Of a stretch of DNA of 64,000 bases, positions 1 through 64,000 are shown piece by piece. The number at the start of each line of letters is the position of its first letter. Positions within the stretch are counted from its first letter, which is position 1. Made by a program: the position numbers and the translations under genes. This stretch comes from an uncultured Desulfovibrionaceae bacterium (GTDB lineage Bacteria > Desulfobacterota > Desulfovibrionia > Desulfovibrionales > Desulfovibrionaceae), in assembly GCA_964368455.1 (NCBI GenBank), contig CAYJAZ010000009.1, positions 14,941 to 78,940 of the forward strand, given 5' to 3'. Below the pieces are notes generated by a model. That model was not told where the DNA came from. It did no database searches and was given only the letters and a program-made list of their open reading frames with translations.

Positions 1-1614
1 GCTCTTGTTATGATTGAACATGTAGTGCAAAAAGAAGGCGAAAATGGTATCTATATTGAAAATCCTGTTTTCCCTTACCAACACATACGCAGAATTGGCG
101 AAGATATAGTTGCTACTGAATTGCTTTTTGCACAAAACACACAGATTAAAGCATGGGATATAGGTGCATTACTCTCCGCTGGAATTTGGGATATTGAAGT
201 TTATAAAAAATTTAACGTCTGCATTATTCCAAGTGGCGATGAAATTCTTGATTTTATGGACAAACCAAATCCAAAAGCTGGCGAAGTTATTGAATCTAAT
301 TCACAATTAATTTCTGCTCTTTTAGAAGAAATAGGCTGTGAAGTGACAAGAATCAAGCCGGTCAAAGACGATATGGATTCTTTAAAAAATGCCCTTGAAA
401 ATGCTTTGAAAGAAAATTATGATTGCGTTATTTTCTGTGCTGGCTCTTCTGCTGGTTCAAAAGATTACACAAAGAGCGTGATTGAAAGCATGGGAACAGT
501 GCTTGTGCATGGCATTGCCGCAATGCCTGGTAAGCCCTCATTACTTGGAAAATGCAAAGAAAAACTTGTAGTTGGTGCTCCTGGCTATCCTGTTTCAACT
601 CTTGTTTGCATAGAAGAATTAGTTATTCCTCTTATTTCATGGCTTATGCATAAACAAAAACCTTTAAGGCAAGATATTGAAGTTGAACTCACAAGAAATA
701 CTGTTTCAAAACTTGGAACGCAAGAATTTGTTCGCCTTGCTGTGGGTAGGGTTGAAAACAGACTTGTAGCAACGCCTTTATCAAGAGGTGCTGGAAATAT
801 CACTACTGTTTGTCGCTCCCAAGCCTATACAAGCATTCCTCTGCATGTTGAAGGAGTTAAGGCTGGACAAAAAATGCAAGCAAAATTGATAGCAGATCCA
901 AATTTATTAGAAAAAACAATTGTTTGCGTTGGCAGCCATGATAATGTTTTAGACTTATTACACGATGAATTAATGAAAGATGGCTATAGCTTCACTTCTT
1001 CGCATGTGGGAAGTAGTGGCGGTATAACAGCATTAAAAAACAAAGCCTGTCATATTGCGGGCATGCATTTATTTGATCCACAAACAAAGACTTTTAACCT
1101 TCCTTTTTTAAATTCTATGTTGCCAGATTCTGAACTTGTTGTCATTAATCTTGTTATGCGACATCAGGGACTTATAGTGGCAAAATCTAATCCATTAAAA
1201 ATTAAATCTCTTGAAGACTTAAAAAGAGTTCGTTTTGTCAATAGACAAAAGGGCTCTGGCACACGTATTCTCTTTGATCATAAATTAAATGAAGCCAATA
1301 TCAATCCAGATGAAATAAATGGTTATGGCAAAGAAGAATTTACGCATATGGCTGTTGCGGCAAATGTTCTCACAAATACTGTTGACTGTGGCATGGGCAT
1401 ACAAGCCGCGGCAAAGGCATTAGATCTTGATTTTATCCCGCTTGCAGCTGAAAGATACGACTTAGTTATACCAAAAAATTATCTTGAGGATGCAAGAGTG
1501 CAAAAAGTTATTGAAATTATAAACAAGCCAAGTTTTATCCAAAAAATAGAAGAACTTGGCGGATATCAAACAACTTATACAGGTAAAATAATGGCAGAAA
1601 AGTCAAAAATATAG
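1..1614 (+). CDS. moeA: MoeA-type molybdopterin molybdenumtransferase fused to a C-terminal periplasmic-binding-protein-like domain; 5' end lies outside the window
   Basis: Frame 1 is open from nt 1 (ALV-MIEH...), so the CDS is partial. MoeA core strings: PSGDEI, CAGSSAGSKDY, GIAAMPGKP, GAPGYPVS. From about aa 300 a PBP-like module follows (VGSHDNVLD, SSHVGSSGG, NRQKGSGTR). Confidence 0.75.
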   Translation, partial: ALVMIEHVVQKEGENGIYIENPVFPYQHIRRIGEDIVATELLFAQNTQIKAWDIGALLSAGIWDIEVYKKFNVCIIPSGDEILDFMDKPNPKAGEVIESNSQLISALLEEIGCEVTRIKPVKDDMDSLKNALENALKENYDCVIFCAGSSAGSKDYTKSVIESMGTVLVHGIAAMPGKPSLLGKCKEKLVVGAPGYPVSTLVCIEELVIPLISWLMHKQKPLRQDIEVELTRNTVSKLGTQEFVRLAVGRVENRLVATPLSRGAGNITTVCRSQAYTSIPLHVEGVKAGQKMQAKLIADPNLLEKTIVCVGSHDNVLDLLHDELMKDGYSFTSSHVGSSGGITALKNKACHIAGMHLFDPQTKTFNLPFLNSMLPDSELVVINLVMRHQGLIVAKSNPLKIKSLEDLKRVRFVNRQKGSGTRILFDHKLNEANINPDEINGYGKEEFTHMAVAANVLTNTVDCGMGIQAAAKALDLDFIPLAAERYDLVIPKNYLEDARVQKVIEIINKPSFIQKIEELGGYQTTYTGKIMAEKSKI

Positions 1615-1696
1615 TTCATTATTTTCTATAAAAAGACATAAAAAAACTATTCCTTTCATTAGAGAGGAATAGTTTAAATTTTTTAGCTATTTGATT

Positions 1697-1915
1697 TTAC
1701 TTCATACGATAAGTAATACGTCCACGAGTAAGATCATAAGGCGATAATTCCACCTTCACTTTATCACCCGGCAAAATTCTGATATAGAATTTACGCATTT
1801 TCCCTGAAATATGAGCAAGCACATTGTGGCCATTTTCTAGTTCTACACGAAACATCGCATTAGGTAAGGCTTCTTGTACAGTTCCATCAATTTCAATTGC
1901 ATCTTCTTTTGCCAT
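1697..1915 (-). CDS. infA: Translation initiation factor IF-1
   Basis: 72 aa, [62 protein letters not shown], the canonical IF-1 S1-fold sequence. Confidence 0.95.
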
Positions 1916-2218
1916 AATTATAGTATCCCTTCTTGCAATCTATTAAATAAACTGCTTTGTATGTGACATAATTTTTTTCACTTTTCCACAAAGCAAGCTC
2001 TATGTCAATAAAAATCTTCTCTCCTAAAGCCTTAAGCCAAGCAAACTCTCTAACTATCTACAATTACAGGCTAAAGAAAAACATCACAAAATAAAAAATA
2101 AAAATTTAATATTTTTTTTAAATTCTGCTTCCAAATCCTTGAAAAAAGTTTATTTTTTTTATAAACTTTGCCTACAAAATAAACAATATTCACATTAATA
2201 AAATTCAGGATGTGTTTA

Positions 2219-2346
2219 TAAATTCAAAAATTTTGTGAATTTTACAATGAAAATAGATTTTTTGTGGAATGGAGTGTATAAAAATAATACATGACTGAAA
2301 CAAAAAAGACACTTTTCAGCAGTAAAAACGCAAAAGAATGAATTTA
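2219..2346 (+). repeat. Copy 1 of a ~125-bp leader-like repeat (second copy 61467..61591, same orientation)
   Basis: My hand alignment gives roughly 80% identity. Shared core ggaatggagtgtataaaa(a)taatacATGa...caaaagaATGAattt. Contains a 16-codon uORF (2291..2341) whose TGA overlaps the ATG at 2338. Confidence 0.85.
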
Positions 2347-5300
2347 GAAGAACATCCTAATCAAAAGAAGACCAAAGTGGCTGAAATAAAAATCACAAAA
2401 AAACATATAATTTTCCTTTCTTTATGGGGTGTACTTGCTACTCTCATTCTCTACGTCTATCTCACTTTTTTACAACCTACTAAATTTACACCATTTATTC
2501 AAAAAAACGTACAAGAATACATTCCAGAACTTTCCTTTAATCACGTAGATTTCACTCTTTTCCCACGTTTAGGCGTTGAATTTACAGGCATACAATATAA
2601 AAATGAATTCAATGACTATAGTTTAGACATTGAAGCCACTGCTTTATTGGCTCAAATGTCTTGGATTTCATTATTTAAAGGCGATTTTGACATTGCTCTT
2701 GCTTCCTTTGTTCAGCCATCAATTTCGCTTGAACACAAAACAAATCAAGAACAAGGTGTAGAAGACACGCAAGTTTCTAAAAATGTCTTACCACTTTCAG
2801 CTTCAAAATTGCATGCTCTTGTGCCTACTCATCTACAAAGAACAAGATTTGAAGTTCTTGATGGCGAATTTTATTTCATTCCTTTACAAACAAATAAAGA
2901 ATATATAGATACTTATTATCTTAATGCGATAAATCTCAATCTTGATGCTTTTAAAAATTTCGACTTAGCTATCAAAGAATTTAAACTTGTACAAACCTCA
3001 AGTCCTGATAATATTGCACAAAATCATTCTTTTTCAAATCTTGCATTAAGTTTGAAAGATATAGTTCTTACACAAGAAGATCTTACTGCAATGCTCAATT
3101 TAAAAAGTGATATTTCATTTTTTGATGCAAAAGTCGTATCAAATGTCGAAAGTAAGGGAAAGATTGCTCTCAACCAAGATTTTAGCTTCAAACCTTTAGA
3201 ACAAAAATTAACTTTTCTTTCAACATTTAACGTAAAAAACCAGCAAATTCCTTCTAAAGCAGACTTTATCTTACAATACATAGACAAGAACACTTTAACT
3301 ATTAAAGACGCAAATATTAATATTGAAGAAAATAAAGTCTTCCTTTCAGCGGAGCTCACAAATCTACTTTCTGATCCAAAAGCGCATATACAAGCAACTT
3401 TCAAAGATCTTTCCATACCAAGATGGTTGAGCTATACAAGACAAGTTCCTAATTCTCTCATGAGCGAATTGAATAAGGTGGAGGGTTCTTTTTCTGCGAC
3501 ATTAGACAAAAATGCCCTTATTACAAACGATCTTAGAGCAAGCACAAACAATAAGCATATTGTCGAAGCAAAGGTAGATTATAATTTTTCTGACGGCCAT
3601 AAACTTCTTGTAGATGCCTATATTCCAAAACTTAATGTCAATCTACTCTTCCCTGTTTTAGAACACAAAACACTTCCTCTTGTAAGCTATGCCAACGAAA
3701 CTCTTGACTCTCTTCTGCATTCAAATAATCCAGACAAAGAAGTCAAATTTGACTATAATATTAAAGTAAATGCCAATGATGTCACTTTTTGGAAATATAA
3801 TTTTAGAAATATAAATCTTTCTGTAATTCCACATGAAAAAGGCGTGCAAATACCTGTAGAAATAACACATTTCTTTGATGGCTCTCTCACGTCAAAACTC
3901 ATTATTCACGATACTATTGACATAGACACAAATATTGTTGACACCAATGTAGAAGAATTATTTAAAAATATCACAAAGAACAGCCCTTTAGCCGGTATGT
4001 TCAATTCTCGTATAAAGATAAGCTTACAGCCTCAAAGCGAACTTGAAAAAATGTTTTCAAAGCCTGCATTAGACATTGAAGCAAGTTTGACTAATGGAGC
4101 TTTCAATCCTTATGATAATGCTTTTAATTTCAAAAAATTTGCTGCACATTCAAAGGTTTCTGAAATTCGATTCCCTGCTAACATTTCAGATATATACGGT
4201 TTTTTTGGCGAACATTCACTTGAACTATTAAAAGACGAACATGCTTTAAAAGTTCATATCCCAAAAACAGACTTGCTTTATAATATGCATACCGGTTTGC
4301 CTGATAGCATCTCTTCAAGCTATGCCTTAGTTGAATACGAAAATAGTTTCCCTTTACATTTTCTTACAAATGGTATGTTGAGATTTGACTTTCCTAATCA
4401 GCACATTGTTTATGATGATATAAAGGCTAGCCTTTATAACGAAAAAATCACAGCTTCAATTGACTTCACTTCCTTTACAAATCCAAATATCAAGGGTGCA
4501 GCTTCTTTCTATGCTAAAGACTTAAAAGGCTTTTTGAAGAAATATAAAATAGATCTGCCAAAATTAAGAGACGAAACTGCTCTTTCTCAAGCTGGCTTAA
4601 ATTCTACCTTTACCTATGCTGATAATCTTCTAAAACTCTCTAATCTTTCAGCAGAACTTGATAATTATTCTTTTACAGGCAGTCTAGAATACGATTTCAC
4701 AAATACAAAGCAAAGTGTTTTTGCCCTTTCTTCGCCTTTCTTTAATGCCGATCGTTATTTAGATTTTGCTAAAAAATCTAACAGTACGCCTTTTTCTTCT
4801 GACGCTCTTTTACCAATAGACTTTATTTCAAGTATAAACACTGTTGGTTCTCTTTCTTTTGACGAACTTTGGATTGTGCGAACACCTTTTTATAATGCTA
4901 ATATCCCAATGTCTTTCAACAAAGGCACTATTTCACTTACCCCAACTGCCCTTTTCCCTACTTCTGGAAGCATAGCAACAAATCTGAATATACAAACAAC
5001 AGCACATTCTTTAGACTATGCCCTTCAAGCAAAAGCAAAAGATATTGATATGCTTGCAATAACACAAGCACAAGGATTAGAAACTCTACTTGCAGGCACA
5101 GGCACTTTTAGCCTTAATGCAAAGGGAACTGCAACAAAAGAATCTGACATTTTTGAAAATATGCAAGGCGATTTTTCTTCATGGATAGAGCATGGTTTCT
5201 TTATCAATAGTACAAAATCTGTAAAAGCAACATCTTATAAAGATCCACCTGTGAAAAGTCCTTATGTTCCTAAAAATCTCAAAACCTCTTTTTCCTTATT

Positions 5301-5604
5301 TTCAGCCTCAGGCCCTATCAAAAATGGAGTTCTGAAAATGGGCAATATAAACATGACAGGAAAACCAATTGGATTTGTAGGACAAAGTACAATCGATTTA
5401 CCTAAATGGACTATCTCTCTTGCGGCTTTAGCTAGCTATCAAAATGCCGCAAAGATTCCTATTTCTATAAATGGTTCACTTTCTGATCCTGAATTATCAG
5501 TAAAAATATTTGGTTCATTAACCCAAACATTCACAAAGCTCACAAATTCTCTTGTGAATACAATTACCGACATTATACAAAAACCACTAGATCTATTAAA
5601 ATAA
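2338..5604 (+). CDS. Large AsmA/TamB-like envelope protein (putative)
   Basis: 1088-aa ORF with one N-terminal TM helix (IIFLSLWGVLATLILYVYLTFL) followed by a long Asn/Ser/Thr-rich beta-type region. Size and topology fit the AsmA family, but there is no motif-level proof. No clear SD before the ATG at 2338. Confidence 0.4.
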   Translation: MNLEEHPNQKKTKVAEIKITKKHIIFLSLWGVLATLILYVYLTFLQPTKFTPFIQKNVQEYIPELSFNHVDFTLFPRLGVEFTGIQYKNEFNDYSLDIEATALLAQMSWISLFKGDFDIALASFVQPSISLEHKTNQEQGVEDTQVSKNVLPLSASKLHALVPTHLQRTRFEVLDGEFYFIPLQTNKEYIDTYYLNAINLNLDAFKNFDLAIKEFKLVQTSSPDNIAQNHSFSNLALSLKDIVLTQEDLTAMLNLKSDISFFDAKVVSNVESKGKIALNQDFSFKPLEQKLTFLSTFNVKNQQIPSKADFILQYIDKNTLTIKDANINIEENKVFLSAELTNLLSDPKAHIQATFKDLSIPRWLSYTRQVPNSLMSELNKVEGSFSATLDKNALITNDLRASTNNKHIVEAKVDYNFSDGHKLLVDAYIPKLNVNLLFPVLEHKTLPLVSYANETLDSLLHSNNPDKEVKFDYNIKVNANDVTFWKYNFRNINLSVIPHEKGVQIPVEITHFFDGSLTSKLIIHDTIDIDTNIVDTNVEELFKNITKNSPLAGMFNSRIKISLQPQSELEKMFSKPALDIEASLTNGAFNPYDNAFNFKKFAAHSKVSEIRFPANISDIYGFFGEHSLELLKDEHALKVHIPKTDLLYNMHTGLPDSISSSYALVEYENSFPLHFLTNGMLRFDFPNQHIVYDDIKASLYNEKITASIDFTSFTNPNIKGAASFYAKDLKGFLKKYKIDLPKLRDETALSQAGLNSTFTYADNLLKLSNLSAELDNYSFTGSLEYDFTNTKQSVFALSSPFFNADRYLDFAKKSNSTPFSSDALLPIDFISSINTVGSLSFDELWIVRTPFYNANIPMSFNKGTISLTPTALFPTSGSIATNLNIQTTAHSLDYALQAKAKDIDMLAITQAQGLETLLAGTGTFSLNAKGTATKESDIFENMQGDFSSWIEHGFFINSTKSVKATSYKDPPVKSPYVPKNLKTSFSLFSASGPIKNGVLKMGNINMTGKPIGFVGQSTIDLPKWTISLAALASYQNAAKIPISINGSLSDPELSVKIFGSLTQTFTKLTNSLVNTITDIIQKPLDLLK

Positions 5605-5702
5605 AATTCTATATACTAAATCTTCAATATTGACTTTAAGTTGAAATAATTTTATATTTTTTTACTATTTACTTGACACTAAAAGACTTGGAAGGATGTT
5701 TT

Positions 5703-7391
5703 ATGCAAATGACAGGCTGTCAAATTGTTATGGAAAGTCTCAAAAAAGAGAATGTGGACACTATTTTTGGTTATCCAGGTGGAGCTGTGCTCGATCTTTA
5801 CCACGAAATCCCAAACCACCCTGAAATTAACCATATTCTAGTAAGACATGAACAAGGTGCGGCTCACGCAGCCGATGGTTATGCAAGAGCCTCTGGCAAG
5901 GTGGGTGTTTGCCTCGTGACTTCTGGCCCTGGTGCAACAAATACAGTTACGGGTATTGCTACTGCCTACAGCGATTCTATCCCAATGGTAGTCCTTACAG
6001 GCCAAGTTCACACGCATCTTATAGGTAACGATGCTTTCCAAGAAGTTGATATTATTGGAATCACACGTTCATGCACAAAACACAATTATCTTGTTAAAGA
6101 CATTAAAAAACTTGCTTCAACAATTAAGCAAGCTTTTCATCTTGCAAGAACTGGCCGTCCTGGTCCTGTTTTAATCGATTTACCAAAAGACGTACTGAAT
6201 AAAACTTGTAAATTCGACTATCCTGATTCAGTGCAAATGCGTTCTTACAACCCAACTATTAAACCAAATCCACATCAAATCCGTAAGGCTTGTGATCTTT
6301 TGGTTAAAGCAAAATCTCCTGTCATACTTGCAGGCGGTGGTGCAATTATAGCAAATGCTCATGAAGAATTAAGAGAATTAGCAAAATCACAATCAATCCC
6401 AGTAGCTTCTACATTAATGGGCTTAGGTGCTTTTGCTGGCGATGATCCTCTATTCATCGGTATGCTTGGAATGCACGGCACATACGCAGCTAATCACGCA
6501 ATTTCAAATGCAGATCTTATTATTGCTGTTGGTGCTCGTTTTGCTGATCGTATTACTGGTTCTACCTCAACTTTTGCGAAAAAAGCAAAAATTGTTCACA
6601 TTGATATAGATCCAACAAGTATTAGAAAAAATATTGAAGTTGATGTTCCTGTTGTTGGCGATTGTAAAGAAGCTTTGCAAGGCATTTTAGAAATAATGAA
6701 TGCCAAAACAGAAAAAGAATGTGGCGATTATACAAAATGGCGTGAAACTGTTGCCTCTTGGACAAAGGAATATCCTCTTTCTTATAAAAAATGTGATACA
6801 GTTCTCAAGCCTCAAGAAGTTATTGAAGCTGTACAAAAAATCACTGGCGGCAATGCTATCTTCACAACCGAAGTTGGCCAAAACCAAATGTGGGCAGCAC
6901 AATTTCTCACAATAAAAGAACCACGCACCTTCCTCACTTCTGGCGGACTTGGCACAATGGGCTATGGCTTGCCTGCGGCTATTGGTGCTCAACTTGCTCA
7001 TCCTGAAAAGAAAGTCATTGATATTGCTGGCGATGGCTCAATTCAAATGAATATACAAGAACTTATGACTGCTGTTGCTTCTAAACTACCTATTAAGATA
7101 TTGATTTTAAACAATTCATATCTTGGTATGGTGCGTCAATGGCAAGAATTGTTCTATAATAAAAACTATTCTTCCACACCAATGACAGATCAGCCAGATT
7201 TCAAAATGCTTGCTGAAGCTTATGGTGCAGAAGGTTATAGAATTACTAAAGAAAGTGAACTTGTTTCTACTTTAGAAAAAGCACTCAATTCACCAAATAC
7301 GGCTGTTATTGATGTGCATGTATGCAGAGAAGAAAATGTTGCACCTATGGTTCCTGCTGGTGCTGCAATTTCTGATATGATGCTTCTTTAA
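5703..7391 (+). CDS. ilvB: Acetolactate synthase (acetohydroxyacid synthase) large catalytic subunit
   Basis: ThDP-enzyme signatures GYPGGAVLD, TSGPGATN, GGLGTMGYGLPAAIGA, GDGSIQMNIQEL. I chose the ATG at 5703 (SD ggaagga 5691-5697) over the TTG at 5673 in the ORF track. No ilvN-like small subunit follows. Confidence 0.9.
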   Translation: MQMTGCQIVMESLKKENVDTIFGYPGGAVLDLYHEIPNHPEINHILVRHEQGAAHAADGYARASGKVGVCLVTSGPGATNTVTGIATAYSDSIPMVVLTGQVHTHLIGNDAFQEVDIIGITRSCTKHNYLVKDIKKLASTIKQAFHLARTGRPGPVLIDLPKDVLNKTCKFDYPDSVQMRSYNPTIKPNPHQIRKACDLLVKAKSPVILAGGGAIIANAHEELRELAKSQSIPVASTLMGLGAFAGDDPLFIGMLGMHGTYAANHAISNADLIIAVGARFADRITGSTSTFAKKAKIVHIDIDPTSIRKNIEVDVPVVGDCKEALQGILEIMNAKTEKECGDYTKWRETVASWTKEYPLSYKKCDTVLKPQEVIEAVQKITGGNAIFTTEVGQNQMWAAQFLTIKEPRTFLTSGGLGTMGYGLPAAIGAQLAHPEKKVIDIAGDGSIQMNIQELMTAVASKLPIKILILNNSYLGMVRQWQELFYNKNYSSTPMTDQPDFKMLAEAYGAEGYRITKESELVSTLEKALNSPNTAVIDVHVCREENVAPMVPAGAAISDMMLL

Positions 7392-7529
7392 TTAATTCTT
7401 TTCTTTTATATTTTCTTTTATGCAAGCCGTGTTATTGCCTATCAAAAAGATACTATTATATTGATTTAAATATCTTTTAATAGTGTTGAAAAGAATAAAA
7501 GAGAGAAAAAACAAGGAGAAAAAAGAAAC

Positions 7530-7557
7530 TTGACTTTCTTTTTATTCTCTATATAAT
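7530..7557 (+). promoter_or_regulatory. Sigma70-type promoter for rpsT
   Basis: TTGACT (7530-7535), 16-nt spacer, TATAAT (7552-7557), about 80 nt upstream of the rpsT ATG. Confidence 0.5.
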
Positions 7558-7637
7558 GAACCGCTCAAGAAAGGACTAAACAAGTAAACACTTGATTATT
7601 ACTTCAATACATTTCCAACTATTTTTAAGGAGTCAGC

Positions 7638-7901
7638 ATGGCAAACCATAAGTCTGCACTAAAACGTCATAAACAAAGTCTAAAGCGTAACGAACGCAAC
7701 CGTGCAGCTCGCACACGCATCAAAAACGTTGTAAAAGCTGTTAAAGCTGCAATAGTAGCAAAAGATAAAGATGCAGCTGCTGCTGCTCTTGCTAAAGCAA
7801 CTTCAACTCTTGATACTGTAGCAAGCAAAGGCGTTATCCACTGGAAAAAAGCCGCACGTAAAGTTTCAAGATTAACAAAAGCTGTGAACGAAATAGCTTA
7901 A
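7638..7901 (+). CDS. rpsT: 30S ribosomal protein S20
   Basis: 87 aa, [23 protein letters not shown]..., basic Ala/Lys-rich S20 sequence. SD aaggag lies 7 nt upstream. Confidence 0.95.
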
Positions 7902-7925
7902 GTTTATTCTTAAATATTTTTTAAA

Positions 7926-7953
7926 AGCACGAGAATTTTCTCGTGCTTTTTTT
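7926..7953 (+). terminator. Rho-independent terminator of rpsT
   Basis: agcacgaga-attt-tctcgtgct (9-bp stem) followed by a T6 run. Confidence 0.8.
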
Positions 7954-8000
7954 GTAGATTCAAGTCTTTACTTTAATTTTTAAAAGTCTATATTAACACT

Positions 8001-10004
8001 ATGTCATTATTCAATTTAGTATCAGAAAACACACCAAGAGGCGATCAGCCACAAGCCATTGCAAGTTTAGTGGAAAATGTAAAACTTGGTGTAAAGAGTC
8101 AAGTATTACTCGGTGCTACAGGCACGGGTAAAACCTTTACTATGGCAAATGTCATAGCTCAATGCAATAAGCCAAGCCTTATTCTTGCCCACAATAAAAC
8201 GCTTGCTGCCCAGCTCTATGGCGAATTTAAAACACTTTTCCCAGATAATGCTGTCGAATATTTTGTTTCTTATTACGACTATTATCAGCCAGAGGCCTAT
8301 GTCCCCTCTTCAGACACCTATATAGAAAAAGATTCGGCTATAAACGATAATATCGATAAATTACGACATGCTTCAACGCATTCTCTTCTCACAAGAAAAG
8401 ATGTTATTATCATCGCTTCTGTTTCTTGTATCTATGGTCTTGGTTCGCCTGAATATTATGCGAAATTGCTTATTCCTATTGAAGTAGGTGCAAAAATCAG
8501 CATGGATAAGCTCATCACACAAATGATTGAAGTGCAATACGTGCGAAATGACATAGATTTTCATCGTGGAACCTTTAGACTTCGTGGCGATGTGCTTGAA
8601 ATTATTCCTGTTTACGAACATGAAAGAGCTTTACGAGTGGAATTTTTTGGCGATGAAATTGAAGCTATTTCTGAAATCGATCCGCTCACAGGCAATATAC
8701 TTGGCAAGATGAAGAAAACCATTATCTATCCAGCTTCGCACTACGTTTCTGATAGAGACAATCTCGTGCGTGCTATGTCTGATATCAGAGACGAATTACA
8801 AATAACTTTGCAAACTTTTAAAGACGATAATAAACTCATAGAAGCACAACGTATAGAGCAAAGAACTCAACTCGATTTAGAAATGATGCAAGAATTGGGT
8901 TATTGTAATGGAATTGAAAACTATTCTAGACATTTAGACAATAGAAAAGAGGGCGAAGCCCCTGCCACCTTACTTGATTATTTTCCAGATGATTTTCTCA
9001 TCTTTATTGACGAATCTCACCAAACCATTCCGCAAGTAGGAGCTATGTATAAGGGCGATAGAAGCAGAAAAGAGACTTTAGTCAATTATGGTTTTAGACT
9101 AAGATCTGCTCTAGACAATAGACCACTTATGTTTGAAGAATATCTTACAAGAGTTCATCAATCTATCTTTGTTTCTGCAACGCCTGCAAAATGGGAATTA
9201 GATCAAAGTCAAGGCCTTATCATAGAACAAATCATCCGCCCTACTGGCCTTATAGATCCTGTTGTTGAAGTTCGCCCTACTAAAGGACAAATGGAAGATT
9301 TACTCTCTGAATGCAGAAAAAGAGCACAGCTCAATCAAAGAGTGCTTATCACAACACTCACAAAAAGAATGGCAGAAGAATTATCCATTTATTTCAAACA
9401 AATGAATGTCAATTCACGCTATTTACATTCTGATATAGACACTTTAGAACGTGTTGCTATTTTAAAAGCCTTGCGTATGGGTGAATTTGATGTGCTTATA
9501 GGCATTAACTTATTACGTGAAGGACTTGATATTCCTGAAGTTTCTTTAGTTGCCATGCTCGATGCCGACAAAGAAGGTTTCTTGCGTTCAACTTCTTCGC
9601 TCATACAAACCTTTGGTAGAGCTGCGAGAAATGCCGAAGGTAAGGTTATTATGTATGCGGATAAAATGACAAAATCTATGCAAGCAGCTATGGACGAAAC
9701 CACAAGAAGACGTACAAAGCAAATAGATTTCAATACAGAACACAATATAATTCCGCAAACCATTATAAAAGCAATAGACACTTCGCTTGATAATCTTTAC
9801 ACTCCAATTCAAGCCAAAGGAAGATCAAAGAAAAAACAAGAAAGCATTGCTATAGAAGTTCCAAAAAATGCAAAAGAATTAGCACATCTCATAGAAAAAC
9901 TCGAAAAAGAAATGCGTGCCTTTGCAAAAGAATTAGAATTTGAAAAAGCAGCAGAATTAAGAGATAAAATTAATCAATTAAGAGAAATGTTTATCAATGA
10001 ATAA
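8001..10004 (+). CDS. uvrB: Excinuclease ABC subunit B
   Basis: 667 aa with GDQPQAI, Walker [23 protein letters not shown] box, and the C-terminal UVR motif ([12 protein letters not shown]). Confidence 0.97.
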
Positions 10005-11136
10005 AGACAGTAAAAATCAAATAGAAAGCAATTACATACTTTGCGCTGACACAATCAAACAAATGAAGCAATTGCCAGACGAATGCATAGATTTAATCTT
10101 TGCTGACCCTCCTTATTGGATGCGAGTTGAGGGTGCTTTACTTCGAATTGAGGGTAGTTCATACGATGGTTGCGACGATGTCTGGGATAATCAATTTAAA
10201 AGCAACAATGATTACAATGATTTCACAAAAGAATGGCTTCTAGAATGTAAGCGTATACTTAAGAAAAATGGTTCTATTTGGGTTATTGGTTCTATGCAAT
10301 GCATTTATTCTATTGGTGCACTTATGCAAGAGCTTGATTTTTGGTTTATCAATGACGTTATTTGGCAAAAGAAAAATCCTACGCCAAATTTCATGGGCAC
10401 AAGATTGAATAATAGTCATGAAACCTTGATTTGGGCAACAAAATCCAAGAAATCAAAATTCACTTTCAATTATAAAACAGCAAAAGAACTTAATTGTGAC
10501 ACTGTAGAGCAAAATGATTTTGATAAAGGCATACGCAAGCAATTAGGTTCTGTTTGGAAGATAGGCATTTGTCAGGGCAGTGAAAGAATTAAAGATAGTG
10601 ATGGCAATAAATTACACAGCACGCAAAAACCAGAAGAACTTTTATATAGAATTATAAATATTTCTTCAAATCTTAATGATATTGTCTTTGATCCTTTCGG
10701 TGGAACCTTCACTACAGCTACAGTAGCAAAGAAATGCGGAAGAAAATACATTTCTTTTGACAGCAATGAAAAATATGTTGAATACGGGCAAAAAAGAATT
10801 GCCCAAGCTTTAGAAAAAATCACAGACATTGAAAAAGCTCTTTTTGACAAAAAACCAACAAAGGTAAGCTTAGTTCAAATGATTGAAGATAATTATTTTT
10901 TTGAAGAAGAAATCTTCTATCTCAAAAATTCTGAAACAAAGGCAAATCTATTGAAAAATGGAAAAATCCGCCTAAACAATGAAGAAATTGACATACATTC
11001 TGGAGCGGCAAAAGCAAAAAAAGTTTCTGCGGCACGCTTAAATGGTTTTGAATATTGGTTTGTTGAAAGAAATTCTGAATTAATTTCTATCAAAGATATT
11101 AGAGCATTATACAGAAAAGAAAAATTTGGAGAATAA
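9997..11136 (+). CDS. Beta-class DNA amino-methyltransferase, CcrM/M.HinfI-like (probable N6-adenine, GANTC-type specificity inferred)
   Basis: Motif IV FADPPYW precedes [10 protein letters not shown] and motif [11 protein letters not shown]. The C-terminal IDIHSGAAK...NGFEYWF resembles the CcrM-type C-terminal domain. The ATG overlaps the uvrB stop by 8 nt. Confidence 0.85.
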
Positions 11137-11769
11137 ATGCTCGCAAATAATTTCATACATAATTGCCAAAAATGTATAAATACATGCGATGGCAAAAGTA
11201 AGAATGTGTATCTTTTTGAAAAAGATGTTGACTTCTCTGAATTTTTTGAAAACAGACTAGTACAAGCATTTATAAACAAAGGATTTTTTGCAAAAAAAAC
11301 AGAGAAAGATGGCTATCCAGACATAGAAATCTATGATAAAAATAATAAAAAACTACTGTGCTATATAGAATTAAAAGCACAAAGAAGAACTTTTATGTCT
11401 GTTAAAACTTGCCTGCCAGAAGCAAATCTCTCTGCTTCAGAAACAATGGTACTCAATCTTTCAGATCTTCTTCGCTATATAGAAATAAAAAAAGAGATCA
11501 CAAGCCCTGTCTTTATTATGTGGATGCTTGAAAAAAGGCCTTGCATAGTTGAAAACAAAATAAAAGCATACATTCAAGACATTGAAAAACTTGATAAAAT
11601 CTATCAAGAATACGGCGATAAACGAAGATTTAGAAGAAAAAGCGGTGTTGGTGATATTGTTGATGGCCAGCACAAAGGCGTTGTCGTTAACTATCATTTT
11701 AGTTTAAAAGAATTAGAAGAATTTAATATTGAATCCTTTATAGACAAGTATTTGACAATAAAAAATTAA
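11137..11769 (+). CDS. Putative type II restriction endonuclease (PD-(D/E)XK) cognate to the upstream methyltransferase
   Basis: 210 aa. The ATG directly abuts the MTase stop (TAAATG). Candidate catalytic core GYPDIEIY-x10-CYIELK. No other family is recognisable by eye. Confidence 0.5.
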   Translation: MLANNFIHNCQKCINTCDGKSKNVYLFEKDVDFSEFFENRLVQAFINKGFFAKKTEKDGYPDIEIYDKNNKKLLCYIELKAQRRTFMSVKTCLPEANLSASETMVLNLSDLLRYIEIKKEITSPVFIMWMLEKRPCIVENKIKAYIQDIEKLDKIYQEYGDKRRFRRKSGVGDIVDGQHKGVVVNYHFSLKELEEFNIESFIDKYLTIKN

Positions 11770-11790
11770 TTATTTTTTTACTAGAATACA

Positions 11791-11826
11791 AAAAACTGCC
11801 AAAAATCAATTTTCTTGGCAGTTTTT
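11791..11826. terminator. Bidirectional hairpin terminator between the R-M pair and the convergent DUF1269 gene
   Basis: aaaaactgccaa-N12-ttggcagttttt; A-run and T-run flank the stem. Confidence 0.7.
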
Positions 11827-11859
11827 CTTTATTGAAAAAGTATAAAAAAATCTTTTTAA

Positions 11860-12360
11860 TTATTCTTGTTCACTATTATGTTTTTCTAGAGCTTCTTTTA
11901 ATTTTTCTTCATCATTATGTGAAAGCGAAGTTTGTATAATTGTTCCGCCTGTGCCCTCTAATTCGACAAGCACTTTGTCAAAAACAATATTATCAAGCAA
12001 CATGAAAAGCATAGAAGAATCGTCTTTAAGATTTTCTGCTAATTTCTTCATAAAGTCGTCCTCAATGCCAACATCAGTCAAAGCACCTGCAATAGCACCT
12101 GAACCAGCACCAGCAGCAAAGCCAAGCAATGGATTAAGGAATAAAACTCCTATCAATAAACCCCAAAATCCACCACTAGCAGCACCAGCAGCAGCCATAT
12201 TATACATCTGATCTAAGCGAACTTTTCCTTTTTCGTCCTTGGTTGCAACAACAGCATCTTCAAGGCTTACAAGATATTCTTTTTGCATTTTCACTAAATG
12301 CATGCGAACTTCTTGTGCTTTTTCCTTACTGTCGTAAGAAACTACTAGTAATGTACTCAT
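11860..12360 (-). CDS. DUF1269-type membrane protein
   Basis: 166 aa. An N-terminal soluble domain (LLVVSYDSKEKAQEV...) is followed by Gly-rich TM segments (AAAGAASGGFWGLLIGVLF...GFAAGAGSGAIAGAL). Confidence 0.55.
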   Translation of the reverse strand: MSTLLVVSYDSKEKAQEVRMHLVKMQKEYLVSLEDAVVATKDEKGKVRLDQMYNMAAAGAASGGFWGLLIGVLFLNPLLGFAAGAGSGAIAGALTDVGIEDDFMKKLAENLKDDSSMLFMLLDNIVFDKVLVELEGTGGTIIQTSLSHNDEEKLKEALEKHNSEQE

Positions 12361-12483
12361 AAAAACTCCTTAAATATAGAAAAATTGAAGAATATATGAA
12401 TAAAATAGCAAGTTTTTGTCTAAATAGCAAGTAAAGACTGAAATTTATCATCAAATTATAATTTAGAAATAAAATTACTAAGC

Positions 12484-12512
12484 TTGACAAGTGATTTTTT
12501 TTCGCCTAAATT
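12484..12512 (+). promoter_or_regulatory. Sigma70-like promoter for the small peptide gene
   Basis: TTGACA (12484-12489), 17-nt spacer, TAAATT (12507-12512). Confidence 0.4.
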
Positions 12513-12544
12513 ACTCTTATATTCTTACAAAAGGAAATCTTTTT

Positions 12545-12673
12545 ATGTCTACACAGGCAAAAGTAAAATCTATCAATATTTCAAACTCTCTTGTTCCAGC
12601 CTTTTTGGCAACAAGCGTTATTGCTATATGGTGGCTTTGGCAAACTCTGCCAAGTCTCTTTTCTGCTGTGTAA
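12545..12673 (+). CDS. 42-aa single-TM hydrophobic peptide (hypothetical)
   Basis: ATG at 12545 preceded by aaggaaa. MSTQAKVKSINISNSLVPAFLATSVIAIWWLWQTLPSLFSAV. It has its own promoter-like and terminator elements. Confidence 0.35.
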   Translation: MSTQAKVKSINISNSLVPAFLATSVIAIWWLWQTLPSLFSAV

Positions 12674-12693
12674 AATAGTATTGTATATATAAT

Positions 12694-12731
12694 GAGAGGC
12701 TCTGGCATATTTGTTCAGGGCCTCTTTTTTT
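12694..12731 (+). terminator. Rho-independent terminator
   Basis: gagaggctctg-N11-cagggcctc (one mismatch) followed by T8. It overlaps the ORF-track start 12711, which argues for the dctP start at 12771. Confidence 0.7.
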
Positions 12732-12770
12732 ATGTTCTTTTTTAAAATCTCTAACCACAAAGGATTGTAC

Positions 12771-13787
12771 ATGAAATCTCTTCTTCAAAAATCATTTATC
12801 ACTTTCTTTTTTCTTGCTATTTGCACTTTTTCTGCCCAAGCAAAAGAATTACGCTACGCAAATTTTCCGCCTGCAAGCACTTTTCCAAGCATGCAAATGG
12901 ACGCATGGATAGATGTTATTGAAAAAAGAACAAATAATGAAGTTCAAGTGCAAACCTTTCCTGCAAGCACGCTATTAGACACAAAAACAATGCTCAGAGG
13001 TATAGCACAAGGACAAGCAGATATTGGTGTCACAAGCCTTCTCTACTATCCTGGTTCTTTTCCACTCTTTGAAGTTTTTGGCCTGCCTCTCGGCTTTACT
13101 TCTGCTACAGAAGCAAGCTTTGTTGTGTGGGAAATATTCAAAAAATACACACCAAAAGAATTAGCTCGTTATAAAGTTTTAACTATGTTTACCTCTGCTC
13201 CCTCACAAATAATGAGCACAAAGAAAATTGAAAATCTTTCTGACATAAAAAAAGTCAGCCTGCGTGCCTCAGGAACTATTTCAGATGCCCTCACAGCCAT
13301 TGGCGGCAATGCTGTTTCTATTCCAATGTCTGAAACGCCAGAAGCCTTGCAAAAAAATGTTGTCGACGGCGTTTGTTCTTCTTTTGACACACTTTATGAT
13401 ATGAATTTTGCTGAAGATTGTAAATTTGGCTTAAGCGTAAATATGCCTGTTTATCCCTTTGTTGTTATTATGAATAAAAAATCTTTTGATAAACTTTCAG
13501 ATAAGGCAAAAGAAGAAATTGAAAATTATAGTGATGAACACGCGCTCTACACAGGAAAACTTGTTGATGCTTCTGGCAAAAAAGCTCTTGATTGGGCTAT
13601 CAAGGAACATAATTTCTCACATGCAAATATGAGCGAAAAAGAACAAGAAGAAATCAGAACAAAATCTGCTCCTCTTATTGAAAAATGGAAAGAAAACGCT
13701 CTTGATAAAGGCCTTGACGCTGAAGCTATACTTGCTGATATAGAAAAACTTCGCATGCTTTTCAAAGAAAAATATTCCCAAAATTAA
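12771..13787 (+). CDS. TRAP transporter substrate-binding protein (DctP family)
   Basis: The start at 12771 gives signal peptide MKSLLQKSFITFFFLAICTFSAQA. DctP-like ELRYANFPPAST... sequence, followed by the Q and M genes. Confidence 0.8.
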   Translation: MKSLLQKSFITFFFLAICTFSAQAKELRYANFPPASTFPSMQMDAWIDVIEKRTNNEVQVQTFPASTLLDTKTMLRGIAQGQADIGVTSLLYYPGSFPLFEVFGLPLGFTSATEASFVVWEIFKKYTPKELARYKVLTMFTSAPSQIMSTKKIENLSDIKKVSLRASGTISDALTAIGGNAVSIPMSETPEALQKNVVDGVCSSFDTLYDMNFAEDCKFGLSVNMPVYPFVVIMNKKSFDKLSDKAKEEIENYSDEHALYTGKLVDASGKKALDWAIKEHNFSHANMSEKEQEEIRTKSAPLIEKWKENALDKGLDAEAILADIEKLRMLFKEKYSQN

Positions 13788-13796
13788 GGATAACAC

Positions 13797-14315
13797 ATGA
13801 CTGTCTTAGCCCGCCGATTAGCAAAAGCTCTCTTCTTAATAGGTGCCTTCCTCTTTATTATTGTTATTGCAATCACGCTCACAAATATCTTTTTACGTTT
13901 CTTTGATTCAAGCTTAAGAGGTGCGATAGAACTTTCTTCTTATCTTTCAGCTGCCGCAATGGGACTTTGTCTTCCGCAATTACAAATTCAAAAAGCACAT
14001 GCAAATGCTGGAATTTTCGTTGAAAAATTGCCAAAAATGCTTCAAGAAATACAGATTTTTTGTGTGCAAGTGTTTTGCTTTGCAATAACTTTAGCTATCT
14101 CTTTAGAATTATATGACTTAACAATATTTATTCATGAAGGTATGGAAGTTGTCGACGGTTTCAATATCCCCTCAGCTCTCTTTACAGCCATTCTCACGCT
14201 TGGGCTTCTAGGGCAATGCATGATCATTGGCCTAGAACTTCTTGCTATGCTCAAAATACTTATTAAAAAAATAGCTTTATTTTCTCAATCAAATATTGTC
14301 AAAACTAGAGCATAA
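13797..14315 (+). CDS. TRAP transporter small permease (DctQ family)
   Basis: 172 aa, about 4 TM helices, positioned between the P and M components. Confidence 0.75.
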   Translation: MTVLARRLAKALFLIGAFLFIIVIAITLTNIFLRFFDSSLRGAIELSSYLSAAAMGLCLPQLQIQKAHANAGIFVEKLPKMLQEIQIFCVQVFCFAITLAISLELYDLTIFIHEGMEVVDGFNIPSALFTAILTLGLLGQCMIIGLELLAMLKILIKKIALFSQSNIVKTRA

Positions 14316-14324
14316 GGGAATAAT

Positions 14325-15644
14325 ATGTCACCAATAATATTAGCAATTCTGTCTTTAGTCTTTCTTGTTTTCGGTATTCTCTATATACGCATCCCTATAG
14401 CATTTCTTCTTGCCCTTATTGCTTTTGTTGGCTATGGCATTCTTGACGGCTATAGTCTAGCATTGAATATGCTTGGCAATGAATTATGGACTGTTTTTTC
14501 TAATTATGGCCTTACAGTTATCCCTTGTTTTGTTTTTATGGGGCAAATTTGCTTTCACTCAGGCCTGAGCCAAAGACTTTATGCTGGAATTCAAGCATTT
14601 TGCGGACATAGACGCGGAGGCCTTGCCCTCGCTACTGTTATGGCTTGTGGTGGTTTTGCAGCTATTTGCGGCTCAAATACAGCAACAGCGGCCACTATGT
14701 CTGTTGTTGCCTTACCAGAAATGAAGAGATATGGCTATAATCCTCTACTTTCAAGCGGTACTGTTGTTGCTGGCACAACGCTTGGTGCAATTATTCCGCC
14801 TAGTGTCGTTGCTATAGTTGTTGGCGTGCAAACATCTCAATCAATTGAAGCCCTTTTCTTAGGCTCGCTCTTGCCTGGCTTATTATTGCTTTGTCTTTTT
14901 ATGTTCACTATTCCCTTTGTACTTCGTTTTAAACCTGAATGGGCCCTAGTAAGTGCAAAAACATCCATCAAAGAACGCCTTCAACATCTAGGTGGATTAT
15001 TTGAAGGTTTTGCCCTCTTCTTCATAGTTGTTATTTGTCTTGCCTTTGGAATTTTCACACCAACTGAAGCAGGTGCTGCTGGAGCAACAACAGCCCTATT
15101 GATAGGTATTGTCCGTAGAAGCTTGACTTTTAGTAAGTTAATAAAGGCTTTAGAAGAAAGTTTGACAATTTCTGTCATGCTCCTTTTCTTACTTGCTACA
15201 GCCTCTATGTTTGGTAAATTCCTCACACTTACTCGCTTTCCCTTTGAACTTGCAAATTCTCTCACAACACTTGCCTTGCCTGAATTTTCCATACTTTTAC
15301 TTGTTCTTCTCATCTTCGTGCTTGGGGGCATGCTTATGGACGCCCTCGCACTCTTAGTTATTGCAATGCCTATCTTTTTTCCATTAGCACAAGCTATGGA
15401 ATGGAATACTTTATGGTTTAGCGTCTTACTTATTGTTGTCACTTCCTTAGGAGCGATGACACCGCCTGTAGGCATTGCTGCCTATATTGTTTCTAATCTA
15501 TCCGCAAAAAAAGAAGAAGAAAAAATTCCACTAAACACAGTATTTAAAGGAGCTTTACTCTTTGTACCTGCTTATTTTATTTGCATATTTCTTCTTTTAA
15601 CCTTGCCACAAAGTGTGACTTTCTTACCTGATTTTTTGAAATAA
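14325..15644 (+). CDS. TRAP transporter large permease (DctM family)
   Basis: 439 aa polytopic protein. DctM-like strings GGLALATVMACGGFAAICGS, GTTLGAIIPPS. Confidence 0.85.
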   Translation: MSPIILAILSLVFLVFGILYIRIPIAFLLALIAFVGYGILDGYSLALNMLGNELWTVFSNYGLTVIPCFVFMGQICFHSGLSQRLYAGIQAFCGHRRGGLALATVMACGGFAAICGSNTATAATMSVVALPEMKRYGYNPLLSSGTVVAGTTLGAIIPPSVVAIVVGVQTSQSIEALFLGSLLPGLLLLCLFMFTIPFVLRFKPEWALVSAKTSIKERLQHLGGLFEGFALFFIVVICLAFGIFTPTEAGAAGATTALLIGIVRRSLTFSKLIKALEESLTISVMLLFLLATASMFGKFLTLTRFPFELANSLTTLALPEFSILLLVLLIFVLGGMLMDALALLVIAMPIFFPLAQAMEWNTLWFSVLLIVVTSLGAMTPPVGIAAYIVSNLSAKKEEEKIPLNTVFKGALLFVPAYFICIFLLLTLPQSVTFLPDFLK

Positions 15645-15670
15645 TTTAAATTAAAATAAGAAATTTGATA

Positions 15671-15696
15671 AAAAGGCTATTTATTAGCCTTTTTTA
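15671..15696 (+). terminator. Rho-independent terminator of the TRAP operon
   Basis: aaaaggcta-tttat-tagcctttt followed by a T-run. Confidence 0.65.
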
Positions 15697-15797
15697 CTTT
15701 TATAAAAAGAAATTTAAATTTAATAACAATTTTTAAAATATAAGATAATACTATTAGCTAAATTTACACATCTTTTATGCCTAAAAAATAATTTTTC

Positions 15798-15826
15798 TTG
15801 ACATTTTCTAGACTTTTACATACTTT
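15798..15826 (+). promoter_or_regulatory. Possible promoter of the glycan island
   Basis: TTGACA (15798-15803), 17-nt spacer, TACTTT (15821-15826), about 28 nt before the first island ATG. Confidence 0.3.
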
Positions 15827-15853
15827 TAAATAAAAGAATAAAGGCACATAAGT

Positions 15854-16585
15854 ATGAAAAAGATAGCTATAATGCAACCCTATTTTTTCCCATATATAGG
15901 TTATTTCAAACTTATTAATGCTGTCGATTGCTTTATTTTCTTAGATGATGTGAGCTTTATTAAGCAAGGTTTTATACATCGCAATAAGTTATTGTTCAAC
16001 TCCACTCCGACATGGTTCACCCTCCCTCTTCAAAATGCTAGCCAAAACGTCACAATACAAAACACTAAAATTTCGCAAGAAAATTTCCCTAAATGGCGTA
16101 GAAAATTTCTTGCAAGTCTTCATTCTTTCTATTCAAAAAGTCCCTATTATAAATCTGGACTTGAAATAGTGCAAGCCACTTTAGATGAACCAAGTTTGTA
16201 TATGGGTGAATTTGCAAAGAAAAGTATTGAAAATTGCGTTCAATATCTTGAAATTCAAACTCAATTTACTTCATCAAGCCAAATGAAGACAAATAAAGAC
16301 TTCAAAGCAGAAGAAAGAATTTTAGCTTTGTGTAAAGAAGTTAATGCGAGTGAATATATCAATCTTTCAGGCGGTAAAGAAATTTACTGTGCTAAAAATT
16401 TCTCTAAAGAAGGTATAGGACTATCCTTTCTAAAACCTGAACAATTTGAAATATCAGTTAATTTAATTCAAATTCAAGACAATAAAAGCTATAATCCCTA
16501 TCTTTCCATTCTTGATTTAATTATGTGCTTTAGTAAAGAAGAAATAAAAAAACTTTTAGCAAACACAGAATTTGACGCTTTATAG
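15854..16585 (+). CDS. WbqC-family protein
   Basis: The N-terminus MKKIAIMQPYFFPYIGYFKLI is the hallmark of WbqC-like proteins from polysaccharide loci. Confidence 0.7.
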   Translation: MKKIAIMQPYFFPYIGYFKLINAVDCFIFLDDVSFIKQGFIHRNKLLFNSTPTWFTLPLQNASQNVTIQNTKISQENFPKWRRKFLASLHSFYSKSPYYKSGLEIVQATLDEPSLYMGEFAKKSIENCVQYLEIQTQFTSSSQMKTNKDFKAEERILALCKEVNASEYINLSGGKEIYCAKNFSKEGIGLSFLKPEQFEISVNLIQIQDNKSYNPYLSILDLIMCFSKEEIKKLLANTEFDAL

Positions 16586-16608
16586 CTTTTTCATAAAAAG
16601 GATCTTAT

Positions 16609-17307
16609 ATGAAGCTCTTACAATCCACCCACTACCAAATTTTAGAAGAAGCTCGATTAAAAGACTTGCTTGCTGCCTATGCTCATAAAGATGTTCTTGA
16701 TATTGGCTGTGGTCAAGGGAAATATTTAAAAATACTCAAAGATTTATCCTGTAATGCCACAGGAATAGATATAAATTCTGAACAAATTGAGAAGTTAAAA
16801 GAGCAAGGCTATACTGCCTACACTTTGGCTGAAATACCGCAAGACAAAAAATACGATTTGATTCTTATGGCACATATAGTCGAGCATCTCACACCTGAAG
16901 AATTAGTTAATTTCCTAGACACTTATCTAGCAATGCTCAAGGAAGATGGCAAACTTATTGTAGTGACCCCTGTTCTTGGAGCACGCTTTTATTACGATGC
17001 CACCCATATTCGTCCCTATTATCCACAAAGTTTATGGATGATGATGGGCAATTTAGACACAGCCCATTCTTTTCGTTCGAAATTTTGTATGGATTTAGAA
17101 GATATTTATTTTTTCAGAGATTCCTATAGATTACGCGAAGTACGTGCCTATTATGTAAAGCCACACACTCCTTATGAAAAAATATGTGCTAAAGTCTGCT
17201 CTATTACAAATTATTTTCTCGCTTATCTGCATCATTTTTCTAAGGGAAAAATTGGGGCAACTGCAAGCTGGATTGGGCTTTATGGTAATAAAAAGGAGCG
17301 TTTATAA
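16609..17307 (+). CDS. Class I SAM-dependent methyltransferase
   Basis: Motif I VLDIGCGQGKY; post-I and motif II pattern (DLILMAHIVEHL). Confidence 0.8.
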   Translation: MKLLQSTHYQILEEARLKDLLAAYAHKDVLDIGCGQGKYLKILKDLSCNATGIDINSEQIEKLKEQGYTAYTLAEIPQDKKYDLILMAHIVEHLTPEELVNFLDTYLAMLKEDGKLIVVTPVLGARFYYDATHIRPYYPQSLWMMMGNLDTAHSFRSKFCMDLEDIYFFRDSYRLREVRAYYVKPHTPYEKICAKVCSITNYFLAYLHHFSKGKIGATASWIGLYGNKKERL

Positions 17308-18621
17308 ATGGGGATTGATGTATCTAATGTTGCTATTTTTCCAAGCGAAGCAGAAAATGCTTTAGAGCTTTTTCGTGCATTAAACTATGCTCCTCGCTTT
17401 AAAATAATAGGCCTTGCAAGCAAAGAAGGACATGCAAGTTTTGCTTTTGAACACTACAGAACAGACATACCCTACATCGACGATGCGAATTTTTTGGAAG
17501 AATTTTCTCGTATTTTAATAGAAGAAAAAATCAAATATATCTTTCCAACGCACGATAGTGTAGCTCTTTTTTTAAAAGAGAATGAAAATTTGTTACCAGC
17601 AAAAATCTTATGTTCGGAAGTGAATACTGCAAAACTTTGCAAATATAAGAATCTACTTTATGATTTTTTTGAAAAAGAAGACTTTTGCCCTAAAATCTTC
17701 AAAAAAGAAGAAATAAATGCTTCAACAAACTTGCCTATCTTTGTAAAACCCTCACAAGGGCAAGGGGGGCAAGGCTGTAAAAAAATATCAAATATAAAAC
17801 AATTAAATGAAGAACTTGCCTTTCAAGATGGGAAAATTTTTTGCGAATATTTGCCAGGAAAAGAATATACTGTTGATTGCTTCACCGATAGACATAGGCA
17901 ATTGTTATTTGCGGGGGCACGCTCAAGAGACAGAGTGAAGATGGGAATTTCTTTTAGCACTAAAAATCTTTGCATAGAAAAAGACAAAGAAATTATACTA
18001 GAAATAGAAGAAATTGCCGCAAAAATTAATGCAAAGATACATCTTCATGGTTTATGGTTTTTCCAAGTAAAAGCAGACTCAAAAGGCAAGTTGAAATTAC
18101 TTGAAATATCCACTCGAGTTGCGACTTCAATGTCTTTATTCAGACAAAATGGAATAAATTTTGCATTGATGTCATTGTATGATGCTTTACAAATGGATTT
18201 GAAGCTTGTTGAAAACCAAGGTCCTATAAGAAAAAGTCGTTTTTTAGCAAGCACTTACAAAACAAACATCACTTATGATGCAGTGTATATAGATCTTGAT
18301 GACACTCTTATTGTAAGAGATAAAGTCAATTTATTGGCTATTAACTTTCTCTATCAATGCGTGAATGAGCAAAAAGAAATCATACTGATAACGAGGCATG
18401 AAGGCGATATTGCAACTTATTTAGAAAAATTTTGCATACACACTTCATTATTTAGTGAAATAATTCATATCAAGGACGCAAGTAAAAAATCTTCCTTTAT
18501 CACTAAAAAAGACGCAATCTTTATAGATAATCTTTTTGTTGAAAGACTTGATGTGAAAAAAATGCTGAATATTCCAGTTTTTGATGTCGATGCCATTGAA
18601 AGCTTAATCAAAATAAAATAA
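17308..18621 (+). CDS. ATP-grasp ligase fused to a C-terminal HAD-like domain
   Basis: ATP-grasp strings PIFVKPSQGQGGQGC, EYTVDCF. The C-terminal HAD motif I is YIDLDDTLIV, followed by ILITRHE and FIDN. Confidence 0.6.
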   Translation: MGIDVSNVAIFPSEAENALELFRALNYAPRFKIIGLASKEGHASFAFEHYRTDIPYIDDANFLEEFSRILIEEKIKYIFPTHDSVALFLKENENLLPAKILCSEVNTAKLCKYKNLLYDFFEKEDFCPKIFKKEEINASTNLPIFVKPSQGQGGQGCKKISNIKQLNEELAFQDGKIFCEYLPGKEYTVDCFTDRHRQLLFAGARSRDRVKMGISFSTKNLCIEKDKEIILEIEEIAAKINAKIHLHGLWFFQVKADSKGKLKLLEISTRVATSMSLFRQNGINFALMSLYDALQMDLKLVENQGPIRKSRFLASTYKTNITYDAVYIDLDDTLIVRDKVNLLAINFLYQCVNEQKEIILITRHEGDIATYLEKFCIHTSLFSEIIHIKDASKKSSFITKKDAIFIDNLFVERLDVKKMLNIPVFDVDAIESLIKIK

Positions 18622-18639
18622 ATAAAACAAGGTTATTAT

Positions 18640-19698
18640 ATGAAGATTTGTTCCTATCCTTTTAGACATATGTATTTAGATAAATTTGATGGCGATGTTT
18701 GGCTTTGTCCTTGGTCACAAAAAGAATATGGTCTTATTGGCAATATTTTTGAAACTCCATTATACGAGATTTGGAATGGGCAAAGAGCAAACGAAATTCG
18801 CCAAGCTTTTCGTGAAGGAAAGCTTATGCAAATGTGTAGAGCAGATGCTTGTCCTAGCATGCAAAACGGAACTTTAGAAGATCTCACAGAAGAAAGTCTA
18901 GAAAGACTTGCTGTATTTCACGAATATCCTAATAAAATCAACCTTGCACACGACTATACCTGCAATCAAGCATGCGAAACTTGTCGCCCTCATCCTTTTT
19001 ATCCACCAGCAGATTATCGCCAAAAAGTTGAAGCAATAAATGTTGCTATTGCTCCTTTTTTAGATAAAACACATACATTATCTTTATCTGGGCATGGCGA
19101 TCCTTTTGCTAGCCCTTATATGATGGATTTGATGGAAAACTTACACCCTACTTCTCATAATTTTCGTATGCATTTAGAAACAAATGGCGTTTATTTTGAC
19201 AAAAGACATTGGGAAAGAATTAAGCATCTTTCAGAATTTCACATAGAAGTTGCAATAACCGCAAATACTTATGATCCTTATATTTATAAACTTATAAATA
19301 AAAATGGCATCTATGAAAAAATGATGGAAAATCTTAAATTTATTGCCCAGCTTCGTAAGGAAAATCTTCTTAAAAGATTTAATATAAATCTTGTCATACA
19401 AGATAAAAACTTTAGAGAAATGCCATCATTTATTGAACGTTCTAAAGAAGAATTTAACTGTGATCTAGTTGTTCTTCGCCCTGTATATCAATGGGGAAAA
19501 ACAATGACACCTGATCAATATTGGTATAAAGACGTGCTCAATCCTATGCATCCATACCATGAAGAATATGTTGAACTTTTAGATCATCCTTCAATGAATA
19601 AAGCTTATGTTTACAATTTCGGAGGCAGAAGCCTACATCCTGCAACTCCTTTCCCAGGACATTTTCCAAAACCGGAGAGCAAGTATGCTAGAAAATAA
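18640..19698 (+). CDS. Radical SAM protein with an N-terminal SPASM/twitch-like Cys domain (apparent domain permutation)
   Basis: The CX3CX2C motif (YTCNQACETC) sits at about aa 108. The first 75 aa read like a SPASM tail (CSYPF..L...GDVWLCPW....GLIGNIFETPLYEIWNG...CRADAC). Confidence 0.65.
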   Translation: MKICSYPFRHMYLDKFDGDVWLCPWSQKEYGLIGNIFETPLYEIWNGQRANEIRQAFREGKLMQMCRADACPSMQNGTLEDLTEESLERLAVFHEYPNKINLAHDYTCNQACETCRPHPFYPPADYRQKVEAINVAIAPFLDKTHTLSLSGHGDPFASPYMMDLMENLHPTSHNFRMHLETNGVYFDKRHWERIKHLSEFHIEVAITANTYDPYIYKLINKNGIYEKMMENLKFIAQLRKENLLKRFNINLVIQDKNFREMPSFIERSKEEFNCDLVVLRPVYQWGKTMTPDQYWYKDVLNPMHPYHEEYVELLDHPSMNKAYVYNFGGRSLHPATPFPGHFPKPESKYARK

Positions 19699-21769
19699 GC
19701 CTCTAGTCAGTATTTTTATGGCAACATATAATCATGCAGCTTATATTGGACAAGCTCTTGATTCTTGCCTAAAGCAAGAAACTACTTTCGATTTTGAAAT
19801 TGTTGTGTGCGATGATTGCTCAAACGATGGAACTTCAGAAATTATTAGAGAATATGCAAGAAAATATCCTCAAGTAGTTCCCTCTATTCAGCCTGTAAAC
19901 ACAAAGGCCACAAAAAATTTCATGGACGGTTTAAATAAACTTCGTGGAAAATATGTTGCTTTTTGTGAAGGTGATGACTTTTGGACAGACACAAATAAAT
20001 TACAAAAACAGATCTCTTTCCTAGAAGAAAATCCTGATTTTACAGTCTGTTGTCATAAAGTAAAAATGCTTGACATGGGAAAAGGCGAAGATCAAGACGA
20101 TGTTTTCATCTATAAAGATATGCGTTTTGATGAAAAACGTATTAAAGAAGGTATTTTTTACGCAGATGAAGCCATTTCAAACTATTTCTTTCAAACCTCT
20201 TCAGTTGTTTTTCGCTGGAGGTTCACAGAGGGTCTGCCAAATTGGTTCACTCTTTATATGCTACTCGATCATTTTTTATTTATGCTGCATGCAGTAGAAG
20301 GAAAGATTAAATATTTTGATGAAGATATGAGTGTTTGGCGTAGGCATCCAGGTGGATATTCATGGCTTCAAACCATAAATAAAGGATTGTTTTTTAGACA
20401 GAAATATGCTGACTGGATTATAGTCTATGAAGAAATGGATAGATTTTTCTCCTATCGCTTTACTTTGCAAATAAGGGAGCGTATTTTATTGGTTTTGCGT
20501 AATCTTATCTCCCATTACATGCAAACTAATCAACTTGAACAAATAAAAGAAATCTCTCAGAGATTTAAAAAATATTTTGATAAGCCTGTTCTTGAAAACT
20601 CTATCATTTTAGATGCAATGCGTATTGCCATGCCTGAAAATAGGGAGTTTTTTCCTCCTTGGGTCACAGATATTGATGGCTATAATCATTCTAAAGAGCA
20701 AAATTCTGTTGAAAAATCGTTAGGCAGTTTCTTTGAACTTGATATTAATTCAATGCCAAAATCTGAAAATAGTATTTGGGATTATTGGGTAAATAATAAT
20801 GAAGTAGCTACATTTGCAAATCCAACGCAAGCGCTTATCTCACTTCTAATGCATTATGGGATAAGAACTCTATGGCTTCCTTCCTATGCTCATCCGCATA
20901 TAGCAGAAATAAAAGATAGAATTCCTCTGGCCATAAGAATATACCCTATTAATTCAAATTATGAACCTATGCTAGATTTTCTTGATGTTATACCACAAAA
21001 TGAAGCCGTTCTTTTATATTCCTATTTTGGTAAAGGCATAAGCTCTCACCTTGAAGAAGCCATTTCACAAAGACAAGATATATTGTGGATAGAAGAGAGA
21101 AGTCAAGCTCTTTGGACAAATAAAGAGCCAAAAGGGCAAGTGATTATATATAAGCCAAGCGAACTTCTTGGAGTGCCTGACGGCACTTTACTTGTAGGTA
21201 AAGGAGTGAGCACAATCAAGCCATTACAATCGCAAGGCCACCCAAAATCATTTTACGAAAAGCTAGAATTTGCAATTGATCGTATGGAAAATACTTCTCC
21301 TGATGCAAAACAGATCCTCAAATATAGTACTATCACACAAAGACAACATTTACCTCAAGGTAGAGCGTCAAAACTCACTATTGAAATGCTAAAACGTATA
21401 CCTTTAATGCCTATAGTGGAAAAAAGAATAAGAAATTGGAAATACCTTTATAAACATTTAAGAGAATATTCCTTTTGGCAAGAAGAAAATCTCGACTTTG
21501 CACCTTACTGTTTTTGCTTGATCACTCATCCACAGGGAGAAAAAAAATATCCAGTAGACATGCTCACAGCCATTTTGAGTAATCAAAAAATCTTTTGCCT
21601 GCCTCACATGGAAGTAAAGGCAGATTATAGATGTTTATTCAAATATTTCTTGACTTTATTGCCTTGCGATCAACGTATGGAAATAGAAGATTTAGACAGA
21701 ATGATCACAATTATAAAAGAGTATATGAGAGGCGAAATTAGCCCTAACAAAGTAGCAGCTTGGCAATAA
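19685..21769 (+). CDS. GT2 glycosyltransferase fused to a ~350-aa C-terminal domain of unknown function (paralog of 43077..45161)
   Basis: I chose the ATG at 19685 (SD ggagag) over the ORF-track start 19607. The GT2 N-terminus is VSIFMATYNHAAYIGQALDSC...VCDDCSNDGT...CEGDDFW. The C-terminal half has an ELLGVPDGTLLVGKG string faintly reminiscent of PLP fold-type I enzymes. Confidence 0.7.
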   Translation: MLENKPLVSIFMATYNHAAYIGQALDSCLKQETTFDFEIVVCDDCSNDGTSEIIREYARKYPQVVPSIQPVNTKATKNFMDGLNKLRGKYVAFCEGDDFWTDTNKLQKQISFLEENPDFTVCCHKVKMLDMGKGEDQDDVFIYKDMRFDEKRIKEGIFYADEAISNYFFQTSSVVFRWRFTEGLPNWFTLYMLLDHFLFMLHAVEGKIKYFDEDMSVWRRHPGGYSWLQTINKGLFFRQKYADWIIVYEEMDRFFSYRFTLQIRERILLVLRNLISHYMQTNQLEQIKEISQRFKKYFDKPVLENSIILDAMRIAMPENREFFPPWVTDIDGYNHSKEQNSVEKSLGSFFELDINSMPKSENSIWDYWVNNNEVATFANPTQALISLLMHYGIRTLWLPSYAHPHIAEIKDRIPLAIRIYPINSNYEPMLDFLDVIPQNEAVLLYSYFGKGISSHLEEAISQRQDILWIEERSQALWTNKEPKGQVIIYKPSELLGVPDGTLLVGKGVSTIKPLQSQGHPKSFYEKLEFAIDRMENTSPDAKQILKYSTITQRQHLPQGRASKLTIEMLKRIPLMPIVEKRIRNWKYLYKHLREYSFWQEENLDFAPYCFCLITHPQGEKKYPVDMLTAILSNQKIFCLPHMEVKADYRCLFKYFLTLLPCDQRMEIEDLDRMITIIKEYMRGEISPNKVAAWQ

Positions 21770-21789
21770 AAAAATCAAAGGAAGAAATT

Positions 21790-23547
21790 ATGCTAAACAA
21801 AAAGATACTATTATTATCAACATATAATGAATATGCTACTGGCTGTAGACAATTAGCCGCTGTTTTGCTTAATGCAGGATATTCGGTTAAAATTGTTGTT
21901 TTTAAAAAATACAATACAGATGTAAGTAAATCCTTTTATACGCAAACAGAAGAAAAATTACTCACTGATTACATTAAAAGTTATTGTCCTGATATTATCG
22001 CTTTTTCTTGTATCAGCGATATAAAATTATCAGAAGATATTCTTTTTGAAATTTTAAAAAAAGCCGCTCCACAAGCTTTGCTTGCATGCGGTGGTTTTGG
22101 TCCAACACTTGAACCAGAACGCTTTTTGAAAGCTGGTGCAGCTTATGTATTAAGGGGCGAAGGTGAAGAAAGTATTCTTGAATTTGTAGCTTTATCTCAT
22201 TCAAAAGAAGATTTAAAAAAGATAAATAATCTTTCTTATCTTGATGAAAACAATAAACTTGTCGACAATCCTTTAAGGCCTCTCATTGAAGACATAGACA
22301 CAATTCTCCCTTTTTATCACGGAGATGAACATTTTGTTTTTATTGAAAATGATGAATTATTTGAAAAAGATTATATGTTTTCCATTCAAAAAGTATATTT
22401 GCTTCTGGCAAGTAGAGGTTGTACTTCAAATTGTTCCTATTGCTGTGCTGGCAATTGGATCAATCTTTATAGAAAACATTATACCAACGTAAAAAGATAC
22501 AGAATACGTTCTAGTGATAGTCTCATTAAAGAGCTGATACAAGCAAAAGAAATGGGTGTCGGATGGATAATGTTTTATGATGAATACTTTTTGCGAACTC
22601 AAGAAGAATTCGAGAATTTTTTTGTAAGATATAAAGAAGAAATCAATCTTCCTTATTCTCTTAGTGTGCATACGAAACATCTTATAAGAAGTAAAGAAGA
22701 TTGCGACCTTGTTACATCATCAGGCCTTGCAGTAATAGAAGTAGGGGTGCAAAGTGCAAATAAACACATTTCAAAAAATGTATTTAACCGCAAAACAGAC
22801 CCTAAAGAACAGTTTAAAGCAATTATCAACCTTTATGAAAGGCGAGTTTCAACACGAGTAAACTTTATTACAGCTCATGCCCTTGAGGGGGAAGAAGAAT
22901 ATCACGAGTCTTTGGAATTTGTTAAAAATTTGCCTTTTGATGCAAGTTGGCAAAGGCGAATTTATCTTCATAATTTTAAGCTAGGCCTTTCGCCAGGTGC
23001 TCCTATAAAAGATATGTTTCCTATTTTGCAAGAGAAACCAGTTTCAAATAAAGAAGGAATATTTAAAACGCTTATGCTTAATGTGAGGCATGTTGTGAAG
23101 GATGATAGTATCTTTTATTCTATGTATAATGATCATTTTTTTAAGGATAACCCACTTGATATTTATGATATGCTTTTGCCACAGCTCTATCTTCAAGCGC
23201 AATATGATTATTGGGCAAAAGCTATAAAAGATTTAGCAGGTAAAGAAGTATACTTCTGGGGTTGTGGTAATTGGTATCACACACAAAAACATTTATTCCG
23301 TCATTGCAAACCAAAAGCAATGCTTATAAATGTTCCAACAAAATTAAAAGATATTGATGGTATAGAAATTCTTAATCCTGATGAAATATTGCATTCATCT
23401 TCGCCTCTTCCGATTATCTTTTTTGGGGCACATTCGCACAGAACCTCACAATATTGCCATCACACTTTCCCTAACTTTACACAACTTTATACACATGCAC
23501 CCCTTATGACGGTATTTGATGACTTGCGTAGACCTACTTTAACATAA
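21790..23547 (+). CDS. B12-binding-domain radical SAM enzyme (paralog 1)
   Basis: The N-terminal cobalamin-binding pattern is ILLLSTYNEY..GCRQLAAVLLNAGY...ACGGFGPT...VLRGEGEE. The rSAM motif is SRGCTSNCSYC. I chose the ATG at 21790 over the TTG at 21760. Confidence 0.75.
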   Translation: MLNKKILLLSTYNEYATGCRQLAAVLLNAGYSVKIVVFKKYNTDVSKSFYTQTEEKLLTDYIKSYCPDIIAFSCISDIKLSEDILFEILKKAAPQALLACGGFGPTLEPERFLKAGAAYVLRGEGEESILEFVALSHSKEDLKKINNLSYLDENNKLVDNPLRPLIEDIDTILPFYHGDEHFVFIENDELFEKDYMFSIQKVYLLLASRGCTSNCSYCCAGNWINLYRKHYTNVKRYRIRSSDSLIKELIQAKEMGVGWIMFYDEYFLRTQEEFENFFVRYKEEINLPYSLSVHTKHLIRSKEDCDLVTSSGLAVIEVGVQSANKHISKNVFNRKTDPKEQFKAIINLYERRVSTRVNFITAHALEGEEEYHESLEFVKNLPFDASWQRRIYLHNFKLGLSPGAPIKDMFPILQEKPVSNKEGIFKTLMLNVRHVVKDDSIFYSMYNDHFFKDNPLDIYDMLLPQLYLQAQYDYWAKAIKDLAGKEVYFWGCGNWYHTQKHLFRHCKPKAMLINVPTKLKDIDGIEILNPDEILHSSSPLPIIFFGAHSHRTSQYCHHTFPNFTQLYTHAPLMTVFDDLRRPTLT

Positions 23548-23576
23548 AAACTTCATTAGAAAATACAGGAAAAAAA

Positions 23577-24221
23577 ATGACTATTATCAAAGATACTCTA
23601 GACATTCAAAAACTTCACAACAACGCAGAAGAAATAGAGAATATTGCTAAAATAATCATAAAAAACAATGCAGTAAAACTTCATCTTGCTTGTGGAACCA
23701 ATTATTTTGAAAACTGGATAAACATTGATAATAATTCAGATAATAATATTTCAAAACTAGATTTAAACTATGACTTACGCAATCCCCTCCCTTTTAAAGA
23801 TAATTCTGTAGATTTTATTTTTAATGAACATTTTTTAGAACATCTCACAGCAGAAGAAGGCCATAGAGCATTAAAAGATTTTATGCGTGTTTTAAAACCA
23901 AATGGAATAATGCGTATAGCCATGCCTGACTTAATGAATATTGTTAACGCCTATCTCCACGATGATTGGGAAGATACAAAGATAAATTTTCTTGATAAAC
24001 ACGGACTTGGTTTTATAAAAACAAAGGCAGAACTTCTTAATATTAATTTCCGAGCATGGGGGCATAAATGGCTTTATGATTGGGAAGAACTTGAAAGAAG
24101 ACTTAACGAAGTTAATGCAAAAAACATCAAAAAATGTCTATGGCAGCAAAGCGAGCATGCTGTTTTAAAGAATCTAGAAACAAGAAATGAATCCACATTA
24201 ATAGCTGAAATTATAAAATAA
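23577..24221 (+). CDS. Class I SAM-dependent methyltransferase
   Basis: LHLACGTNYFENWINID...FNEHFLEHL...VLKPNGIMRIAMPD, a methyltransferase type-11-like pattern. Confidence 0.7.
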   Translation: MTIIKDTLDIQKLHNNAEEIENIAKIIIKNNAVKLHLACGTNYFENWINIDNNSDNNISKLDLNYDLRNPLPFKDNSVDFIFNEHFLEHLTAEEGHRALKDFMRVLKPNGIMRIAMPDLMNIVNAYLHDDWEDTKINFLDKHGLGFIKTKAELLNINFRAWGHKWLYDWEELERRLNEVNAKNIKKCLWQQSEHAVLKNLETRNESTLIAEIIK

Positions 24222-24242
24222 TTTAAGAAAAATAGAGTCCTT

Positions 24243-25988
24243 ATGCTAAAAAATAAAAAAATACTCCTTATAGCTCCATACAATCAACATTCCACAGGGG
24301 CAAGACAATTAGCCTCTGTTTTATTAGAAAAAGACTATTTGGCTAAAGTCTTAGTTTTCAAAAAAATGTCCGCACCAAATCCAAGTCATGAAGAAATGGA
24401 TTTATTAGCTACCTATCTTAAAAATTATCAACCTGATTTCATTGGCATAAGCCTTACTTCTTTCACAAATATCAAGGAAAAAATCTTTTTTGCCTTTCTT
24501 AAAGAGCATGCTCCAAAGGCGATTTTAGCATGCGGCGGTTTTGGGCCAACTTTTGAAACTAAACGTTTTTTAGACGCTGGAATAGATTATGTTTTACGTG
24601 GCGAAGGCGAAGGAATTATACTTGATATAGCAAGGGCTTTGCATACAAATGAAGATATAAAAAGCTTTGACAATGTCTCCTATTTTGACGAAAATAAAAA
24701 CATTATCGACAATCCCCTACGCCCTCTTATCGAGGATTTAGACACTATTCCTCCTTATTTGCACGGAGATGAGCATATAAGCATTATTGACGATAATAGC
24801 ATTCGCCATTGTGATCCTATGCTTGTTGATGAAAAAATGTATCTTGCAACAACAAGCCGTGGCTGTCTTGGAAAATGCACTTATTGTTCAGGCGGAAACT
24901 GGCTTGAAATCTATAAAAAACAATTTGGAAAAGTGAAAAGATATCGCACTCGTTCAGTTGAGCATATCATGCAAGAACTAGAAAAAGCTAAAGCTAATGG
25001 AGCTATATATATACATTTTTTTGATGAATACTTTGTCCGCCCTGAAAAAGAATTTTTTAAATTCTTTACTGAAATTAAAGAAAGAATTGGCTTGCCTTTT
25101 TCACTTATGGTGCATTCTGTTTTTTTAATGCAAGACAAGAAAAGAATTGAAACTTTCTTTCAATCAGGCATTTGGTATGTTGAAATTGGCGTTCAAACGG
25201 CAAATGAGCATATCAGCAGAAATATTTTCAGACGCCCTGTCAGTACGGCACATCAATTAAAAACACTTAAACTTTTTTATGAAAAACGTATTTGTTCTGC
25301 TGTTGATATTATCACAGCACATGCATTAGAAAGCGAAGAAGCATATAGAGACACTTTAGAATTTATCAAAGCTCTTCCATACGATCCAAGCTGGCCAAGA
25401 CGTATACATCTACAAGTTTTTCGTCTAGGGCTTTTTCCTGGTGCACCTATTGGGGACATGTTTCCACTATTAAAAGAAGAAATTATTCCTAAAAACACTG
25501 TATACCACCGCATTTTAATGGCATATTTAAGACATTATATAAAAGACGATACAGAATTTTTCTCTTATTATAACGATACCTCCTATCTTGAAAATCCTAA
25601 AACTCTTTATGAGCTTTGCCATTCAATATATAATCGCGAGCAAGAATTATATTGGCAAAAAACTATTAAAAGACTTGAAAATAAAGAAGTATATTTCTGG
25701 GCTTGCGGTTCTTGGTATCAAGAAAATAAAGAATATTTTAAAAATACAAAAGCAAGAGCTATACTTGTAAACACCCCACACGAACATAATGAATCTATGG
25801 ACGGATTGAAAATAGTCCATTCTGATGAAATATTGCCACAAAATAAGAATAATCCTTTACCGATTATTGTCTTTGGACGTAATGCTCCAAGGATTTCACA
25901 ATATATTTTAAAAAATTACCCTGAATACACAGATATTATCACTTCATGCAAGGTTGTTGCTCAATTACCAAACTATACTTTTGAATAA
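24243..25988 (+). CDS. B12-binding-domain radical SAM enzyme (paralog 2)
   Basis: Collinear with 21790..23547 (ACGGFGPT, VLRGEGEG, DNPLRPLIEDLDTI, SRGCLGKCTYC, ITAHALE, RLGLFPGAPI). Confidence 0.75.
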   Translation: MLKNKKILLIAPYNQHSTGARQLASVLLEKDYLAKVLVFKKMSAPNPSHEEMDLLATYLKNYQPDFIGISLTSFTNIKEKIFFAFLKEHAPKAILACGGFGPTFETKRFLDAGIDYVLRGEGEGIILDIARALHTNEDIKSFDNVSYFDENKNIIDNPLRPLIEDLDTIPPYLHGDEHISIIDDNSIRHCDPMLVDEKMYLATTSRGCLGKCTYCSGGNWLEIYKKQFGKVKRYRTRSVEHIMQELEKAKANGAIYIHFFDEYFVRPEKEFFKFFTEIKERIGLPFSLMVHSVFLMQDKKRIETFFQSGIWYVEIGVQTANEHISRNIFRRPVSTAHQLKTLKLFYEKRICSAVDIITAHALESEEAYRDTLEFIKALPYDPSWPRRIHLQVFRLGLFPGAPIGDMFPLLKEEIIPKNTVYHRILMAYLRHYIKDDTEFFSYYNDTSYLENPKTLYELCHSIYNREQELYWQKTIKRLENKEVYFWACGSWYQENKEYFKNTKARAILVNTPHEHNESMDGLKIVHSDEILPQNKNNPLPIIVFGRNAPRISQYILKNYPEYTDIITSCKVVAQLPNYTFE

Positions 25989-25997
25989 GGTAAGATA

Positions 25998-28900
25998 ATG
26001 ATTAAAGATATTTATATACATATTGCCACATTAGCAAGTGCATTTCCAATTCTTCATTTTTGCAATACAAATACTGCAATTCTCGAAAAACATGGCTATT
26101 ATTACCCTAAAATGCGAGATATCGCACCTTCTTACCCACAAGAACTTGACTTTTATGATGTATCAACACATGAATGGCTTGTTTCTATGCAAAATACATT
26201 TTCTGAACAAAATGCAAAAATAGCAGAAAAAAACGGTTTAGAACCATTTGTCTTAGCACATAGAAAAAAATGCTTAATAAATCTTGCTCAAAAAATTGAG
26301 GCCAAGCAAAACATCCATTCGCTTTGCCTTTTTGTCAATCCATTTTTGACAGATGTCGATCAAGTGTCCTTGCTCATAAAAGAGATTGAAGAAACATTTC
26401 CACACGCAAAGCTTCATATTTCTATACTCTCACTATTGGCAGATAAAGAAGTTCTAGGTAAATGGCTACATTGTTCTTTATATGAAAATTATCCTTTACG
26501 CTTGGAAGAGTTCATACTATACATTCAAAATAGAGGCTCTTGGTTATACACTCCCGATAAAATATATAAAAATCTTTCTGAAAATTATGAAGAAAAGATA
26601 GCACGAATAGTTATTCAAGATGAAAAAAATTTTTCAACAAGCTCTCTTTGTACATGGCTTGACAGCGTAGATTTATCCCATTTAAAATCTCTTGTCGATG
26701 ACAAGAGTGTGAGCTTTTTCATTTCAAAAGAGAAATTTTTATTTTTGAATTCTTTTTCAAAAAATAACTATCCTGAAAAATTTCCCCTTTCCTGGCTTAA
26801 AGAAACTGACTTTATCCAATGTGAAATATCCGAAAAAGAAAATAGTGAATATTTAACAAAAGAACAAAAAGAATTTATTAATAAGCAATACGAAGATATA
26901 AAAAATAATGTGCTTATGTCACCCATAGTAAAATATCCACTATTAAAAGATACCTTAGATAATCTTATAGATTTAGATTTAAATGATGCACTTTTCTTAG
27001 CCTCACAACTAAGTGCTGGCCTTCGAGCAAGATTAGAAGAAGAAATCAACACTTCTGCTTTGCCATTTAGCAATCTAAATATAAGAAATATACATTCTGC
27101 GCTCTTAGCAACACAAAAAAGAATTGAAAAAGATACTATGCATAATTTGGCTATAGATAGAGCAGAGACAAACATCAAGAATATTTACATTTTTTTCTCT
27201 CCCTTTCTTTCTCGCTCTATAATGACAGATTATGTGCTTACACATAAGAAAGAGATAGAAAAACATGGCATTTATTATCCAATATGCACTGATTTATTTG
27301 AACATTTTCCAAAAGAATTAGAATATCTCAATCACGAAGGCAATACTTGGCTTTATACGGATTCACAAAAATACAATAAATATCTATCAAATATTGCCGA
27401 TAAAATTTTGAATAAAAAGTTCACTTTTCCTGAGAACACTGACCTATTTACCACTTTAGTTAACTATCTTGCTAATAAAAAAAACCTACATTCGTTAGCT
27501 ATTTTTGCTCCTATTACTACGAATTATTCTTCCATAGTAGAGCTATATAAAATATTAAAAATACATTTTCCAAATGCACGTATACACGCAAAAGGCTGCG
27601 ATCTACCACAAGATAGAAAGGTTGAAAGTCTTTGGTGTGAAGCTATGATGAATGGAGAGTGTAAAATATCTTTAATGTACTACCTTTGGTATGTACATCA
27701 CAAAGGTACCTCTTTCAATTTAATAAAACCTATACAAGAAATTTTTTCAGATGGAAATACTTCATTTGATTATACAAAAATCTCGCACGAGAAAGAAGTC
27801 ATACCGCATTGGATTAAATGGCTAAAACTTGAAAATATATCCATAGAGGAAAATAAATTAAACACCCTTCCCTCCTCTCAAGTGCTTTCTTTCATAAAAG
27901 CTGTAAGCAATAATTTTTATCTTAATTCCATTCATTACGATTGGATATCACAAAAAGAATTTCTTTCATATAAGACAGATGAAGGACAAATAAACACCTA
28001 TTTACGTCCCTATTGGCGAAACTATATTCAAGAGCAATACAAGATAAATTTTGGAAAAGCTGATATACTTCAAGAAAACATTAAATATAAAGATTTAAGC
28101 GACGAATCACTTGGAATCAGTTTTGATGAAGCTATTACTCTTGCAAAACTACTTGAAAGCGATTTTCGTAAACTTATAGTAACACATCTTGATACAACAC
28201 TTTTAGCCTATCAAACACAGGCAGCAAGAAATGTATTTGCTGCCCTACTTTATGTTGAAGATAGAATCGATGAAGAAACACTCTCTACGTTCACTCAAAA
28301 TGCACAAGGCTGCACTCTTCCACCTCAAGCAATAAATGGAAAAATAGATCTTTCTGAAGCAAAAGTTGCAGTACTTACAATGACCTATAATCATAAAGAT
28401 TATATTGAACAATGTATAAAATCTGTACTTATGCAAGAAACTGATTTTCCTGTTACACATATTATTTCAGACGACGATTCAACTGACGGCACAAGAGAAA
28501 TCTTGCTAAAATATGCTGCAAAATATCCACATATTAAACTTATCTTCAACGATACAAATACTCCACATGAAGTTGCAGGAAGATTGTTTGATCAAATTTC
28601 AGCACCTTACGTTGCTCTTTGTGACGGCGATGATTATTTCAGCGACACAAAAAAATTGCAAAAACAAGTAGATTATCTTGAAGAAAATCCCAGAGCTTCT
28701 ATGTGTTTTCACTTTGTGCAGACTATATTTGAGGATAATCCAGATCTCACACAAATCTATCCTAAGGAAATAAAAAGAGGCATAAAAAAGCAATATTACT
28801 TACGTGAATTGCTTATTGAAAACTTTATTCAAACAAATTCAGTTATGTATAGATGGCGATTTCAAAATAAAGCATTGCCAGCTTGGTTTGCGTTTGGCAC

Positions 28901-29249
28901 TTGCCCATCAGATAGATATTGGCATCTCATTCAAGCTGAAGAGGGCTTTATAGGCTTCATACCTGAAATTATGTCTGTGTATAGAAGACATAGTGCTGGG
29001 CATTTTTTCCACACAACTAATAATATTTTAAAACACAGAGATTTGTATGGCTTACAAGAAATTATGCTTTTTGAATTTCTTAACATCCACTTTGAAGGCA
29101 AATTTCAGGAAGAACTAAAATGCATGGTCGACAGTGTTTATGCAGAACGTATATACAGTGCTTCAAAAAGGGAAGACATTACTCATATTCAAAGCATTTT
29201 AGCTTATTTTCCAAGTCTTCAAGAGTATTTAAAAAATAAATTTATGTAG
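25998..29249 (+). CDS. 1083-aa protein: two tandem copies of a ~390-aa unknown domain plus a C-terminal GT2 glycosyltransferase
   Basis: Internal duplication: IYIHI..LEKHGYYYP..NIHSLCLFVNP..FPHAKLHI matches IYIFF..IEKHGIYYP..NLHSLAIFAP..FPNARIHA. The GT2 part is VAVLTMTYNHKDYIEQC...ISDDDSTDGT...CDGDDYF. Confidence 0.6.
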   Translation: MIKDIYIHIATLASAFPILHFCNTNTAILEKHGYYYPKMRDIAPSYPQELDFYDVSTHEWLVSMQNTFSEQNAKIAEKNGLEPFVLAHRKKCLINLAQKIEAKQNIHSLCLFVNPFLTDVDQVSLLIKEIEETFPHAKLHISILSLLADKEVLGKWLHCSLYENYPLRLEEFILYIQNRGSWLYTPDKIYKNLSENYEEKIARIVIQDEKNFSTSSLCTWLDSVDLSHLKSLVDDKSVSFFISKEKFLFLNSFSKNNYPEKFPLSWLKETDFIQCEISEKENSEYLTKEQKEFINKQYEDIKNNVLMSPIVKYPLLKDTLDNLIDLDLNDALFLASQLSAGLRARLEEEINTSALPFSNLNIRNIHSALLATQKRIEKDTMHNLAIDRAETNIKNIYIFFSPFLSRSIMTDYVLTHKKEIEKHGIYYPICTDLFEHFPKELEYLNHEGNTWLYTDSQKYNKYLSNIADKILNKKFTFPENTDLFTTLVNYLANKKNLHSLAIFAPITTNYSSIVELYKILKIHFPNARIHAKGCDLPQDRKVESLWCEAMMNGECKISLMYYLWYVHHKGTSFNLIKPIQEIFSDGNTSFDYTKISHEKEVIPHWIKWLKLENISIEENKLNTLPSSQVLSFIKAVSNNFYLNSIHYDWISQKEFLSYKTDEGQINTYLRPYWRNYIQEQYKINFGKADILQENIKYKDLSDESLGISFDEAITLAKLLESDFRKLIVTHLDTTLLAYQTQAARNVFAALLYVEDRIDEETLSTFTQNAQGCTLPPQAINGKIDLSEAKVAVLTMTYNHKDYIEQCIKSVLMQETDFPVTHIISDDDSTDGTREILLKYAAKYPHIKLIFNDTNTPHEVAGRLFDQISAPYVALCDGDDYFSDTKKLQKQVDYLEENPRASMCFHFVQTIFEDNPDLTQIYPKEIKRGIKKQYYLRELLIENFIQTNSVMYRWRFQNKALPAWFAFGTCPSDRYWHLIQAEEGFIGFIPEIMSVYRRHSAGHFFHTTNNILKHRDLYGLQEIMLFEFLNIHFEGKFQEELKCMVDSVYAERIYSASKREDITHIQSILAYFPSLQEYLKNKFM

Positions 29250-29352
29250 TTATTACATATTTAAACAAACTAAATTCTCGCAAAACTTGACTTTACATTT
29301 TCGTTCATATAAAAATCAAAACATAAACAATTATTTAACAAGTTAGGTTATT

Positions 29353-30351
29353 ATGCTTAATAATAAAACAATACTCATCACAGGTGGCACAGGAAGTTTT
29401 GGAAAAAAATTTACTGAAATCGTTCTTGAAAAATATCCTGATGTAAAAAAAATTATCATTTTTTCTCGTGATGAATTTAAGCAATTTGAAATGCAAAACC
29501 AATCATTTTTTAAATTGCATGAAGAGAAACTAAGATATTTTATTGGCGATGTTCGTGACAAAGAAAGATTGCATAGAGCTTTTAATGAAGTGGATATTGT
29601 TATTCATGCAGCAGCACTAAAACAGGTTCCTGCTTGTGAATATAATCCTTTTGAAGCGGTAAAAACAAATGTTTTGGGTGCCCAAAATATTATTGATTCT
29701 GCAATTGATTGCGGCGTTGCGAAAGTAGTTGCACTTTCAACTGATAAGGCTTGTTCTCCAGTAAATCTTTATGGAGCAACAAAGCTTTGTTCTGATAAAC
29801 TTTTTATTGCCGGTAATGCCTATGTAGGTTTTGGTAGGCACACAAAATTCAGTGTTGTTCGTTATGGTAATGTTGCAGGCTCTCGCGGATCGGTTATTCC
29901 ATTTTTCCAAAAGCTTATAAAAGAAAAGGCAGAGTTTTTTCCTATAACCGATATGAACATGACACGTTTTTGGCTCAAACTTGAGCAAGCTGTTGATATG
30001 GTTTTAGAAGCTCTTGAAAAAATGCATGGCGGCGAATTATATGTAAAGAAAATCCCTTCTATGCGTTTGCCAGATTTAGCAAAAGCTATTTGCCCAACAA
30101 TGCCATTAAAAGAAGTGGGAATCCGTCCTGGTGAAAAAATCCATGAGCAAATGATAACCAAAGAAGATGCACACACAACAATAGACGCAGGTGAGTTTTA
30201 TATTATTTTACCACAAACAAAACTTGAGAGCATTGCTGGAAAATATAAAGATTCAAAGCCTTTAAAGGCTGATTTTGAATATCATTCTGGTAATAACGAT
30301 AGTTGGTTAACTATTGATGAAATGAAACAATTAATTTTAGATATTGCGTAA
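29353..30351 (+). CDS. pseB: UDP-N-acetylglucosamine 4,6-dehydratase (inverting), PseB
   Basis: 332 aa with ILITGGTGSFGK, FIGDVRD, IHAAALKQVP, STDKA..P.N.YGATK. Confidence 0.9.
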   Translation: MLNNKTILITGGTGSFGKKFTEIVLEKYPDVKKIIIFSRDEFKQFEMQNQSFFKLHEEKLRYFIGDVRDKERLHRAFNEVDIVIHAAALKQVPACEYNPFEAVKTNVLGAQNIIDSAIDCGVAKVVALSTDKACSPVNLYGATKLCSDKLFIAGNAYVGFGRHTKFSVVRYGNVAGSRGSVIPFFQKLIKEKAEFFPITDMNMTRFWLKLEQAVDMVLEALEKMHGGELYVKKIPSMRLPDLAKAICPTMPLKEVGIRPGEKIHEQMITKEDAHTTIDAGEFYIILPQTKLESIAGKYKDSKPLKADFEYHSGNNDSWLTIDEMKQLILDIA

Positions 30352-30376
30352 TAATTAACTAATATAAGAGAAAATT

Positions 30377-31273
30377 ATGGCACATTTTTTTAATATACCC
30401 TTTTTAAAAAGTAAATACTTACTGAGTCATAATATCTCAAAACTTATGCGTGAAAGTATTAATTCTGAGATAAACACCAAAGATATTATAGAAACTGCCT
30501 ACGATATACAAGCCGGAAGTTATATTGAAATGCATGTTACAAATCCTCAATCCAATAAAGAATATTTCGAAGAAAAAGCTTTGACTATTTTAAAATTCTT
30601 CCCACAAGCAACAAGTCTTTTAGATTGCGGATGTGGTGAACTAACCGGAACAAGCCTTAACTATCACAAATTTCTCTCCTCTCAGATAAACTCTTTTTAT
30701 TCTTTTGATATAAGCTGGAGTAGAATTTATAAAGGAAAAAAATTCTTTCAAGAAAAAACGGGCACAAGCCCACATTGCTTTATTGCCGATATGGAACATA
30801 TTCCTTTGCCTGATAATTCTATAGATCTTGTCACAAGCTCACATGCCTTAGAACCTAATCACGGAAGCGAAGAAGTGCTTATAAAAGAGCTCTTACGTGT
30901 CTCTAGGTTAGGTTTAGCTTTATTTGAACCCTCATGGGAGCTTGGCGACGAAGAACAAAAAAAACGCATGGATGAACATGGTTATATCCGCAACCTGCCT
31001 TATATCATAGAAAAACTTGGCTATCGACTCATAAAAAATGAACTTTTAGAAAATCAAATTACTCAATATAATAAAACGGCTATGTATATAGTTAAAAAAA
31101 ATACGAATGAAGCCACCAAGGCTAGCTTTGTTGATCCTATTTCTAAAACTCCTCTTGTTTCAACAGAGGAAAATTTTCTTTTCTCTAAAACAACAGGTAG
31201 AGTTTATCCTATAATTAAAAACATTCCTGTTTTACGTAAAGAATGTTCTGTGCTTGCTACACATTATGAGTAG
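30377..31273 (+). CDS. Class I SAM methyltransferase with a C-terminal Trm112-like tail
   Basis: LLDCGCGELTG is motif I. The C-terminal DPISKTPL....FLFSKTTGRVYPIIKNIPVL resembles the Trm112/YcaR zinc-ribbon-like fold. Confidence 0.65.
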   Translation: MAHFFNIPFLKSKYLLSHNISKLMRESINSEINTKDIIETAYDIQAGSYIEMHVTNPQSNKEYFEEKALTILKFFPQATSLLDCGCGELTGTSLNYHKFLSSQINSFYSFDISWSRIYKGKKFFQEKTGTSPHCFIADMEHIPLPDNSIDLVTSSHALEPNHGSEEVLIKELLRVSRLGLALFEPSWELGDEEQKKRMDEHGYIRNLPYIIEKLGYRLIKNELLENQITQYNKTAMYIVKKNTNEATKASFVDPISKTPLVSTEENFLFSKTTGRVYPIIKNIPVLRKECSVLATHYE

Positions 31274-31280
31274 AAATTTT

Positions 31281-32387
31281 ATGAAAAAATATAATTATGG
31301 TAAGCAAAATCTTAATGCATCAGACTATAAAGCTGTCTTGAAAACATTAAAATCGTCTTTCTTGACTTGTGGCCCAAAAGTAAAAGAATTTGAAAAAGCC
31401 CTTTGTTCTTATACTGGAGCAAAATATTGCCTTGCTGTGTCTTCTGCTACAGCAGGATTACATATTGCTATGCTTGCGGCAGGCATAAAAGAGAATGACG
31501 AAGTTATCACAAGCCCAAATACCTTTCTTGCTTCTGCAAATTGTGCTTTGTATGTTGGAGCCACAGTAAAATTTGCTGATATAGAAGAAAAAACTGCGAA
31601 TATTGATGCCGCTGAAATAGCAAAAGCTATCACTCCTAAGACAAAAGCAATTATTCCTGTGCATTTTGCAGGTCAATCTTGTGACATGGAAAAAATTCAT
31701 GCACTCACACAAGATAAAGATATTGTAATCATTGAAGATGCTGCCCATGCTATTGGCTCTGATTATAAAGATACGAAAGTTGGCTCTTGCAAATATTCTG
31801 ATATGACGGTTTTTTCCTTTCATCCTGTAAAAACAATGACAACAGGCGAAGGTGGAGCAATCACTACAAATAGCAAAGAATTGTATGAGAAATTACTTTC
31901 TTATCGTTCTCATGGAATGCATAAAGAGGGGAAAATGGCTCATACATGGGAATACGAAATGCGTGAACTTGGCTATAATTACAGAATGACTGATATCCAA
32001 GCCGCACTTGGTTGCTCCCAGATAAAAAGGCTTGACACATTCAAAGCCCGTAGACGTGAAATAGTTGATTTTTATAATAAAAAATTAGGCTTACCGCATT
32101 TAGAAGAAAAAGAATATTCAAATGCATGTTTTCACCTTTATCCTGTCTTAGTTGACAATAGAAAAGAATTCTATAACAATGCAAAGAAAATAGGTTTAAA
32201 CTTGCAAGTTCACTATATTCCAGTGCATATACAGCCCTATTATCAAAATTTAGGCTTTAAAAAAGGGGACTTTCCAAAAGCTGAAGCCTATTATGAAAAA
32301 TGTATTTCTTTGCCACTGTATTATGGATTAAAGAAAAAAGATTTGAAAGAAATTGTGAAGAAAGTAAACAAAATTATTAATATTTGA
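31281..32387 (+). CDS. pseC: UDP-4-amino-4,6-dideoxy-N-acetyl-beta-L-altrosamine transaminase, PseC-like (DegT family)
   Basis: YGKQNL start, ITSPNTFLASAN, DAAHAIGS, FSFHPVKTMTTGEGG (PLP lysine). The position between pseB and pseF/pseI supports the call. The ATG at 31281 follows the upstream stop. Confidence 0.85.
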   Translation: MKKYNYGKQNLNASDYKAVLKTLKSSFLTCGPKVKEFEKALCSYTGAKYCLAVSSATAGLHIAMLAAGIKENDEVITSPNTFLASANCALYVGATVKFADIEEKTANIDAAEIAKAITPKTKAIIPVHFAGQSCDMEKIHALTQDKDIVIIEDAAHAIGSDYKDTKVGSCKYSDMTVFSFHPVKTMTTGEGGAITTNSKELYEKLLSYRSHGMHKEGKMAHTWEYEMRELGYNYRMTDIQAALGCSQIKRLDTFKARRREIVDFYNKKLGLPHLEEKEYSNACFHLYPVLVDNRKEFYNNAKKIGLNLQVHYIPVHIQPYYQNLGFKKGDFPKAEAYYEKCISLPLYYGLKKKDLKEIVKKVNKIINI

Positions 32388-32444
32388 TTAGAAAATATTA
32401 TGAATGAACAAGAATTATTTTAGAAAGGCGAATAAGGAGTAAGT

Positions 32445-33611
32445 ATGAAATATTGTGTCAGATGTGTGCAACCGGATACCCGCCCAGATATATACTACAA
32501 TGAAGATGGCGTCTGTGGTGCATGCCTTTGGGAAGATGAAAAACAACAAATCAATTGGAATGAACGCCTCAATGAACTTCAAGAAATTTCAGCGTGGGCT
32601 AAAAATCAAAGAGCTGCATACGATTGTGTAATTGGTGTCTCTGGCGGAAAAGACTCTACAAGGCAAGCTATTGTCATGCGTGATGAAATGGGTTTACGCC
32701 CTCTGCTTGTAAGTTCTGAACCATATAAAAACACTGCTATCGGCTTTGCTAATATTGAAAATTTAAAAAGTTTAGGTTTCGATGTAATTTCAATGAAAGC
32801 AAATGCAAAAGTAGTACGTAAACTTCTTAGAAAAGATTTTTTTTCTATCCTAAACCCTAATAGAGTATTAGAATATTGTTTACATTCTTCAGCATATATT
32901 ATAGCTGATAAATTCGATATTCCACTAGTGGTGAATGGTGAAAATCCTGGTCAAACTTTGGGTTTGGCAAGTTTAAAAGGTTGTAATGGAGACGCAACAG
33001 CGGCTTTTAAACAAAATACAGTCAAGGAAGATTATAAAAAAATCTATGTTGATGATGAAATCAAACTAGAAGATCTTTATATGTTCTCAGCCAATATGGA
33101 AAGAGTCGCTCAAAAAGGTATACGAGGAGTATGGCTCAGTAATCATTTAAAAGATTGGGGAGAACAAAATAACGCAAAGTTTTCCATAAAGCATGGACTA
33201 ACTATACGTGATAAAGATTCAGATCCATACCAAACAGGGCGTTACAGACGTTTTGCGTGTCTTGATCACAATTTCATCTCTGTGAATAATTTATTGAAAT
33301 ACATTAAGTTTGGTTTTAGTGGGGCTACAGATGAATCATGCTATGATGTGCGTCATAAAAATCTTACACGTGAAGAAGCAATATTTTTAGTGAAAGAGCT
33401 CGATAAAGCTTACAGCCAAGAAGAATTGTCAAACTTTTGCAAATTAATAGATATATCAGAAAATGAATTTTGGGAACACGCGAATACTTTTAGAGGTGTT
33501 ATGTGGGAAAAGATAGGAAATAATTGGCAATTGAAAAACCCTATCTGGAAGCAAGAAGCAATTACGGGCGAATACACTGTAAAGGCTATAATGCAACAAC
33601 TTGGAATATAA
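32445..33611 (+). CDS. N-acetyl sugar amidotransferase (PseA/WbuX-type PP-loop enzyme)
   Basis: N-terminal Zn-ribbon MKYCVRCVQPDTRP...GVCGAC and PP-loop GVSGGKDST. Confidence 0.8.
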   Translation: MKYCVRCVQPDTRPDIYYNEDGVCGACLWEDEKQQINWNERLNELQEISAWAKNQRAAYDCVIGVSGGKDSTRQAIVMRDEMGLRPLLVSSEPYKNTAIGFANIENLKSLGFDVISMKANAKVVRKLLRKDFFSILNPNRVLEYCLHSSAYIIADKFDIPLVVNGENPGQTLGLASLKGCNGDATAAFKQNTVKEDYKKIYVDDEIKLEDLYMFSANMERVAQKGIRGVWLSNHLKDWGEQNNAKFSIKHGLTIRDKDSDPYQTGRYRRFACLDHNFISVNNLLKYIKFGFSGATDESCYDVRHKNLTREEAIFLVKELDKAYSQEELSNFCKLIDISENEFWEHANTFRGVMWEKIGNNWQLKNPIWKQEAITGEYTVKAIMQQLGI

Positions 33612-33618
33612 TACTATT

Positions 33619-34353
33619 ATGGCGAGTTCAAACGATGCTAGTTGTGATTGCCTTTGTATAGTTATGGCAAGAGGTGGTTCTAAGCGTGTTCCACACAAGA
33701 ATAAACGTATGTTTAATGGCAGACCTATGCTTGCGTGGCCTATTGAGATTGCACTTGAAAGCGAATTGTTTTCTGATGTTGTAATATCTACTGATGATAA
33801 TCATATTGCAGAACTAGCGGTACAATACGGTGCTCAATTACCTTTCTTGCGTCCTATAGAATTGGCAAGCGATTTTACAACAACTGCAGAAGTTTTAAGA
33901 TACACTTTATCCACTTTAAAAGAAAAACACAGCAAAAGATATAAATATTGTTGCTGCTTATATGGAACTTCGGCAATGATTAGAAAAGAATATTTGCAAA
34001 ATGCCTTTGATAAACTAGCCTCAACTGATACTGAATGTGTATATGCTGTTGCCGAATATTCACACCCTATAGAAAGGGCTTTACAGTTTAATCAAGATAA
34101 TAGTATTTCCTATCGCTTCTCAGAGCATGTGTCTATGCGTACTCAAGATATTCAACCATCCTATTACGATTTGGGTTTATTCTATTTATTTTCTGTGGAA
34201 GCTTTTCAAAAAACTTCCTCAAATAGCTTTTTAGCTTTACAAAAAACTGCTATAATTCTTCCACGTTTTGCGGCAATAGATATAGATAATGAAGAAGATT
34301 TATTTCTTGCTGAAAATATTATGCAAACAACTAACCATTATAAAAAAAGATGA
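33619..34353 (+). CDS. pseF: CMP-nonulosonic acid (pseudaminic acid) cytidylyltransferase, PseF-like
   Basis: IVMARGGSKRVPHKNKRMFNGRPMLAWPIE, the acylneuraminate cytidylyltransferase signature. I chose the ATG at 33619 over the TTG at 33601. Confidence 0.75.
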   Translation: MASSNDASCDCLCIVMARGGSKRVPHKNKRMFNGRPMLAWPIEIALESELFSDVVISTDDNHIAELAVQYGAQLPFLRPIELASDFTTTAEVLRYTLSTLKEKHSKRYKYCCCLYGTSAMIRKEYLQNAFDKLASTDTECVYAVAEYSHPIERALQFNQDNSISYRFSEHVSMRTQDIQPSYYDLGLFYLFSVEAFQKTSSNSFLALQKTAIILPRFAAIDIDNEEDLFLAENIMQTTNHYKKR

Positions 34354-35447
34354 TAAAGTCTACTATAGAAAAATTTAATGTGTTGTCAGGGCGTTCTTTT
34401 TCCGGCCCCACTCAGGTTTATGTTGAAACTTTTTCTGCATGTACCAATAAATGCAAAATGTGCCCACGTACAAAGATTAGAAATTCATATGGATATATGA
34501 AAGATGATTTATTCTTTCACATTATTAGTAAACTTCAAGAAATAAATTTTTCTGGTCAATTACATTTATATGGTCAATCTGAACCATTTTTGGACAGAAA
34601 AATTATAGAACGTATACACTATGCTCATACACAATTACCGCAAGCTAAGATTATCTTGATTACAAACTTTACACATTTATCGGATAATTTGATGGACGAA
34701 ATTCTTGATTCGCCAATCCATAATTTATCTTGCTCTTTATATGCCTTAGATAGGGAAAATTACAAGAAAATATGTGGGCAAGATAATTTTGAAAAAACTT
34801 TTATAAATCAGATAAAATTTTTAAAAAAATATGCTAAAAAAATACCATTTTCTTTTGCAAATTACATTATAGAAACCCCAGAAATCATTGCTGATATTAA
34901 ATTTATTAATCATTATATCTTCGATATTGCCCCATTGGGTTTTGCTCAATCAGGTAAATTATGCCAACTTTTTAATGTACAAAACAATGCATTAGAGGCA
35001 TCTAGAAAATATTATTCTGATTGCATCTATACAAATTTAAAAATTACACCCAATGGCTGTATGGCAACTTGTCCTTGTGACTCAGGAAATCAACTTGAAA
35101 TAGGTAATATAAAATCCTCTTTAGGTACTGTAACAGAAATTTATAACAATGAAAAAGCCAGAAAACTTAGAAAAAAAATGATCTATAACAATGAAACAGA
35201 TGCCTATTGCCAAAGATGTGAATTTCGTCGTTCACAACTTTTTACGGACTACTTTTTAGGGCATGAAATTGATACCAATGATAAATATAAACATAAGCAA
35301 AGAACTTTACGTAATTCTCACTCAGAAATAAGGCATAAAGCTATTTTGTTTGATCAATTATTTAAGGATAATGCAGAAAGCGAATGGTTAGATGTTTTAG
35401 AGAAACTCAAGCGTGATTTTTATGCAAAAAAACAAAAGAACACATAG
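34350..35447 (+). CDS. Radical SAM / SPASM-type protein
   Basis: CX3CX2C near the N-terminus (FSACTNKCKMC) and a C-terminal Cys cluster (CMATCPC...IGNI...CQRCEF). ATGA overlap with the pseF stop. Confidence 0.7.
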   Translation: MIKSTIEKFNVLSGRSFSGPTQVYVETFSACTNKCKMCPRTKIRNSYGYMKDDLFFHIISKLQEINFSGQLHLYGQSEPFLDRKIIERIHYAHTQLPQAKIILITNFTHLSDNLMDEILDSPIHNLSCSLYALDRENYKKICGQDNFEKTFINQIKFLKKYAKKIPFSFANYIIETPEIIADIKFINHYIFDIAPLGFAQSGKLCQLFNVQNNALEASRKYYSDCIYTNLKITPNGCMATCPCDSGNQLEIGNIKSSLGTVTEIYNNEKARKLRKKMIYNNETDAYCQRCEFRRSQLFTDYFLGHEIDTNDKYKHKQRTLRNSHSEIRHKAILFDQLFKDNAESEWLDVLEKLKRDFYAKKQKNT

Positions 35448-36198
35448 ACTCGGATTAAAACTCTGGTCAATAAACACAGACTACTATTATGATGAAGCAA
35501 TAAAACTTTATCAAGATGATGTATTTGACTATATTGAACTTTATGTAGTGCCAAACTCATTACACACACTAGATAAGTGGGCTAAGTCAAACATTCCTTT
35601 TTCTTTACATGCTCCTCATTTTATGCACGAAGTAAACTTGGCGAATAAAGATAAGTTTGAATATAATAAAAATATTTTTCTTGAAGTAGAAGAATTTAGA
35701 AAAAGCCTTAAGGCAAATTATACAGTCATCCATGCTGGGGCAAGCGGAAATATTGAAGAAACAATTTCACAGCTTATTCTGATATCTCCTCAAAACGCTT
35801 ATATCGAAAATAAGCCCTATAAAGCTCCTTTTAATTTGAAGAATGTATGCAGAGGGGCGACATATGAAGAAATTACTCTTATAAAGGAAAAAACAAAACT
35901 CGGATTTTGTTTGGATATAGGACATTGCATATGCTCAGCTAATTCTTTGAGAATAGATCCTTACGAATATCTTGCAAAGCTTCAAAGCTTGTCGCCACAA
36001 TGCTATCATATAAGCGGGAATTATATTGACAGTGAAATAGATAAACATTTACACTTACATGAGGGGAATTTTGATTATAAAAGAATATTTTCAATTATTG
36101 ATACTACTAAGGATATTGCAGTAGAAACAGATAAAGATTCAAAAATTTCACTTGACGACTTTAAAATGGATGTACAATGGTTAAGAAAAATGCTCTAA
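35422..36198 (+). CDS. Xylose-isomerase-like TIM-barrel protein (sugar-phosphate isomerase/epimerase family)
   Basis: About 258 aa with YIELYV, HAPH, VIHAG, YIENKP and HLHEG strings, typical of AP-endonuclease-2/TIM-barrel proteins. The start (ATG 35422 or GTG 35413) is uncertain. Confidence 0.5.
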   Translation: MQKNKRTHRLGLKLWSINTDYYYDEAIKLYQDDVFDYIELYVVPNSLHTLDKWAKSNIPFSLHAPHFMHEVNLANKDKFEYNKNIFLEVEEFRKSLKANYTVIHAGASGNIEETISQLILISPQNAYIENKPYKAPFNLKNVCRGATYEEITLIKEKTKLGFCLDIGHCICSANSLRIDPYEYLAKLQSLSPQCYHISGNYIDSEIDKHLHLHEGNFDYKRIFSIIDTTKDIAVETDKDSKISLDDFKMDVQWLRKML

Positions 36199-37397
36199 TA
36201 CTTGGTGGAAGTCCCGCTAACAATGGTGTGTATGATATCCTTAAAAAACTTGGATGCTTTGTTTTTGTTGCTGATTATCGTCCTAATATCAAAGCAAATT
36301 ATGATAAGCATATTCTTTTTGACGCCTGTAGCCCTGAATTAATTTCTATTTTACGCACTAAAAATATAAATATTGATTTCGTCTATACTTCTATGGACGG
36401 TGCTGGCTTAGCTCAACATGCAATATGTAAAGAATATAAACTATTCCATGCAAGTGAAGAAGCAATTTCAAATGCTCATCATAAAAACCTCATGCATGAA
36501 GCTTGGTTAAAAGCAGGCTTATTAAATAGAGAAAGCATAGCCCTTAGCTCATGCGATTATGCTATCATCGCAAACATGAACAAGAATAAAAAAATAATAA
36601 TCAAGCCCGCCAATGCTTGTGCTTCCAGAGGACTTAGCGTTTTAGAAACAAAATCACCCAAAAAATACATACAAAAAGCTTTTGAAAAAGCAATGGCCTA
36701 TACTACAAATTCATTAGTAAATATTGAAGAATTCTTAGAAGGAACAGAATTTAGTGTGGAAATGCTAGGAGATAACTATGGCAATGTAAGCGTTTTTTCA
36801 ATAGGACGCCGCTATTATATGCAAAATTCAAATGTCATTACTGCATGTAAAATTCATTATAATTCAAAAGACTTAGACATTAAGACACGTGAAAAAATAG
36901 CACAAAAATCTATTGAATGCTATAAGGCACTGAATCTAAAAAACACTTTAGGGCATTTTGAAGTCATGCTCAAAAAAGACGGCACTTTATCTCCTATAGA
37001 ATTGGGGGCACGCTCATCAGGATTTATAGGTAGCCATTGTGCAGAATTAACTACGAACAAATCCCTTATAAAAGAATATTATAAAGTTTTACATGGAAAA
37101 AAAATCGAAACATCTTTGTTGCCGCAAAATAACATTTCATCACTCTACTTTATATACGATTTACCGCCTAATATTCCATTGAAAAAAGAAATATCACTTG
37201 TTAATTTTTTAGATGAAAAAATTATTTGCCATGCATATAATAGAGAATATATGACTTTGAATAAGAAATTTAAAGTATTAGAACAGGATACAGACAGATA
37301 TGGTTATGAAATTGTATCCGGTTCAAAAGAAATTTTAACCATGGAGCACATTCAAAAGGCTGAAGAAAATTTTCTAAAGGAATGTTTTTATGAATAA
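36177..37397 (+). CDS. ATP-grasp domain ligase
   Basis: IIIKPANACASRGLSVLE, EEFLEGTEFSVE, IELGARSSG. Confidence 0.65.
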   Translation: MVKKNALILGGSPANNGVYDILKKLGCFVFVADYRPNIKANYDKHILFDACSPELISILRTKNINIDFVYTSMDGAGLAQHAICKEYKLFHASEEAISNAHHKNLMHEAWLKAGLLNRESIALSSCDYAIIANMNKNKKIIIKPANACASRGLSVLETKSPKKYIQKAFEKAMAYTTNSLVNIEEFLEGTEFSVEMLGDNYGNVSVFSIGRRYYMQNSNVITACKIHYNSKDLDIKTREKIAQKSIECYKALNLKNTLGHFEVMLKKDGTLSPIELGARSSGFIGSHCAELTTNKSLIKEYYKVLHGKKIETSLLPQNNISSLYFIYDLPPNIPLKKEISLVNFLDEKIICHAYNREYMTLNKKFKVLEQDTDRYGYEIVSGSKEILTMEHIQKAEENFLKECFYE

Positions 37398-38058
37398 AAT
37401 GGACTCTAAAGAAAAAGATAACACATTGCGAAGATATGAAAAACGGTATAGTGAATTTGGCTATTCACCTCAATCTCTGGGCTGGCTAAAAGGAAAACAA
37501 AATATTAGATTTATAAATCTATTGTCTGAATACAATGCAAACAACAAACATATTCTTGATATTGGCTGCGGTTTTGGCGATTTAAACCTCATACTAGAAA
37601 AAAAATTTGCCTCTTACAAATATACTGGTTGTGATTTATATGAAAAATTTATACTTGAAGGTAAAAAAAGATACTTATCTGCAAATTTTATATGCGGAGA
37701 TTTTTTAGAACTCCCATTAGAAAGTATATATGATTGGGCCATTGCTTCTGGCCCATTCAATCATATTTTTGAAAAAAACAATAATTATGATTTCATTGAA
37801 AGCGTCATGAAAAAGGCATATAGTGTCACTAAGGATGGATTTTCTTTCGACTTTATTAACGATAAAGTTGATTATAAAGACGAAGGTATTTTCTATGCAA
37901 ATCCTGAAAAAATCCTTTCTATTGCATATTCTTTATCGAGAAACATTATATTAAAGAATAACTACATGCCATTTGAATTTTCTATTTTTGTGTTCAAAGA
38001 TGATAGTTTCAACGAAAATATTATATACAACAAATGGTTAACAGATGAAAATTTTTGA
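37390..38058 (+). CDS. Class I SAM-dependent methyltransferase
   Basis: Motif I ILDIGCGFGDL. 8-nt overlap with the upstream gene. Confidence 0.7.
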   Translation: MNKMDSKEKDNTLRRYEKRYSEFGYSPQSLGWLKGKQNIRFINLLSEYNANNKHILDIGCGFGDLNLILEKKFASYKYTGCDLYEKFILEGKKRYLSANFICGDFLELPLESIYDWAIASGPFNHIFEKNNNYDFIESVMKKAYSVTKDGFSFDFINDKVDYKDEGIFYANPEKILSIAYSLSRNIILKNNYMPFEFSIFVFKDDSFNENIIYNKWLTDENF

Positions 38059-38782
38059 TAGTTTAACTCATCCAACTTTAGATGGTACATGGTTAAATCC
38101 TCGTTTTGGAGAATATGCCAATATTGATTATTTGCTAGATCAAATGAAAGTGAATAATATTTACAAAGCATTTGCTGTAGGTTTAAAAAATGTTGGTGCA
38201 TATGATGAAGAAAAATTCTTTAAACTTATAAAAACTCATACAAATCTCATTCCTATTGCTTTTTGCGATAATCCTCGTCAGTTAGAAGCTATAAAATTAT
38301 TGGGTTACAAAGGAATAAAAATACATCCACGTATTGCAAATTTTGTAGGTGATGAAGATATTATTTTTCAAATAATTAATGAGGCTAATAGGCAAAATTT
38401 AATTGTACTCTATTGTGGTTTTTTAGAATTAAATCCTAGTTTTACAAAAAAAATAAAAGATGCAAAACTTATTTACTTACACTGTGGAGGTAAAAATTTT
38501 ACTCATACCTATAATCAATTAATCCACAAGGAAAATATACTTCTTGATTTATCCTATACTATACATAATTATCAAAAGCTCATTGAACAAATAAAGAGTG
38601 CTGTTTTGAAATTTCCACATAGATTCTGTATCGGCTCTGATCACCCTGAAGTTTCTTACCAAGACTTACGCATAAATTTTGAAAAAATTACTGATGGATT
38701 AGATGAAGAACAAAAAAAATTTATAGCGTATAAAAACTTAGAAAAATTTTGTTCAGCTATAACAAATCCTCAAAGGAAATAA
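38045..38782 (+). CDS. Amidohydrolase-2-type metal-dependent hydrolase (TIM barrel)
   Basis: MKIFDSLTHP..., IKIHPR, LHCGG, GSDHP pattern. Confidence 0.5.
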   Translation: MKIFDSLTHPTLDGTWLNPRFGEYANIDYLLDQMKVNNIYKAFAVGLKNVGAYDEEKFFKLIKTHTNLIPIAFCDNPRQLEAIKLLGYKGIKIHPRIANFVGDEDIIFQIINEANRQNLIVLYCGFLELNPSFTKKIKDAKLIYLHCGGKNFTHTYNQLIHKENILLDLSYTIHNYQKLIEQIKSAVLKFPHRFCIGSDHPEVSYQDLRINFEKITDGLDEEQKKFIAYKNLEKFCSAITNPQRK

Positions 38783-38784
38783 TA

Positions 38785-39789
38785 ATGCCTAAAACCTATA
38801 TCATAGCGGAAATATCAGCCAATCACAATGGTTCGATAGTTCGAGCAGAAAATATCATAAAAGCTGCTGCACAAGCAGGGGCTGATGCTATTAAGTTACA
38901 AACATATACAGCAGATACCATAACAATTCCTTGTGAAAATGATTTTTTTCAAATCAAAGGCACTTTATGGAATGGACAGACATTACATAAACTTTATCAA
39001 GAAGCATATACCCCTTGGGAATGGACGCCTCGTTTAATGGCCTATGCAAAAGATTTGGGCTTAGATTGTTTTTCCTCACCCTTTGACTTTTCTGCTGTTG
39101 ACTTTTTAGAGCAATGCAGCATGGAAAAATATAAAATTGCTTCACCTGAACTTATAGATATTCCACTTATCAAGAAAATTGCACAAACAAAGAAAGCTGT
39201 AATAATGTCAACTGGCATGGGAACATTAGCTGAAATAGACGAAGCTGTTCGCACTTTACGTGAAAATGGAAATACTGATTTGACTTTATTAAAATGCACC
39301 ACAGCTTACCCTGCACCCGTTGAAGAAGCAAATTTGCTCACAATTCCACATTTAGCACAAGCTTTCAATTGTAAAGTTGGGCTTTCTGATCATACTATGG
39401 GTTCAGCCGTTGCAGTAGGTGCTATTGCGCTTGGTGCTTGTGTTGTTGAAAAACACTTCACACTTGCTCGTGCTGACGGAGGCCCTGACGGAGCTTTTAG
39501 CATGGAGCCACACGAATTTAAACAAATGGTTCAAGATATACGCATTGTTGAAAAAGCTTTGGGCAAAGTGAATTATGAACGCACAGAAAAAGAACAAGGC
39601 AGTGTTTGTTTTAGACGTTCACTCTTTATTGTAAAAGACATAAAAAAAGGCGAAAAATTCACTAGTGAAAATGTACGTTCTATCCGCCCGGGACATGGTT
39701 TGCACACAAGATATTTAGATGTAATTTTAGGCAAAACTGCTAAAAGCGATTTCATAAAGGGAACACCGCTTTCATGGGATATGGTATAG
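38785..39789 (+). CDS. pseI: Pseudaminic acid synthase, PseI
   Basis: IIAEISANHNGS...AGADAIKLQTYT...IKGTLWNG..L..LY.EA.TPWEW...GLSDHT...EKHF, plus a C-terminal SAF domain (SLFIVKDIKKGEKF). This matches my recollection of Campylobacter PseI. Confidence 0.88.
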   Translation: MPKTYIIAEISANHNGSIVRAENIIKAAAQAGADAIKLQTYTADTITIPCENDFFQIKGTLWNGQTLHKLYQEAYTPWEWTPRLMAYAKDLGLDCFSSPFDFSAVDFLEQCSMEKYKIASPELIDIPLIKKIAQTKKAVIMSTGMGTLAEIDEAVRTLRENGNTDLTLLKCTTAYPAPVEEANLLTIPHLAQAFNCKVGLSDHTMGSAVAVGAIALGACVVEKHFTLARADGGPDGAFSMEPHEFKQMVQDIRIVEKALGKVNYERTEKEQGSVCFRRSLFIVKDIKKGEKFTSENVRSIRPGHGLHTRYLDVILGKTAKSDFIKGTPLSWDMV

Positions 39790-39800
39790 TAAAAAACAAA

Positions 39801-40718
39801 TCAAAGAAGCTTTGTTCTGCCCGCTAGTATCCAATAAATAGTTTCTTCAAGTGTGTATTTAGCTTTCCAGTTAAACTTTGTGTTAAACTTATTACAATCA
39901 AGCTTTATCTTTGTATTTATGTCTTTTTCTTGTAAGTTTATTGTAATTTCTTTGCTATATTCTTGTGCAAGAATTTTTCTTATACTTTGTGCAATGTGCA
40001 TAATATCATAGTGTTCGTCAGAGCCTAAATTATACACATTTTCAATATTTTCATGCCTTGAAGAAAATGAAGAAAGTGAATCAAGCAAAAAAATTATCGC
40101 ATTTATTGCATCTCTAGTGTCTAGATACGAAAAAATCTGTGCTCCGCCAACAATAGTAATTTCATTTTTTTCTAGTGCAGCTTCTATCATTTTATTTACT
40201 ATTCTTTCTTTTAAAAAAGGCGAAAGCAAGCTTGCCAAGCGTATATGTGTTATTTTTGTTTCTGAATTTTCACAAATTTCATTACCAAGCTCTTCGCAAG
40301 CATATTTTGCAATGCCGTAAAAGTCAAAAGGATTGGGAATATCACTTTCTACAGAAGGAATTTCTCTCAGATTTCCATAGATACTTTGTGAGGAAACATG
40401 TACAATATTTTTAACCCTTGCTTCCTTGGCTTTTTTAAAAATTTCTTTTGAAAAATCAATACTTTTTACTAAATCATTTCCATTTTGCGTTCTTGCAAAT
40501 GCAAGATGTAAAACACAATCAAGATCTTTGAAATCGATTTTATTCTTATAGAAATCTTCTTCATTAAAAAAATTAAGAGTTTCATAGCTTTCAAACTCTT
40601 TTATTAAATTTTCTTTTTGTGTGCTAAGAGCTTTAATAGTATATTTTTTAGGTAGAGCTTTCAGCAAAAGACGACCAAGAGTTCCGCCTGCCCCTGTGAT
40701 TAAAATATTTTTGTTCAT
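39801..40718 (-). CDS. NAD-dependent epimerase/dehydratase (extended SDR)
   Basis: ILITGAGGTLG Rossmann motif and a YGIAK catalytic YxxxK. Confidence 0.8.
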   Translation of the reverse strand: MNKNILITGAGGTLGRLLLKALPKKYTIKALSTQKENLIKEFESYETLNFFNEEDFYKNKIDFKDLDCVLHLAFARTQNGNDLVKSIDFSKEIFKKAKEARVKNIVHVSSQSIYGNLREIPSVESDIPNPFDFYGIAKYACEELGNEICENSETKITHIRLASLLSPFLKERIVNKMIEAALEKNEITIVGGAQIFSYLDTRDAINAIIFLLDSLSSFSSRHENIENVYNLGSDEHYDIMHIAQSIRKILAQEYSKEITINLQEKDINTKIKLDCNKFNTKFNWKAKYTLEETIYWILAGRTKLL

Positions 40719-41803
40719 ATAAACTTTTCTCCACCATGCTCTAGCAAAAACTTCAACATAACATTTTTTTCAACATCAAAATCATGATAGTCCACAGGCA
40801 CATAAGAGGTATTTCTGTTGAAATACAATTTTTCATTTTCAAAATTATGCATAAAATGAAAACCGTATAAATCTATATTCTCAAATGAACCAAGCACATT
40901 ATAAAGATGAAGAATAAAATCACTGCCACTTGTAAGAGAAATATTTATTCCTAGTTCTTTCCAAGCATATTGGGCAGTTTTATCACCATATTTTTGACAT
41001 TTTTTATCAAGAACTGAGTAAAGATTTTCAATTCCACTTTCATCTCTGAAAAAATAGCAATCAAATCGCCATAAAGTGAATAAAAGATCAGGTTTTCTAT
41101 ATCTGAGAAAATTTTTACAACCTACTGTATTTACCCAAATATCTGTTCTTTTTCCATAATCTTTTTCAAAGCCTTTATCTGTGCCTTGGCTAAACCTTAC
41201 AACTATATCATGGCTATCGATTTCTTTGCCTCTGCCCTTACCCTTTTCGTAAGGGCCATTTGCAACAACAGCAATACTCTTTCCTCGCACAAGCTTTTCA
41301 AACTCTTGATTTTGCTCTGCTTCCATTAATTTTTCATGTATTAATGCAGATTTTTCTATCAACTCATTTGTATAATTTTGCTTATGGAAATAGTGTGCAA
41401 CATAAGGATAATCTTCAACATTTTCTAATTGATGATAATAATAATATCTTCTTGAAAGAAATTCTATCTTTTCATGCAAGTTGTTTTCTAAAAGAATTGT
41501 AAGATACAAGAGCCACAATCTATTATTTTCTGAACGCCAGCAATACATTGATACTTCAAGTCTTTCAAAGGAATGTAATAAATCTTTGCTAAAACCTTGA
41601 AATTTATATTCAGCCAAAAGCATTTCATAATTATGTGCACGCATTTTAGGCACTATATATTGTGCCATTTTATCGAAACATTCTTTAGGTTTCGCTTTGT
41701 ATTCGTTCATGAATCTTTCTAAATTATCAACTTTTTCACGCAAGATTTTATTTTCTTCTTGTAGTTGTATCAATATTTTTTTGCTTTTGCTCTTTTTTTT
41801 CAT
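40715..41803 (-). CDS. Sialyltransferase-like (GT42/GT29-like) nonulosonic-acid transferase with an N-terminal coiled-coil extension
   Basis: SIAVVANGPYE....GKEIDSHDIVVRFS parallels the CstII IIAGNGPSLKEIDY...FDVFRCN motif. LTSGSDFILHLYNVLGSFENIDLYGFHF parallels ITSGVYM..A.ALGYKEIYLSGIDF. Confidence 0.55.
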   Translation of the reverse strand: MKKKSKSKKILIQLQEENKILREKVDNLERFMNEYKAKPKECFDKMAQYIVPKMRAHNYEMLLAEYKFQGFSKDLLHSFERLEVSMYCWRSENNRLWLLYLTILLENNLHEKIEFLSRRYYYYHQLENVEDYPYVAHYFHKQNYTNELIEKSALIHEKLMEAEQNQEFEKLVRGKSIAVVANGPYEKGKGRGKEIDSHDIVVRFSQGTDKGFEKDYGKRTDIWVNTVGCKNFLRYRKPDLLFTLWRFDCYFFRDESGIENLYSVLDKKCQKYGDKTAQYAWKELGINISLTSGSDFILHLYNVLGSFENIDLYGFHFMHNFENEKLYFNRNTSYVPVDYHDFDVEKNVMLKFLLEHGGEKFI

Positions 41804-41813
41804 ATCTTCTCCA

Positions 41814-43049
41814 TTAAAAATTTTTTAGAAAAAGATTTTCGCCATCTTGCGTCAAAACTTCAAGTTTCTTATTAATTTTTTGTGTGAATTCATTATATTT
41901 TTTGCTATTTCCATAGAAGATAATTCTTAGAAAAATTTGCGATAGCTTTCCATACTGATCTTCAGCTAATTCATCGCCAATAAGATAGGACTGAAAATAA
42001 CCTAACACATTTTCATCAGCTACAATTTCTTCTAAACCTTGTATTTTATAAATTTTTCCAGGATTAATTAAACAAGTAATATTATACGCTTGTTCAGCAA
42101 TAAAAGGAGAAATTTGTGATAAATCCTGTGTAGCTATAGTCATCGAATTTGTAAGAGCAAAATTTATTAGCATTGCCATAGAACTGTAATCGCAGACTTT
42201 TTCTGTGATAAGATGTTCTAAACTTGCAGTAATTCTAAAACCTGGCTCATAAGGAATACATTGTCCTTCATCATCCACAAAACATTGAATAAACATTATA
42301 CCATTTTTAATTTCAAGTTCATCAAACATCTGTGCGAATTTATCATGCAATGCTGTATAGCTTTTATGAGTGTGAGGAGAAGGAAAAACATAACCATTTG
42401 GAAGCTTTATATAACCATCTTTCACTTCAACAACATTTCTGTCTGCCATAAGAGAAAAATAACTCTTTCCCTCAACAAAGATGTAAAAAATCGTCGCTTC
42501 ATTATGGTTCACATATTCTTCAACCAATATATTTTTTGATTTAGAAAATCTTAAAGCCCCTTCTACAGCTTTATTGTATTCTTCTAAATTATTACAAATT
42601 GAAATCCCTCGAGAACCGCTATTATCAACAGGTTTAACAAGAATAGGATAAGTAAAATTTTCATCTTCAAATTCTTTGACATTTGGAATTTCAAATTTTT
42701 TGCAATATTCTCTAAATAATTTCTTATTTGTTGTAAATTCTATTTGTTTTGGAGTGAGGTAGCAAGGTAGATTTGCCTTTGTACAGATTTCATAATAAGC
42801 AGGAAGAAGAGAATCAGCAAAACCAGTAATAACACCATCTATTTGGTGTTCTTTTATTAAAGCTACAATTGTATCTACATCAGTTGCGTCGGCTAAGAAA
42901 GCAAAATCTGCACTTTTTTTTGCTGGCGATGTAGGGCTATAGTCAACTACATAGACTGTAGCGCCATATTTTTGGCCCACATCAATTATTTGCTCCATAA
43001 GCTTTGTAGCACCTAAGATTAAAAGCTTTTTCCCATGCCATTTATACAT
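41814..43049 (-). CDS. ATP-grasp domain ligase
   Basis: KKLLILGA...VYVVDY pre-ATP-grasp domain, PILVKPVDNSGSRGISIC, EEYVN. Confidence 0.7.
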   Translation of the reverse strand: MYKWHGKKLLILGATKLMEQIIDVGQKYGATVYVVDYSPTSPAKKSADFAFLADATDVDTIVALIKEHQIDGVITGFADSLLPAYYEICTKANLPCYLTPKQIEFTTNKKLFREYCKKFEIPNVKEFEDENFTYPILVKPVDNSGSRGISICNNLEEYNKAVEGALRFSKSKNILVEEYVNHNEATIFYIFVEGKSYFSLMADRNVVEVKDGYIKLPNGYVFPSPHTHKSYTALHDKFAQMFDELEIKNGIMFIQCFVDDEGQCIPYEPGFRITASLEHLITEKVCDYSSMAMLINFALTNSMTIATQDLSQISPFIAEQAYNITCLINPGKIYKIQGLEEIVADENVLGYFQSYLIGDELAEDQYGKLSQIFLRIIFYGNSKKYNEFTQKINKKLEVLTQDGENLFLKNF

Positions 43050-43076
43050 AAAAAAGCTCCAATATTAAAAATCTAC

Positions 43077-45161
43077 TTACCATGCCTTTACTTCTTCTTT
43101 TTTTATTTGCCCTTGCATATACTTATTCACTAATAAAATAATTCTATCTAAATCATTCTTACTGTAACGTTGATCACAAGGCAGCAACACAATCTCAGAA
43201 AGTCCATTGTATGATGTATTTTGTGTTTTTTGCCCTAAAGAAAGAGGGTGAATATTTTGATTTGCTAAGAGTGTGAGTAAAACATCTTTTGGCAAAACTT
43301 GCGATTTATTATAGGGTATGCGAATTGGATACGCATAAGGAGCAAAATCAACTCTTTCGTCTTTCCAAAGAGCAAATTCCATTAAATGCTTTGCCAAATA
43401 TTCCCAATTTTCTTTACGTTTTTGTGCTAAAGGTAAAAGCGGGATACGCTTCAATATATCAATTGTTAATTGAGAGCATGCATTTTGTGGCAATTCTTCT
43501 TTTTCGATAATTTTATTGTAAGTCAAAATATCTTGGGTAGATAGATGCATTGTTTCCATGCGTTTTACTGCTAATTCCAAAAATTCAAAATAATGTGCAG
43601 AATGTATGGCTTTTTGTTTTGGCTGTAAAACACTCATCCCCTTGCCCACAAGCAATGCACCATCAGGCACGCCCAAAAGGTTTTTTGGAAAATAAATACA
43701 CGCGTCTGCCTTTGAAGCAGTTTCAATAGACAAGGCTTGGCTTCTGTCTTCAATCCAAATAATATCTTTGCTTGCCAGTAAGGCGTCTTCAAAATTTTGT
43801 GAAAGAGCTTTTCCAAAAGGAGCAAAAGTCAGCACTACTTCTCGAGCTTTTACTTCATTAAGAAAAGATGGATCGACATTAAATTCTCTATCTACAGCAT
43901 AGAATTTCGGCATTAATCTCAATGGTTTTATGAGATTTTGATTAAAATAGGGAAAATACGAAGGCAACCAAATATCCTTACATCCATGATGCCATAAAAA
44001 AGCCATTAATGCCTGTATATTATTACTAAAAGCAGCGTATTCCTCATCTTGAACCCAAGATGTAAAAACGCTGTCTTCAATACTTGGAATAGACTGTATA
44101 TCAAGTTCAAAAAATGAACCTATAGCATTTTCTCTGTCTGTATTTTCATCAGATATTGTCCCACTTCTTTCGCTTGATTGCCATGGTGGAGAAAAAGTTC
44201 TTTCTTCTGGATAAACTAAACGTAAAGCATCAAGCATAATAGCATTTTCAAGCACAGGCTTTTCAAAATATCTTTTATAATTGATATACAATTGCTTAAT
44301 TTCTTCAAATTGGCTTGTCTGCATATAATGACTCACGAGATTACGCAAAACAAGAAGATTTCTTTCTCTTATTTGCAAAGTGAAGCGATAAGAAAAAAAT
44401 CTATCCATTTCTTCATAAACATATATCCAATCTTCGTATTTTTTTTGTGCAAATAGGCCTTTATTTATAGTTTGAAGCCATGAATATCCACCTTCATGCC
44501 TTCTCCATACGCTCATATCTTCATTAAAATATTTAATTTTGCCCTCTACAGCGTGGAGCATAAAAAGAAAATGATCAAGAAGCATATTTAACGTAAACCA
44601 ATCTGGCAAACCATCTGTAAATCTCCAGCGAAAAACAACTGAAGAAGTTTGAAAAAAGTAGTTTGAAATAGCTTCATCTGCATAGAAAATACCATCTTTA
44701 ATACGCTCTTCGTCAAAAGTCATATCTTTGTAAATAAATACTTTTTCTTGCGAAGCTCTTTTTTCTGTATTCATATCGAGCATTTGCACTTTATGGCAAG
44801 CAACAGAGAAAGTCGGATTCTTTTCAAGAAAATCTACTTGCTTTTGTAGTTTTTCCTCGCTTATCCAATAATCGTCTCCCTCGCAAAAAGCTACATATTT
44901 TCCTCTGATACGTTTCAAGCCTTCTAATAAATTTTTGGAAGTCTTAGTATTATGTTCTTGAAATGAAAGTATAATATTAGAATGCTTCTCAGCATATTTT
45001 TGCACTATTTCACGTGTTCCATCATTCGAACAATCATCGCATACAATAATTTCAAAAGGAAAATCAGTTTTCTGCATAAGACAAGAGTCAAGAGCTTCAC
45101 TAATATAAAATGCGTGATTATATGTTGCCATGAATATGCTGATTAAAGGGCTTTCTTGCAT
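43077..45161 (-). CDS. GT2 glycosyltransferase fused to a ~350-aa unknown C-terminal domain (paralog of 19685..21769)
   Basis: ISIFMATYNHAFYISEALDSC...VCDDCSNDGT...CEGDDYW. Long near-identical blocks are shared with the + strand paralog. Confidence 0.7.
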   Translation of the reverse strand: MQESPLISIFMATYNHAFYISEALDSCLMQKTDFPFEIIVCDDCSNDGTREIVQKYAEKHSNIILSFQEHNTKTSKNLLEGLKRIRGKYVAFCEGDDYWISEEKLQKQVDFLEKNPTFSVACHKVQMLDMNTEKRASQEKVFIYKDMTFDEERIKDGIFYADEAISNYFFQTSSVVFRWRFTDGLPDWFTLNMLLDHFLFMLHAVEGKIKYFNEDMSVWRRHEGGYSWLQTINKGLFAQKKYEDWIYVYEEMDRFFSYRFTLQIRERNLLVLRNLVSHYMQTSQFEEIKQLYINYKRYFEKPVLENAIMLDALRLVYPEERTFSPPWQSSERSGTISDENTDRENAIGSFFELDIQSIPSIEDSVFTSWVQDEEYAAFSNNIQALMAFLWHHGCKDIWLPSYFPYFNQNLIKPLRLMPKFYAVDREFNVDPSFLNEVKAREVVLTFAPFGKALSQNFEDALLASKDIIWIEDRSQALSIETASKADACIYFPKNLLGVPDGALLVGKGMSVLQPKQKAIHSAHYFEFLELAVKRMETMHLSTQDILTYNKIIEKEELPQNACSQLTIDILKRIPLLPLAQKRKENWEYLAKHLMEFALWKDERVDFAPYAYPIRIPYNKSQVLPKDVLLTLLANQNIHPLSLGQKTQNTSYNGLSEIVLLPCDQRYSKNDLDRIILLVNKYMQGQIKKEEVKAW

Positions 45162-45212
45162 ATATCAAAATTCCTTATTGTCTTGTGGTATTTCTCTGTG
45201 CCAAACAGTTTT

Positions 45213-46286
45213 TTATAAAACCGATTTCACAATTTTTACAATTCGTAAAACTGCATCATTATCAAGACTTGCATAAAGTGGCAAACAAAGAATACGGCGT
45301 GAAATATCTTCTGAAACAGGGCAAGGCTGGTAATCTACATAAGGAAGAGTATTAAGGCTTGGATAAAAATATCTTCTTGGATAAATTTCTTCTTTTGCTA
45401 ATGCATCTATGACACGCAAAAGCTCTTCTTCATTTGAAAAAAGAAGAGGATAGTAGCAATAATTGTGTTCCAAAGCTTCTTGTTTTTTTTGCCTTCCAAG
45501 CATAGGAAGATTTTCTGTATAAACATCTGAAACTCTTTTTCTTTCTTTCAGAATAGGCATAATATAAGGGAAATTTGCTAAACCCATAGCCGCATGAAAT
45601 TCAGAAAGTTTTGCATTTATCCCAAGGCAAACATGATCATCATTATTATGCCCAAATCTTTTTTGCAATTCTAATTTTTCAGCAACAGCAGCGTCTTTGA
45701 TAACACAAGCTCCCCCCTCAACAGTGTGAAATAATTTTGTTGAATGAAAAGAAAGAGTTGAAATATCGCCATAATCGAGTAAAGATTTATTTTTATACCT
45801 AACCCCAAAAGCGTGGGCTGCATCATATATCACTTTTAAATTGTATTTATTTGCTATTTCTTCAATTTTTTCAACATTACAAGCATATCCAAAAACATGA
45901 ACTGCTAAGATAGCCTTTGTTTTTTCTGTAATTGCAGCCTCTATTTTATCCGCGTCAATGGTGAAATCATCACTATTTATATCAACAAAAACAGGTGTGC
46001 ATTTTTGCCAAAGAATTGCCGAAAGCGTTGCTACATAAGAAAAAGGGCTTGTTATAACTTCTCCCTCTGAAATATCTAAAGCAGATAAAGCCAATTGTAA
46101 GGCTATTGTGCCATTTGAAACACATTGTAATTCTTTGACATTTAAAAAATTTTTTAATTTATCTTGTAATTCATGAAGGCATGAACCCTGATTTGTCAAT
46201 ATATTATTCTGCCAAAGTCTATCAAGATATAAGAGGTATTCTTCTTGCGGAGGCAAAAAAGATTTTGTTACATAAATTTTTTCCAT
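45213..46286 (-). CDS. DegT/DnrJ/EryC1/StrS-family sugar aminotransferase
   Basis: ITSPFSYVATL, DAAHAFG, LSFHSTKLFHTVEGG (PLP lysine). I chose the ATG at 46286 over the TTG at 46307. Confidence 0.85.
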   Translation of the reverse strand: MEKIYVTKSFLPPQEEYLLYLDRLWQNNILTNQGSCLHELQDKLKNFLNVKELQCVSNGTIALQLALSALDISEGEVITSPFSYVATLSAILWQKCTPVFVDINSDDFTIDADKIEAAITEKTKAILAVHVFGYACNVEKIEEIANKYNLKVIYDAAHAFGVRYKNKSLLDYGDISTLSFHSTKLFHTVEGGACVIKDAAVAEKLELQKRFGHNNDDHVCLGINAKLSEFHAAMGLANFPYIMPILKERKRVSDVYTENLPMLGRQKKQEALEHNYCYYPLLFSNEEELLRVIDALAKEEIYPRRYFYPSLNTLPYVDYQPCPVSEDISRRILCLPLYASLDNDAVLRIVKIVKSVL

Positions 46287-46778
46287 TTTTGAGTCACTCT
46301 TTTTCAAATGTATATATATCTTAACGACATTTTATAGATTTCAATTATATGTTGAAGTTTTTTTATGGGAAGCCTTTATTATAATACTTTTATATCATTC
46401 ATTTTTTTCTTAGTAGAGAATATCTGTATTATTCTCATAAATTACGAATTTGTCAAGATTTTTATTCATTTATCAAAGCTAGAGGGCAAATAAGGCTTGT
46501 CCAAAATCAAAATTTTGTGAAAGTATTTTATAAAATCGTCATGCTCGCACAATTCATACATATTGCATGTGCAAGCTATCTCCCTATTTTTTTTTATCTT
46601 TCTATTTTTATTTGGCAATTATCTTTATTTATAGTATAATCTCAATAAGGACATATATATCGTTTTGCCACCTAACAGTTTTAGTTGGAATAATTTTTGC
46701 AATTTCACACTACTTATGTAAAAACCGCCAACTCTTTTGGCATGACTTAGAAAACAAATAAATAAAAAGGATAGTTTT

Positions 46779-49253
46779 ATGCACTCAAAAAATGCCTTAA
46801 CAAATCTCAAAAATCGTTATAGAGCTGTATTAAAAAAATGTACTCTTATCAATGCTTTTGGCTCACTCGCTGTGGCAACTTTATTGCTAAGCCCAGCAAG
46901 TTCTTATGCTGATTCTCTTTTCACATCTACTGAACCAGAGTTAAACAATTTTGGCACATTAACAGGTGATCTATATAATATAGGTACTGATCAGTATTTT
47001 ATAGGAATGGTGGGATATAATCCTACGACTAACATAGGCTATACTTTAACAAACTATGCAGATGGTGTTATTTCACTTTATTCTGATACAATAGCTTATG
47101 GTATGTATATCCAAAATGAAGGTACTGTCGATCATGCTTTAATAAATCATGGCTATATCTCTGTAAAAAGTCTCGAAAGTGCATATGGCATGTCTGTATA
47201 CATTTTCCCACATGGCAGTAACTTTACCCTGACAAATACAGGAACAATTTACGTCGAAAGCATAAATGACCATGCAGATGGCATGGAAGGAAATACTCAA
47301 AGTGAAGATGGTGATCACATTCTTTTAAATACTGGGTCTATCACTGTAAAAGGTTATTATTCATCTCACGGAATGCATGCTGAAGCAGATAATGATGGTA
47401 ACCATCGTGTAACAAATACAGGAAGTATTGATGTCACAAGCATTGCTTCTTTTGCCTATGGTATGCGTGCTGAAGCGGAAGACAAGGATGGAGATCACAT
47501 TATGTTTAATAGTGGTACTATCACAGTGAAAGCTAGTAATGTGAGTTATGGCATGTATGCTGAAAGTGAGGATGATGGAGATCATACTTTAACAAATACA
47601 GGAAGTATTGATGTCACAAGTACAGCCCATCAAGCCTATGGTATGCTCGCTGAAGCGCAAGACGATGACGGAGATCACTCTATCTCAAATAGTGGCGATA
47701 TTACTGTAAAAGCGTATTCTGACGCTTATGGTATACTGGCTGACACAGAAGATGATGGCGATCATACTTTAACAAATAGTGGAAGCATAGAAGTCACAAG
47801 CTCTAATGATAAAGCTTATGGACTCTATCTAAATGGTGAAGGCACACATACTATTAACAATACAGGCATAATCTCTGCAAAATCATTATCTTCTTCTGCT
47901 TATGAAGTGTATGGACTTAACACAGACTATACTGTCGAAACATACGCAACAAGTTTACGTGATTGGGAGATTGATGATGCCGTTTTTGCAGTCACTGCTG
48001 GAGAAATTGTAAACTTTGATAATTCCACTCTCATTCTTCGTCCTGGCACAATAGCTCAAGGATTTGAACTTGGCAAAGAATACAAAGTTGCGAATATGGT
48101 GTCTAACGAAACAGCTTTAGCAGATAGCCTTGACGGAACAATAGCAGCAGGTGCAATAGCACAAGTGCAAACAGAAGTTCCCTTCTTGATAGCTCACCTT
48201 GATAATAGCGAACTTTTGAATCCTAAAGTAAGCCTTACAGCAAATATAAATAAAGACACAATTTCTCCTACGCAATTAGCAAAGATATCTTCTGGCAATG
48301 CAGATAAGAAAATTGCTAACATGGCACGCAAGCAAATCAATAGAATGATTAGAAAACGTGTTTCACAAGCAAGTACGCAAGCAATGTATGAACAAGGTGT
48401 CATTCTTGCTAGTAATAATATCCCTTATGCACCAAGCTATAAAGCCAATAAATGGGCTATATATTTAGATGCTTATACAACATATGCGAAAAACAGCGAA
48501 TATAATTACGGCACAAAAAGTTATGGTATGACAATAGGTGGCGATAAAGCTATTAACGAAAAATTAAGTGTAGGTTTTGCTATGGACTTTAGCGATTCCA
48601 CAACAGATGCACAAGACGGCCTCACAAGCGATTCAACAGCAATATCTTTTCTTGTGAATGCCGATTATTTCATCAATAAAAACTGGTATGTATCTGGAAA
48701 TATAGCCTTATCTTATGCTGAAAACGATGTAGATTATGCTTTATCTTCAATGCTCACAGCTAAAGACGATTATTCATCAATGGCTTTCAATCTAAGTGCG
48801 TCTACAGGTTATCTTTATGAAATCAATGCAAATAATGTTCTTGTGCCTGAATTTGGCTTGAATTATTTCTATGCCAATGCTGACGATATCAATGTCGATT
48901 TCGCACATGCAAGCATGTATAATATGTCTATCAAGAATGATGCTTTCTCAGCTCTATACGCACATCTCATGCTCACATGGCAAGGCGAATACAACACAAA
49001 CTACGGTATCATGAAACCAAGTGCAGGATTAGGACTTCGTCAAAATGTGACTTCTTCTGACTTTGACTCTACTGTCGAAATCTTTGGCTCTAGTTTTGCC
49101 TCTTCTGTTTCAGACAACGACACAAGCTTTATAACAAATGCTGGCCTAGAATGGGTGAATGGCAACTTCTCTGTTGGCGTCAACTACGATGGCGACTTTG
49201 GCAGTGAAGAAGTGAGCCATACAGCTTCTGTGAAATTCCGCTACGAATTTTAA
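46779..49253 (+). CDS. Autotransporter (type Va) outer-membrane protein with a repeat-rich passenger
   Basis: Extended signal peptide ending SSYA/DS. The passenger is built of ~30-aa repeats. The C-terminal ~280 aa form a beta-barrel-like region with alternating aromatic residues, ending in ...VKFRYEF. Confidence 0.85.
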   Translation: MHSKNALTNLKNRYRAVLKKCTLINAFGSLAVATLLLSPASSYADSLFTSTEPELNNFGTLTGDLYNIGTDQYFIGMVGYNPTTNIGYTLTNYADGVISLYSDTIAYGMYIQNEGTVDHALINHGYISVKSLESAYGMSVYIFPHGSNFTLTNTGTIYVESINDHADGMEGNTQSEDGDHILLNTGSITVKGYYSSHGMHAEADNDGNHRVTNTGSIDVTSIASFAYGMRAEAEDKDGDHIMFNSGTITVKASNVSYGMYAESEDDGDHTLTNTGSIDVTSTAHQAYGMLAEAQDDDGDHSISNSGDITVKAYSDAYGILADTEDDGDHTLTNSGSIEVTSSNDKAYGLYLNGEGTHTINNTGIISAKSLSSSAYEVYGLNTDYTVETYATSLRDWEIDDAVFAVTAGEIVNFDNSTLILRPGTIAQGFELGKEYKVANMVSNETALADSLDGTIAAGAIAQVQTEVPFLIAHLDNSELLNPKVSLTANINKDTISPTQLAKISSGNADKKIANMARKQINRMIRKRVSQASTQAMYEQGVILASNNIPYAPSYKANKWAIYLDAYTTYAKNSEYNYGTKSYGMTIGGDKAINEKLSVGFAMDFSDSTTDAQDGLTSDSTAISFLVNADYFINKNWYVSGNIALSYAENDVDYALSSMLTAKDDYSSMAFNLSASTGYLYEINANNVLVPEFGLNYFYANADDINVDFAHASMYNMSIKNDAFSALYAHLMLTWQGEYNTNYGIMKPSAGLGLRQNVTSSDFDSTVEIFGSSFASSVSDNDTSFITNAGLEWVNGNFSVGVNYDGDFGSEEVSHTASVKFRYEF
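47043..47921 (+). repeat. About 10 tandem ~30-aa (about 90-bp) passenger repeats
   Basis: Unit xLxNxGxIxVxSxxxxAYGMxAExxDDGDH. The most regular stretch is 47289-47768. The 29-nt DNA string acaaatacaggaagtattgatgtcacaag occurs twice, 180 bp apart. Confidence 0.85.
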
Positions 49254-49310
49254 CTCTAGAAATTGACTTTCTACCTTTTGTAAAAAGCTCAATTTAAAAC
49301 ATTATACTTG

Positions 49311-49376
49311 AAAAGCCTTATTTTAGTTCTAGAGCATTTTAATATGCCAGAAAACAAAATAAGGCTTTTTATTTTT
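49311..49376 (+). terminator. Probable terminator of the autotransporter gene
   Basis: aaaagccttatttt (49311-49324) pairs with aaaataaggctttt (49356-49369) and is followed by a T-rich tract. The loop is unusually long (31 nt). Confidence 0.45.
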
Positions 49377-49409
49377 AAAATATTGACAATTAGCACAACT
49401 TAAAAAAAT

Positions 49410-49439
49410 AAAGCCTTATAAATTTCTTTATAAGGCTTT
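49410..49439 (-). terminator. Rho-independent terminator downstream of tRNA-Asp
   Basis: aaagccttataaa-tttc-tttataaggcttt (13-bp stem). On the minus strand it is followed by a T-run. Confidence 0.7.
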
Positions 49440-49451
49440 ACTAATGTCATG

Positions 49452-49528
49452 TGGCGAAGCGGAAGGGACTTGAACCCTCGCCCTCCGGCGTGACAGGCCG
49501 GCGTTATAACCAACTTAACTACCGCTCC
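49452..49528 (-). tRNA. tRNA-Asp (anticodon GTC)
   Basis: The reverse complement reads GGAGCGGTAGTTAAGTTGGTTATAACGCCGGCCTGTCACGCCGGAGGGCGAGGGTTCAAGTCCCTTCCGCTTCGCCA. It has a 7-bp acceptor stem, anticodon loop CTGTCAC, T-loop GGTTCAAGTCC and an encoded CCA. Confidence 0.93.
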
Positions 49529-49636
49529 GTAAAGCAAAAACTTTAGTGGCCACCCACATTGTTCTCGCTTCGTGAAAAGAAAATTAGCATTTTTAGAAAA
49601 AATGTCAAGCATTTTTTTTATAAAAAATAATTTTTT

Positions 49637-49969
49637 TTAATTTTTATTTTTAACGTCTTTCTTTTTACAGTTAAAACCTAGCATAAGAAGCCCTCTTTCA
49701 AAGGATGTTTCGACTTCATTTGTGTCAATTTCCTCACTCAATTCAAGTTCTAAAGCAAAAATAGCAAGGCCAAATTCCATAGAAGATATTTTTTCATCAG
49801 CGTCAATATCTATATTCATTTCAGCCTTTACTAAAAGTAATTGCCCCTCTAGTTCAAGTTCGATTTCGTCTAATTCAACTGCTGGCAATTCAATACGAAG
49901 AAATATCTTGTCTTTTTTGACTATTGTTTCAACAACTGGAATGACTTTTTGTTTGTATATTTTTTTCAT
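49637..49969 (-). CDS. Short, divergent Hsp20/alpha-crystallin-like protein
   Basis: 110 aa. IFLRIELPAVELDEIELELEGQLLLVKAE ... FERGLLMLGF resembles an alpha-crystallin-domain core. It starts 1 nt after the upstream hsp20 stop. Confidence 0.45.
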   Translation of the reverse strand: MKKIYKQKVIPVVETIVKKDKIFLRIELPAVELDEIELELEGQLLLVKAEMNIDIDADEKISSMEFGLAIFALELELSEEIDTNEVETSFERGLLMLGFNCKKKDVKNKN

Positions 49970-49970
49970 A

Positions 49971-50417
49971 TCATTGTCTTTTTAAATTTATTTCATTATC
50001 AGCTTCTTCATTCTCTTCCATATCAAGAGCGATAATTTCAACTTTTTCAACACTTTTTTTCTGCAATTCAATAAAAAGTAAGCCATTTTTCAATTCAGCA
50101 TACACTTCTTCTTTTTCCACACAGTGTTCAAATGTATAGGCTCGCATAAAAGAAGAGGATAACACATGTTTACTCTTCTCATTTTGCTCATGAGCAAGTC
50201 CACCTTTCAATAAAAGCACATTATCTTTTATAGTAAGCGAAAAATCCTCTAAAGAAAAACCAGGCAAAAGTATTCTCAATCTATAGGCATGCTTTGTTTC
50301 ACTCATAATTGTTGGTGGGTAATAAGAAATATTTCTTTCCGACATTCTGTGCAAAGATGAATGAAAATATTCCATACTTGCTTGAATCTTATAAGAAAAT
50401 TGTTGATATTTCAGCAT
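49971..50417 (-). CDS. Hsp20-family small heat-shock protein
   Basis: Alpha-crystallin domain YRLRILLPGFSLEDFSLTIKDNVLLLKG...F.R.Y.F...V......AELKNGLLFIEL. I chose the ATG at 50417 (SD ggaag 4 nt upstream) over the TTG at 50528. Confidence 0.75.
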   Translation of the reverse strand: MLKYQQFSYKIQASMEYFHSSLHRMSERNISYYPPTIMSETKHAYRLRILLPGFSLEDFSLTIKDNVLLLKGGLAHEQNEKSKHVLSSSFMRAYTFEHCVEKEEVYAELKNGLLFIELQKKSVEKVEIIALDMEENEEADNEINLKRQ

Positions 50418-50581
50418 AAATCTTCCAAAATCATTTGATTTCACCTTTTTTCTTTGAAAAAAATTTAGCAATTTCCAACTGCCATTTTTTTCTCTTCTAT
50501 AAAAACATATTTGACGTGTGCTATGCAATTATTTTACACTCTCTTTAGAAAAAAATATCTCTACTACTATTATAGGAAAGA

Positions 50582-51877
50582 ATGAAATACTACATACAGA
50601 ATTTTGGCTGTAAAGTAAGCCAATACGAAAGCCAAGCCATGCGTGAAGCATGGCAAAGAAAATATAATGCACAAGAAGTAGAATCGCCTGATGAAGCCGA
50701 TTTACTCTGTATTGCCTCCTGTGCAGTCACACGTGAAGGCGTCACAGATGCCAGACAACTCTGCAATAAATGGCGAAAAAACTTTCAAGACAAGCATATC
50801 ATTGTCACAGGTTGTGCCGTTGAAATAGCAAAAGAAGACTTTAGCCAAGCAAATGCCTCTATCACACAAAAAATAAGGCATATTCTCTTAGAAAAAAATC
50901 CATTAGAGCTACAAGGCTATCACGCCCACGACAAAAAATTAGAATATCCGCCCTTTGAAATACAATCTTTCAAAAGATCACGAGCTGTTGTCAAAGTGCA
51001 AGAAGGTTGTTCGCATCTCTGCTCTTATTGCATTGTTCCCTACACAAGAGGCCCTTCACGTTCAAGGCCATTAGAAAACATCCTTCTTGAAGTAGAAAGA
51101 TTACTTGAAAATGGTTTCAGAGAATTAGTCCTTTCCGGTATAAATCTCAGGCAATACAATTATAATTCTCTAGATTTTTGGGATGTATTAAACGCCCTGC
51201 AAGAAAAATTTGCTGCAAAATGGGAGAATAAAGCACGTTTTCGTCTCAGCTCTCTTGAACCAGCACAATTAAATAATAAAGGTATACAAACACTCACTGC
51301 AACAAAACTCATTGCTCCGCATCTACACCTTTCCTTACAATCTGGCTCGCAATCCGTATTAGAAAGAATGCGTAGAGAGCATTACAGTCTTGAAAGTGTG
51401 CAAAAAAATCTTGAAAAATTACAAGATAAATGGCCGCTCTTTGCATTAGGTGCTGATTTTCTCATGGGCTTTCCAGAAGAAAGTACAGATGAATTTTCAC
51501 AAACAATGGATTTTATAAAAAATATCCCACTCACCTACGCACACGTCTTTTCATTTTCCTCAAGGCCTGGCACCCTAGCCGCAAAAATGCCACAATTAGA
51601 AAAACAAGTAAAACAAGAAAGAGCAGCAAAAGTAAGAGCATTAATCGCAGAAAAACAACTCAACTTCCTTGATAAACTTCTTATTCAAAACACAAACAGC
51701 CTCTATCTTTCCTTTGATATGCACGACAATGAAGATAAGCTCTACTATGAAGGTATTGATCAATACTACAATTCATGCAAACTTGAAACAAATACAAAAT
51801 TAAACAAAGAATTACACAAAGCAAAAGCAATCAAAAGAGAAGCAAATAAGCTTATCGTTGAATTAGAGCGATTATAA
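50582..51877 (+). CDS. mtaB: MiaB-family radical SAM tRNA methylthiotransferase, MtaB-like
   Basis: N-terminal UPF0004 Cys pattern (NFGCKVSQYES ... ASCAVT ... TGCA) and rSAM motif EGCSHLCSYC. Confidence 0.75.
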   Translation: MKYYIQNFGCKVSQYESQAMREAWQRKYNAQEVESPDEADLLCIASCAVTREGVTDARQLCNKWRKNFQDKHIIVTGCAVEIAKEDFSQANASITQKIRHILLEKNPLELQGYHAHDKKLEYPPFEIQSFKRSRAVVKVQEGCSHLCSYCIVPYTRGPSRSRPLENILLEVERLLENGFRELVLSGINLRQYNYNSLDFWDVLNALQEKFAAKWENKARFRLSSLEPAQLNNKGIQTLTATKLIAPHLHLSLQSGSQSVLERMRREHYSLESVQKNLEKLQDKWPLFALGADFLMGFPEESTDEFSQTMDFIKNIPLTYAHVFSFSSRPGTLAAKMPQLEKQVKQERAAKVRALIAEKQLNFLDKLLIQNTNSLYLSFDMHDNEDKLYYEGIDQYYNSCKLETNTKLNKELHKAKAIKREANKLIVELERL

Positions 51878-51896
51878 GCCTCCTATGTCTTCGACA

Positions 51897-52184
51897 GTTT
51901 TTTTTGCCTCCGGCGGCCAAAGAGAAAGTAAAGCTGTTTTTTTTGCCTCCGGCGGCCAAAGGAAATAATTTCCTTTGGAAACCTTTATATGCAAGGTAAG
52001 CACATAAGAGATTAATTTAAATCGATTTTTAGAATCCGAAAAAGTTTTAAGCTGACGCTTAAATACTTTTTCGAGTTAAAATCTGTTTGCTAAAGATTTT
52101 TTTTATTTGTTCAATAGCTGTAATTGGAATAGCCTTGACTCGTCATTGCGAGAAGCTCACACAGTGAGCGACGTGGCAATCTAT
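51897..52184 (+). repeat. Modular intergenic repeat, copy A (forward), with a 26-bp tandem duplication of its first module
   Basis: gttttttttgcctccggcggccaaag occurs at 51897-51922 and 51936-51961. Palindrome ccaaaggaaat-a-atttcctttgg is at 51956-51978. The long hairpin is at 52037-52073. The cgtcattgcgag...gcgacgtggcaatctat module is at 52141-52184. All of these are shared with 55642-56275. Confidence 0.9.
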
Positions 52185-52376
52185 AATAAAGAAAATTTTA
52201 TTTAAAGCATTTTATGCTTGAATAATTCTAGATTCTCGCAAAGCGTGAAAAAAATTAAGTACATTAATTCAAATACATCTTTTAAAGCAAAAATTTCTTT
52301 ACTTGCAATATAAAATTTTCGTTGTTATTTAATCCTATCTACTTTTTGAGTTAAATTTTTCTAACAGGTCTTCTAC

Positions 52377-53594
52377 ATGCGATTTGATACTCTCTCACTC
52401 TTTTTTCAATCATTAATTGTATGGTTTAAAAACATACATCTACCTAAAAACATACCCTCATTAATTTCACGTTCTATCAAAGAATTATTGAAAAAAAACA
52501 ATGTAAGATATGCTGTAAAAACAGCTCTTTCCATACTTCTATCTTATTTAGTGGCACTTTTTATTTCTGATAGATACGCTTTTTGGGCGCCTATTTCTGC
52601 AATCATTGTCATGCAAATCAGCGTTGCAGCTTCCATTGAATCTAGCCTTGATAGAATATTAGGCTCTTTTTACGGTGCTGTTCTCGGCCTTATCGCCTTT
52701 TATATCACTCCACCAGAACTCTATGCCACTTCCCTCGGACTTTTCTTAGTTTCTATTCTCTGTGCCTCACTTCTTTTAATAAATCCACGCTACAGGCTTG
52801 CAGGCATTGTCGCTATCTCTGTTTTTCTCAATGAACAAGGAGACATCAAAGGCCTTGAATTTGCTTGGGTTTTCTTATTGCTTATTTGTGTTGGAATTGT
52901 TGTTTCTATGCTTGTTTCAGTCTTTTTATGGCCTATCTCAGGTGCGGAAAAACTTCGACAATCTCTCAAAAAGCAATATTTCATGTCTGCTGATCATCTT
53001 GAACATATCACTAGGTATTTTCTTAAAGAACACAGTCATTTACCACCAAGTATTCTAGACTCATTACACGATTCTATTTCTGCAAATAGAGCTGAACACA
53101 GATTAGTCAAAGAATACGAAGCAATCAATATTTCAAGTCAATACAGAGAATTAGACTTGCTTATCACAGGCTTGGAACAAATTCGTGTATATCTTTCTTC
53201 GCTTTTAGATGCATTAGATAGCGAAGCCGAAGATATTGAAAAACTTCCAATGACTGAAGAATTAATGGCACTTTCCACTTCTGCTGCTTCTGGCTTGCGC
53301 TGGATTGCCTCACATTCAGAGGGCCAGCAATTACCCGAAGTGCGTTGGTATATCGAAGCAACTTCAATTAAGCTTGCAGATCTTTTAAAAGAACACGAAT
53401 TACTCGATCTTTCAGCCGATCAATTAGCGCAAATTTTCTCTTTCTACAATGCAATGAACCATTTAGCTGAAACTGTTGCGAATCTTGAAGAACAAACAGA
53501 AATTGTCACTTCACAAAATAGAAATAAAACTCGTCGATCAAGATTAAAAACCTTCCTCAGAAGACTACACTTCCAAAAACTTTTCAAAAAATAA
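52377..53594 (+). CDS. FUSC/ArAE-family integral membrane protein (putative exporter)
   Basis: 405 aa. N-terminal multi-TM region with VKTALSILLSYLVALF...FWAPISAIIVMQ...DRILGSFYGAVLG, then a helical cytoplasmic C-terminal domain. Confidence 0.5.
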   Translation: MRFDTLSLFFQSLIVWFKNIHLPKNIPSLISRSIKELLKKNNVRYAVKTALSILLSYLVALFISDRYAFWAPISAIIVMQISVAASIESSLDRILGSFYGAVLGLIAFYITPPELYATSLGLFLVSILCASLLLINPRYRLAGIVAISVFLNEQGDIKGLEFAWVFLLLICVGIVVSMLVSVFLWPISGAEKLRQSLKKQYFMSADHLEHITRYFLKEHSHLPPSILDSLHDSISANRAEHRLVKEYEAINISSQYRELDLLITGLEQIRVYLSSLLDALDSEAEDIEKLPMTEELMALSTSAASGLRWIASHSEGQQLPEVRWYIEATSIKLADLLKEHELLDLSADQLAQIFSFYNAMNHLAETVANLEEQTEIVTSQNRNKTRRSRLKTFLRRLHFQKLFKK

Positions 53595-53595
53595 T

Positions 53596-54564
53596 ATGTT
53601 AGAATTTAATACATCACATCCATGGCTTGCCCCACTTGCCGGTTATAGCGATCTTGCCATGAGATTATTATGCAATAAATACGGGGCAAAAGTATGCGTC
53701 ACCGAAATGGTAAGTGCTAAAGGCATTGTCTATGGCGGCAAAAACACACAATATTTGCTAAAAACTTCAGCAGACGATAAAAATGTTATTGTACAACTCT
53801 TTGGTAACGAACCACAATTTCTCGCAGAAGCAATAGCACGCATTCAAGAGCAAGGTTTTGAATATTTCGATATAAATATGGGTTGTTCCGTTCCAAAAGT
53901 TGTAAAAACTGGTGCCGGTGCTGCCATGCTCAAAGATGTCGATAATTTACTTCACTGTGCAGAAGCCGTAATAAAGCAAAGCAATAAAAAAGTAGGTTTC
54001 AAATTCAGACTTGGCTATGAAATGCACAATACAATGTATAAAGAATTTGTGCCAGCACTCTGCGATATGGGAGCTCTCTATCTAGCTCTGCATCCACGCT
54101 TTGCAAGACAACTTTTCACAGGAAAAGCCAATTGGCAAGCACTAGCCGAACTCAAAGAACTCGCAACTGTGCCCGTCATCGCATCTGGCGACCTGCTAAG
54201 TGCACAAGATGCCATCGATTGCATAAAGCAAACTAAGGTTGACAGCGTCATGTTTGCACGTGGTGCTTTAGCAAATCCAGCTGTTTTTTCCGAATACCAC
54301 GCTCTTTTAAATAATGAAGATGTGCCTACAAGAACTTTAGACGACGCCTATGCAATGATTTTCTATTATTCCAATCTATGTAAAGAACATTTCCCAGACA
54401 GAGCTTTAGTCAGAATGCGAACATTTGTACCTAGAATAATACATTATTTCCACAATGTATCGCATCTAAGAAAGGCCATTATTGCTGCAAATTCATGGGA
54501 AGAATTTTATTCTGTCATGCACACTTTTTACACTCTACAAACAGGAAAAGAATATGTCCAATAA
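53596..54564 (+). CDS. tRNA-dihydrouridine synthase (Dus family)
   Basis: LAPLAGYSD..MR, VTEMVSAKG, QLFG, DINMGCSVPKV, HPR strings. The A/B/C subtype is not resolved. Confidence 0.85.
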   Translation: MLEFNTSHPWLAPLAGYSDLAMRLLCNKYGAKVCVTEMVSAKGIVYGGKNTQYLLKTSADDKNVIVQLFGNEPQFLAEAIARIQEQGFEYFDINMGCSVPKVVKTGAGAAMLKDVDNLLHCAEAVIKQSNKKVGFKFRLGYEMHNTMYKEFVPALCDMGALYLALHPRFARQLFTGKANWQALAELKELATVPVIASGDLLSAQDAIDCIKQTKVDSVMFARGALANPAVFSEYHALLNNEDVPTRTLDDAYAMIFYYSNLCKEHFPDRALVRMRTFVPRIIHYFHNVSHLRKAIIAANSWEEFYSVMHTFYTLQTGKEYVQ

Positions 54565-55630
54565 TAACACTCAAAAAATTGATCTCCTTTCTTTTTCTTT
54601 CGAAGAATTAGAAGCATACATTGTTTCAGAATTGAAACAACCTAAATTTCGTGCCAAGCAATTATGGGAATGGTTGTGGAAAAAAAACATTTCTTCTTTT
54701 GATGAAATGACTTCATTATCCAAAGATTTCAGACAAATACTCTCTGAAAAAGCTCAAATAATAAAGCTCACCCTTGTCGATAAACAAGAGTCCACAGATG
54801 GAACAATAAAATTTCTGCTCGCCCTGCCAGACAATGAACTCATAGAAACCGTACTCATTCCATCCTACGATAGAGAAGGCAAAAAACGCATAACACAATG
54901 TATCTCTTGCCAAGTTGGCTGTGCTATGGCTTGCACTTTTTGCAGTACAGGAACACTTGGTTTCACACGTAATATGACAATGGGCGAAATATTAGGGCAA
55001 ATTCAATTCACAAGAAATTATCTTGACGATAACGATCCCTCACATCCAATCATCAGAAATATCGTCTATATGGGTATGGGCGAACCCCTGCTCAACTTAC
55101 AAAATACTATAAAATCATTACAAACTCTCAACCACGATCTCGGCCTCGCTTTCTCGCCACGTAGAATCACAGTTTCCACATGCGGTATAGAAAAAGGACT
55201 TGAAGAACTCAGCGATAGCGGCCTTTCTTATCTAGCTATCTCACTTCACGCATCAAACCAAAATCTACGTGAAAAACTTATGCCAAAAGCAGCAAAAGCA
55301 TGGCACCTCAACGATCTTGTCAATAGTCTAGCTGACTATAAACTCAAATCAAGAGAGCGTATCACACTAGAATATCTCCTCATTGGCGAAGTGAACGATT
55401 CCATCGAAGATGCAAAAGAATTAGTGCGAATATGTTCCTATCTCAAAGCAAAAGTAAACCTCATTCCATACAATGAAACTCCACATTCAAAGTATACAGC
55501 TCCAAGTCAAGAAAGATTAAGAGCTTTTCAAGAATATCTCAACGAAAAAAGAATTGTCGCCGTCTTCAGAAAAAGTAAAGGTGCCGACATTGCCGCCGCT
55601 TGCGGTCAGCTCAAAGCAGAACAAATGTAA
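54554..55630 (+). CDS. rlmN: 23S rRNA/tRNA (adenine-C2)-methyltransferase RlmN (radical SAM)
   Basis: PKFRAKQLWEWLW, CISCQVGCAMACTFCSTG, MGMGEPL, the C-terminal ACGQL. I chose the ATG at 54554 (11-nt overlap with dus) over the ORF-track start 54482. Confidence 0.9.
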   Translation: MSNNNTQKIDLLSFSFEELEAYIVSELKQPKFRAKQLWEWLWKKNISSFDEMTSLSKDFRQILSEKAQIIKLTLVDKQESTDGTIKFLLALPDNELIETVLIPSYDREGKKRITQCISCQVGCAMACTFCSTGTLGFTRNMTMGEILGQIQFTRNYLDDNDPSHPIIRNIVYMGMGEPLLNLQNTIKSLQTLNHDLGLAFSPRRITVSTCGIEKGLEELSDSGLSYLAISLHASNQNLREKLMPKAAKAWHLNDLVNSLADYKLKSRERITLEYLLIGEVNDSIEDAKELVRICSYLKAKVNLIPYNETPHSKYTAPSQERLRAFQEYLNEKRIVAVFRKSKGADIAAACGQLKAEQM

Positions 55631-55641
55631 AGCGAGAAAGA

Positions 55642-55870
55642 TTTTGCCTCCGGCGGGCAAAGGGAATAATTCCCTTTGCAAACCCTAGTATGCAAAGGGA
55701 GTGCGTAGGGGGTTAACTGAAGAAGTTAAAATTTATTTTTTTATTTGCGAAAAAGTTTTAAGGGTGAAAGACTAGCGTCTCTCACCCTTAAATACTGTTT
55801 CGCTTTAAAATAGTGGAATAGTAAGATAGCATAAAACAAGTTGCCATTTGTCACTGTGTTCCAAATGTGA
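55642..55870 (+). repeat. Modular intergenic repeat, copy L (forward)
   Basis: ttttgcctccggcgg, then palindrome gcaaagggaat-a-attccctttgc (55657-55679), tatgcaaaggg-agtgcgtaggg, the long hairpin at 55747-55803, and the catttgtcact..gttccaaatgtga module at about 55843-55870. Confidence 0.9.
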
Positions 55871-55947
55871 ATAAAGCATTAAATTCCCACCTCTAAAGCT
55901 TACTCAGCTGTTCAAAACAATAAATGTAAATAAAAAAAAGAAAAAAC

Positions 55948-56275
55948 ATAGATTGCCACGTCGCTATGCTCCTCGCAATGACGAGGCTAATATATTTCTT
56001 TCAGGACTTTCGATTTTACTACTCTTACATTGCACAAAATAATGAAATCACATTTGGAACGTAGTGACAAATGCTAACTTAATCTCAATTAGAATTAATT
56101 TACACCCATTTTAAAGCGAAACAGTATTTAATGTTTTGATGCGAAGCAACAAAACTTTAAAACTTTTTCGCAAATAAAAAAATAAAACAAAATTCCAAGC
56201 AACACCCTACGCACTCACCTTGCATATAAAGGTTTCCAAAGGAAATTATTTCCTTTGGCCGCCGGAGGCAACAAA
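55948..56275 (-). repeat. Modular intergenic repeat, copy R (reverse orientation, tail-to-tail with copy L)
   Basis: The reverse complement carries the same modules in the same order: palindrome 56236-56258, hairpin 56116-56171, catttgtcact module 56048-56077. It also has the cattgcgaggagcatagcgacgtggcaatctat module (55948-55982). Confidence 0.9.
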
Positions 56276-56285
56276 ACAATAAAAA

Positions 56286-56323
56286 CAAAAAAAGAGCCAT
56301 ACTTTCGCGTGGCTCTTTTTTTA
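56286..56323 (-). terminator. Terminator of the TRAP dctQM gene (bidirectional shape)
   Basis: agagcca-N10-tggctct flanked by an A-run and a T-run, 15 nt after the stop at 56338. Confidence 0.65.
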
Positions 56324-56337
56324 TTTTATTTTCTTTA

Positions 56338-58224
56338 TTAGTTTACAAATATTAGTGGTAGTGCTGGTATATATGTGATGAGTAGGAGCACTGCGATCAT
56401 AATTGCGAGTAATGGTACGATTGCTACTGAGAGCTCTGAAATCTTAGATTTTGTGATAGAGCTAGCAACGAAGAGGTTAACACCAACAGGCGGAGTTACG
56501 AAACCAATCGCGAGGTTAACAACCATGATAATACCGAAGTGAACTGGATCTACGCCAAGTTTTGTCACAATTGGTAGTAAGACAGGTGTAAGGATAACGA
56601 TAGCGGCAAGTGCTTCCATGAATGTACCTACAAAGAGTAGGAACACGTTGATGATGAGTAAGATAAGTATTTTATTTTCTGTGAATGCTAGTATAGCTCT
56701 TGCTATTGTTTCTGGCACTTGTTCGATAGTCATGATATTACCAAACAAAGTTGCGAGTGCGATGAGTATGATAATTGAACCTGAGGAGGTTGCTGATTCA
56801 CCTAGATATGCCCAAAGGCTTTTGAGTGAAAGTTCTCTATAAAGGAATACGCCAGCGATAAGTCCGTAGAATGCAGCAACAGCGGCAGCTTCGGTTGGTG
56901 TCATGATTCCGCCATAGATACCACCGAGCACGATGATTGGAACTAAGAGAGCCCATTTTGCATTCCACAATGCTTTGACGAGTAATGCTGGGCTTTTTTC
57001 TTTTTCTTCACCCATCCATCCTTTTCTTTTCGCGTAGAAATAGGTGAACACCATGAGTGCTATACCTGTTAATAGGCCAGGAACGATACCGCCCATGAAG
57101 AGCTTACCAATGGATTGGTTTGAAGTGATACCATAGATAACAAATGGATTTGAAGGTGGAATCATAACGCCGATAGCACCAGCAGCGGCAACGACAGCTC
57201 CTGAGAAGAATTTATCATAACCACGTTCAATCATGGCAGGAATTGTGATCATACCGATAGCGGCAACGGTTGCAGGTCCTGATCCAGAGATAGCGGCAAA
57301 GAACATACTTGCACCAATACTTACAAGAGCGATACCGCCTGGCAAGTCGCCGAGCATATAGTCAGCAAGGTCGAGTAATCTTTTTGAAAGGCCGCCACCG
57401 CCCATTAATACGCCAGCAGCGATAAAGAATGGTATAGCCATGGTTGGCATGGAGTCGATAGCTGTGAATGGAGTTTGAGCTATATAGATAAGTGGTAAGG
57501 ATTCAGCACCGATGATTGTTGCTAATGTTGCCAAACCAAGACAAATCGCGATTGGCACGCCCAAGAAGAGCATGATAAGAAAATAGCCAAACAAGAGTGT
57601 GAGCACGCTGAAATCGTCGTATAAGAAAATCGGACATGCAAGTATTGCAAAAGCAATAATACCGATGATCATATCTACAAAGCCAGATTCTTTGAATTGT
57701 CTGTAGAAATCTTGTAATAAACGTATCATCATAAGGCCAAAGCTGAGTGGCAATATGAAATAAGGTATATAATATGGTATTTGCATAGCTGCTGTGAGCT
57801 GCTTGAATTGGTATTGCTTTTGTAGATATTCAATACTTGTATTGAATATTGTTGCGGCAAGAGCAAAGAAAGCTAAATCAACAACAAACCATGAAATACC
57901 TTGTACTCTAGGTGATAATCTGTCGTAAATAATATCAACGCGGATATTGTTACGCAGTTGGATTGTGAGTGGAATGGCCATATAGGTTGACCAAATAAAC
58001 ATAAAACGTGCTAATTCTTCTGTCCAAATTGGCACTGAAAAATCAGGAAAAAATTTTGAGAATATGTATCTGCCTAAAGATTGGTATACAATAAGTGCTA
58101 TTGCACCTACTAAACCAAAAATCATAAAAGGTTTTTCAAAATTATGATTGAGAAATGATAATATTGAAGTTTCTTTCACTTCTTCTGGAATAAGAAATGG
58201 ATTGTTTTCTAATTGATCACTCAT
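56338..58224 (-). CDS. TRAP transporter fused small/large permease (DctQ-DctM fusion)
   Basis: 628 aa. A DctQ-like N-terminal region of about 170 aa is followed by a DctM-like body (GIALVSIGASMFFAAISGSG, GVMIPPS). Confidence 0.85.
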   Translation of the reverse strand: MSDQLENNPFLIPEEVKETSILSFLNHNFEKPFMIFGLVGAIALIVYQSLGRYIFSKFFPDFSVPIWTEELARFMFIWSTYMAIPLTIQLRNNIRVDIIYDRLSPRVQGISWFVVDLAFFALAATIFNTSIEYLQKQYQFKQLTAAMQIPYYIPYFILPLSFGLMMIRLLQDFYRQFKESGFVDMIIGIIAFAILACPIFLYDDFSVLTLLFGYFLIMLFLGVPIAICLGLATLATIIGAESLPLIYIAQTPFTAIDSMPTMAIPFFIAAGVLMGGGGLSKRLLDLADYMLGDLPGGIALVSIGASMFFAAISGSGPATVAAIGMITIPAMIERGYDKFFSGAVVAAAGAIGVMIPPSNPFVIYGITSNQSIGKLFMGGIVPGLLTGIALMVFTYFYAKRKGWMGEEKEKSPALLVKALWNAKWALLVPIIVLGGIYGGIMTPTEAAAVAAFYGLIAGVFLYRELSLKSLWAYLGESATSSGSIIILIALATLFGNIMTIEQVPETIARAILAFTENKILILLIINVFLLFVGTFMEALAAIVILTPVLLPIVTKLGVDPVHFGIIMVVNLAIGFVTPPVGVNLFVASSITKSKISELSVAIVPLLAIMIAVLLLITYIPALPLIFVN

Positions 58225-58360
58225 AACTACTCTCCCCCTTCTGAGTATTTGCTTAATTTATTTTTTACAATAAACTTTGTATACAATACATTTATCCCAT
58301 ACAGATTATAAAATCTATCATATAAGAGCATACAAAGAAGCAATGTCAATTTTATTTGAT

Positions 58361-58403
58361 AAAAAATTACTGCCATTCCATAAATCGAATAAAATGGCAG
58401 TAA
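58361..58403 (-). terminator. Intercistronic hairpin/attenuator after dctP
   Basis: ttactgccatt-N15-aatggcagtaa (11-bp stem). A T-run follows on the minus strand. It sits in the 193-bp gap between dctP and dctQM. Confidence 0.55.
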
Positions 58404-58417
58404 AAAGTAAGAATAAA

Positions 58418-59434
58418 TTATTTTTGTGTATCTTGTAGAAGTTTTAAACCTTTTTGATCTAATTGATCTTTATATTCTTCCCAAACCACATTTGTTCTTT
58501 CGATAATTTCAGCACGTTGAGCTTCTGTTAAATCATGGAATTTAATGCCTGCATCAAGCATAGCTTTTTTAGCATCAGAATCTGATGTCACAGAAATTTC
58601 ACGTTGCCATTTTAAAGCGTCTTTTGCAGCTTTTCTGATATCTTGTTTTGCAAGTTCTGGAAGTTTGTCGAAAAGATCTTTATTCATAAATAAGATATGC
58701 ATGCTATAGTTATGTTCTGAATCTACAGCATATTTTAAAACTTCGATATGCTTTGCTGTTACTAAGTGTTCCCAGTTGTTACCTTCAGCATCAACTGTAC
58801 CTTGTTGTAAAGCTGTATACACTTCACCCCATGCAACTGGTGAAGGAATCATACCAAATGCACGTGCAACTGAAGCTTCAACAGGAGAATCTGTTGTACG
58901 AACTTTTAAATTTCTAAAAGCGCCGAGGCTTGTTAAAGGCTGATCAGCAGAAACGAAGTTACGGTAGCCATATTCTGACCACATAATTGTTGTTAAACCG
59001 ATTTTATTAGCAACTGCTTCATAATATTTGCCTAATTCGCCTTCATCTAAAGCTTTATATAGGTTTTGTTGGAATTCAGGTGATGTTACATAAGGCAAAT
59101 CGAAAACCATATATTCACGCGCAAAAGCAGCCATATTAGGAGAAGAACAAGAAGCCATATCAAGCGAACCAAGTTGTACACTTTCTAAAGTAGCTCTATC
59201 ACTACCTAAAACAGCGTTTGAATACAATCTAACTTCAATATTTCCGTCAGAATATTCGTCAACTAATTCTACAAATTTTTCATAACCACGAACCATGTTT
59301 GAACCATTTGGACTCGGGCTAGCAAGTTTTAATCTGATTTTTTTCCCTTCGTAAGCAGCATCTGCTTGGCAAGGTAGTAAAGCAAAAGTTGCTAAAAATG
59401 CCATACTTAATGAAACGATTGACTTAATGCGCAT
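58418..59434 (-). CDS. TRAP transporter substrate-binding protein (DctP family)
   Basis: Signal peptide MRIKSIVSLSMAFLATFALLPCQADA. DctP-like KIRLKLAS....N....Y.KF.ELV...S.G.IEV.LY.N..LG. Confidence 0.85.
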   Translation of the reverse strand: MRIKSIVSLSMAFLATFALLPCQADAAYEGKKIRLKLASPSPNGSNMVRGYEKFVELVDEYSDGNIEVRLYSNAVLGSDRATLESVQLGSLDMASCSSPNMAAFAREYMVFDLPYVTSPEFQQNLYKALDEGELGKYYEAVANKIGLTTIMWSEYGYRNFVSADQPLTSLGAFRNLKVRTTDSPVEASVARAFGMIPSPVAWGEVYTALQQGTVDAEGNNWEHLVTAKHIEVLKYAVDSEHNYSMHILFMNKDLFDKLPELAKQDIRKAAKDALKWQREISVTSDSDAKKAMLDAGIKFHDLTEAQRAEIIERTNVVWEEYKDQLDQKGLKLLQDTQK

Positions 59435-59463
59435 AAAACATCTCCTAAAATAATATAAAATAA

Positions 59464-59491
59464 GGTGGCTAGAAAAATTTTACTAGCCACC
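59464..59491 (-). terminator. Hairpin between the hisD-like gene and dctP (terminator or processing/stability element)
   Basis: ggtggctag-N10-ctagccacc (9-bp stem), T-rich downstream on the minus strand, only about 30 nt before the dctP ATG. Confidence 0.45.
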
Positions 59492-59522
59492 ATTCATCTA
59501 AGTGTCTATTTACCAATTAACC

Positions 59523-60839
59523 TTATTTATAGATAGGGTGTTGGTAAACATTGAAATCGAACTTCTTGCCTGGGTTGTATTTTGTCAATCTCCAGTCACA
59601 AGCACGAGCATGTCCTTCCATACCTTCAACACGTGATAAACGTGAAGCGTATTCAGAAACCTTACATGAAGCAGCTTCATCTAATGGATCTTGGTATGTT
59701 AAGATTTTTAAGTATTTATGAACGTTCAAGCCGCCTGTAAAGTGACCAGCTTTCTTTGTTGGAAGAATGTGGTTAGGACCAGAACATTTGTCACCATGTG
59801 TTACAGTTGAGAATTCGCCCATAAAGAGTGAACCGTATGATTTTAAGTTGTCTAACCACCAGTCTGGGTTATCACAAAGAACTTCTAAGTGTTCTGGTGC
59901 GTATGAGTCAGAAACTTCAACCATTTCTTCACGGCTATCACAAAGGATAACTTCGCCATAAAGATCCCAAGAAGCAATTGGAGTTGCTGGATCTGGCATA
60001 TCGTTCATGAGTTTAGGCATAATTTCTAAAACTTTTTCACCTAATTCACGTGAATCTGTGAAGAGCCATGCAGGAGAGTTTGTTCCGTGTTCAGCTTGTG
60101 AGATTAAGTCGATAGCAACTGTCATTGGATCAGCATTTTTATCAGCTAAGATAGCAATTTCAGATGGGCCAGCAAATAAGTCAATACCACAAACGCCTTC
60201 ACCAGCTAAAATAGCTTTAGCTTCAGCAACATATGCGTTACCAGGACCAGTGATGATATTAGCTTTTTTACCTGTGAATAAACCATAAGCCATAGTAGCA
60301 ACAGCTTGTACGCCACCCATTTCTAAAATAACATCAGCACCAGCTAAATCCATAGCATAAGCAACAGATGCGTCGATGCTATCGCCACGAGGAGGAGTAG
60401 CAGCAACAACAAATGGAACGCCAGCAACTTTAGCAGTTGCAATACTCATCAAAGCAGAACAAGTATGAGCAAAACGACCACCAGGAATGTAGCAACCAGC
60501 AACGTCCATAGGAATAACTCTTTGGCCAGCACGTGTACCAGCAGGTGTTACGATTTCGAAATCTGTGATACTGTTACGTTGAGCTTTTGCAAAAGCAACG
60601 ATTTGTTTATGAGCAAAACGAATATCAGCTTTAACACTTTCAGGAACGCTATCGATTAATTTTTTCTTCTTTTCAGGAGAAAGAATAAATTCGCCTTCCC
60701 ATTTATCAAAGTTTCTTGCGATTTCGTAAACTGCAGTTTCACCGCGTTCTTTAATGTCTTTAAGAATGCTTTCCGCTGCTTCACGAGCTTTGGTGCTAAA
60801 TTCTTCTGCTGAACTATTAGCTCTTTTCAAAAATTCCAT
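59523..60839 (-). CDS. Histidinol-dehydrogenase-family NAD-dependent dehydrogenase (HisD or catabolic paralog)
   Basis: 438 aa. HisD family strings QAEHG (Zn ligands Q/H), APEHLE, GDK.SGPNHILPT, MEGHARA. It lacks the usual YPSSVLM string (GRFAHTCSALM instead) and has a C-terminal extension. Confidence 0.7.
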   Translation of the reverse strand: MEFLKRANSSAEEFSTKAREAAESILKDIKERGETAVYEIARNFDKWEGEFILSPEKKKKLIDSVPESVKADIRFAHKQIVAFAKAQRNSITDFEIVTPAGTRAGQRVIPMDVAGCYIPGGRFAHTCSALMSIATAKVAGVPFVVAATPPRGDSIDASVAYAMDLAGADVILEMGGVQAVATMAYGLFTGKKANIITGPGNAYVAEAKAILAGEGVCGIDLFAGPSEIAILADKNADPMTVAIDLISQAEHGTNSPAWLFTDSRELGEKVLEIMPKLMNDMPDPATPIASWDLYGEVILCDSREEMVEVSDSYAPEHLEVLCDNPDWWLDNLKSYGSLFMGEFSTVTHGDKCSGPNHILPTKKAGHFTGGLNVHKYLKILTYQDPLDEAASCKVSEYASRLSRVEGMEGHARACDWRLTKYNPGKKFDFNVYQHPIYK

Positions 60840-61357
60840 TATCTAATCCTCCAAGATTATTTATATTCTCGCCTCTATAATTTATAAGCAAGAAAATGAG
60901 CAAAAATAAAATCTTCTAAACCCCTCAGTAAAAAAAATTTTTTTTCACATCCACTCAACAACAATACTTTTGTATTACTATTGGTATTATTGATTATGCA
61001 AAATAGAAGCCAAAAAATAAAAATATAATAATTTCAATCAAATAACTTAAATTTCTAAGAAATAAAGAAAAATAGATTGAACAGACAAACAACTAAATAA
61101 GAAACAAAAAATGCCTAATTTTCGGCAAAAATCAGCACTTGCATTTTTTCACTTTTTTTAGAGTTTAAAATAGAGACTTTTTCATATAAATATAAATAAA
61201 ATCAAGACATAGAAGAGCTTGTGATATTTTTAACTTTTTTACAAAAACTTTATTTTTTCTTTACAAACAGAGACTGTTTTCGCAAAATAGTTGAATATTC
61301 GGTAAGTATTTTTTCAAAAACACCTTTTTAGGCATTTTTTTATACGCCATAAATACT

Positions 61358-61390
61358 AAAAGCCTTTTTTGAATTTCAAAAAAGGCTTTT
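61358..61390. terminator. Strong bidirectional hairpin terminator
   Basis: aaaagcctttttt-gaatttc-aaaaaaggctttt (13-bp stem), about 220 nt downstream of the RNase II gene stop. Confidence 0.7.
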
Positions 61391-61466
61391 AGTGTTAACT
61401 TTTCTTTAATAAATAAAAGAAGATGATATTTTCAGCATTTATAGCATTTTACTAGATAGTGCCGTC

Positions 61467-61591
61467 AAATTCAGAGATTTTGTAGAATTTTCAACTAAAA
61501 TGGATTTTCTGCGGAATGGAGTGTATAAAATAATACATGATTGGAGCAAAAAATTCACTTTTAGGAAGAAAAAATACAAAAGAATGAATTT
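61467..61591 (+). repeat. Copy 2 of the ~125-bp leader-like repeat (copy 1 at 2219..2346)
   Basis: Same orientation as copy 1. It has a 16-codon uORF (61537..61587) whose TGA overlaps an ATG at 61584. That ATG opens only a 23-codon ORF running into the convergent RNase II gene. Confidence 0.85.
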
Positions 61592-61608
61592 GACTACACT
61601 ATCTATAA

Positions 61609-63693
61609 CTATTCTTCAACACCTATCACTTGAATTTCGTTTTTCAAAGGATTGATTTTGCCTAAACGCACTCTGATTTCTTGCCCTATAAAGGTATCGC
61701 CAGAAAAGAAAGAACTTTTCGCACGCATAAAGAGTTGTTCATTTGGTAAAGCAAGCGAAATAAAATGATCGTTTTCTTCTGTAATAATTGCCTTCCAAAT
61801 ATAGTCATTGCCTTCATCAAGGGCTTTTTTGCTTTGTTGTTTACAATACAAAAGCTTCCAATAGCGTGGTCGCATTCTTTGCACTTGGCCAACGCTATCA
61901 AGGCTAATATTTAAATGCAATAAAACTTGAGCCAATTCTTCGCTAGTAAAATGCGGCTCATTTTTTTCAAGATAGGAAAGAATTTGTGCTTCGTTTATCA
62001 AGTCAGAATAGCGGCGTAATGGCGATGTTATGGGTGCATAGATATGCAAACCCATGCCCGCATGCGGCCTTGCTTGCAATTCGAGCGTGGCTGCCGAAAG
62101 CGAACGGGCAATTCTTGCTATATCTTCAGGCCTTGTCCAAATTCCGGCATGTTCTGGCGGAATAGCAATATCTTGAGTCCTGTAAAGAAGCGGAATTTCT
62201 TTGTCATTTGCCCATTGTGCCATAGAAGAGTTGGCAAGTACCATATATTCAGCAATAAGCAATTGTGCCTTTGGTGTTTTTTCTGGTAGATCAAGAAAAA
62301 CTTCAACATTTTCATAATAAGCAGGCAAAGTGTCGTCAAATTTTAGAGAAAATTGTGGTTCTACTTTATCAAAGATAACAGCATTATTTTCTATTCTTTT
62401 CTTCAATAAAAGTTGACTCAACTCTTGGCTATCGTGCAACATTTGTGTGTATTTGTCTAAAGAAGTGTCGGTATTTCTTTTTTCAAGTATGTCTTCAACC
62501 TGATTGTAGGTAAGGTTTTTTTCAACCTCTACTCTTGCCCTTATAGGCTTTGTTGAAAGAATATTTGCTTCTTTATCTAGTTCACATTCAACAACTAAAG
62601 CAGGGCAAACAACCTGTTCAAACAATGAATACACGCCTGTACCTAGAACTTCTGGCAACATATGATACGTTTTTTCAGGCAAATAAAGAGAAGTTCCTCT
62701 TTGACTAATAATTTTATTAAAGGAAGAAGAAAAATCCCAATAAGCAGCAGGACAAGCAAAAGCAAGAAGAATTTTCCAGCCATTTTCATTTTTTTCTAAA
62801 TAAAAAGCGTCGTCAATATCTCTTGTTGTCTCGCCATCAATGCTTACAAATTTTTTTTCGATAAGTGGTGAATTATCATTTTTTGCTTGTGTTATCAAGC
62901 TTTGCACTTGATCTTCGTATTCTTTATACCAATGCTCTTCTACATTATATTGAGCTCTATCAAGCCAATAATTATAATGTTCTGGTATTATTTTCCAAGT
63001 TGTAGCAAGTAAGAGAGGTGCAAAGGCATCTTCTGGAATAGCTTTTATGATATTTCGCCATAAAAGTTCGTCGTCTTTATTTTCAAAATCAAGATCTGCA
63101 ATACGTTGCAAAAGTAATTTTTTGATTCTTTCTTGCACTTCTTCGTCTAAAGGGCAAAGAGGAAGATCTTTTTTATTGATTCGGCAATCGTGCAAGATTT
63201 TAAACCAAGCCATACCGCCTTCAACAAATCTTTCTCTATTTTTTTGCATTTTTTCCGCTTCAATTCTTGCATCTACAACATTTTGCGGAAATATTTCAAA
63301 TTCTGGAACAGCTAAACGAAAATGAGCTTTATCATTAAATAAGGCTCTTGCAACAGCAGAAAGCGTGTCTTGATCGGGATCTGAATACACAAGTTCTGTG
63401 AGCCAATGTATATCAGCTTTTTCCACTTCTGATTGCGTCATATCCCAAATATCTTTTGTATTTACTTCTAAAGCTAATGAATTTCTTTTTTCAAGATGTG
63501 CGTTTAAAATTTTGAGCATTTCCTCTTTGGAGTCCACATCTTTTATATGTGGCCCCTGCCAAGGCAAAGCTCTATTTATTTGCAAAGTTGTTTCTCGTCT
63601 ATTTGGCATTAAAAGACGAAGTTTTGTCCCTTGTTCTTCAATAACAAGAGCAGTTTGAATTGCACTATCTTGTAAAAAATCAATTACATACAT
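61609..63693 (-). CDS. RNase II/RNase R-family 3'-5' exoribonuclease (RNB domain)
   Basis: 694 aa. RNB motifs TRDIDDAF and HAGMGLHIYAPITSPLRRYSDL. SD gggag lies upstream of the ATG. Confidence 0.8.
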   Translation of the reverse strand: MYVIDFLQDSAIQTALVIEEQGTKLRLLMPNRRETTLQINRALPWQGPHIKDVDSKEEMLKILNAHLEKRNSLALEVNTKDIWDMTQSEVEKADIHWLTELVYSDPDQDTLSAVARALFNDKAHFRLAVPEFEIFPQNVVDARIEAEKMQKNRERFVEGGMAWFKILHDCRINKKDLPLCPLDEEVQERIKKLLLQRIADLDFENKDDELLWRNIIKAIPEDAFAPLLLATTWKIIPEHYNYWLDRAQYNVEEHWYKEYEDQVQSLITQAKNDNSPLIEKKFVSIDGETTRDIDDAFYLEKNENGWKILLAFACPAAYWDFSSSFNKIISQRGTSLYLPEKTYHMLPEVLGTGVYSLFEQVVCPALVVECELDKEANILSTKPIRARVEVEKNLTYNQVEDILEKRNTDTSLDKYTQMLHDSQELSQLLLKKRIENNAVIFDKVEPQFSLKFDDTLPAYYENVEVFLDLPEKTPKAQLLIAEYMVLANSSMAQWANDKEIPLLYRTQDIAIPPEHAGIWTRPEDIARIARSLSAATLELQARPHAGMGLHIYAPITSPLRRYSDLINEAQILSYLEKNEPHFTSEELAQVLLHLNISLDSVGQVQRMRPRYWKLLYCKQQSKKALDEGNDYIWKAIITEENDHFISLALPNEQLFMRAKSSFFSGDTFIGQEIRVRLGKINPLKNEIQVIGVEE

Positions 63694-63696
63694 CTA

Positions 63697-64000
63697 TTAT
63701 TGGCTCCCAAGCTCTACAGAATAGAAAGAATCAGCCTTTCCTTTTGCCTTAGGGCAATCGTCTTGAAGATAGCAAATTTCACAAGCCCCACGAAAAGGAT
63801 TATGTGTAATTGTTGCAAAAATTCTTGAAAGTCCGCTTGCATTTTGATTGTATGGAATTCCAATTTCTTCAAGCACTTCTATTAAACTGTCAGTAGGTTT
63901 TGGAGCTGGAGCACAACCTGCATCTTCTACTTCAGGCAAAACATATTGCACTGTAGACATGATAAGATTTTGTGCTAAACAATTAAAACGAAAAGAATCT
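63697..64000 (-). CDS. Hypothetical Cys-containing protein, probably 5'-partial (frame open to the window edge)
   Basis: The ORF track starts at M 63960, but the frame has no stop up to nt 64000 and there is no SD before that ATG. The stop lies 3 nt before the RNase II ATG. C-terminal Cys pattern: GACEICYLQDDCP. Confidence 0.35.
   Translation of the reverse strand, partial: DSFRFNCLAQNLIMSTVQYVLPEVEDAGCAPAPKPTDSLIEVLEEIGIPYNQNASGLSRIFATITHNPFRGACEICYLQDDCPKAKGKADSFYSVELGSQ

Follow-up and report, generated by a model that had tools for sequence, protein, structure and literature searches.

A pseudaminic-acid operon with putative substitutes for PseG and PseH: an endonuclease-IV-like TIM barrel and an ATP-grasp cassette

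The operon at positions 29353-39789 (+ strand) of the window (the whole stretch of DNA analysed, 64 kb) raises the question of how a pseudaminic-acid-type surface sugar, its predicted product, could be made without two of the textbook enzymes. The canonical route to CMP-pseudaminic acid, PseB-PseC-PseH-PseG-PseI-PseF, is that of C. jejuni and H. pylori (PMC7591256, PMC13317340). The reading favored here, with moderate confidence and by inference from sequence and gene context, is that the operon encodes a variant of this pathway, in which a TIM-barrel protein takes the part of PseG and an ATP-grasp cassette that of PseH.

Operon architecture and the absence of PseG and PseH

The 11 genes are closely packed: neighbors are spaced by -35 to +57 nt, consistent with a single operon. 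PseB, the inverting UDP-GlcNAc 4,6-dehydratase (29353-30351; TIGR03589, 506.8 bits, cut-off 407.75), PseC, the UDP-4-amino-4,6-dideoxy-AltNAc aminotransferase (31254-32387; TIGR03588, 478.9 bits, cut-off 423.5), PseF, the CMP-pseudaminic acid synthetase (33601-34353; TIGR03584, 244.9 bits, cut-off 205.7), and PseI, the pseudaminic acid synthase (38749-39789; TIGR03586, 498.6 bits, cut-off 340.25), each exceed the NCBIfam equivalog cut-offs and are, by sequence, orthologous to the canonical enzymes. The start of pseI is probably the ATG at 38785.

Seven further genes lie among these four, all on the + strand. The first, between pseB and pseC, encodes a class-I SAM-dependent methyltransferase (MT1, 30377-31273; Methyltransf_11, E 2.7e-8), homologs of which recur in the same PseB-PseC interval of other loci (L097-L099, L113, L129, L150). 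PseC is followed by a WbuX/PseA-type N-acetyl sugar amidotransferase (32445-33611; TIGR03573, 305.8 bits, cut-off 203.2), an enzyme type converting acetamido to acetamidino groups; it also matches the N-acetyl sugar amidotransferase of PDB entry 8wex (E 5e-31). Downstream of pseF lies a radical SAM/SPASM enzyme (34350-35447; Radical_SAM and SPASM domains), a sugar-tailoring candidate of unknown role. Its sole PDB sequence match is the aminosugar dehydrogenase BtrN (E 2.8e-8); strong relatives are found in L001 (361 bits) and L175 (475 bits), and the matches in L003 and L097-L099 are weak (27-37 bits). The gene order and the count of seven additional enzymes given in a preliminary description of the locus were confirmed by the profile matches. 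The Trm112-like tail that it assigned to MT1 is a weak C-terminal motif with only sub-threshold support (PF03966, E 0.089).

Among the window's open reading frames of at least 100 aa, all scanned with NCBIfam and part of them with Pfam, no TIGR03590, TIGR03585, GNAT, left-handed beta-helix acyltransferase or GT28 match was identified. Bona fide PseG and PseH sequences, taken from annotated plasmids, gave a best E of 0.14 in phmmer searches of all six frames of the 64 kb. A PseG profile HMM (32 sequences) had no match in the window at E<=1, and the best match of a PseH profile HMM (21 sequences) had an E of 0.89. PseG and PseH are thus absent from the 64-kb window, a statement that does not extend to the whole genome. 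The earlier claim that no GNAT-like or GT28-like sequence is present in the window held in all these searches, and none of the inserted genes turned out to be a divergent PseG or PseH, which would have refuted the preliminary proposal.

The TIM-barrel protein and its proposed role in the PseG step

The gene following that of the radical SAM enzyme (35413-36198, with a possible alternative start at the ATG at 35422) encodes a 261-aa endonuclease-IV-like TIM-barrel metalloenzyme (AP_endonuc_2, PF01261, 34.6 bits, cut-off 31.1). It belongs to an unnamed family of 297 50%-identity clusters at E<=1e-30, with members in hundreds of uncultured microbes.

The distribution of this family is complementary to that of PseG. 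Of 80 PseI-centred loci sampled from GTDB species-representative genomes, 66 carry PseG without the TIM barrel, two the TIM barrel without PseG and 12 neither; none has both. With the PseG profile HMM, the number of these loci that have PseG rises to 67, leaving 13 without it within 10 kb, and no PseG is found in any of 93 TIM loci. Over the 160 sampled loci the two are mutually exclusive (pooled Fisher p = 2e-20). The association with pseI that the preliminary description suggested checking holds in large part for the TIM barrel: Pse core genes are present in 30 of the 34 TIM loci having at least 5 kb of flank on each side, and in all 24 of those with a TIM score of at least 200 bits, the median TIM-PseI distance being 571 bp. 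Some relatives, about 40% identical, have no Pse gene near them (L142-L144, L147).

The position of the gene is equally recurrent. The orders PseB-PseC-PseF-TIM-PseI and PseB-PseC-PseF-TIM-GNAT-PseI are repeatedly encountered, and in PseB-PseC-PseF-TIM-PseH-PseI the TIM barrel occupies the PseG slot. Every PseG-less cluster, down to the minimal PseB-PseC-PseF-TIM-PseI, contains it, which is true of no other non-canonical gene. The slot after the TIM barrel holds a PseH-like GNAT, an ATP-grasp protein or a formyltransferase. Moreover, among the 150 best family representatives, 41 consist of the TIM barrel joined to a PseH-like GNAT; in one, the partner is a sugar N-formyltransferase. Fusions to the GNAT also lie within PseG-less Pse clusters, in L113 and L169. 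The same type of fusion, in the same cluster position, is known for PseG and PseH, for example in the 510-aa "pseG" of the Klebsiella plasmid NZ_CP055164 (L013:7415-8947); there, however, the hydrolase half is a GT28-like Rossmann GT-B domain instead of a TIM barrel with an endonuclease-IV-type metal site.

Because of the exclusivity with PseG, the shared slot and the GNAT fusions mirroring the PseG-PseH fusions, the TIM barrel is most likely a non-homologous substitute of PseG, an inference from sequence and gene context for which there is no biochemical evidence. The earlier suggestion of a non-orthologous hydrolase, with the TIM-barrel protein as one candidate, hence receives strong comparative support from exclusivity, position, fusions and metal site. 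The wording that the operon is "interrupted" by seven extra enzymes needs correction: the TIM barrel is inferred to belong to the core of the pathway, in a cluster type that is distinct and recurs.

Neighbor-joining trees point in the same direction. All nearest relatives of the window PseB come from TIM-type clusters, and the window PseC groups with the PseC of TIM-type loci. PseB and PseC of TIM-type clusters form largely one clade, unlike PseI (the closest sequences to the window PseI are from L015, a PseG-type cluster, at 81%, and L016, a TIM-type cluster, at 77%), which suggests that the enzymes handling nucleotide-linked intermediates co-evolve with the TIM barrel.

An alternative is that the pathway is canonical, with pseG and pseH at other sites of the genome and the seven additional enzymes all tailoring pseudaminic acid or its CMP derivative. 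The visible 64 kb belong to a contig that measures 109.5 kb or more, the 13 PseI-centred loci without a nearby PseG show that unlinked pseG may occur, and Caulobacter is a known case of scattered Pse genes (PMC7591256). This explanation is nevertheless unlikely: PseG is found in 0/93 TIM loci against 67/80 PseI-centred loci, and under independence its absence from all 30 full-flank loci with TIM and PseI would have a probability of 2e-23. The TIM-GNAT fusions and the TIM barrel in the PseG slot are also hard to reconcile with late tailoring.

As for the structure, the family profile matches endonuclease IV structures (E 1e-6), and profile searches against sequences place endonuclease IV first. 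In the AF2 model (pLDDT 91.5), the top Foldseek matches are MbnB, ranked first, endonuclease IV and MJ1311. The E. coli Nfo ligands H69, H109, E145, D179, H182, H216, D229, H231 and E261 correspond to H69, H107, E132, D168, H171, H199, D210, H212 and E238 of the TIM protein, and all nine positions are invariant across 24 family members. Among NCBIfam models of small-molecule enzymes, only CbiR, annotated as a phosphodiesterase, gives a match, and a weak one. Endonuclease IV and CbiR both hydrolyze phosphodiesters adjoining a sugar. The TIM protein shares with Nfo/CbiR the fold, the nine Nfo metal-ligand positions and the above-threshold PF01261 match, but its scores fall well short of the equivalog cut-offs for nfo and CbiR (20.9 vs 333 and 15.4 vs 105), it is only ~15-19% identical to endonuclease IV structures, and it lies in a context of sugar biosynthesis, not DNA repair.

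The TIM barrel could also be a sugar epimerase/isomerase or an MbnB-like multinuclear-iron oxidase, changing the stereochemistry of the hexose or nonulosonate or oxidizing the sugar, while another, unidentified enzyme removes the nucleotide. In favor of this are the Foldseek matches to MbnB and the D-tagatose-3-epimerase-like MJ1311, the fold and ligand set common to MbnB-type oxidases, a weak PF05114 match (E 0.004), the sugar isomerases and epimerases of the wider superfamily (PF01261 is named for xylose-isomerase-like enzymes), and the relatives outside Pse clusters. Against it, PseI still needs a freed sugar, and no other non-canonical gene is present in every PseG-less cluster. The sugar isomerases and epimerases that share this fold rely on some four metal ligands; here, all nine endonuclease IV ligands are conserved. 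The PF05114 match is below threshold (16.8 bits vs 25), neither an MbnC-like partner nor a gene for a precursor peptide was found, and endonuclease IV, as noted, ranks first in the sequence-profile searches. This possibility is therefore considered improbable.

The ATP-grasp cassette and its proposed role in acylation

Directly downstream of the TIM gene lie an ATP-grasp ligase (36177-37397; ATP-grasp_4, 63.1 bits), whose nearest PDB entries are 4dim, the L-amino-acid ligases BL00235 and BacD, and Ddl; a SAM-dependent methyltransferase (MT2, 37390-38058; Methyltransf_25, E 3.6e-11); and a 245-aa LigI/ACMSD-like protein of Amidohydro_2 fold (38045-38782). The latter has no Pfam match of its own; many of its 237 homologs match PF04909 (Amidohydro_2). 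Its AF2 model (pLDDT 95.3) is closest to 2-pyrone-4,6-dicarboxylate hydrolases, BB4693 and ACMSD, and D5, H9, H94, H146, D168 and D199 are invariant.

These three genes, inferred to form a portable cassette, occur together in L001, L003, L101, L105, L175, L006, L176 and L177. MT2 relatives are always found inside it, adjoining one or both of the other genes. Copies elsewhere, except in L101, also carry an RraA-like gene; as this is missing from the window, the cassette may be incomplete here. The cassette is always accompanied by a DegT-type aminotransferase, including in clusters not devoted to nonulosonates. This is compatible with an ATP-dependent acylation of the 4-amino nitrogen and speaks against nucleotide removal by the amidohydrolase. 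No acetyltransferase was detected anywhere in the 64-kb window by NCBIfam, partial Pfam and profile HMM searches. Furthermore, the operon has no PIG-L deacetylase, so N5 would keep the GlcNAc-derived acetyl group and the amine installed by PseC would be left as the free nucleophile.

It is likely that the cassette stands in for PseH by N-acylating this amine, although this conclusion, too, rests on sequence and gene context, without biochemical evidence. The preliminary idea of N-acylation by an ATP-grasp ligase is thus supported by the joint occurrence with DegT and by the slot after the TIM barrel. Amidation of a carboxylate, or action at the CMP-sugar or glycan stage, remain possible roles. 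Several TIM clusters (L110, L117) lack any acyltransferase, which leaves it unclear whether the TIM substrate carries a free amine or an N-acyl group.

The amidohydrolase-like protein had been named as the other candidate for nucleotide removal. It has a metal-hydrolase-type TIM fold and lies directly upstream of pseI. Yet most PseG-less clusters lack it, and it is always found with the ATP-grasp and methyltransferase genes. It is also present, like the rest of the cassette, in clusters without NeuB (Cohnella, L176, L177), where no nucleotide removal is needed, and its nearest folds are lactonases and decarboxylases acting on carboxylic acids (LigI, ACMSD), not phosphoesterases. This role is very improbable.

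Predicted pathway and related systems

In the proposed pathway, PseB and PseC would convert UDP-GlcNAc to UDP-4-amino-4,6-dideoxy-beta-L-AltNAc. The ATP-grasp enzyme would activate a carboxylic or amino acid as acyl phosphate and amidate the new 4-amino group, replacing the acetyl-CoA-dependent PseH; the making or tailoring of the acyl group would fall to MT2 and the LigI-like amidohydrolase, perhaps together with the radical SAM enzyme. The TIM enzyme, with a putative three-metal center, would hydrolyze the sugar-nucleotide phosphoester to give a free 6-deoxy-altrose derivative, by a chemistry non-homologous to that of PseG, with attack likely at phosphorus rather than C1. Condensation with phosphoenolpyruvate (PEP) by PseI and formation of the CMP-sugar by PseF would follow, and the PseA/WbuX-like amidotransferase may turn the 5-acetamido group that remains into an acetamidino group. 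These steps predict a Pse5Am (or 5Ac) 7-acyl derivative in which N7 bears a group other than acetyl, the acyl identity and the order of tailoring being unknown.

No description of such a TIM/ATP-grasp route was found in the open-access literature searched or in curated models. Compared with the canonical pathway, PseB, PseC, PseI and PseF are shared, and the logic would be the same: a 2,4-diamino-2,4,6-trideoxy-altrose is built on UDP, released, condensed with PEP and CMP-activated. The difference lies in the GT-B hydrolase PseG and the GNAT PseH, whose slots hold the endonuclease-IV-like TIM barrel and the ATP-grasp cassette. The WbuX/PseA homolog recalls PseA/PtmG-type acetamidino synthesis. 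Non-acetyl N-acyl variants of Pse and Leg are known, and partly listed in PMC13576459 and PMC5378307. At N7 or N5, they include formyl, hydroxybutyryl, glyceroyl and N-methyl-glutamyl groups. In the window, by contrast, the acyl group would come from an ATP-grasp and LigI-like/methyltransferase cassette (with an RraA-like gene elsewhere), and no example of such installation on nonulosonic acids was found in the searchable literature.

The flagellin glycan of Shewanella oneidensis contains a Pse-like sugar with a single N-acetyl group plus an extra moiety (PMC3765264). Its authors report no clear PseH or PseG orthologs, as in the present operon, and cite the ATP-grasp amidoligase literature; the gene set involved, however, is a different one (sfmABCDE).

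Operon content and the absence of PseG and PseH

Eleven ORFs on the forward strand (29353-39789) are separated by intergenic distances of -35 to +57 nt, a packing compatible with a single operon; the counts of a promoter and terminator scan were not above the shuffled expectation. Canonical enzymes of the pseudaminic acid (Pse) pathway were recognized by their NCBIfam equivalog models. PseB (29353-30351) is orthologous to the canonical dehydratase (TIGR03589, 506.8 bits, cut-off 407.75): it is an inverting UDP-GlcNAc 4,6-dehydratase and a member of the canonical CMP-Pse pathway. The aminotransferase PseC (31254-32387; TIGR03588, 478.9 vs. 423.5 bits), the cytidylyltransferase PseF (33601-34353; TIGR03584, 244.9 vs. 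205.7 bits) and the synthase PseI (38749-39789; TIGR03586, 498.6 vs. 340.25 bits) were assigned in the same way. The seven non-canonical genes encode a first methyltransferase (MT1, 30377-31273), a WbuX/PseA-type N-acetyl sugar amidotransferase (TIGR03573, 305.8 bits, cut-off 203.2; match to PDB 8wex, E 5e-31), a radical SAM/SPASM protein, a 261-aa AP_endonuc_2 TIM-barrel protein (hereafter TIM, 35413-36198), an ATP-grasp protein (36177-37397), a second methyltransferase (MT2, 37390-38058) and a 245-aa protein (38045-38782). The gene list and order of the preliminary description, eleven genes with seven extras among pseB, pseC, pseF and pseI, thus held; the Trm112-like tail that it attributed to MT1 is only weakly supported, by a sub-threshold match (E 0.089).

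The same description had noted no GNAT-like or PseG-like sequence, and this also held for the 64-kb window, the rest of the genome being outside the search. NCBIfam was run on all ORFs of 100 aa or longer in the 64 kb and Pfam on many of them; neither gave a match to PseG, PseH, another GNAT, a hexapeptide acyltransferase or GT28. Bona fide queries, namely the fused PseG-PseH of Klebsiella and the separate PseG and PseH of Bacillus thuringiensis, all annotated on plasmids, were used in a six-frame phmmer search of the window: neither PseG (GT-B, GT28-like, TIGR03590; best E 0.14) nor PseH (GNAT N-acetyltransferase, TIGR03585; best E 0.79) was found. A profile HMM built from 32 PseG sequences gave zero window matches at E<=1, and one built from 21 PseH sequences gave a best window E of 0.89. 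The possibility that one of the inserted genes is a divergent PseG or PseH, one of the outcomes that would have refuted the preliminary description, was therefore rejected: the profile HMMs are negative, and each inserted gene is confidently placed in another fold or family. It remains possible, though less likely, that the pathway is canonical and that pseG and pseH lie unlinked elsewhere in the genome, which cannot be excluded from the window alone.

TIM in the position of PseG

TIM is likely a substitute for PseG, an inference from comparative evidence without experiment. Two samples were compared, with ORFs labelled by phmmer: one of 80 loci centred on PseI, taken from GTDB species representatives, and one of 80 metagenome loci centred on TIM. 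Among the former, 66 carry PseG without TIM, two carry TIM without PseG (L016, from a Desulfovibrionaceae genome, and L053) and none carries both; 12 of the 80 have neither, and a second tally gives 13, several of them on short contigs. PseG is absent from every TIM-centred locus. With the PseG HMM, the protein was present in 67 of the 80 PseI-centred loci vs. none of 93 TIM loci, and the mutual exclusion of PseG and TIM is strong (pooled Fisher p = 2e-20). Flanks of 5 kb or more on each side are available for 34 TIM loci; 30 of these contain Pse core genes, including all 24 in which TIM scores at least 200 bits. The distance between TIM and PseI is short (median 571 bp), and the gene order is PseB-PseC-PseF-TIM-PseI in L110 and L117 and PseB-PseC-PseF-TIM-GNAT-PseI in L120, L138, L145, L149 and L152. 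The gene maps place TIM in the slot of PseG. In plasmid records, PseI was found in 165 and a search with the TIM protein returned none.

Three PseI loci with full 10-kb flanks, from Thermotogaceae, Spirochaetales and Lachnospiraceae (L025, L040 and L042), contain neither PseG nor TIM: pseG may be unlinked there, or a third solution may exist. L011 and L012 carry two adjacent, divergent NeuB-TIM-cytidylyltransferase sets (3600-7100, reverse strand, and 7500-13700, forward strand), the second with a TIM of 211 bits and a NeuB of 173 bits; possibly, the TIM enzyme serves a second nonulosonate pathway as well. TIM relatives that share about 40% identity with the protein of the window are also found outside Pse clusters (L142-L144:9989-10801 and L147:9998-10759) and could act on a different substrate. 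One of these contexts adjoins LptF/G and a NAGPA-like phosphodiester glycosidase, and the other a HAD hydrolase.

Fusion proteins give a further indication of function. Among the best 150 representatives of the TIM family, 45 are at least 380 aa long, and 41 of these are fused to a GNAT domain (39 TIM-GNAT, two GNAT-TIM). In a domain scan of 10 fusion proteins, eight of them GNAT fusions, the PseH model TIGR03585 matched all eight and was the strongest GNAT model in seven. Such GNAT fusions are present within PseG-less Pse clusters (L113:4975-6192 and L169:485-1744). They mirror the layout of the canonical PseG-PseH fusion, which links TIM to the step adjoining N-acylation of the nucleotide sugar. 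In one representative, the fusion partner is a sugar N-formyltransferase domain; TIM fusions are represented by P0388, P0389, P0393, P0397, P0403, P0412, P0529, P0533 and P0437, and two further representatives (P0224 and P0386) are DUF559-TIM fusions.

In NJ trees, the sequences from TIM-type clusters fall mostly in one clade (27 of 38 for PseB, 29 of 42 for PseC), with PseB and PseC of the window inside it. For PseI, on the contrary, the nearest sequence to that of the window (81%) comes from L015, a PseG-type Deferribacteraceae cluster. The enzymes acting on UDP-linked intermediates therefore accompany TIM.

The metal site of TIM and its predicted reaction

The TIM family is conserved but unnamed: relatives form 913 clusters at 90% identity, the top 120 being 53-69% identical to the window protein, and one JGI match is labelled "sugar phosphate isomerase/epimerase". 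In an exhaustive HMM search, 980 clusters at 50% identity were counted at E<=1e-3, 644 at 1e-10 and 297 at 1e-30. The family is not covered by any NCBIfam model; among the models of small-molecule enzymes, CbiR alone gives a weak NCBIfam match, and it is annotated as a phosphodiesterase. The protein itself passes the gathering score of PF01261 (AP_endonuc_2; 34.6 vs. 31.1 bits), and the family profile has endonuclease IV structures as its top match (E 1e-6). The AF2 model (pLDDT 91.5) is closest in Foldseek to MbnB, endonuclease IV and MJ1311, with endonuclease IV structures among the top matches at a TM of about 0.7.

For comparison of the active sites, the E. coli Nfo sequence was confirmed against 1qtw before alignment. 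All nine ligands of its trinuclear site (H69, H109, E145, D179, H182, H216, D229, H231 and E261) have counterparts in TIM (H69, H107, E132, D168, H171, H199, D210, H212 and E238), and these nine positions are invariant across 24 family members in the family alignment (A1). Against the nfo equivalog model, TIM scores only 20.9 bits vs. a cut-off of 333. TIM is thus a member of the endonuclease IV superfamily and not an ortholog of Nfo.

A less likely alternative is that TIM is an MbnB-type iron oxidase or a sugar epimerase rather than a hydrolase, since its fold and ligand set are common to MbnB-type iron oxidases and, more loosely, to sugar epimerases. Against this, the model of the MNIO oxidases (MbnB/TglH/ChrH), PF05114, stays below threshold on TIM (16.8 vs. 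25 bits), and no RiPP precursor or MbnC-like match was found with Pfam and NCBIfam among the neighbouring genes; the structural resemblance to MNIO persists. In the preferred reading, TIM as a PseG substitute, a phosphoesterase centre with three metals would cleave the UDP-sugar at its sugar-1-phosphate ester by hydrolysis, freeing the hexose for PseI. PseG is known to cleave the C1-O bond, whereas attack at phosphorus is inferred for TIM. The preliminary description had named TIM as one candidate for nucleotide removal, and this proposal held on comparative evidence (exclusion of PseG, slot, fusions and metal site), without biochemistry. Minimal TIM clusters without any acyltransferase exist, so the substrate is not fixed by context. 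Use of another nucleotide carrier, as known from the GDP-linked route to legionaminic acid, was also considered; the operon has no extra nucleotidyltransferase.

The operon is best regarded as a variant of the known Pse pathway that probably brings a new activity to the endonuclease IV superfamily: this is likely, and rests on strong comparative evidence and no experiment. A bolder reading is that of a widespread second Pse route, in which the endonuclease IV-like TIM would free the sugar by attack at phosphorus, an activity new to the AP_endonuc_2 superfamily, and an ATP-grasp cassette could stand in for PseH and add an undescribed N7-acyl group; taken as a whole, it is as likely to be wrong as right. 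In the open-access literature searched, neither a TIM-barrel or endonuclease IV-like enzyme in Pse biosynthesis nor ATP-grasp N-acylation of Pse precursors was found described, the matches being irrelevant co-mentions; subscription-only literature was outside the search.

Pseudaminic acids are found on flagella, capsules and S-layers and influence motility, virulence and phage recognition. The six-enzyme PseBCHGIF route is presumed in pathway prediction, in PseG-directed inhibitor work and in chemoenzymatic work. The putative PseG substitute forms a family of no fewer than 297 clusters at 50% identity and occurs in 2 of the 80 sampled Pse-positive species genomes; genomes with TIM instead of PseG are now scored as having an incomplete pathway. 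If the assignment is true, genome surveys demanding PseG overlook TIM-type organisms, a small-molecule function can be assigned to a large branch of the endonuclease IV superfamily that has no name, and the replacement of PseG by TIM is a clean case of non-orthologous displacement.

The ATP-grasp cassette and the surrounding island

In TIM-type clusters, the slot 3' of TIM is occupied by a PseH-like GNAT, by an ATP-grasp protein (of two families) or by a formyltransferase with a PIG-L deacetylase. The ATP-grasp protein of the window matches PF13535 (63.1 vs. 27 bits), and its nearest PDB relatives, 4dim, the L-amino-acid ligases BL00235 and BacD, and Ddl, relate it to carboxylate-amine ligases, the substrates being inferred only. 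The 245-aa protein has no direct Pfam, NCBIfam or PDB sequence match, and PF04909 does not recognize it. Its Amidohydro_2 type is visible via homologs carrying PF04909, a profile and the AF2 model (pLDDT 95.3), which matches LigI, BB4693 and ACMSD and has the amidohydrolase-type (beta/alpha)8 fold. Residues D5, H9, H94, H146, D168 and D199 are invariant in the family.

Homologs of this amidohydrolase always adjoin an ATP-grasp protein and a methyltransferase, and usually also an RraA-like protein. The cassette lies inside Pse/TIM clusters in L001, L003, L101, L105 and L175. It is also found with a DegT-type aminotransferase in clusters without NeuB and TIM (L006, L176 and L177, about 6800-11500 in each), L006 being a Cohnella flagellar glycosylation island and the other two Wzx/GT56 polysaccharide clusters. 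The cassette therefore tracks the aminotransferase, and TIM tracks NeuB. The three NeuB-less clusters share a five-gene unit that encodes an ATP-grasp protein, an Amidohydro_2 protein, a methyltransferase, an RraA-like protein and the DegT aminotransferase. Judging from gene content, this unit probably yields an undescribed N-acyl 4-amino-4,6-dideoxyhexose.

The cassette is a likely PseH substitute, as inferred from sequence and gene context. The window contains no acetyltransferase and no deacetylase. The 4-amine installed by PseC would thus be the obvious nucleophile and, without a deacetylase, the N5 acetyl group would remain free for the PseA-like amidotransferase. The earlier proposal of an ATP-grasp ligase as N-acylator is supported by the co-occurrence of the cassette with aminotransferases and by the ligase relatives, without biochemistry. 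The other candidate nucleotide remover of the preliminary description, the amidohydrolase, failed: it was rejected as a PseG substitute on distribution and fold, the cassette following the aminotransferase even without NeuB. The acyl donor is a matter of speculation; a small oxo- or hydroxy-dicarboxylic acid is possible, as hinted by the LigI-like fold and by the RraA-like partner, of the LigK-type aldolase/decarboxylase family, in relatives. In L175 (5186-5824), which is most closely related to the window, and in the majority of other cassettes, this partner is encoded between the amidohydrolase and pseI. In the window (38782-38785), it is missing and no remnant was detected; a degraded copy at this site was rejected, the best E of 0.12 being noise. 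The cassette (ATP-grasp, methyltransferase, LigI-like protein and, in some cases, RraA-like protein) suggests an N-acyl decoration on 4-amino sugars that has not been described, common to nonulosonate and ordinary polysaccharide clusters.

The operon is preceded by a further block of the glycosylation island on the forward strand (15854-29249). It encodes a WbqC-like protein (15854-16585), a methyltransferase, a second ATP-grasp protein of the ATPgrasp_Ter/PylC-like type (17308-18621) and a radical SAM protein (18640-19698) in which the SPASM/twitch domain comes ahead of the core. Also encoded there are a GT2 protein of 720 aa, two B12-binding radical SAM enzymes (21760-23547 and 24243-25988) and a protein of 1083 aa that carries a GT2 domain at its C-terminus. 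On the other side lies a convergent operon on the reverse strand (39801-46307), with an NAD-dependent epimerase, a third ATP-grasp protein (41814-43049), a 694-aa GT2 protein, a second DegT aminotransferase (45213-46307) and a match to the GT29 sialyltransferase family (40715-41803; PF00777, 50.7 bits). The latter is a tentative candidate for the Pse transferase, inferred from sequence. The GC content of the window is 30-40%, and the best named matches of its UvrB, at 70-72% identity, are from Halodesulfovibrio, Mailhella and Desulfovibrionaceae; the DNA thus probably belongs to an uncultured relative of the Desulfovibrionaceae with low GC. A gene for a CcrM-like adenine DNA methyltransferase (9997-11136) is located directly 3' of uvrB, and an 824-aa autotransporter (46779-49253) flanks the glycosylation island.

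Follow-up and report, generated by a model that had tools for sequence, protein, structure and literature searches.

The spacer behind an mtaB-like gene of an uncultured Desulfovibrionaceae bacterium holds a hairpin-rich sequence built of modules, which raises the question of whether this is a peculiarity of one place or a member of a repeat family, to which class of bacterial repeats it belongs, and what keeps it where it is. It was studied within the window (the whole 64,000-nt stretch of DNA that was analysed), in the draft genome from which the window comes (G000), and amongst genomes of the same family. The feature is a copy of a dispersed, modular, non-coding repeat family with hairpin structure.

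Anatomy of the copy behind mtaB

The mtaB-like open reading frame (50582-51877; best NCBIfam match, MtaB) has its stop codon 20 nt before 51897. The repeat copy on its 3' side spans 51878-52248, with approximate limits set by the empty site of two related species, and represents one single copy, with an internal deletion, of a non-coding unit of ~334 nt. The preliminary description had reported the 20-nt gap after the stop, which is confirmed with one refinement: the intervening 19 nt form a degenerate extra box, so that the element abuts the stop codon. The 26-mers, palindrome 1, the TATGCAAGG box, hairpin 2 and the tail all lie where that description had placed them, and its statement that no ORF of at least 60 aa is present holds over 51878-52376 according to an ORF check. 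The features of this copy are:

51878-51896, plus strand: degenerate extra box, GCCTCC-TAT-GTCTTCGAC, a half box and a pseudo-box with mini-stem GTC/GAC, directly 3' of the mtaB stop
51897-51935, plus strand: first T-run, GC box copy and 13-nt spacer, with the 26-mer GTTTTTTTTGCCTCCGGCGGCCAAAG; a 39-nt tandem duplication of the outer end
51936-51983, plus strand: module 1, the family-wide REP-like core, with T-run, GC box GCCTCCGGCGG (51945-51955), perfect 23-nt palindrome (51956-51978) and AAACC
51984-52036, plus strand: linker with the conserved TATGCAAGGT box (TATGCAAGG; 51988-51996/51997), recognised from the consensus and per-column conservation
52037-52073, plus strand: hairpin 2, with conserved outer arms CGAAAAAGTTTTAAG / CTTAAATACTTTTTCG and the short 8-nt core variant GCTGACGC
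52074-52140, plus strand: degenerate spacer, from which the consensus block GTTGCCATTTGTCACTGCGTTCCAAATGTGA (positions ~172-262) is missing in this copy
52141-52184, plus strand: tail module CGTCATTGCGAG...GGCAATCTAT, with CGTC tag, outer stem ATTGC/GCAAT, inner hairpin GCTCAC/GTGAGC and a C after the stem
52185-52248, plus strand: rest of the inserted block, judged against the empty site in related species, with a decayed second tail start TTCTAGATTCTCGCAAAGCG

The two 26-mers (51897-51922 and 51936-51961) are 100% identical and 39 nt apart, and a comparable 19-nt repeat of the box, in triplicate, is found on contig C38 (~5040-5104). Many other copies likewise have the GYCTCC-TAT and GTCTNCGAC motifs ahead of their GC box. 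The nhmmer matches of the mtaB copy fall on contig C9, at 66879-67024 (consensus 2-171) and 67050-67124 (consensus 263-329), the window position being the C9 position minus 14940. Consensus positions ~172-262 are therefore absent, and the hairpin-2 core has its short 8-nt form. Compared with its shuffled versions, the stretch downstream of mtaB folds far better on either strand: z is -4.5 and -4.3, and none of 100 shuffles equals it.

The same modules had been noted to recur after rlmN, at 55642-56275. This is borne out, and they are arranged there as an inverted pair:

55642-55870, plus strand: left arm, whose GC box (55646-55656) starts 16 nt 3' of the rlmN stop codon
55871-56047, minus strand: non-palindromic centre, which holds one minus-strand tail module at 55948-55985 (C9 70923)
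56048-56276, minus strand: right arm, with GC box 56259-56269 (reverse complement), adjoining the bidirectional terminator (56287-56322) of a TRAP permease gene

Over 71 nt, the complementarity between the arms reaches 86%. Inverted pairs open with TTTTGCCTCCGGCGG and close with CCGCCGGAGGCAA, which are terminal inverted repeats.

A dispersed family at gene 3' ends

An nhmmer search located the unit at 95 non-redundant loci on most contigs of the genome (counted after removal of one assembly redundancy), in agreement with the preliminary description, which had taken it for a dispersed family rather than a local duplication. The loci include 40 single copies, 36 tail-to-tail inverted pairs (~600 nt; 421–700 nt) and 5 composites, and units are freely truncated, duplicated and inverted, with modules present in some copies and absent from others; a minimal form is the 57-nt box-hairpin-box element at C3:38836. 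The mean pairwise identity of the 109 distinct units is 74%, which indicates that the family is old.

The earlier question of whether copies follow 3' gene ends or convergent genes can be answered for the genome as a whole. The outer (GC-box) ends face the 3' end of a gene in 99 of 121 cases, at a median distance of 26 nt, and the intergenic contexts are convergent in 40, tandem in 30 and divergent in 3 cases, compared with expected values of 9.0, 54.4 and 9.6 (chi-square p = 3e-27).

Comparison with relatives identifies the mtaB copy as an insertion. In the two nearest species (G005 and G002), the spacer between mtaB and the downstream gene measures ~150 nt and holds no repeat, and it can be aligned with the window only from ~52249 onward (AAAAAAATTAAGTACATTAATTCAAATACATC...). 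Within the genome, a 626-nt pair on contig C14 recurs on C19, with 560 nt 100% identical and unrelated flanks. Neither at the C14/C19 copies nor at the mtaB site can a target-site duplication be seen, although left ends vary and the empty sites come from other species, and no exact excision boundary could be defined at the sites compared.

Module 1 across the family and beyond

The outer module, made up of the GC box GYCTCCGRCGG, the 23-nt hairpin and AAACC or AATCC, is REP-like and far more widespread than the composite unit. Of 251 family genomes in 72 genera, 96 genomes in 32 genera carry it, with up to 128 copies each (0 for a reversed-pattern control), and it is missing from 155 genomes, 40 genera and 3 of 9 congeners. 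The exact module-1 20-mer has more than 113 occurrences in other named genomes and MAGs, the module also appears in MAGs labelled as other phyla, and a Selenomonadaceae MAG (L050) carries an element of 110 nt that shares the 15-nt inverted ends. In other genera the copies are mostly single hairpins rather than inverted pairs. Between congeners ~45 nt are conserved at 90-98% identity, and the core is near-invariant between genomes of 34% and 66% GC. Module 1 is probably an old REP-like element common to the Desulfovibrionaceae. The probable placing of the source genome in this family rests on RlmN, which is 60–62% identical to that of two Desulfovibrio MAGs and 38–41% identical to those from the other phyla compared; an exact-protein search found nothing.

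Relative to the gene, the module lies in sense orientation 10–30 nt 3' of the stop codon, and the GC box is the part closest to it. In another genome (G234), 20 of the 28 copies follow a same-strand open frame of at least 100 codons at a distance of 2–71 nt (at most 30 nt for 19 of them), often upstream of a real terminator, and thus inside the 3' UTR. In the source genome many copies are downstream of the real terminator and may therefore be little transcribed. The near-invariance at 34% and 66% GC and the fixed sense position fit a host function equally well as they fit selfish DNA.

Three genomes with 93–128 module-1 copies yielded no Y1 transposase and no Ssn homologue. Ssn was rejected as a partner of module 1, its homologue being absent from five module-1-rich genomes. 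Searches of the literature on box sequences and on Desulfovibrio repeats, as well as of Rfam, yielded no description of module 1 or of the whole composite.

The tail module and Ssn-like GIY-YIG genes

The inner end of the unit, CGTCATTGCGAGG…GACGTGGCAATCC, is of the CGTC-tagged REP / Ssn-related motif (SRM) type. There are ~105 tail copies, reading CGTC-ATTGC...GCAAT-C, most of which continue with CCATG, while the mtaB copy ends in CTAT. The continuous outer stem has 5 bp and encloses an interior of 20–35 nt with its own variable hairpin, for a total of 32–45 nt. The exact pattern has 91 matches in this genome and one match each in only two of 250 other family genomes, so amongst the family genomes sampled the tail has been multiplied only in this species.

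The SRM is an oriented hairpin whose palindrome is preceded by a conserved (C/T)GTC and followed directly by a C, and it flanks an ssnA-type gene, often on both sides (NTS-ssnA-NTS in Neisseria). Ssn proteins are single-domain GIY-YIG enzymes of ~94 aa (CDD cd10448) with two Tyr and a Glu as catalytic residues, and they bind the motif in single-stranded DNA, which they cleave a few nt upstream of it (PMC11893778). The source genome has two tandem Ssn-like GIY-YIG ORFs of 93 aa (C1:124776-125057 and C1:125261-125542), which match the Pfam GIY-YIG family with 45.4 bits (cut-off 22.6). Each is bracketed by a tail on the plus strand 25 nt upstream and one on the minus strand 19–22 nt downstream. 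The tail therefore shares with the SRM the ssnA-type gene flanked on both sides, the 5' (C/T)GTC and the C after the stem. NCBIfam and PDB sequence searches with the protein gave no matches. Homologues number 1489, of ~95 aa, the best among the matches listed being 54–66% identical, and in three other genomes, including other phyla, they are flanked by YGTCAT...ATC hairpins. The homologue of one congener (G004) is accompanied by a tail variant, TGTC-ATTCT...AGAAT-C, in which the stem is compensated (ATTCT/AGAAT). An Ssn homologue is absent from 9 of 10 congeners.

The tail is the kind of hairpin that Ssn nucleases recognise, which places the repeat in a known class of bacterial repeats rather than in a new system. 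Judged by its sequence, the tail belongs to the CGTC-tagged REP / Ssn-related-motif class, with a putative recognition by Ssn. The published SRM string, HGTCWYN(0-2)YYVSBRHN(0-5)WNVSBRGN(0-2)RNCYNB, recovers the NTS control; it has no match in the genome and 1-5 matches in shuffled genomes. The stem letters and the long interior of the tail do not fit it. In both Ssn-like copies the first Tyr and the Arg, Glu and Asn residues are conserved, and position 18 is an Asp, where 16 of 16 aligned homologues have Tyr. The Y17A mutant of the Neisseria enzyme binds without cutting (PMC11893778), and together with the replacement of the second catalytic Tyr by Asp this makes present-day cleavage doubtful. 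Ssn enzymes are not known to mobilise repeats. Should the association be functional, it would extend the Ssn/SRM pairing to a gut-type, Desulfovibrio-like lineage, as a candidate example that is unusual in its long motif interior, in a nuclease without one catalytic tyrosine and in a motif welded to another repeat.

The sequence family had not been recognised in the preliminary description. For the tail this no longer holds, given the class assignment and the flanked GIY-YIG genes; it stands for the outer module and for the composite, for which neither Rfam nor the literature searches gave a match.

Structure kept through variation

The hairpins are preserved whilst their sequences vary. Palindrome 1 occurs in 21 variants with 1008 of 1070 stem positions in Watson-Crick pairs, including a swap of the C..G pair at the stem base to G..C. 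Hairpin 2 is present in 106 of the 109 units with 68 core variants, all self-complementary, several copies having short cores of 6–8 nt. In the GC box, C2/G8 change jointly to T2/A8. The commonest mismatch in the palindrome-1 stem is A.C, with 43 cases vs 1 of G.T on the unit (sense) strand; these stem from few variant lineages, and the G234 copies show both kinds, so wobble was not relied on for choosing a strand.

These hairpins do not have the form of intrinsic terminators: no U-tract follows them, and the T-run sits 5' of the GC box and hairpin. A scan found no terminator-like site in 51700-52450. In the rlmN pair the scan gave a single weak candidate, in hairpin 2 read on the reverse strand, its other matches being weak or outside the element. 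Promoter-like sites inside the elements were not in excess over shuffled sequence. Permissive searches of the window with all 4227 Rfam families gave nothing at the gathering score, and a search at the gathering threshold returned only tRNAs for 14 module-1 loci from other genomes. The best Rfam match, on the module-1 minus strand, is to RF02937, Clostridiales-2, at 24.8 bits (E = 0.0017 in a 721-nt search), where the family's gathering score is 58.6. Both share a hairpin whose stem is G-rich/C-rich and, after it, a GNCGNAGG segment, but a 34-nt segment of the model is absent and the score is sub-threshold, so that module 1 is not a member.

Comparison with known repeat systems

The closest architecture to the composite is that of REP/BIME-type mosaics. 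As with E. coli REP/BIME and REPIN-RAYT systems, module 1 is a short imperfect palindrome present ~100 times, extragenic and at 3' ends; the copies form mosaics and inverted doublets able to fold into long hairpins, and they persist across related lineages. Module 1 differs from these systems in that it lacks a GTAG tag and is flanked by GYCTCCGRCGG and AAACC, in that the unit reaches 334 nt and pairs ~600 nt, and in its fixed orientation relative to the upstream gene. A RAYT/IS200 partner was considered and rejected: the sole Y1_Tnp match (C62) is IS200-like with unrelated hairpins as ends, and no Y1_Tnp is present in the three genomes with 93-128 copies.

Correia, ERIC and BOX elements are likewise non-coding, intergenic and hairpin-forming; BOX is modular, Correia and ERIC have terminal inverted repeats, and Correia elements duplicate TA. 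What sets the element apart from them, judged by description, is that no target duplication was seen, no likeness in sequence emerged and no Rfam family matched. The likeness to BOX, ERIC or Correia elements proposed at first is only a loose analogy, REP/BIME-type mosaics being nearer.

For the tail, the two relevant comparisons are the SRM/NTS-SsnA system (Chenal et al. 2025, PMC11893778) and the CGTC-tagged REPs (Di Nocera et al. 2013, PMC3733652). With the former it shares 5' CGTC, the ATT...AAT stem, the C after the stem, tens to ~100 oriented copies and the bracketing of a ~93-aa single-domain GIY-YIG gene. It differs in its 5-bp outer stem enclosing GAGG...GACGTG and a variable inner hairpin, where the SRM has a 4–5-nt loop, in its fusion to an unrelated arm of ~250 nt in most copies, and in the Ssn-like genes with Asp for the second Tyr. 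CGTC-tagged REPs, which include Neisseria dRS3 and Rickettsia RPE-4/RPE-6 and are mostly alphaproteobacterial, have an unpaired CGTC (or TGTC/CCTC), a stem starting with A-T, T-A, a short CCA-like tail, a stem of 8–9 bp, a loop of 4–5 nt and a total size of 20–40 bp (PMC3733652). The tail agrees in its tag (CGTC; TGTC in the congener), the A-T/T-A first pairs, the CCA of most copies (GCAAT-CCATG), the inverted doublets and the location between convergent and same-direction genes near 3' ends, and departs in its 5-bp stem, much larger interior, Desulfovibrionaceae host and, for the mtaB copy, an ending in CTA instead of CCA.

Origin and persistence of the repeat

We favour, with a probability of roughly 0.6, the explanation that the feature is a decayed single copy of a mosaic, REP/BIME-like non-coding repeat with REPIN-like pairs, in which two independent hairpin systems have been fused and which is tolerated as selfish DNA at gene 3' ends. 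The outer end would be the old family-wide REP-like module 1 and the inner end the CGTC-tagged Ssn-related-motif tail, joined in this lineage. Copies could spread and reshuffle as DNA, through hairpins extruded on single strands at replication or repair, and recombination or gene conversion between modules may contribute, without an element-encoded transposase. Insertions at gene 3' ends are presumably harmless, which would allow the copies to persist there, and their read-through could add stable 3' hairpins to transcripts. No enzyme able to copy the element and no multi-copy IS was found in the assembly.

The main competitor is a host-serving 3'-UTR element, in which module 1 (and the arms) would be selected as RNA that stabilises or ends the transcript or insulates convergent genes, or as DNA bound by a host protein, dispersal being secondary. 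We hold this to be unlikely. It would account for the ~45 nt kept at 90–98% identity between congeners, for the same core at 34% and 66% GC, for the fixed sense place 10–30 nt after stops (in G234 often 5' of a real terminator) and for the compensatory changes that keep the stems, and it agrees with the failure to find a mobilising enzyme. It fits poorly with the patchy distribution (module 1 absent from 155/251 genomes, 40/72 genera and 3/9 congeners), with the empty orthologous mtaB site in the nearest species, and with the many copies that lie downstream of a real terminator in the source genome. The lack of a U-tract and of a promoter excess over shuffles, and terminator matches that are weak or outside the element, also speak against it, as does the commonest sense-strand mismatch, A.C (43 vs 1, from few variant lineages), which would be G.U on the antisense only. 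Moreover, hairpin-templated repair can yield seemingly compensatory changes in palindromic DNA without selection.

A related and more far-reaching proposal, which we advance only tentatively and think improbable, is that module 1 is an undescribed strand-oriented cis element read by a conserved factor that is neither RAYT nor Ssn, kept ~10–30 nt behind stops in much of the Desulfovibrionaceae and carried into other phyla. It would then be a third REP class beside the RAYT- and Ssn-linked ones, with its own partner or a 3'-UTR function, and the ~600-nt foldbacks would represent two hairpin systems fusing into a larger mobile unit. A GC-box hairpin just behind stops in at least 32 genera of the family, with no known partner enzyme, offers a lead here.

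It is rather less credible that the element is a classical MITE, with the ~600-nt pair as an internally deleted IS whose GC-box ends act as TIRs and which was moved in trans by a DDE transposase now lost or missing from the draft. The pair ends (TTTTGCCTCCGGCGG and CCGCCGGAGGCAA), the 110-nt Selenomonadaceae element with the same 15-nt inverted ends and the minimal 57-nt element at C3:38836 suit this explanation. The 24 loci within 700 nt of a contig end suit it too: repeats break the assembly, which makes an unassembled IS conceivable. However, inverted arms of the source genome enclose no protein-coding segment, and the loci inspected elsewhere hold ordinary genes (an amidase at L012 and, by eye, an OsmC-like gene at L166). 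No duplicated target bases can be seen, single hairpins make up most copies in other genera, and the fixed orientation of module 1 to the upstream gene is unexpected for a symmetric TIR element. A parent IS was also sought by self-megablast of the draft genome, which yielded paralogous ordinary genes and assembly redundancy, and no multi-copy coding repeat.

A family of small-RNA genes, each unit being an independently transcribed structured RNA, is very improbable: the strong folding and the weak Clostridiales-2 match (24.8 bits, E = 0.0017) agree with it, but that match is far below 58.6 and lacks the 34-nt segment, the 14 other loci pass no Rfam threshold except for tRNAs, promoters are not in excess over shuffles, and the units are freely truncated, duplicated and inverted. 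A local duplication restricted to the mtaB and rlmN loci, the only ones within the 64-kb window, is refuted by the 95 non-redundant loci and the related copies in other genomes. The family makes up 38.7 kb, or ~1.5% of the 2.64-Mb genome, and because its repeats end contigs, many breaks between contigs, in this assembly as in related MAGs, can be put down to it.

The repeat copy behind mtaB and its family

Downstream of mtaB lies one decayed, unpaired copy of a mosaic repeat. It joins a REP-like hairpin found across the family (module 1, a GC box with palindrome 1 at the outer end) to lineage-specific modules and a species-specific hairpin (the tail, at the inner end) of the type associated with Ssn, a small GIY-YIG single-strand DNA nuclease. 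Most likely (probability about 0.6) the mosaic is selfish or neutral repeat DNA; single-strand hairpins and recombination would spread and reshuffle it, and copies behind genes would be tolerated. For the ORF preceding the copy (50582-51877), the top NCBIfam match is MtaB, and the MiaB/RimO subfamily cut-off is passed. Direct inspection of the sequence found the modules in the order and at the positions given in the preliminary description, and the gap is free of ORFs of at least 60 aa, as had been claimed:

The 19 nt from the stop codon to 51897: degenerate extra box GCCTCC-TAT-GTCTTCGAC, recurring at many other copies
Starts at 51897 and 51936: duplicated 26-mer GTTTTTTTTGCCTCCGGCGGCCAAAG, identical copies with a 39-nt period
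51956-51978: palindrome 1, perfect, 23 nt
51988-51996: TATGCAAGG box
52037-52073: AT-rich hairpin (hairpin 2)
52141-52184: tail, CGTCATTGCGAG-GCTCAC/GTGAGC-CGACGTGGCAATCTAT

Folded as single-stranded DNA, the stretch has z-scores of -4.5 (plus strand) and -4.3 (minus strand), with 0 of 100 shuffles as good. Iterated nhmmer searches of the genome assembly (65 contigs, 2.74 Mb, 34% G+C), in which the window is C9:14941-78940, defined a unit of ~334 nt:

Part 1: T-run and GC box
Part 2: palindrome 1 and AAACC
Part 3: TATGCAAGGTGAGTGCGTA
Part 4: hairpin 2
Part 5: GTTGCCATTTGTCACTGCGTTCCAAATGTGA
Part 6: tail

The mtaB copy is without consensus positions ~172-262 and carries a short variant of the hairpin-2 core. 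Across the whole assembly there are 95 non-redundant loci (38.7 kb, 1.5% of the genome): 40 are singles, 36 are inverted pairs of 421-700 nt, 5 are larger composites and 14 are fragments. As 24 of the loci lie at most 700 nt from a contig end, this is probably an underestimate. The family is therefore dispersed, as had been proposed, and a local duplication confined to the mtaB and rlmN loci has next to no probability. In the inverted pairs the GC boxes face outward and one central tail is common to both arms. The 109 distinct units have a mean pairwise identity of 74%, with some blocks kept in at least 90% of copies. REP/BIME mosaics, CGTC REPs and Ssn-related motifs are already known kinds of element; the composite family of this genome is new.

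The 95 loci were counted after removal of what looks like assembly redundancy between contigs C1 and C2, where C1:138-105796 and C2:56-105761 are reverse-complement duplicates of ~105 kb (99.98-100% identity) that differ by a 100-N scaffold gap. With this duplication left in, raw repeat counts come out too high, and it is probably the source of the assembly's 6% 'contamination' figure. The 2.6-kb contig C62 carries one IS200-like Y1 transposase gene (149 aa, L124:1435-1884), whose own terminal hairpins are unrelated to the repeat, beside a GGDEF/EAL-like gene.

Position at gene ends

According to crude ORF calls, 99 of 121 GC-box ends face the 3' end of a gene (median distance 26 nt; 56 within 30 nt), and the intergenic contexts comprise 40 convergent, 30 tandem and 3 divergent cases against 9.0, 54.4 and 9.6 expected (p = 3e-27), which bears out the suggested placement behind 3' and convergent gene ends. 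The GC box mostly follows a T-run, before which a pseudo-box (GTCTGCGACGC) with a second T-run is often found; many copies also have a real terminator hairpin still further upstream. The second locus of the window, an inverted pair at 55642-56275, is flanked by the RlmN ORF before it and a TRAP permease gene after it. The right end of this pair adjoins a clean bidirectional intrinsic terminator for the permease gene (56287-56322, AAAAAAAGAGCC...GGCTCTTTTTTT).

The tail and the Ssn-like genes

The ~105 tail copies of this genome have the form (TCTAG)ACT-CGTC-ATTGC-GAGG-[variable hairpin]-GACGTG-GCAAT-CCATG. CGTC-tagged REPs were defined by Di Nocera et al. by an unpaired CGTC, an A-T/T-A stem start and a CCA tail; they sit near the 3' ends of convergent and same-direction genes and, as those authors noted, are without a dedicated transposase (PMC3733652). 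Chenal et al. reported that SsnA, a 94-aa single-domain GIY-YIG nuclease, binds the Neisseria NTS (CGTCATTCCCGCGMAVGCGGGAATCYRG) as single-stranded DNA and cuts just upstream of it, and that ssnA homologues across phyla typically have such motifs on their flanks (PMC11893778). The tail has the CGTC, the A-T/T-A stem start and, in most copies, the CCA of the former, and, as in the NTS-SsnA system, it flanks single-domain GIY-YIG genes. It belongs with the CGTC REPs and Ssn-related motifs. The preliminary description had not recognised the sequence family; this no longer applies to the tail, and holds for module 1, for which Rfam and literature searches gave no match. The genes are:

C1:124776-125057 (L186:992-1273): Ssn-like gene 1, GIY-YIG, 93 aa
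C1:125261-125542 (L186:1477-1758): Ssn-like gene 2, GIY-YIG, 93 aa

The two stand in tandem with a period of ~485 nt, bracketed by tail doublets (C1:124.5-125.7 kb): each gene is preceded by a tail (+) at 25 nt and followed by a tail (-) at about 20 nt. The search for homologues of their protein gave 1489 of ~95 aa, from many phyla, the best matches listed being 54-66% identical, and YGTCAT...ATC hairpins flank homologues in Sedimentibacter, Nonlabens and one metagenome contig. G004 is the one congener with an Ssn homologue (57% identity), and its tail stem reads ATTCT/AGAAT instead of ATTGC/GCAAT, a compensated change which confirms the outer stem. The exact tail pattern has 91 matches in the window's genome and one in each of two of the 250 other family genomes. 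The tail has a 5-bp stem with a long interior, and the published degenerate search pattern for Ssn-related motifs matched 0 tail copies in this genome; the tail is a new variant missed by that pattern. Both Ssn-like genes encode Asp at position 18, the position of the second catalytic Tyr in 16 of 16 aligned homologues. By analogy with the corresponding Neisseria SsnA mutant, Y17A, which binds and does not cut (PMC11893778), the proteins of this new tyrosine-less pair may bind without cutting.

In Nonlabens spongiae (CP019344.1, ~2525945-2527642; L182, L183) three identical 109-aa GIY-YIG genes follow one another every 568 nt, with TGTCATGCTG...CAGCATC hairpins between them, a tandem layout as in the window's genome. 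A third non-coding repeat (~440 nt, C1:92131-92570; ~10 full or partial copies on C1, C3, C4, C13, C15, C22 and C36) usually has a tail doublet on either side, so several mosaic families have the tail hairpin in common.

Module 1 beyond this genome

Module 1 is older and more widespread and is without a known partner. No Y1 transposase was found in three genomes with 93-128 module-1 copies, and no Ssn homologue in five high-copy genomes. Its ~45-nt core has many copies in congeners (90-98% identity), of which only G002 and G005 have the arm up to hairpin 2 as well. A search with the pattern GYCTCCGRCGGSCAAAGG found it in 96 of 251 family genomes (32 of 72 genera), with a maximum of 128 copies per genome; its reversed control had 0 matches in any of the 251. 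The exact 20-mer of module 1 has more than 113 occurrences in named records, mostly Desulfovibrio MAGs of ~60% G+C, together with MAGs labelled Selenomonadaceae, Alphaproteobacteria UBA2562 and Christensenellales (labels and binning as deposited). RlmN identities show the carriers to be different lineages, and in that comparison 60-62% identity to Desulfovibrio MAGs places the window's organism probably near the Desulfovibrionaceae. In the family genome G234, which has 66% G+C and 128 copies, single hairpins form the majority, and some copies lie upstream of a real terminator. Of 28 copies tested there, 20 follow the end of a same-strand open frame (at least 100 codons) at a distance of 2-71 nt, which is at most 30 nt in 19 of the 20; the count is approximate because chance long frames come easily at this G+C content. 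This GC-box hairpin of the Desulfovibrionaceae is apparently undescribed.

The main rival, that module 1 is a host-serving 3'-UTR or DNA-binding element, is less likely; a sequence that stays constant across very different base compositions and a fixed orientation speak for it. Derivation from an insertion sequence, as a classical MITE, is more doubtful still. That the repeat units are sRNA genes is very improbable.

Variation, movement and exchange of ends

The variation among copies keeps structure. Palindrome 1 is always 23 nt long, with 21 variants, Watson-Crick pairing at 1008 of 1070 stem positions and a stem base that is either C..G or G..C, never mixed (110 copies listed). The GC box is GCCTCCGGCGG or GTCTCCGACGG, and the joint switch of positions 2 and 8 fits a predicted 3-bp mini-stem, GYC-TCC-GRC, kept by the pseudo-boxes too. 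In hairpin 2 the core comes in 68 variants (25-26 nt), each self-complementary about a GC-NNN-GC tip, and a few copies have cores of only 6-8 nt; the cores look like homologous variants differing through paired changes and deletions. Either selection acting on a single strand when folded or repair of palindromic DNA with its hairpins as templates can produce such variation.

In G005 and G002, the two closest species keeping the same downstream gene, the mtaB-side spacer is short and empty, which places the insert at about 51878-52248. Copies move or get replaced, as evidenced by the related GC-box elements at the very end of mtaB in congeners G007 and G008, by contig breaks behind rlmN and by a pair with two locations. 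This 626-nt pair (C14:53225-53849) recurs at C19:12460-13085 between unrelated flanks with 560 nt 100% identical, a sign that the pair was recently copied or underwent gene conversion. The differences are confined to the ~100-nt left end, in which pseudo-box and GC box switch variant (GTCTCCGACGG vs GCCTCCGGCGG); the outer end was thus exchanged independently of the body.

In G007 (L129, contig C80, ~1640-1720) the mtaB frame enters the GC-box element, which provides the last residues and the stop codon of a 478-aa open frame (431-448 aa in other genomes). Contigs end 3-180 nt after rlmN in 5 of 10 congeners (G005, G002, G010, G003 and G009; L138, L139, L142, L143 and L147), which suggests that repeats break these assemblies too. 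At C38:~5040-5104 the outer end of a pair carries a triple tandem repeat of TTTCTTTTTGCCTCCGGCG with a 19-nt period; this parallels the 39-nt duplication at 51897-51961, and the T-run and GC-box end thus seems prone to tandem duplication.

Follow-up and report, generated by a model that had tools for sequence, protein, structure and literature searches.

The window, by which we mean the whole 64,000-nucleotide stretch of DNA that was analysed, contains a composite of 634 nt lying between the gene for RlmN, whose stop codon is at 55628-55630, and a minus-strand gene for a fused DctQ-DctM TRAP permease, whose stop codon is at 56338-56340. An earlier note made from the sequence alone had described this composite as two inverted arms around an A-rich centre, lacking any ORF of at least 60 aa and any obvious target-site duplication, and our analyses agree with it on each of these points. 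Arm L (55642-55870, plus strand) and arm R (55948-56275, minus strand) share 172 of 228 positions (75%, BLAST E 1e-39), and a repeat search divided the inverted similarity in the composite into four blocks, one of which is a perfect 30-nt repeat (55732-55761 / 56157-56186). The 77-nt centre (55871-55947) is A-rich, the longest ORFs overlapping the composite have 54, 47 and 44 aa, and a second inspection of the ends showed no target-site duplication. The outer flanks are T-rich when read toward the element and thus extend the inverted repeat rather than forming a direct repeat. The boundaries first given can be refined, as the true termini of the composite are two 11-nt sequences, here called heads, at 55646-55656 and 56259-56269. 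Beyond the element the TRAP gene retains its own terminator hairpin (56294-56315 plus a T-run). The features of the locus, including the hairpins P1, P2 and P3 of each arm, are as follows.

55631-55645, plus strand: leader from the rlmN stop codon to the left head, ending in TTTT
55646-55656, plus strand: left head GCCTCCGGCGG, the invariant 11-nt terminus
55657-55679, plus strand: left hairpin P2, GCAAAGGG..CCCTTTGC, with a stem that covaries among copies
55747-55803, plus strand: left hairpin P3, long, with base GCGAAAAAGTTTTAA / TTAAATACTGTTTCGC invariant in genome G000 and a variable tip
55845-55867, plus strand: left hairpin P1, CATTTG..CAAATG with loop TCACTGTGTTC; the left arm ends at 55870
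55871-55950, no strand: A-rich centre between the two units
55951-55986, minus strand: central module of a second repeat family, CCTCGTCATTGCGAGG..CGACGTGGCAATC on the minus strand, with ~113 copies in the genome
56051-56073, minus strand: right hairpin P1; the inner end of the right arm is at 56048
56116-56171, minus strand: right hairpin P3, with a tip unrelated in sequence to the left P3 tip and equally self-complementary
56236-56258, minus strand: right hairpin P2, CCAAAGGAAAT..ATTTCCTTTGG
56259-56269, minus strand: right head, CCGCCGGAGGC on the plus strand, the outer terminus toward the TRAP permease gene
56294-56322, minus strand: intrinsic terminator hairpin GAGCCA..TGGCTC with flanking A- and T-runs
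51938-52031, plus strand: third, partial family member in the window, with a tandem-duplicated head, P2 and other modules

The terminator at 56294-56322 lies between the TRAP stop codon and the right head and is therefore outside the element, and the central module at 55951-55986 is part of a right-hand unit of ~330 nt. The head itself can form a 3-bp mini-stem, of which the middle pair occurs as C-G or T-A alleles among the copies. The P2 stem carries a position-specific G·T wobble on the opposite strand, the P3 tip changes by compensation while the P3 base covaries in congeners, and P1 has a stem that covaries between species around a conserved loop. The partial member lies ~20 nt beyond the stop of the gene before it, and its head is duplicated with a period of 39 nt. 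Two other repeats in the window are unrelated to the head family: a direct repeat of ~125 nt (83%) near both ends (2220-2345 and 61467-61591), and an inverted repeat of 570 nt (77%) whose copies are 23.5 kb apart (20093-20662 and 44181-44750).

Folding the 634 nt as a single strand gave one long arm-to-arm hairpin, as had been predicted, with an energy of -250.7 kcal/mol as RNA (z = -17.2) and -166.7 kcal/mol as DNA (z = -19.4); in both cases 0 of 20 shuffled sequences folded as well.

The composite is not a single-copy sequence. Genome G000, the source of the window (2.74 Mb in 65 contigs, 34% G+C, 99.7% complete), gave 138 BLAST matches to it, and the terminal motif GYCTYCGRCGRSCAAAGG, which covers head and P2, occurs 62 + 64 = 126 times in this genome, compared with 0 occurrences of the reversed control pattern. 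The consensus of the 11-nt head is GYCTCCGRCGG. Neighbouring full-length units are arranged as 33 head-out pairs, 5 tandem pairs and 0 head-in pairs, and when head-out pairs were identified by their head markers, 33 of the 41 were 450-750 bp apart. Alignments between these doublets span their entire length and are much stronger when the two are set in one relative orientation than when one of them is reversed, so that the doublets are asymmetric entities that have been copied whole. The clearest example is given by C14:53246-53850 and C19:12459-13064, which are 98% identical over 626 nt with flanks that are unrelated beyond ~25 nt. At three other loci a block of ~355 nt comprising the central module and one arm is 100% identical, and the partner arms are 85-91% alike; such a mosaic indicates gene conversion in addition to copying. 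The head family is thus copied as DNA within genome G000, and gene conversion alone, without transposition, could be the source of the identical blocks.

Several smaller arrangements were seen in the same genome. A minimal element of 45 nt, consisting of a head, P2 and an inverted head, lies at C3:38836-38880 between infB and a convergent gene, and infB keeps its own terminator there. On contig C38 (~5040-5104) a complete head comes immediately after three clean tandem 19-nt units, each consisting of a head that lacks its last base and of TTTCTTTTT, an arrangement that suggests slippage as the source of the head-like remnants found in many leaders. The second repeat module, TCGTCATTGCGAGG..variable loop..CGACGTGGCAATC, is present in its ~113 copies both in doublet centres and in tandem arrays with a period of ~470-530 nt (C1:124710, 125195, 125684; C1:68373, 68862, 69347). 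These arrays do not contain the 230-nt arm and therefore represent at least one further repeat family.

An arm of ~230 nt opens at its outer side with the 11-nt head and P2; a conserved box and then a T-run lead to the long P3, and a variable stretch separates this from P1 at the inner side. One arm per doublet adds a module of ~100 nt from the second family in the centre. An alignment of 46 arms showed long invariant blocks separated by hairpins, and RNAalifold together with pair counting supported P1, P3, P2 and the 3-bp head stem. Paired cells amounted to 98.6%, compared with 92.1% in shuffles and 38-54% in slid controls; 13 pairs had changed on both sides, and the covariation score of 0.185 (0.071 in shuffles) was reached by 0 of 500 shuffles. 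The congeners G002 and G005 have the same arm architecture with further compensation. In these two genomes CATTTG/CAAATG of P1 is replaced by CATGT/ACATG or CATCT/AGATG with the loop unchanged, and GCGAAA/TTTCGC at the base of P3 is replaced by GCGGAA/TTCCGC or GCAAAA/TTTTGC. In locus L212 (contig C78 of G005, minus strand from 1152) the P3 tip holds an unrelated insert of ~120 nt, so that the tip may be a point of insertion.

The exceptions to Watson-Crick pairing are informative about the strand. Positions of this kind in the stems are nearly always A·C on the gene-sense strand, that is, G·T on the other strand, and the ratio of antisense to sense G·T is 51:3 in G000 and 15:1 among the hairpins of the listed loci of other genomes. 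At one P2 position G-C was found 24, G·U 14 and A-U 8 times. Hairpins are therefore kept by compensatory change with wobbles tolerated on one strand, the one antisense to the neighbouring gene. Because the wobbles are confined in this way, we take the folding strand to be the one that runs from the centre outward, on which the head is the 3' tail of P2, with some caution, since many copies share descent and the folding energies of whole arms do not favour this strand. Those energies (sense -64.8, antisense -62.9 kcal/mol) proved uninformative as a strand test.

We also looked for co-evolution between the two arms of a doublet, and this was rejected: partner arms are 73.6-73.7% identical, slightly less than arms of different doublets (75.4-76.2%), and by similarity the partner arm falls into the lower half for 22 of 26 doublets. 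Nothing therefore indicates that selection or conversion holds the arms complementary. The long foldback folds well in silico, yet what is conserved is the set of local hairpins inside each arm. Sequence conservation is strong along the whole 230-nt arm, beyond its ends, and this exceeds what a selfish element normally needs.

The position of the units relative to genes was then considered. By crude ORF-based gene calls, 89 of 111 full units have a head that abuts the 3' end of a gene, with a median distance of 23 nt to the stop codon; 17 others face a 5' end, the median distance being 89 nt. Units were counted in 14% of the spacers between convergent genes, in 1.7% of those between tandem genes and in 0.7% of those between divergent genes. 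The median convergent spacer is 623 nt when it contains a doublet and 84 nt when it contains no unit, and 623 nt corresponds to the doublet plus ~20 nt on each side. The family is thus almost confined to spacers 3' of genes, mostly between convergent genes, and nearly fills them. At most copies other than the left arm of the composite the leader is a short T-rich stretch with a T-run, often accompanied by degenerate tandem head-like remnants. About 13 of 115 heads, including the one on the TRAP side of the window, lie downstream of an intact canonical terminator.

The earlier note had proposed that the composite could act as a strong bidirectional terminator, and this role is not favoured. A simple scan for a hairpin plus a T-run found nothing within the element that would be a consistent terminator, whichever direction was read; it flagged P3 in ~20-26 of 115 units and the central module in ~15-17 of 115, and no site was common to most units. 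A canonical terminator within 120 nt follows 5% of the genes that have a head within 60 nt and 13% of the others. The central module was considered as a sense-strand terminator because its folding favours the sense strand, and was rejected: its wobbles (64 versus 47) are not clearly asymmetric once a constant G·T is set aside, and a T-run follows only half of the copies.

Comparison with relatives showed that the family is patchy. Among ten congeners the number of heads per genome was 133 in G005, 58, 54, 54 and 49 in four others, 4 in two and 0 in three; two other genera of the family had 86 and 70 heads, and no heads were found in 16 genomes of other families of the order. The arm of ~230 nt is recognisable only in G000, G002 and G005, and elsewhere the head and P2 are combined with other modules. 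The DNA that follows rlmN, where a comparison had been proposed, varies among the ten congeners: G007 has a shorter head element, G008 a degenerate one, G002, G003 and others plain terminators, and in the remaining genomes the contig ends. This variation means that the element is not conserved intergenic DNA; the other possibility named in the earlier note, ordinary conserved spacer sequence with no further copies in the genome, does not describe what was found. At another doublet locus G002 has an unrelated spacer of 200 nt. A clean pair of filled and empty sites was not found among the relatives, because the nearest of them are too diverged (~75-79% DNA identity in genes) and contigs break at repeats. 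Target duplication was looked for in the DNA beside 133 heads and beside doublet copies that are nearly identical, and only the inverted T-rich leaders were seen.

At least 116 stretches contain the exact 18-mer of the head. Their sources are many members of the Desulfovibrionaceae and MAGs of other phyla; the MAG labels among the matches listed were Acidobacteriota, Christensenellaceae, Oscillospiraceae, Selenomonadaceae, Rhodospirillales, Acetobacteraceae and Thermoguttaceae. A compensated hairpin follows the head in each of the matches listed. The terminal 11-mer and the first hairpin are therefore common to sulfate reducers and to MAGs of unrelated phyla. Carriage by phages was considered and rejected, as 2.9 million viral contigs contained only 2 exact head matches.

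The earlier note had also suggested a search for an autonomous partner with matching ends, and none was found in G000, in 40 relatives or at the 116 listed foreign loci. G000 has a single Y1 transposase (PF01797), an IS200 TnpA of ordinary type encoded on a contig of 2.6 kb, and the hairpins that flank it are unrelated. The IS200 gene (149 aa), which lies within locus L043 (C62:635-2652), adjoins a GGDEF/EAL-like gene, and G000 otherwise appears almost free of IS elements. Y1 transposases of the RAYT/IS200 type were rejected as the partner since their genes do not follow head counts across 41 genomes: the head-rich G002, G004 and G005 (133 heads) have no Y1 match and many head-free genomes have one. 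TnpB was not found in G000. A DUF559 nuclease (PF04480) was not found in G000 or in 10 congeners, and IS110 and IS91 are absent from G000 and from nearly all the head-rich relatives examined, so that these candidates were rejected as well. Retroposition was considered on account of the T-run before the head, the stacked tandem head-only remnants, and the shared head end with a variable other end. It was rejected because no reverse transcriptase gene (PF00078, RVT_1) was found in the head-rich genomes G000, G002, G004, G005, G008, G015 and G020, and because the variable inner parts are different modules and not truncations.

No gene is enclosed by a head-out pair in G000. The infB gene and the gene for AdoHcy hydrolase looked head-bracketed, and in this case one of the "heads" was a chance match. 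Clustering of the 717 ORFs within 400 nt of heads, across the 116 listed foreign loci, gave ordinary genes only and no recurrent protein family. No transposase family that was tested accounts for the head family. The element had no match in Rfam 15 at gathering or permissive thresholds; gathering scores were reached only by a tRNA of the window and, at one foreign locus, by an SRP RNA. Among the papers searched, none has the head sequence in a relevant context, and a word search for such a Desulfovibrio repeat gave nothing relevant.

Among known systems, the closest comparison is with the REP sequences and REPINs that are mobilised by RAYT (TnpA-REP) transposases (Bertels & Rainey 2011, PMC3116915; PMC3337134). 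Like REPINs, the head repeats are extragenic hairpin repeats in tens to hundreds of copies placed 3' of genes, their functional unit is an inverted doublet, and a short invariant motif lies beside the hairpin foot. However, the arm of the head family has ~230 nt and three hairpins where a REP unit has ~20-40 nt, no RAYT gene accompanies the head repeats, and the invariant 11-mer is 3' of the hairpin on the folding strand where the REP tetranucleotide is 5' on the active strand. Furthermore, REP families are usually lineage-specific, whereas the head and first hairpin are common to several phyla.

The BIMEs, or bacterial interspersed mosaic elements, of Escherichia coli, for which binding of gyrase, IHF and Pol I has been described, resemble the head family in being mosaics of modules in varying order in post-gene spacers (here the head, P2, P3, P1 and a central CGTCATTGCGAGG-type module) and in the alternating orientation of their palindromic units. 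The head family differs in that its modules have no sequence relation to the E. coli ones and its elements are far longer. Correia elements (CREE/NEMIS) of Neisseria and the ERIC/IRU sequences of enterobacteria have 100-155 nt, and Correia elements duplicate a TA target. They are similar to the head family as orphan palindromic intergenic repeats with no known transposase, located in transcribed spacers and conserved beyond one species; they differ in that head elements have ~580 nt, show no duplication and keep a strict orientation to the neighbouring gene. The ends of IS200/IS605 elements and of their gene-less derivatives (PATEs) have subterminal hairpins and no target-site duplication. The head family shares with them the subterminal hairpins followed by a short conserved tail to the end, the strand-specific structure and the lack of a target-site duplication, but its two ends are reverse complements of each other, the sole Y1 transposase of G000 has unrelated ends, and TnpB is absent from that genome.

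On balance, we consider that the 634 bp are probably a single full-length doublet belonging to a repeat family that is palindromic, modular and non-autonomous, REPIN/BIME-like in character and MITE-like in layout. This reading follows from the doublet being inverted and gene-less and from the family being multi-copy, extragenic, copied as a unit and patchy among species. The family is apparently undescribed. It is set apart from the systems above by the length and internal conservation of its arms, by the absence of a transposase family working without target duplication, by the polarity of its hairpins, and by the cross-phylum 11-mer and first hairpin. The proposal of a large MITE or foldback element in the earlier note holds in part: the composite is a gene-less multi-copy unit with long imperfect terminal inverted repeats and folds as a long hairpin, but no autonomous partner was found for it and arm-to-arm pairing is not what has been selected.

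If the proposal is taken further, to a classical MITE derived by internal deletion from an insertion sequence of the DDE type, the heads would be the terminal inverted repeats and the transposase acting in trans would have been lost, left unassembled or passed unrecognised. The terminal inverted repeats without an ORF, the discrete length of the head-out pairs, the whole-element copies at different loci and the minimal 45-nt version with two heads around one hairpin would all suit such an origin. Against these stand the lack of a target-site duplication, the lack of an ORF within any head-out pair of G000 and of a recurrent protein family beside the heads at the 116 listed foreign loci, and also the hairpin covariation and strand asymmetry, which are unexpected for ends that are cut and pasted as double strands, and we regard this origin as very unlikely. 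The element might instead be an immobile cis-element of the host, a modular 3'-UTR or insulator cassette serving as an exonuclease barrier or unconventional bidirectional terminator and spread by homologous recombination only. This would account for heads that share the orientation of the gene and lie a median of 23 nt beyond its stop, for units that fill convergent spacers, for the lower frequency of canonical terminators after head-followed genes, for the ordinary terminators after rlmN in congeners that do not have the element, and for a whole arm that is conserved with no transposase present. It would not account for a polarity of tolerated wobbles opposite to the mRNA of the adjacent gene, nor for the same doublet at unrelated loci or the patchiness within the genus (0 to 133 heads per genome); moreover, a consistent hairpin plus U-run is missing inside the element in either direction and ~13 of 115 heads lie beyond an intact canonical terminator. 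Such a cassette therefore seems unlikely.

The hairpins themselves raise another explanation, that each arm is a gene for a structured non-coding RNA of ~230 nt read from the centre outward, so that the doublet would be a divergent gene pair antisense to the flanking 3' ends. The compensatory changes in three hairpins, with G·U tolerated on the centre-to-outside strand only, and the loops and linkers that are conserved across species while stems covary are what such an RNA would show, and the locus has a promoter-like TTTACT-17-AATAAT whose last base, 56043, is 5 nt short of the start of the right arm, as well as a terminator after the right head. However, the spacing of the promoter-like sequence varies between copies, a terminator beyond the head is missing from most of them, and whole-arm energies do not favour the centre-outward strand. 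At the inner end of the arm conservation breaks off sharply, and the flanks upstream of it are not conserved. There is also no matching Rfam family, and more than 100 copies with duplication of whole doublets would be unusual for sRNA genes. We consider this explanation quite unlikely, although the strand polarity taken alone fits a single-stranded intermediate and RNAs read from the centre outward equally well. A wider alternative is a distinct class of repeat without a transposase of a known family, composed either of single-stranded modules on which an undiscovered hairpin-recognising enzyme, common to several phyla or transferred between them, would act, or of divergent pairs of ~230-nt antisense RNAs. 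Here the placement at stop codons would belong to the mechanism itself and would not merely reflect selection; to this we give a low probability.

Returning to the REPIN/BIME-like reading, how the family moves and what it does is something that we infer from the arrangement of the copies. The centre-outward strand would be the one that folds in the working form of the element, and this form would most likely be a single-stranded DNA intermediate recognised by an enzyme, as at REP/RAYT or IS200/IS605 ends. The host would then filter the orientation and position of the element. In the orientation that is observed, the upstream mRNA would have CCUCC just after the stop codon and no consensus Shine-Dalgarno GGAGG there; the opposite orientation would put GGAGG a few bases after the stop, and the strict gene-ward orientation may thus be due to selection. 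A deletion bias could trim dispensable spacer DNA as far as the heads. If the partner is a new enzyme, this would be a REP/RAYT-like system with a different catalyst, and if it is host machinery, the family would show that repeats can persist and spread without a dedicated enzyme.

From ~126 arm termini of roughly 230-330 nt each, we estimate that the head family makes up ~1-2% of this compact 2.7-Mb genome. In practical terms the repeats give rise to spurious small ORFs and mark the 3' ends of genes. They also break short-read assemblies, and many contig ends in G000 and its relatives fall within them. The contigs C1 (~14.8-91.4 kb) and C2 (~14.3-90.9 kb) of G000 have identical spacing of repeat copies in opposite order; this mirrored series points to a large region that is duplicated or was assembled redundantly, which is consistent with an estimate of 6% contamination for the assembly.

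What the first reader, a model, noticed from the sequence alone, without database searches (positions are those of the whole stretch)
55657..55803. Compensatory substitutions keep the repeat palindromes intact, and the hairpin-2 core is replaced by unrelated self-complementary inserts bounded by TTAA
Palindrome 1 reads ccaaaggaaat/atttcctttgg in copies A and R, and gcaaagggaat/attccctttgc in copy L. Two positions changed, and both partner positions changed with them, so the pairing is preserved.

Hairpin 2 has conserved outer arms: gcgaaaaagttTTAA ... TTAAatactgtttcgc. Its core differs completely between copies: gctgacgc in A, gggtgaaagactagcgtctctcaccc in L, and agttttgttgcttcgcatcaaaaca in R. 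Each core is itself self-complementary.

This covariation implies selection on secondary structure or dyad symmetry. That fits a structured RNA, a DNA cruciform or hairpin, or a dimeric protein binding site. It does not fit selection on primary sequence. The TTAA-bounded variable cores could also be nested insertions of a smaller palindromic element.
Basis: seen in the sequence. Interest (0 to 1): 0.6.

Follow-up and report, generated by a model that had tools for sequence, protein, structure and literature searches.

The report
REP-like mosaic hairpin repeat family
The two hairpins belong to a roughly 235-base intergenic repeat present about 140 times in this 2.7-Mb genome, a new REP/MITE-like selfish repeat that keeps its hairpins through paired base changes on the strand opposite the neighbouring gene and whose first module recurs in several bacterial phyla.

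Summary
Copies A, L and R are three of about 140 units of a modular repeat. The modules are an 11-nt head (GYCTCCGRCGG), hairpin 1, a weak helix, a T-rich linker, hairpin 2, a variable stretch and a 25-nt box.

Across 100 genomic copies the hairpins covary far beyond the shuffled and slid controls.

The hairpin-2 "core" is not a foreign insert. It is the variable middle of one long stem with a conserved GC-TTY-GC apex, and it never occurs outside that context. Copy A's short form is shared with a congener.

Units lie 10-40 nt after stop codons and are co-oriented with that gene. 43 pairs are convergent and none are divergent. The two arms of a pair always differ in hairpin 2.

A.C mismatches outnumber G.T 179:25 on the gene-sense strand, so the opposite strand is the one selected to fold. 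This argues against a purely double-stranded dyad site.

The head-plus-hairpin-1 module occurs in many copies in Desulfovibrionaceae, Novosphingobium, Acidobacteriota and some Clostridia, also just after stop codons. No Rfam family matches it. No RAYT or matching transposase was found.

Best reading: a REP/REPIN- and BIME-like non-autonomous mobile repeat, a new variant of a known kind. The scan also flagged the same terminal motif in another genome (e1-4145128).

The parts
55635..55881 (+). Unit L: a full repeat unit, starting 16 nt after the rlmN stop codon
   Evidence: nhmmer family search and unit extraction; L177 in alignment A1
55646..55656 (+). Head box of L, GCCTCCGGCGG (mini-palindrome GCC-TCC-GGC)
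   Evidence: C..G to T..A covariation 54:45 with 1 intermediate; the same box occurs in other phyla
55657..55679 (+). Hairpin 1 (palindrome 1) of L
   Evidence: Closing pair C-G in 79 copies and G-C in 21, with no breaks; apical pairs covary
55683..55710 (+). Weak helix P1b (CCCTA...TAGGG with inner GCA/TGC)
   Evidence: 69.8% paired on the sense strand; 87.6% canonical on the opposite strand against 76.5%
55747..55803 (+). Hairpin 2 of L: conserved base GCGAAAAAGTTTTAA/TTAAATACTGTTTCGC, variable mid-stem 55762-55787, apex CTAGCG
   Evidence: 11 pairs with compensatory change; cores found only in this context
55845..55869 (+). Conserved 25-nt box of L, CATTTGTCACTNNGTTCCAAATGTG (6-bp inverted repeat)
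   Evidence: 128 genomic copies, each 31-36 nt downstream of an arm
55951..55986 (-). Central element: a CGTC-tagged REP-like repeat (CTCGTCATTGCGAGG...GACGTGGCAATC)
   Evidence: 116 genomic copies, often between the two arms. CGTC tag, stem starting AT and CCA tail as in Di Nocera et al. 2013
56037..56278 (-). Unit R: the inverted partner of L (head 56269-56259, hairpin 1 56258-56236, hairpin 2 56171-56116, box 56073-56049)
   Evidence: L178 in A1
51945..52075 (+). Unit A: short-core variant without the 25-nt box (head 51945-51955, hairpin 1 51956-51978, hairpin 2 about 52036-52075)
   Evidence: The site is empty in congeners G005 and G002
51906..51944 (+). Partial tandem duplicate of the head (TTTTTTGCCTCCGGCGGCCAAAG) upstream of unit A
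   Evidence: similar degenerate head boxes with T-runs precede many units
52140..52181 (+). CGTC-type REP-like element downstream of unit A
   Evidence: C9:67080-67121

Best explanation
The hairpins are modules of a lineage-specific, non-autonomous repeat of the REP/REPIN/BIME kind.

Structure.
- A roughly 235-nt unit begins with a head box and hairpin 1. This 'module 1' also occurs in other phyla.
- The unit continues with species-specific modules: hairpin 2 and a 25-nt box.
- It occurs as singlets and as head-outward inverted doublets of 450-680 bp.
- Doublets often enclose a CGTC-type REP.

Shown.
- High copy number.
- Presence or absence differs between congeners.
- Placement just after stop codons.
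- Strong compensatory covariation.
- The two arms of a doublet differ.
- The strand complementary to the upstream gene is the one whose pairing is preserved.

Inferred.
- The local hairpins are needed in a single-stranded state, most likely bottom-strand DNA, for recognition by an unidentified trans-acting enzyme that copies or moves the element. Copies that lose pairing stop spreading.
- Arms within a doublet diverge because long perfect palindromes are unstable.
- The mixing of stem classes arises from recombination among copies.
For: Copy number and arrangement.
- About 140 units in 2.74 Mb. Many contig ends fall inside units.
- 43 convergent pairs, 0 divergent and 9 tandem. Doublets also sit between tandem genes (11 cases), so they are entities and not two independent gene ends.

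Mobility.
- The unit A site is empty in G005 and G002.
- Downstream of rlmN, G007 has module 1 only and other congeners have plain terminators.

Structure.
- Covariation on 100 copies.
- Covariation on 92 cross-phylum copies of module 1: score 0.209 against 0.051 in shuffles, 0 of 500.
- Strand asymmetry with its controls.
- In 28 doublets the arms never share a hairpin-2 class (0 observed, 3.8 expected) and share the closing pair less often than expected (13 against 19.1).

Distribution of module 1.
- 136 copies in Desulfovibrio sp. DV and 207 in Novosphingobium sp. SG707. In SG707 many of the listed copies form head-outward doublets of about 220 bp.
- In the window's own phylum the exact motif was found in 3 of 401 sampled genomes, all in the window's family. 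That patchiness fits horizontal spread.

Literature.
- REPs sit within 20 bp of the 3' ends of upstream ORFs, form mainly tag-outward dimers that are often heterodimers, and CGTC REPs lack a dedicated transposase (PMC3733652).
Against: - No transposase or RAYT is linked to the element in this genome, in congeners or in 115 loci from other phyla.
- No target-site duplication or exact empty site could be defined, because the intergenic DNA of congeners is too diverged.
- Singlets follow the orientation of the neighbouring gene (20 same, 3 opposite) rather than GC skew (14:10). That is not what a lagging-strand ssDNA transposon predicts, although skew is weakly informative here.
Confidence: 0.6

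Rival explanations
1. A cis-acting RNA element in the 3' untranslated region of the upstream gene. It would be read on the sense strand and act as an mRNA 3'-end stabiliser, processing site or terminator substitute.
For: - 95 of 112 nearby units start within 150 nt, typically 10-40 nt, of the stop codon of a co-oriented ORF.
- Singlets between tandem genes are co-oriented 8:1.
- The same placement is seen in other phyla, 49 same against 13 opposite.
- Some copies stand where congeners have a terminator.
- REPs are thought to act this way (PMC3733652).
Against: - On the sense strand the helices carry 179 A.C against 25 G.T cells. That is the reverse of what genuine terminator hairpins of this genome show (34 G.T, 12 A.C).
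- The hairpins are preceded, not followed, by T-runs.
- Doublets between tandem genes place one arm antisense to its neighbours.
Confidence: 0.15
2. A family of structured RNAs transcribed from the bottom strand, starting near the 25-nt box or the centre of a doublet and running outward towards the 3' end of the neighbouring gene, for example antisense regulators.
For: - The bottom strand is the one whose pairing is preserved in every helix.
- A weak promoter-like site (TTTACT-17-AATAAT, 56015-56043, plus strand) lies just upstream of R's bottom strand.
- A sub-threshold Rfam match (Clostridiales-2, 24.8 bits against a gathering score of 58.6) falls on the minus strand of L.
Against: - No conserved promoter follows the 25-nt box across copies.
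- No terminator lies on that strand; the hairpins are followed by A-runs.
- Promoter-like sites in the region are fewer than in shuffles: 6 against 13.7.
- The Rfam hit is confined to one hairpin-1 variant. Clostridial loci that carry module 1 do not reach that family's threshold.
- 140 copies and patchy phylogeny fit a selfish element better.
Confidence: 0.12
3. A dyad-symmetric double-stranded binding site for a dimeric protein, or a cruciform. This was one of the first reader's options.
For: - Palindromy runs closer to the centre than a hairpin needs. Among distinct cross-phylum hairpins with an odd number of bases, 18 of about 42 leave only 1 unpaired base, against about 25% expected. Among those with an even number, 10 of 15 close to 2 or fewer.
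- The head is a GYC-N3-GRC mini-palindrome.
Against: - A double-stranded site should be strand-symmetric. The observed mismatch spectrum is 7:1 asymmetric, with no such bias in unpaired columns.
- The apical and mid-stem sequences are highly variable, which a sequence-reading protein would not tolerate.
Confidence: 0.05
4. The variable hairpin-2 cores are nested insertions of a separate small palindromic mobile element at TTAA.
For: - The short form TTAAGCTTCGCTTAA exists in 12 of 100 copies and in congener G005. The long forms therefore look like additions of about 9 bp per arm.
Against: - The five core classes tested are found in the hairpin-2 context; the extra counts of the palindromic classes fit matching on both strands.
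- The apex GC-TTY-GC is retained in long and short forms, so the extra bases sit symmetrically within the stem.
- There is no duplication of TTAA beyond the conserved stem.
Confidence: 0.03

Closest known systems
REP sequences and REPINs (GTAG- and CGTC-tagged repetitive extragenic palindromes; Di Nocera et al. 2013, PMC3733652; Bertels and Rainey 2011, PMC3116915)
   Same: - Many extragenic copies close to the 3' ends of upstream ORFs.
- A conserved unpaired tag next to a palindrome whose stem and loop vary.
- Singlets plus tag-outward inverted dimers, often heterodimers.
- Patchy distribution across phyla.
- As for CGTC REPs, no dedicated transposase.
   Different: - The tag is an 11-nt GYCTCCGRCGG box, not GTAG or CGTC.
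- The unit is about 235 nt with three further modules, against 20-40 bp.
- No RAYT is present.
- The preserved strand is opposite to the upstream gene.
BIMEs of enterobacteria, BOX elements of Streptococcus pneumoniae and Neisseria mosaic intergenic regions (own knowledge; Neisseria mosaics mentioned in PMC3733652)
   Same: Mosaic combinations of several short repeat modules in intergenic DNA. Here the unit modules are interleaved with a CGTC-type REP.
   Different: Different sequences and a different module order, with a head module shared across phyla.
Bacterial MITEs such as Correia, ERIC and RUP (review PMC3184786)
   Same: - Non-coding elements of 200-680 bp with terminal inverted repeats (module 1 at both ends of doublets).
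- High copy number and insertion polymorphism.
- No transposase of their own.
   Different: - No target-site duplication and no parent insertion sequence were found.
- Each terminal repeat contains its own covarying hairpin.
- Half-elements are common and orientation-biased.
Integron attC sites (own knowledge)
   Same: - They lie just downstream of an ORF and are co-oriented with it.
- Conserved flanks surround a structurally, not sequentially, conserved centre.
- The bottom strand is the functional folded strand.
   Different: - The units are dispersed, not in cassette arrays.
- There are no RYYYAAC/GTTRRRY boxes.
- No integrase link was tested or seen.

Membership tests
REP / REPIN | Short extragenic palindromes occurring as singlets and inverted doublets | tested here: met
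   About 140 units; 43 head-outward doublets and 0 divergent
REP / REPIN | Terminal GTAG or CGTC tag adjacent to the stem | tested here: not met
   Module 1 carries GYCTCCGRCGG, with 1 nt before the stem. Only the separate central element has CGTC + ATTGC...GCAAT + CCA
REP / REPIN | A cognate RAYT (Y1 transposase) gene flanked by the repeats | tested here: not met
   PF01797 finds one IS200-type TnpA on C62 with unrelated hairpins. In congeners the intact one examined in detail (G010) is IS605-type, and no module 1 lies beside any Y1 locus
REP / REPIN | Location near the 3' ends of ORFs, in unidirectional and convergent gaps | tested here: met
MITE | Terminal inverted repeats | tested here: met
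   Module 1 at both ends of doublets in G000, Novosphingobium and Desulfovibrio sp. DV
MITE | Target-site duplication | tested here: inconclusive
   No shared direct repeat at the flanks of L-R or of the Novosphingobium and DV doublets. Empty sites are too diverged to place the junction
MITE | A related autonomous insertion sequence with the same ends | tested here: not met
   No recurring ORF family next to module 1 in 115 loci. Inverted copies 0.6-4.7 kb apart enclose ordinary or orphan genes
IS200/IS605-derived palindrome-associated elements | End hairpins matching those of a resident TnpA/TnpB element | tested here: not met
   The hairpins flanking the C62 tnpA differ from the unit's; no TnpB in G000
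Integron attC | Arrays of cassettes with R''/R' core sites next to an integrase | tested here: not met
   Units are dispersed over the contigs. No RYYYAAC/GTTRRRY boxes in the consensus. The integrase was not searched for
Rfam RF02937 Clostridiales-2 RNA | Score at or above the family's gathering threshold | tested here: not met
   24.8 bits against 58.6, only for copy L on the minus strand. Loci from Clostridia and other phyla gave no match

The most novel reading that the evidence does not exclude
Module 1 (GYCTCCGRCGG + covarying hairpin + AAWCC) is the recognition end of an undescribed mobilisation system that spreads horizontally. The system would act on a folded single strand, the one opposite to the upstream gene, insert just past stop codons, and work without a RAYT. 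Lineage-specific bodies such as hairpin 2 would be cargo built onto this common head.
Probability: 0.25. Interest if true: 0.7.

Novelty: new variant of a known kind. Interest (0 to 1): 0.42.

Why it matters
Repeats of this kind break assemblies, shape the 3' ends of many transcription units and are used for strain typing.

This family adds three things.
- An unusually clean natural data set of compensatory change (about 100 copies, at least 15 covarying pairs), with a clear strand signature that can separate single-strand from double-strand explanations.
- Evidence that the two arms of a doublet are kept different.
- A head module shared by distant phyla without any known transposase. This bears on the open question of how transposase-less REPs, such as the CGTC class, spread.

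Tried and rejected
- Rfam at gathering and E-value thresholds on the window, on Clostridial loci and on 16 loci from other phyla. No family was found, only a sub-threshold Clostridiales-2 hit.
- Y1 transposase and TnpB searches in the genome and genus. These found only IS200/IS605 elements unrelated to the repeat.
- Clustering of ORFs next to module 1 in 115 loci. The only recurrent 'protein' is a spurious translation of the motif itself (...PFGRRRQ).
- ORFs between distant inverted copies are ordinary genes or orphans with no Pfam match.
- Full-text search for the motif string found no paper. Searches for 'Clostridiales-2' and for Desulfovibrio MITEs found nothing relevant.
- Plasmid collection: only unannotated Novosphingobium megaplasmid copies.
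- Metagenome scans for the rlmN junction and for the 25-nt box found nothing.
- Exact-protein look-up of RlmN to name the organism found nothing on record. The taxon stays undetermined.
- Search for an empty site among 'relatives' of the Novosphingobium genome gave no matches.
- The GC-skew test of replication-strand bias was uninformative: genes are only 54% co-oriented with skew.
- Whole-unit folding energies slightly favour the sense strand. I set this aside because U-rich linkers inflate G.U pairing outside the conserved helices.

Full report
**What is there**

A genome-wide profile search found about 140 units in the 2.74-Mb, 34% G+C assembly. Many lie at contig ends.

The unit is about 235 nt long and has these modules in order:
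- a head box, G[C/T]CTCCG[G/A]CGG;
- hairpin 1, S-CAAAGG, a variable 9-mer, CCTTTG-S, followed by AAACC;
- a weak helix, P1b;
- a T-rich linker;
- hairpin 2, GCGAAAAAGTTTTAA, a variable mid-stem, the apex GC-TTY-GC, then TTAAATACTGTTTCGC;
- TTTAAAAT and about 32 variable nt;
- a 25-nt box, CATTTGTCACTNNGTTCCAAATGTG.

L (55635-55881, plus strand) and R (56037-56278, minus strand) form one head-outward doublet. Copy A is a short-core unit that lacks the 25-nt box.

**Covariation**

On 100 distinct units (alignment A1) with 52 named pairs:
- 92.7% of cells pair, against 85.2% in shuffles (0 of 500 reach it);
- 363 cells changed on both sides, against 115 in shuffles;
- the covariation score is 0.169, against 0.058 in shuffles and at most 0.062 for slid partners.

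Hairpin 1 has 4 covarying pairs and hairpin 2 has 11. The head's mini-palindrome switches between C..G (54 copies) and T..A (45 copies) with a single intermediate. At least 12 apical variants of hairpin 1 exist, and almost all are complementary.

That test is clearly not met.

**Hairpin 2 is one stem, not an insert**

- The cores fall into a few classes that share the apex GC-TTY-GC.
- All five classes tested occur only between AAAAGTTTTAA and TTAAATACT.
- The short form TTAAGCTTCGCTTAA is present in 12 of 100 units and in congener G005.
- The long forms are therefore symmetric extensions of the stem, not copies of another mobile element.

**Arrangement and context**

- Neighbouring units form 43 convergent pairs, 0 divergent pairs and 9 tandem pairs.
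- The gap between the 25-nt boxes of a pair is mostly 110-180 nt.
- That gap often holds a second repeat family, CTCGTCATTGCGAGG...GACGTGGCAATCCA, with 116 copies.
- This second family has the CGTC tag, a stem starting AT and a CCA tail, as described for CGTC-tagged REPs (PMC3733652).
- Units start 10-40 nt after the stop codon of a co-oriented ORF in 95 of 112 nearby cases.
- Singlets between tandem genes are co-oriented 8:1.
- Doublets occur between convergent genes (15 cases) and between tandem genes (11 cases), so they are entities in their own right.
- In 28 doublets the two arms never share a hairpin-2 class (0 observed, 3.8 expected). These are heterodimers, as reported for many REP families.

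**Which strand**

- In the helices, A.C mismatches outnumber G.T 179:25 on the gene-sense strand. Every helix is at least as canonical on the opposite strand. For P1b the figures are 87.6% against 76.5%.
- Unpaired columns show no matching mutational bias: 14.1 against 13.9 per column.
- As a positive control, terminator-like hairpins elsewhere in this genome show the expected sense-strand signature, 34 G.T against 12 A.C.
- The same G-to-A position recurs in three otherwise covarying hairpin-1 variants. Their G-forms occur in Desulfovibrio MAGs.
- So the folded species is single-stranded and is the strand complementary to the upstream gene.
- This argues against a symmetric duplex site and against a simple sense-strand 3'-UTR RNA.
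- Orientation follows the neighbouring gene (20:3), not GC skew (14:10). Skew is weakly informative here.

**Mobility**

- The unit A site is empty in congeners G005 and G002.
- Downstream of rlmN, G007 has module 1 alone, G008 has a related simple hairpin, and others have ordinary terminators or contig breaks.
- Within the genus, G002 and G005 carry units through hairpin 2. G006-G008 carry only module 1. No match was found in G001, G003 or G009.

**Beyond the genus**

- The 18-nt head-plus-stem pattern occurs in Desulfovibrionaceae, Novosphingobium, Acetobacteraceae, Acidobacteriota, Thermodesulfobacteriota, Oscillospiraceae, Ruminococcus, Christensenellaceae and Selenomonadaceae.
- It again lies 5-50 nt after co-oriented ORFs, 49 same against 13 opposite.
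- Hairpin 1 covaries strongly there too: score 0.209 against 0.051 in shuffles, 0 of 500.
- Desulfovibrio sp. DV has 136 copies and Novosphingobium sp. SG707 has 207. In SG707 many of the listed copies form head-outward doublets of about 220 bp whose two ends carry different hairpin apices.
- In the window's own phylum the exact pattern was found in 3 of 401 sampled genomes, all in its own family.
- High copy number with patchy distribution fits horizontal spread of a mobile element rather than an ancient RNA gene.

**What it is not**

- No Rfam family matches at gathering score. The Clostridiales-2 hit is far below threshold.
- No RAYT and no TnpB were found, only IS200/IS605 elements with unrelated hairpins.
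- No recurrent neighbouring protein was found.
- No target duplication could be defined.

**Reading**

The best-supported account is a REP/REPIN- and BIME-like non-autonomous repeat. Its local hairpins are required in a single-stranded state, probably bottom-strand DNA, for propagation by an unidentified enzyme. Selection against long perfect palindromes keeps doublet arms different.

Two steps are inferred rather than shown: the enzyme, and whether the folded strand is DNA or RNA.

The family is a new variant of a known kind. The cross-phylum head and the strand signature are its more interesting features. The organism's name was not determined.

Noticed in passing
window 55951-55986 and 52140-52181; 116 copies genome-wide: A second repeat family (CTCGTCATTGCGAGG-variable-GACGTGGCAATCCATG) fits the CGTC-tagged REP pattern: CGTC tag, AT-start stem, CCA tail. 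It often forms its own inverted pairs about 90 nt apart, with or without the units.
   Followed up: partly
upstream of many units, e.g. window 51880-51944; G000:C4:92067 region: Degenerate copies of the head box followed by T-runs (GTCTGCGACGC-T7, GTCTATGACG-T6) are stacked in tandem just before the true head. A similar box, GCCTGCGGCG, forms a central hairpin in Novosphingobium doublets. It is unclear whether these are targets, scars or slippage products.
   Followed up: partly
L254:468-998 (-) and L255:347-778 (-) (Novosphingobium sp. SG707): Two low-G+C orphan ORFs (176 and 143 aa, no Pfam match) each sit between inverted module-1 copies 600-750 bp apart. The arrangement is cassette-like.
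   Followed up: partly
G000 contigs C1 and C2: About 77 kb of C1 (14.8-91.4 kb) and C2 (14.4-90.9 kb) carry the same units at the same spacings in reverse orientation. This suggests a duplicated or redundantly assembled region, in line with the 6% contamination estimate.
   Followed up: no
G000:C62:2069-2518 (L128:1435-1884, minus strand): A single IS200-type TnpA gene (149 aa) on a 2.6-kb contig, next to an EAL/GGDEF-like gene fragment and flanked by its own GC-rich hairpins.
   Followed up: yes
window 47307-47846: Three tandem 180-nt repeats (100%, 74% and 64% identity to the first), not examined.
   Followed up: no
window 2220-2345 and 61467-61591: A roughly 125-nt sequence is duplicated 59 kb apart at 83% identity.
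   Followed up: no
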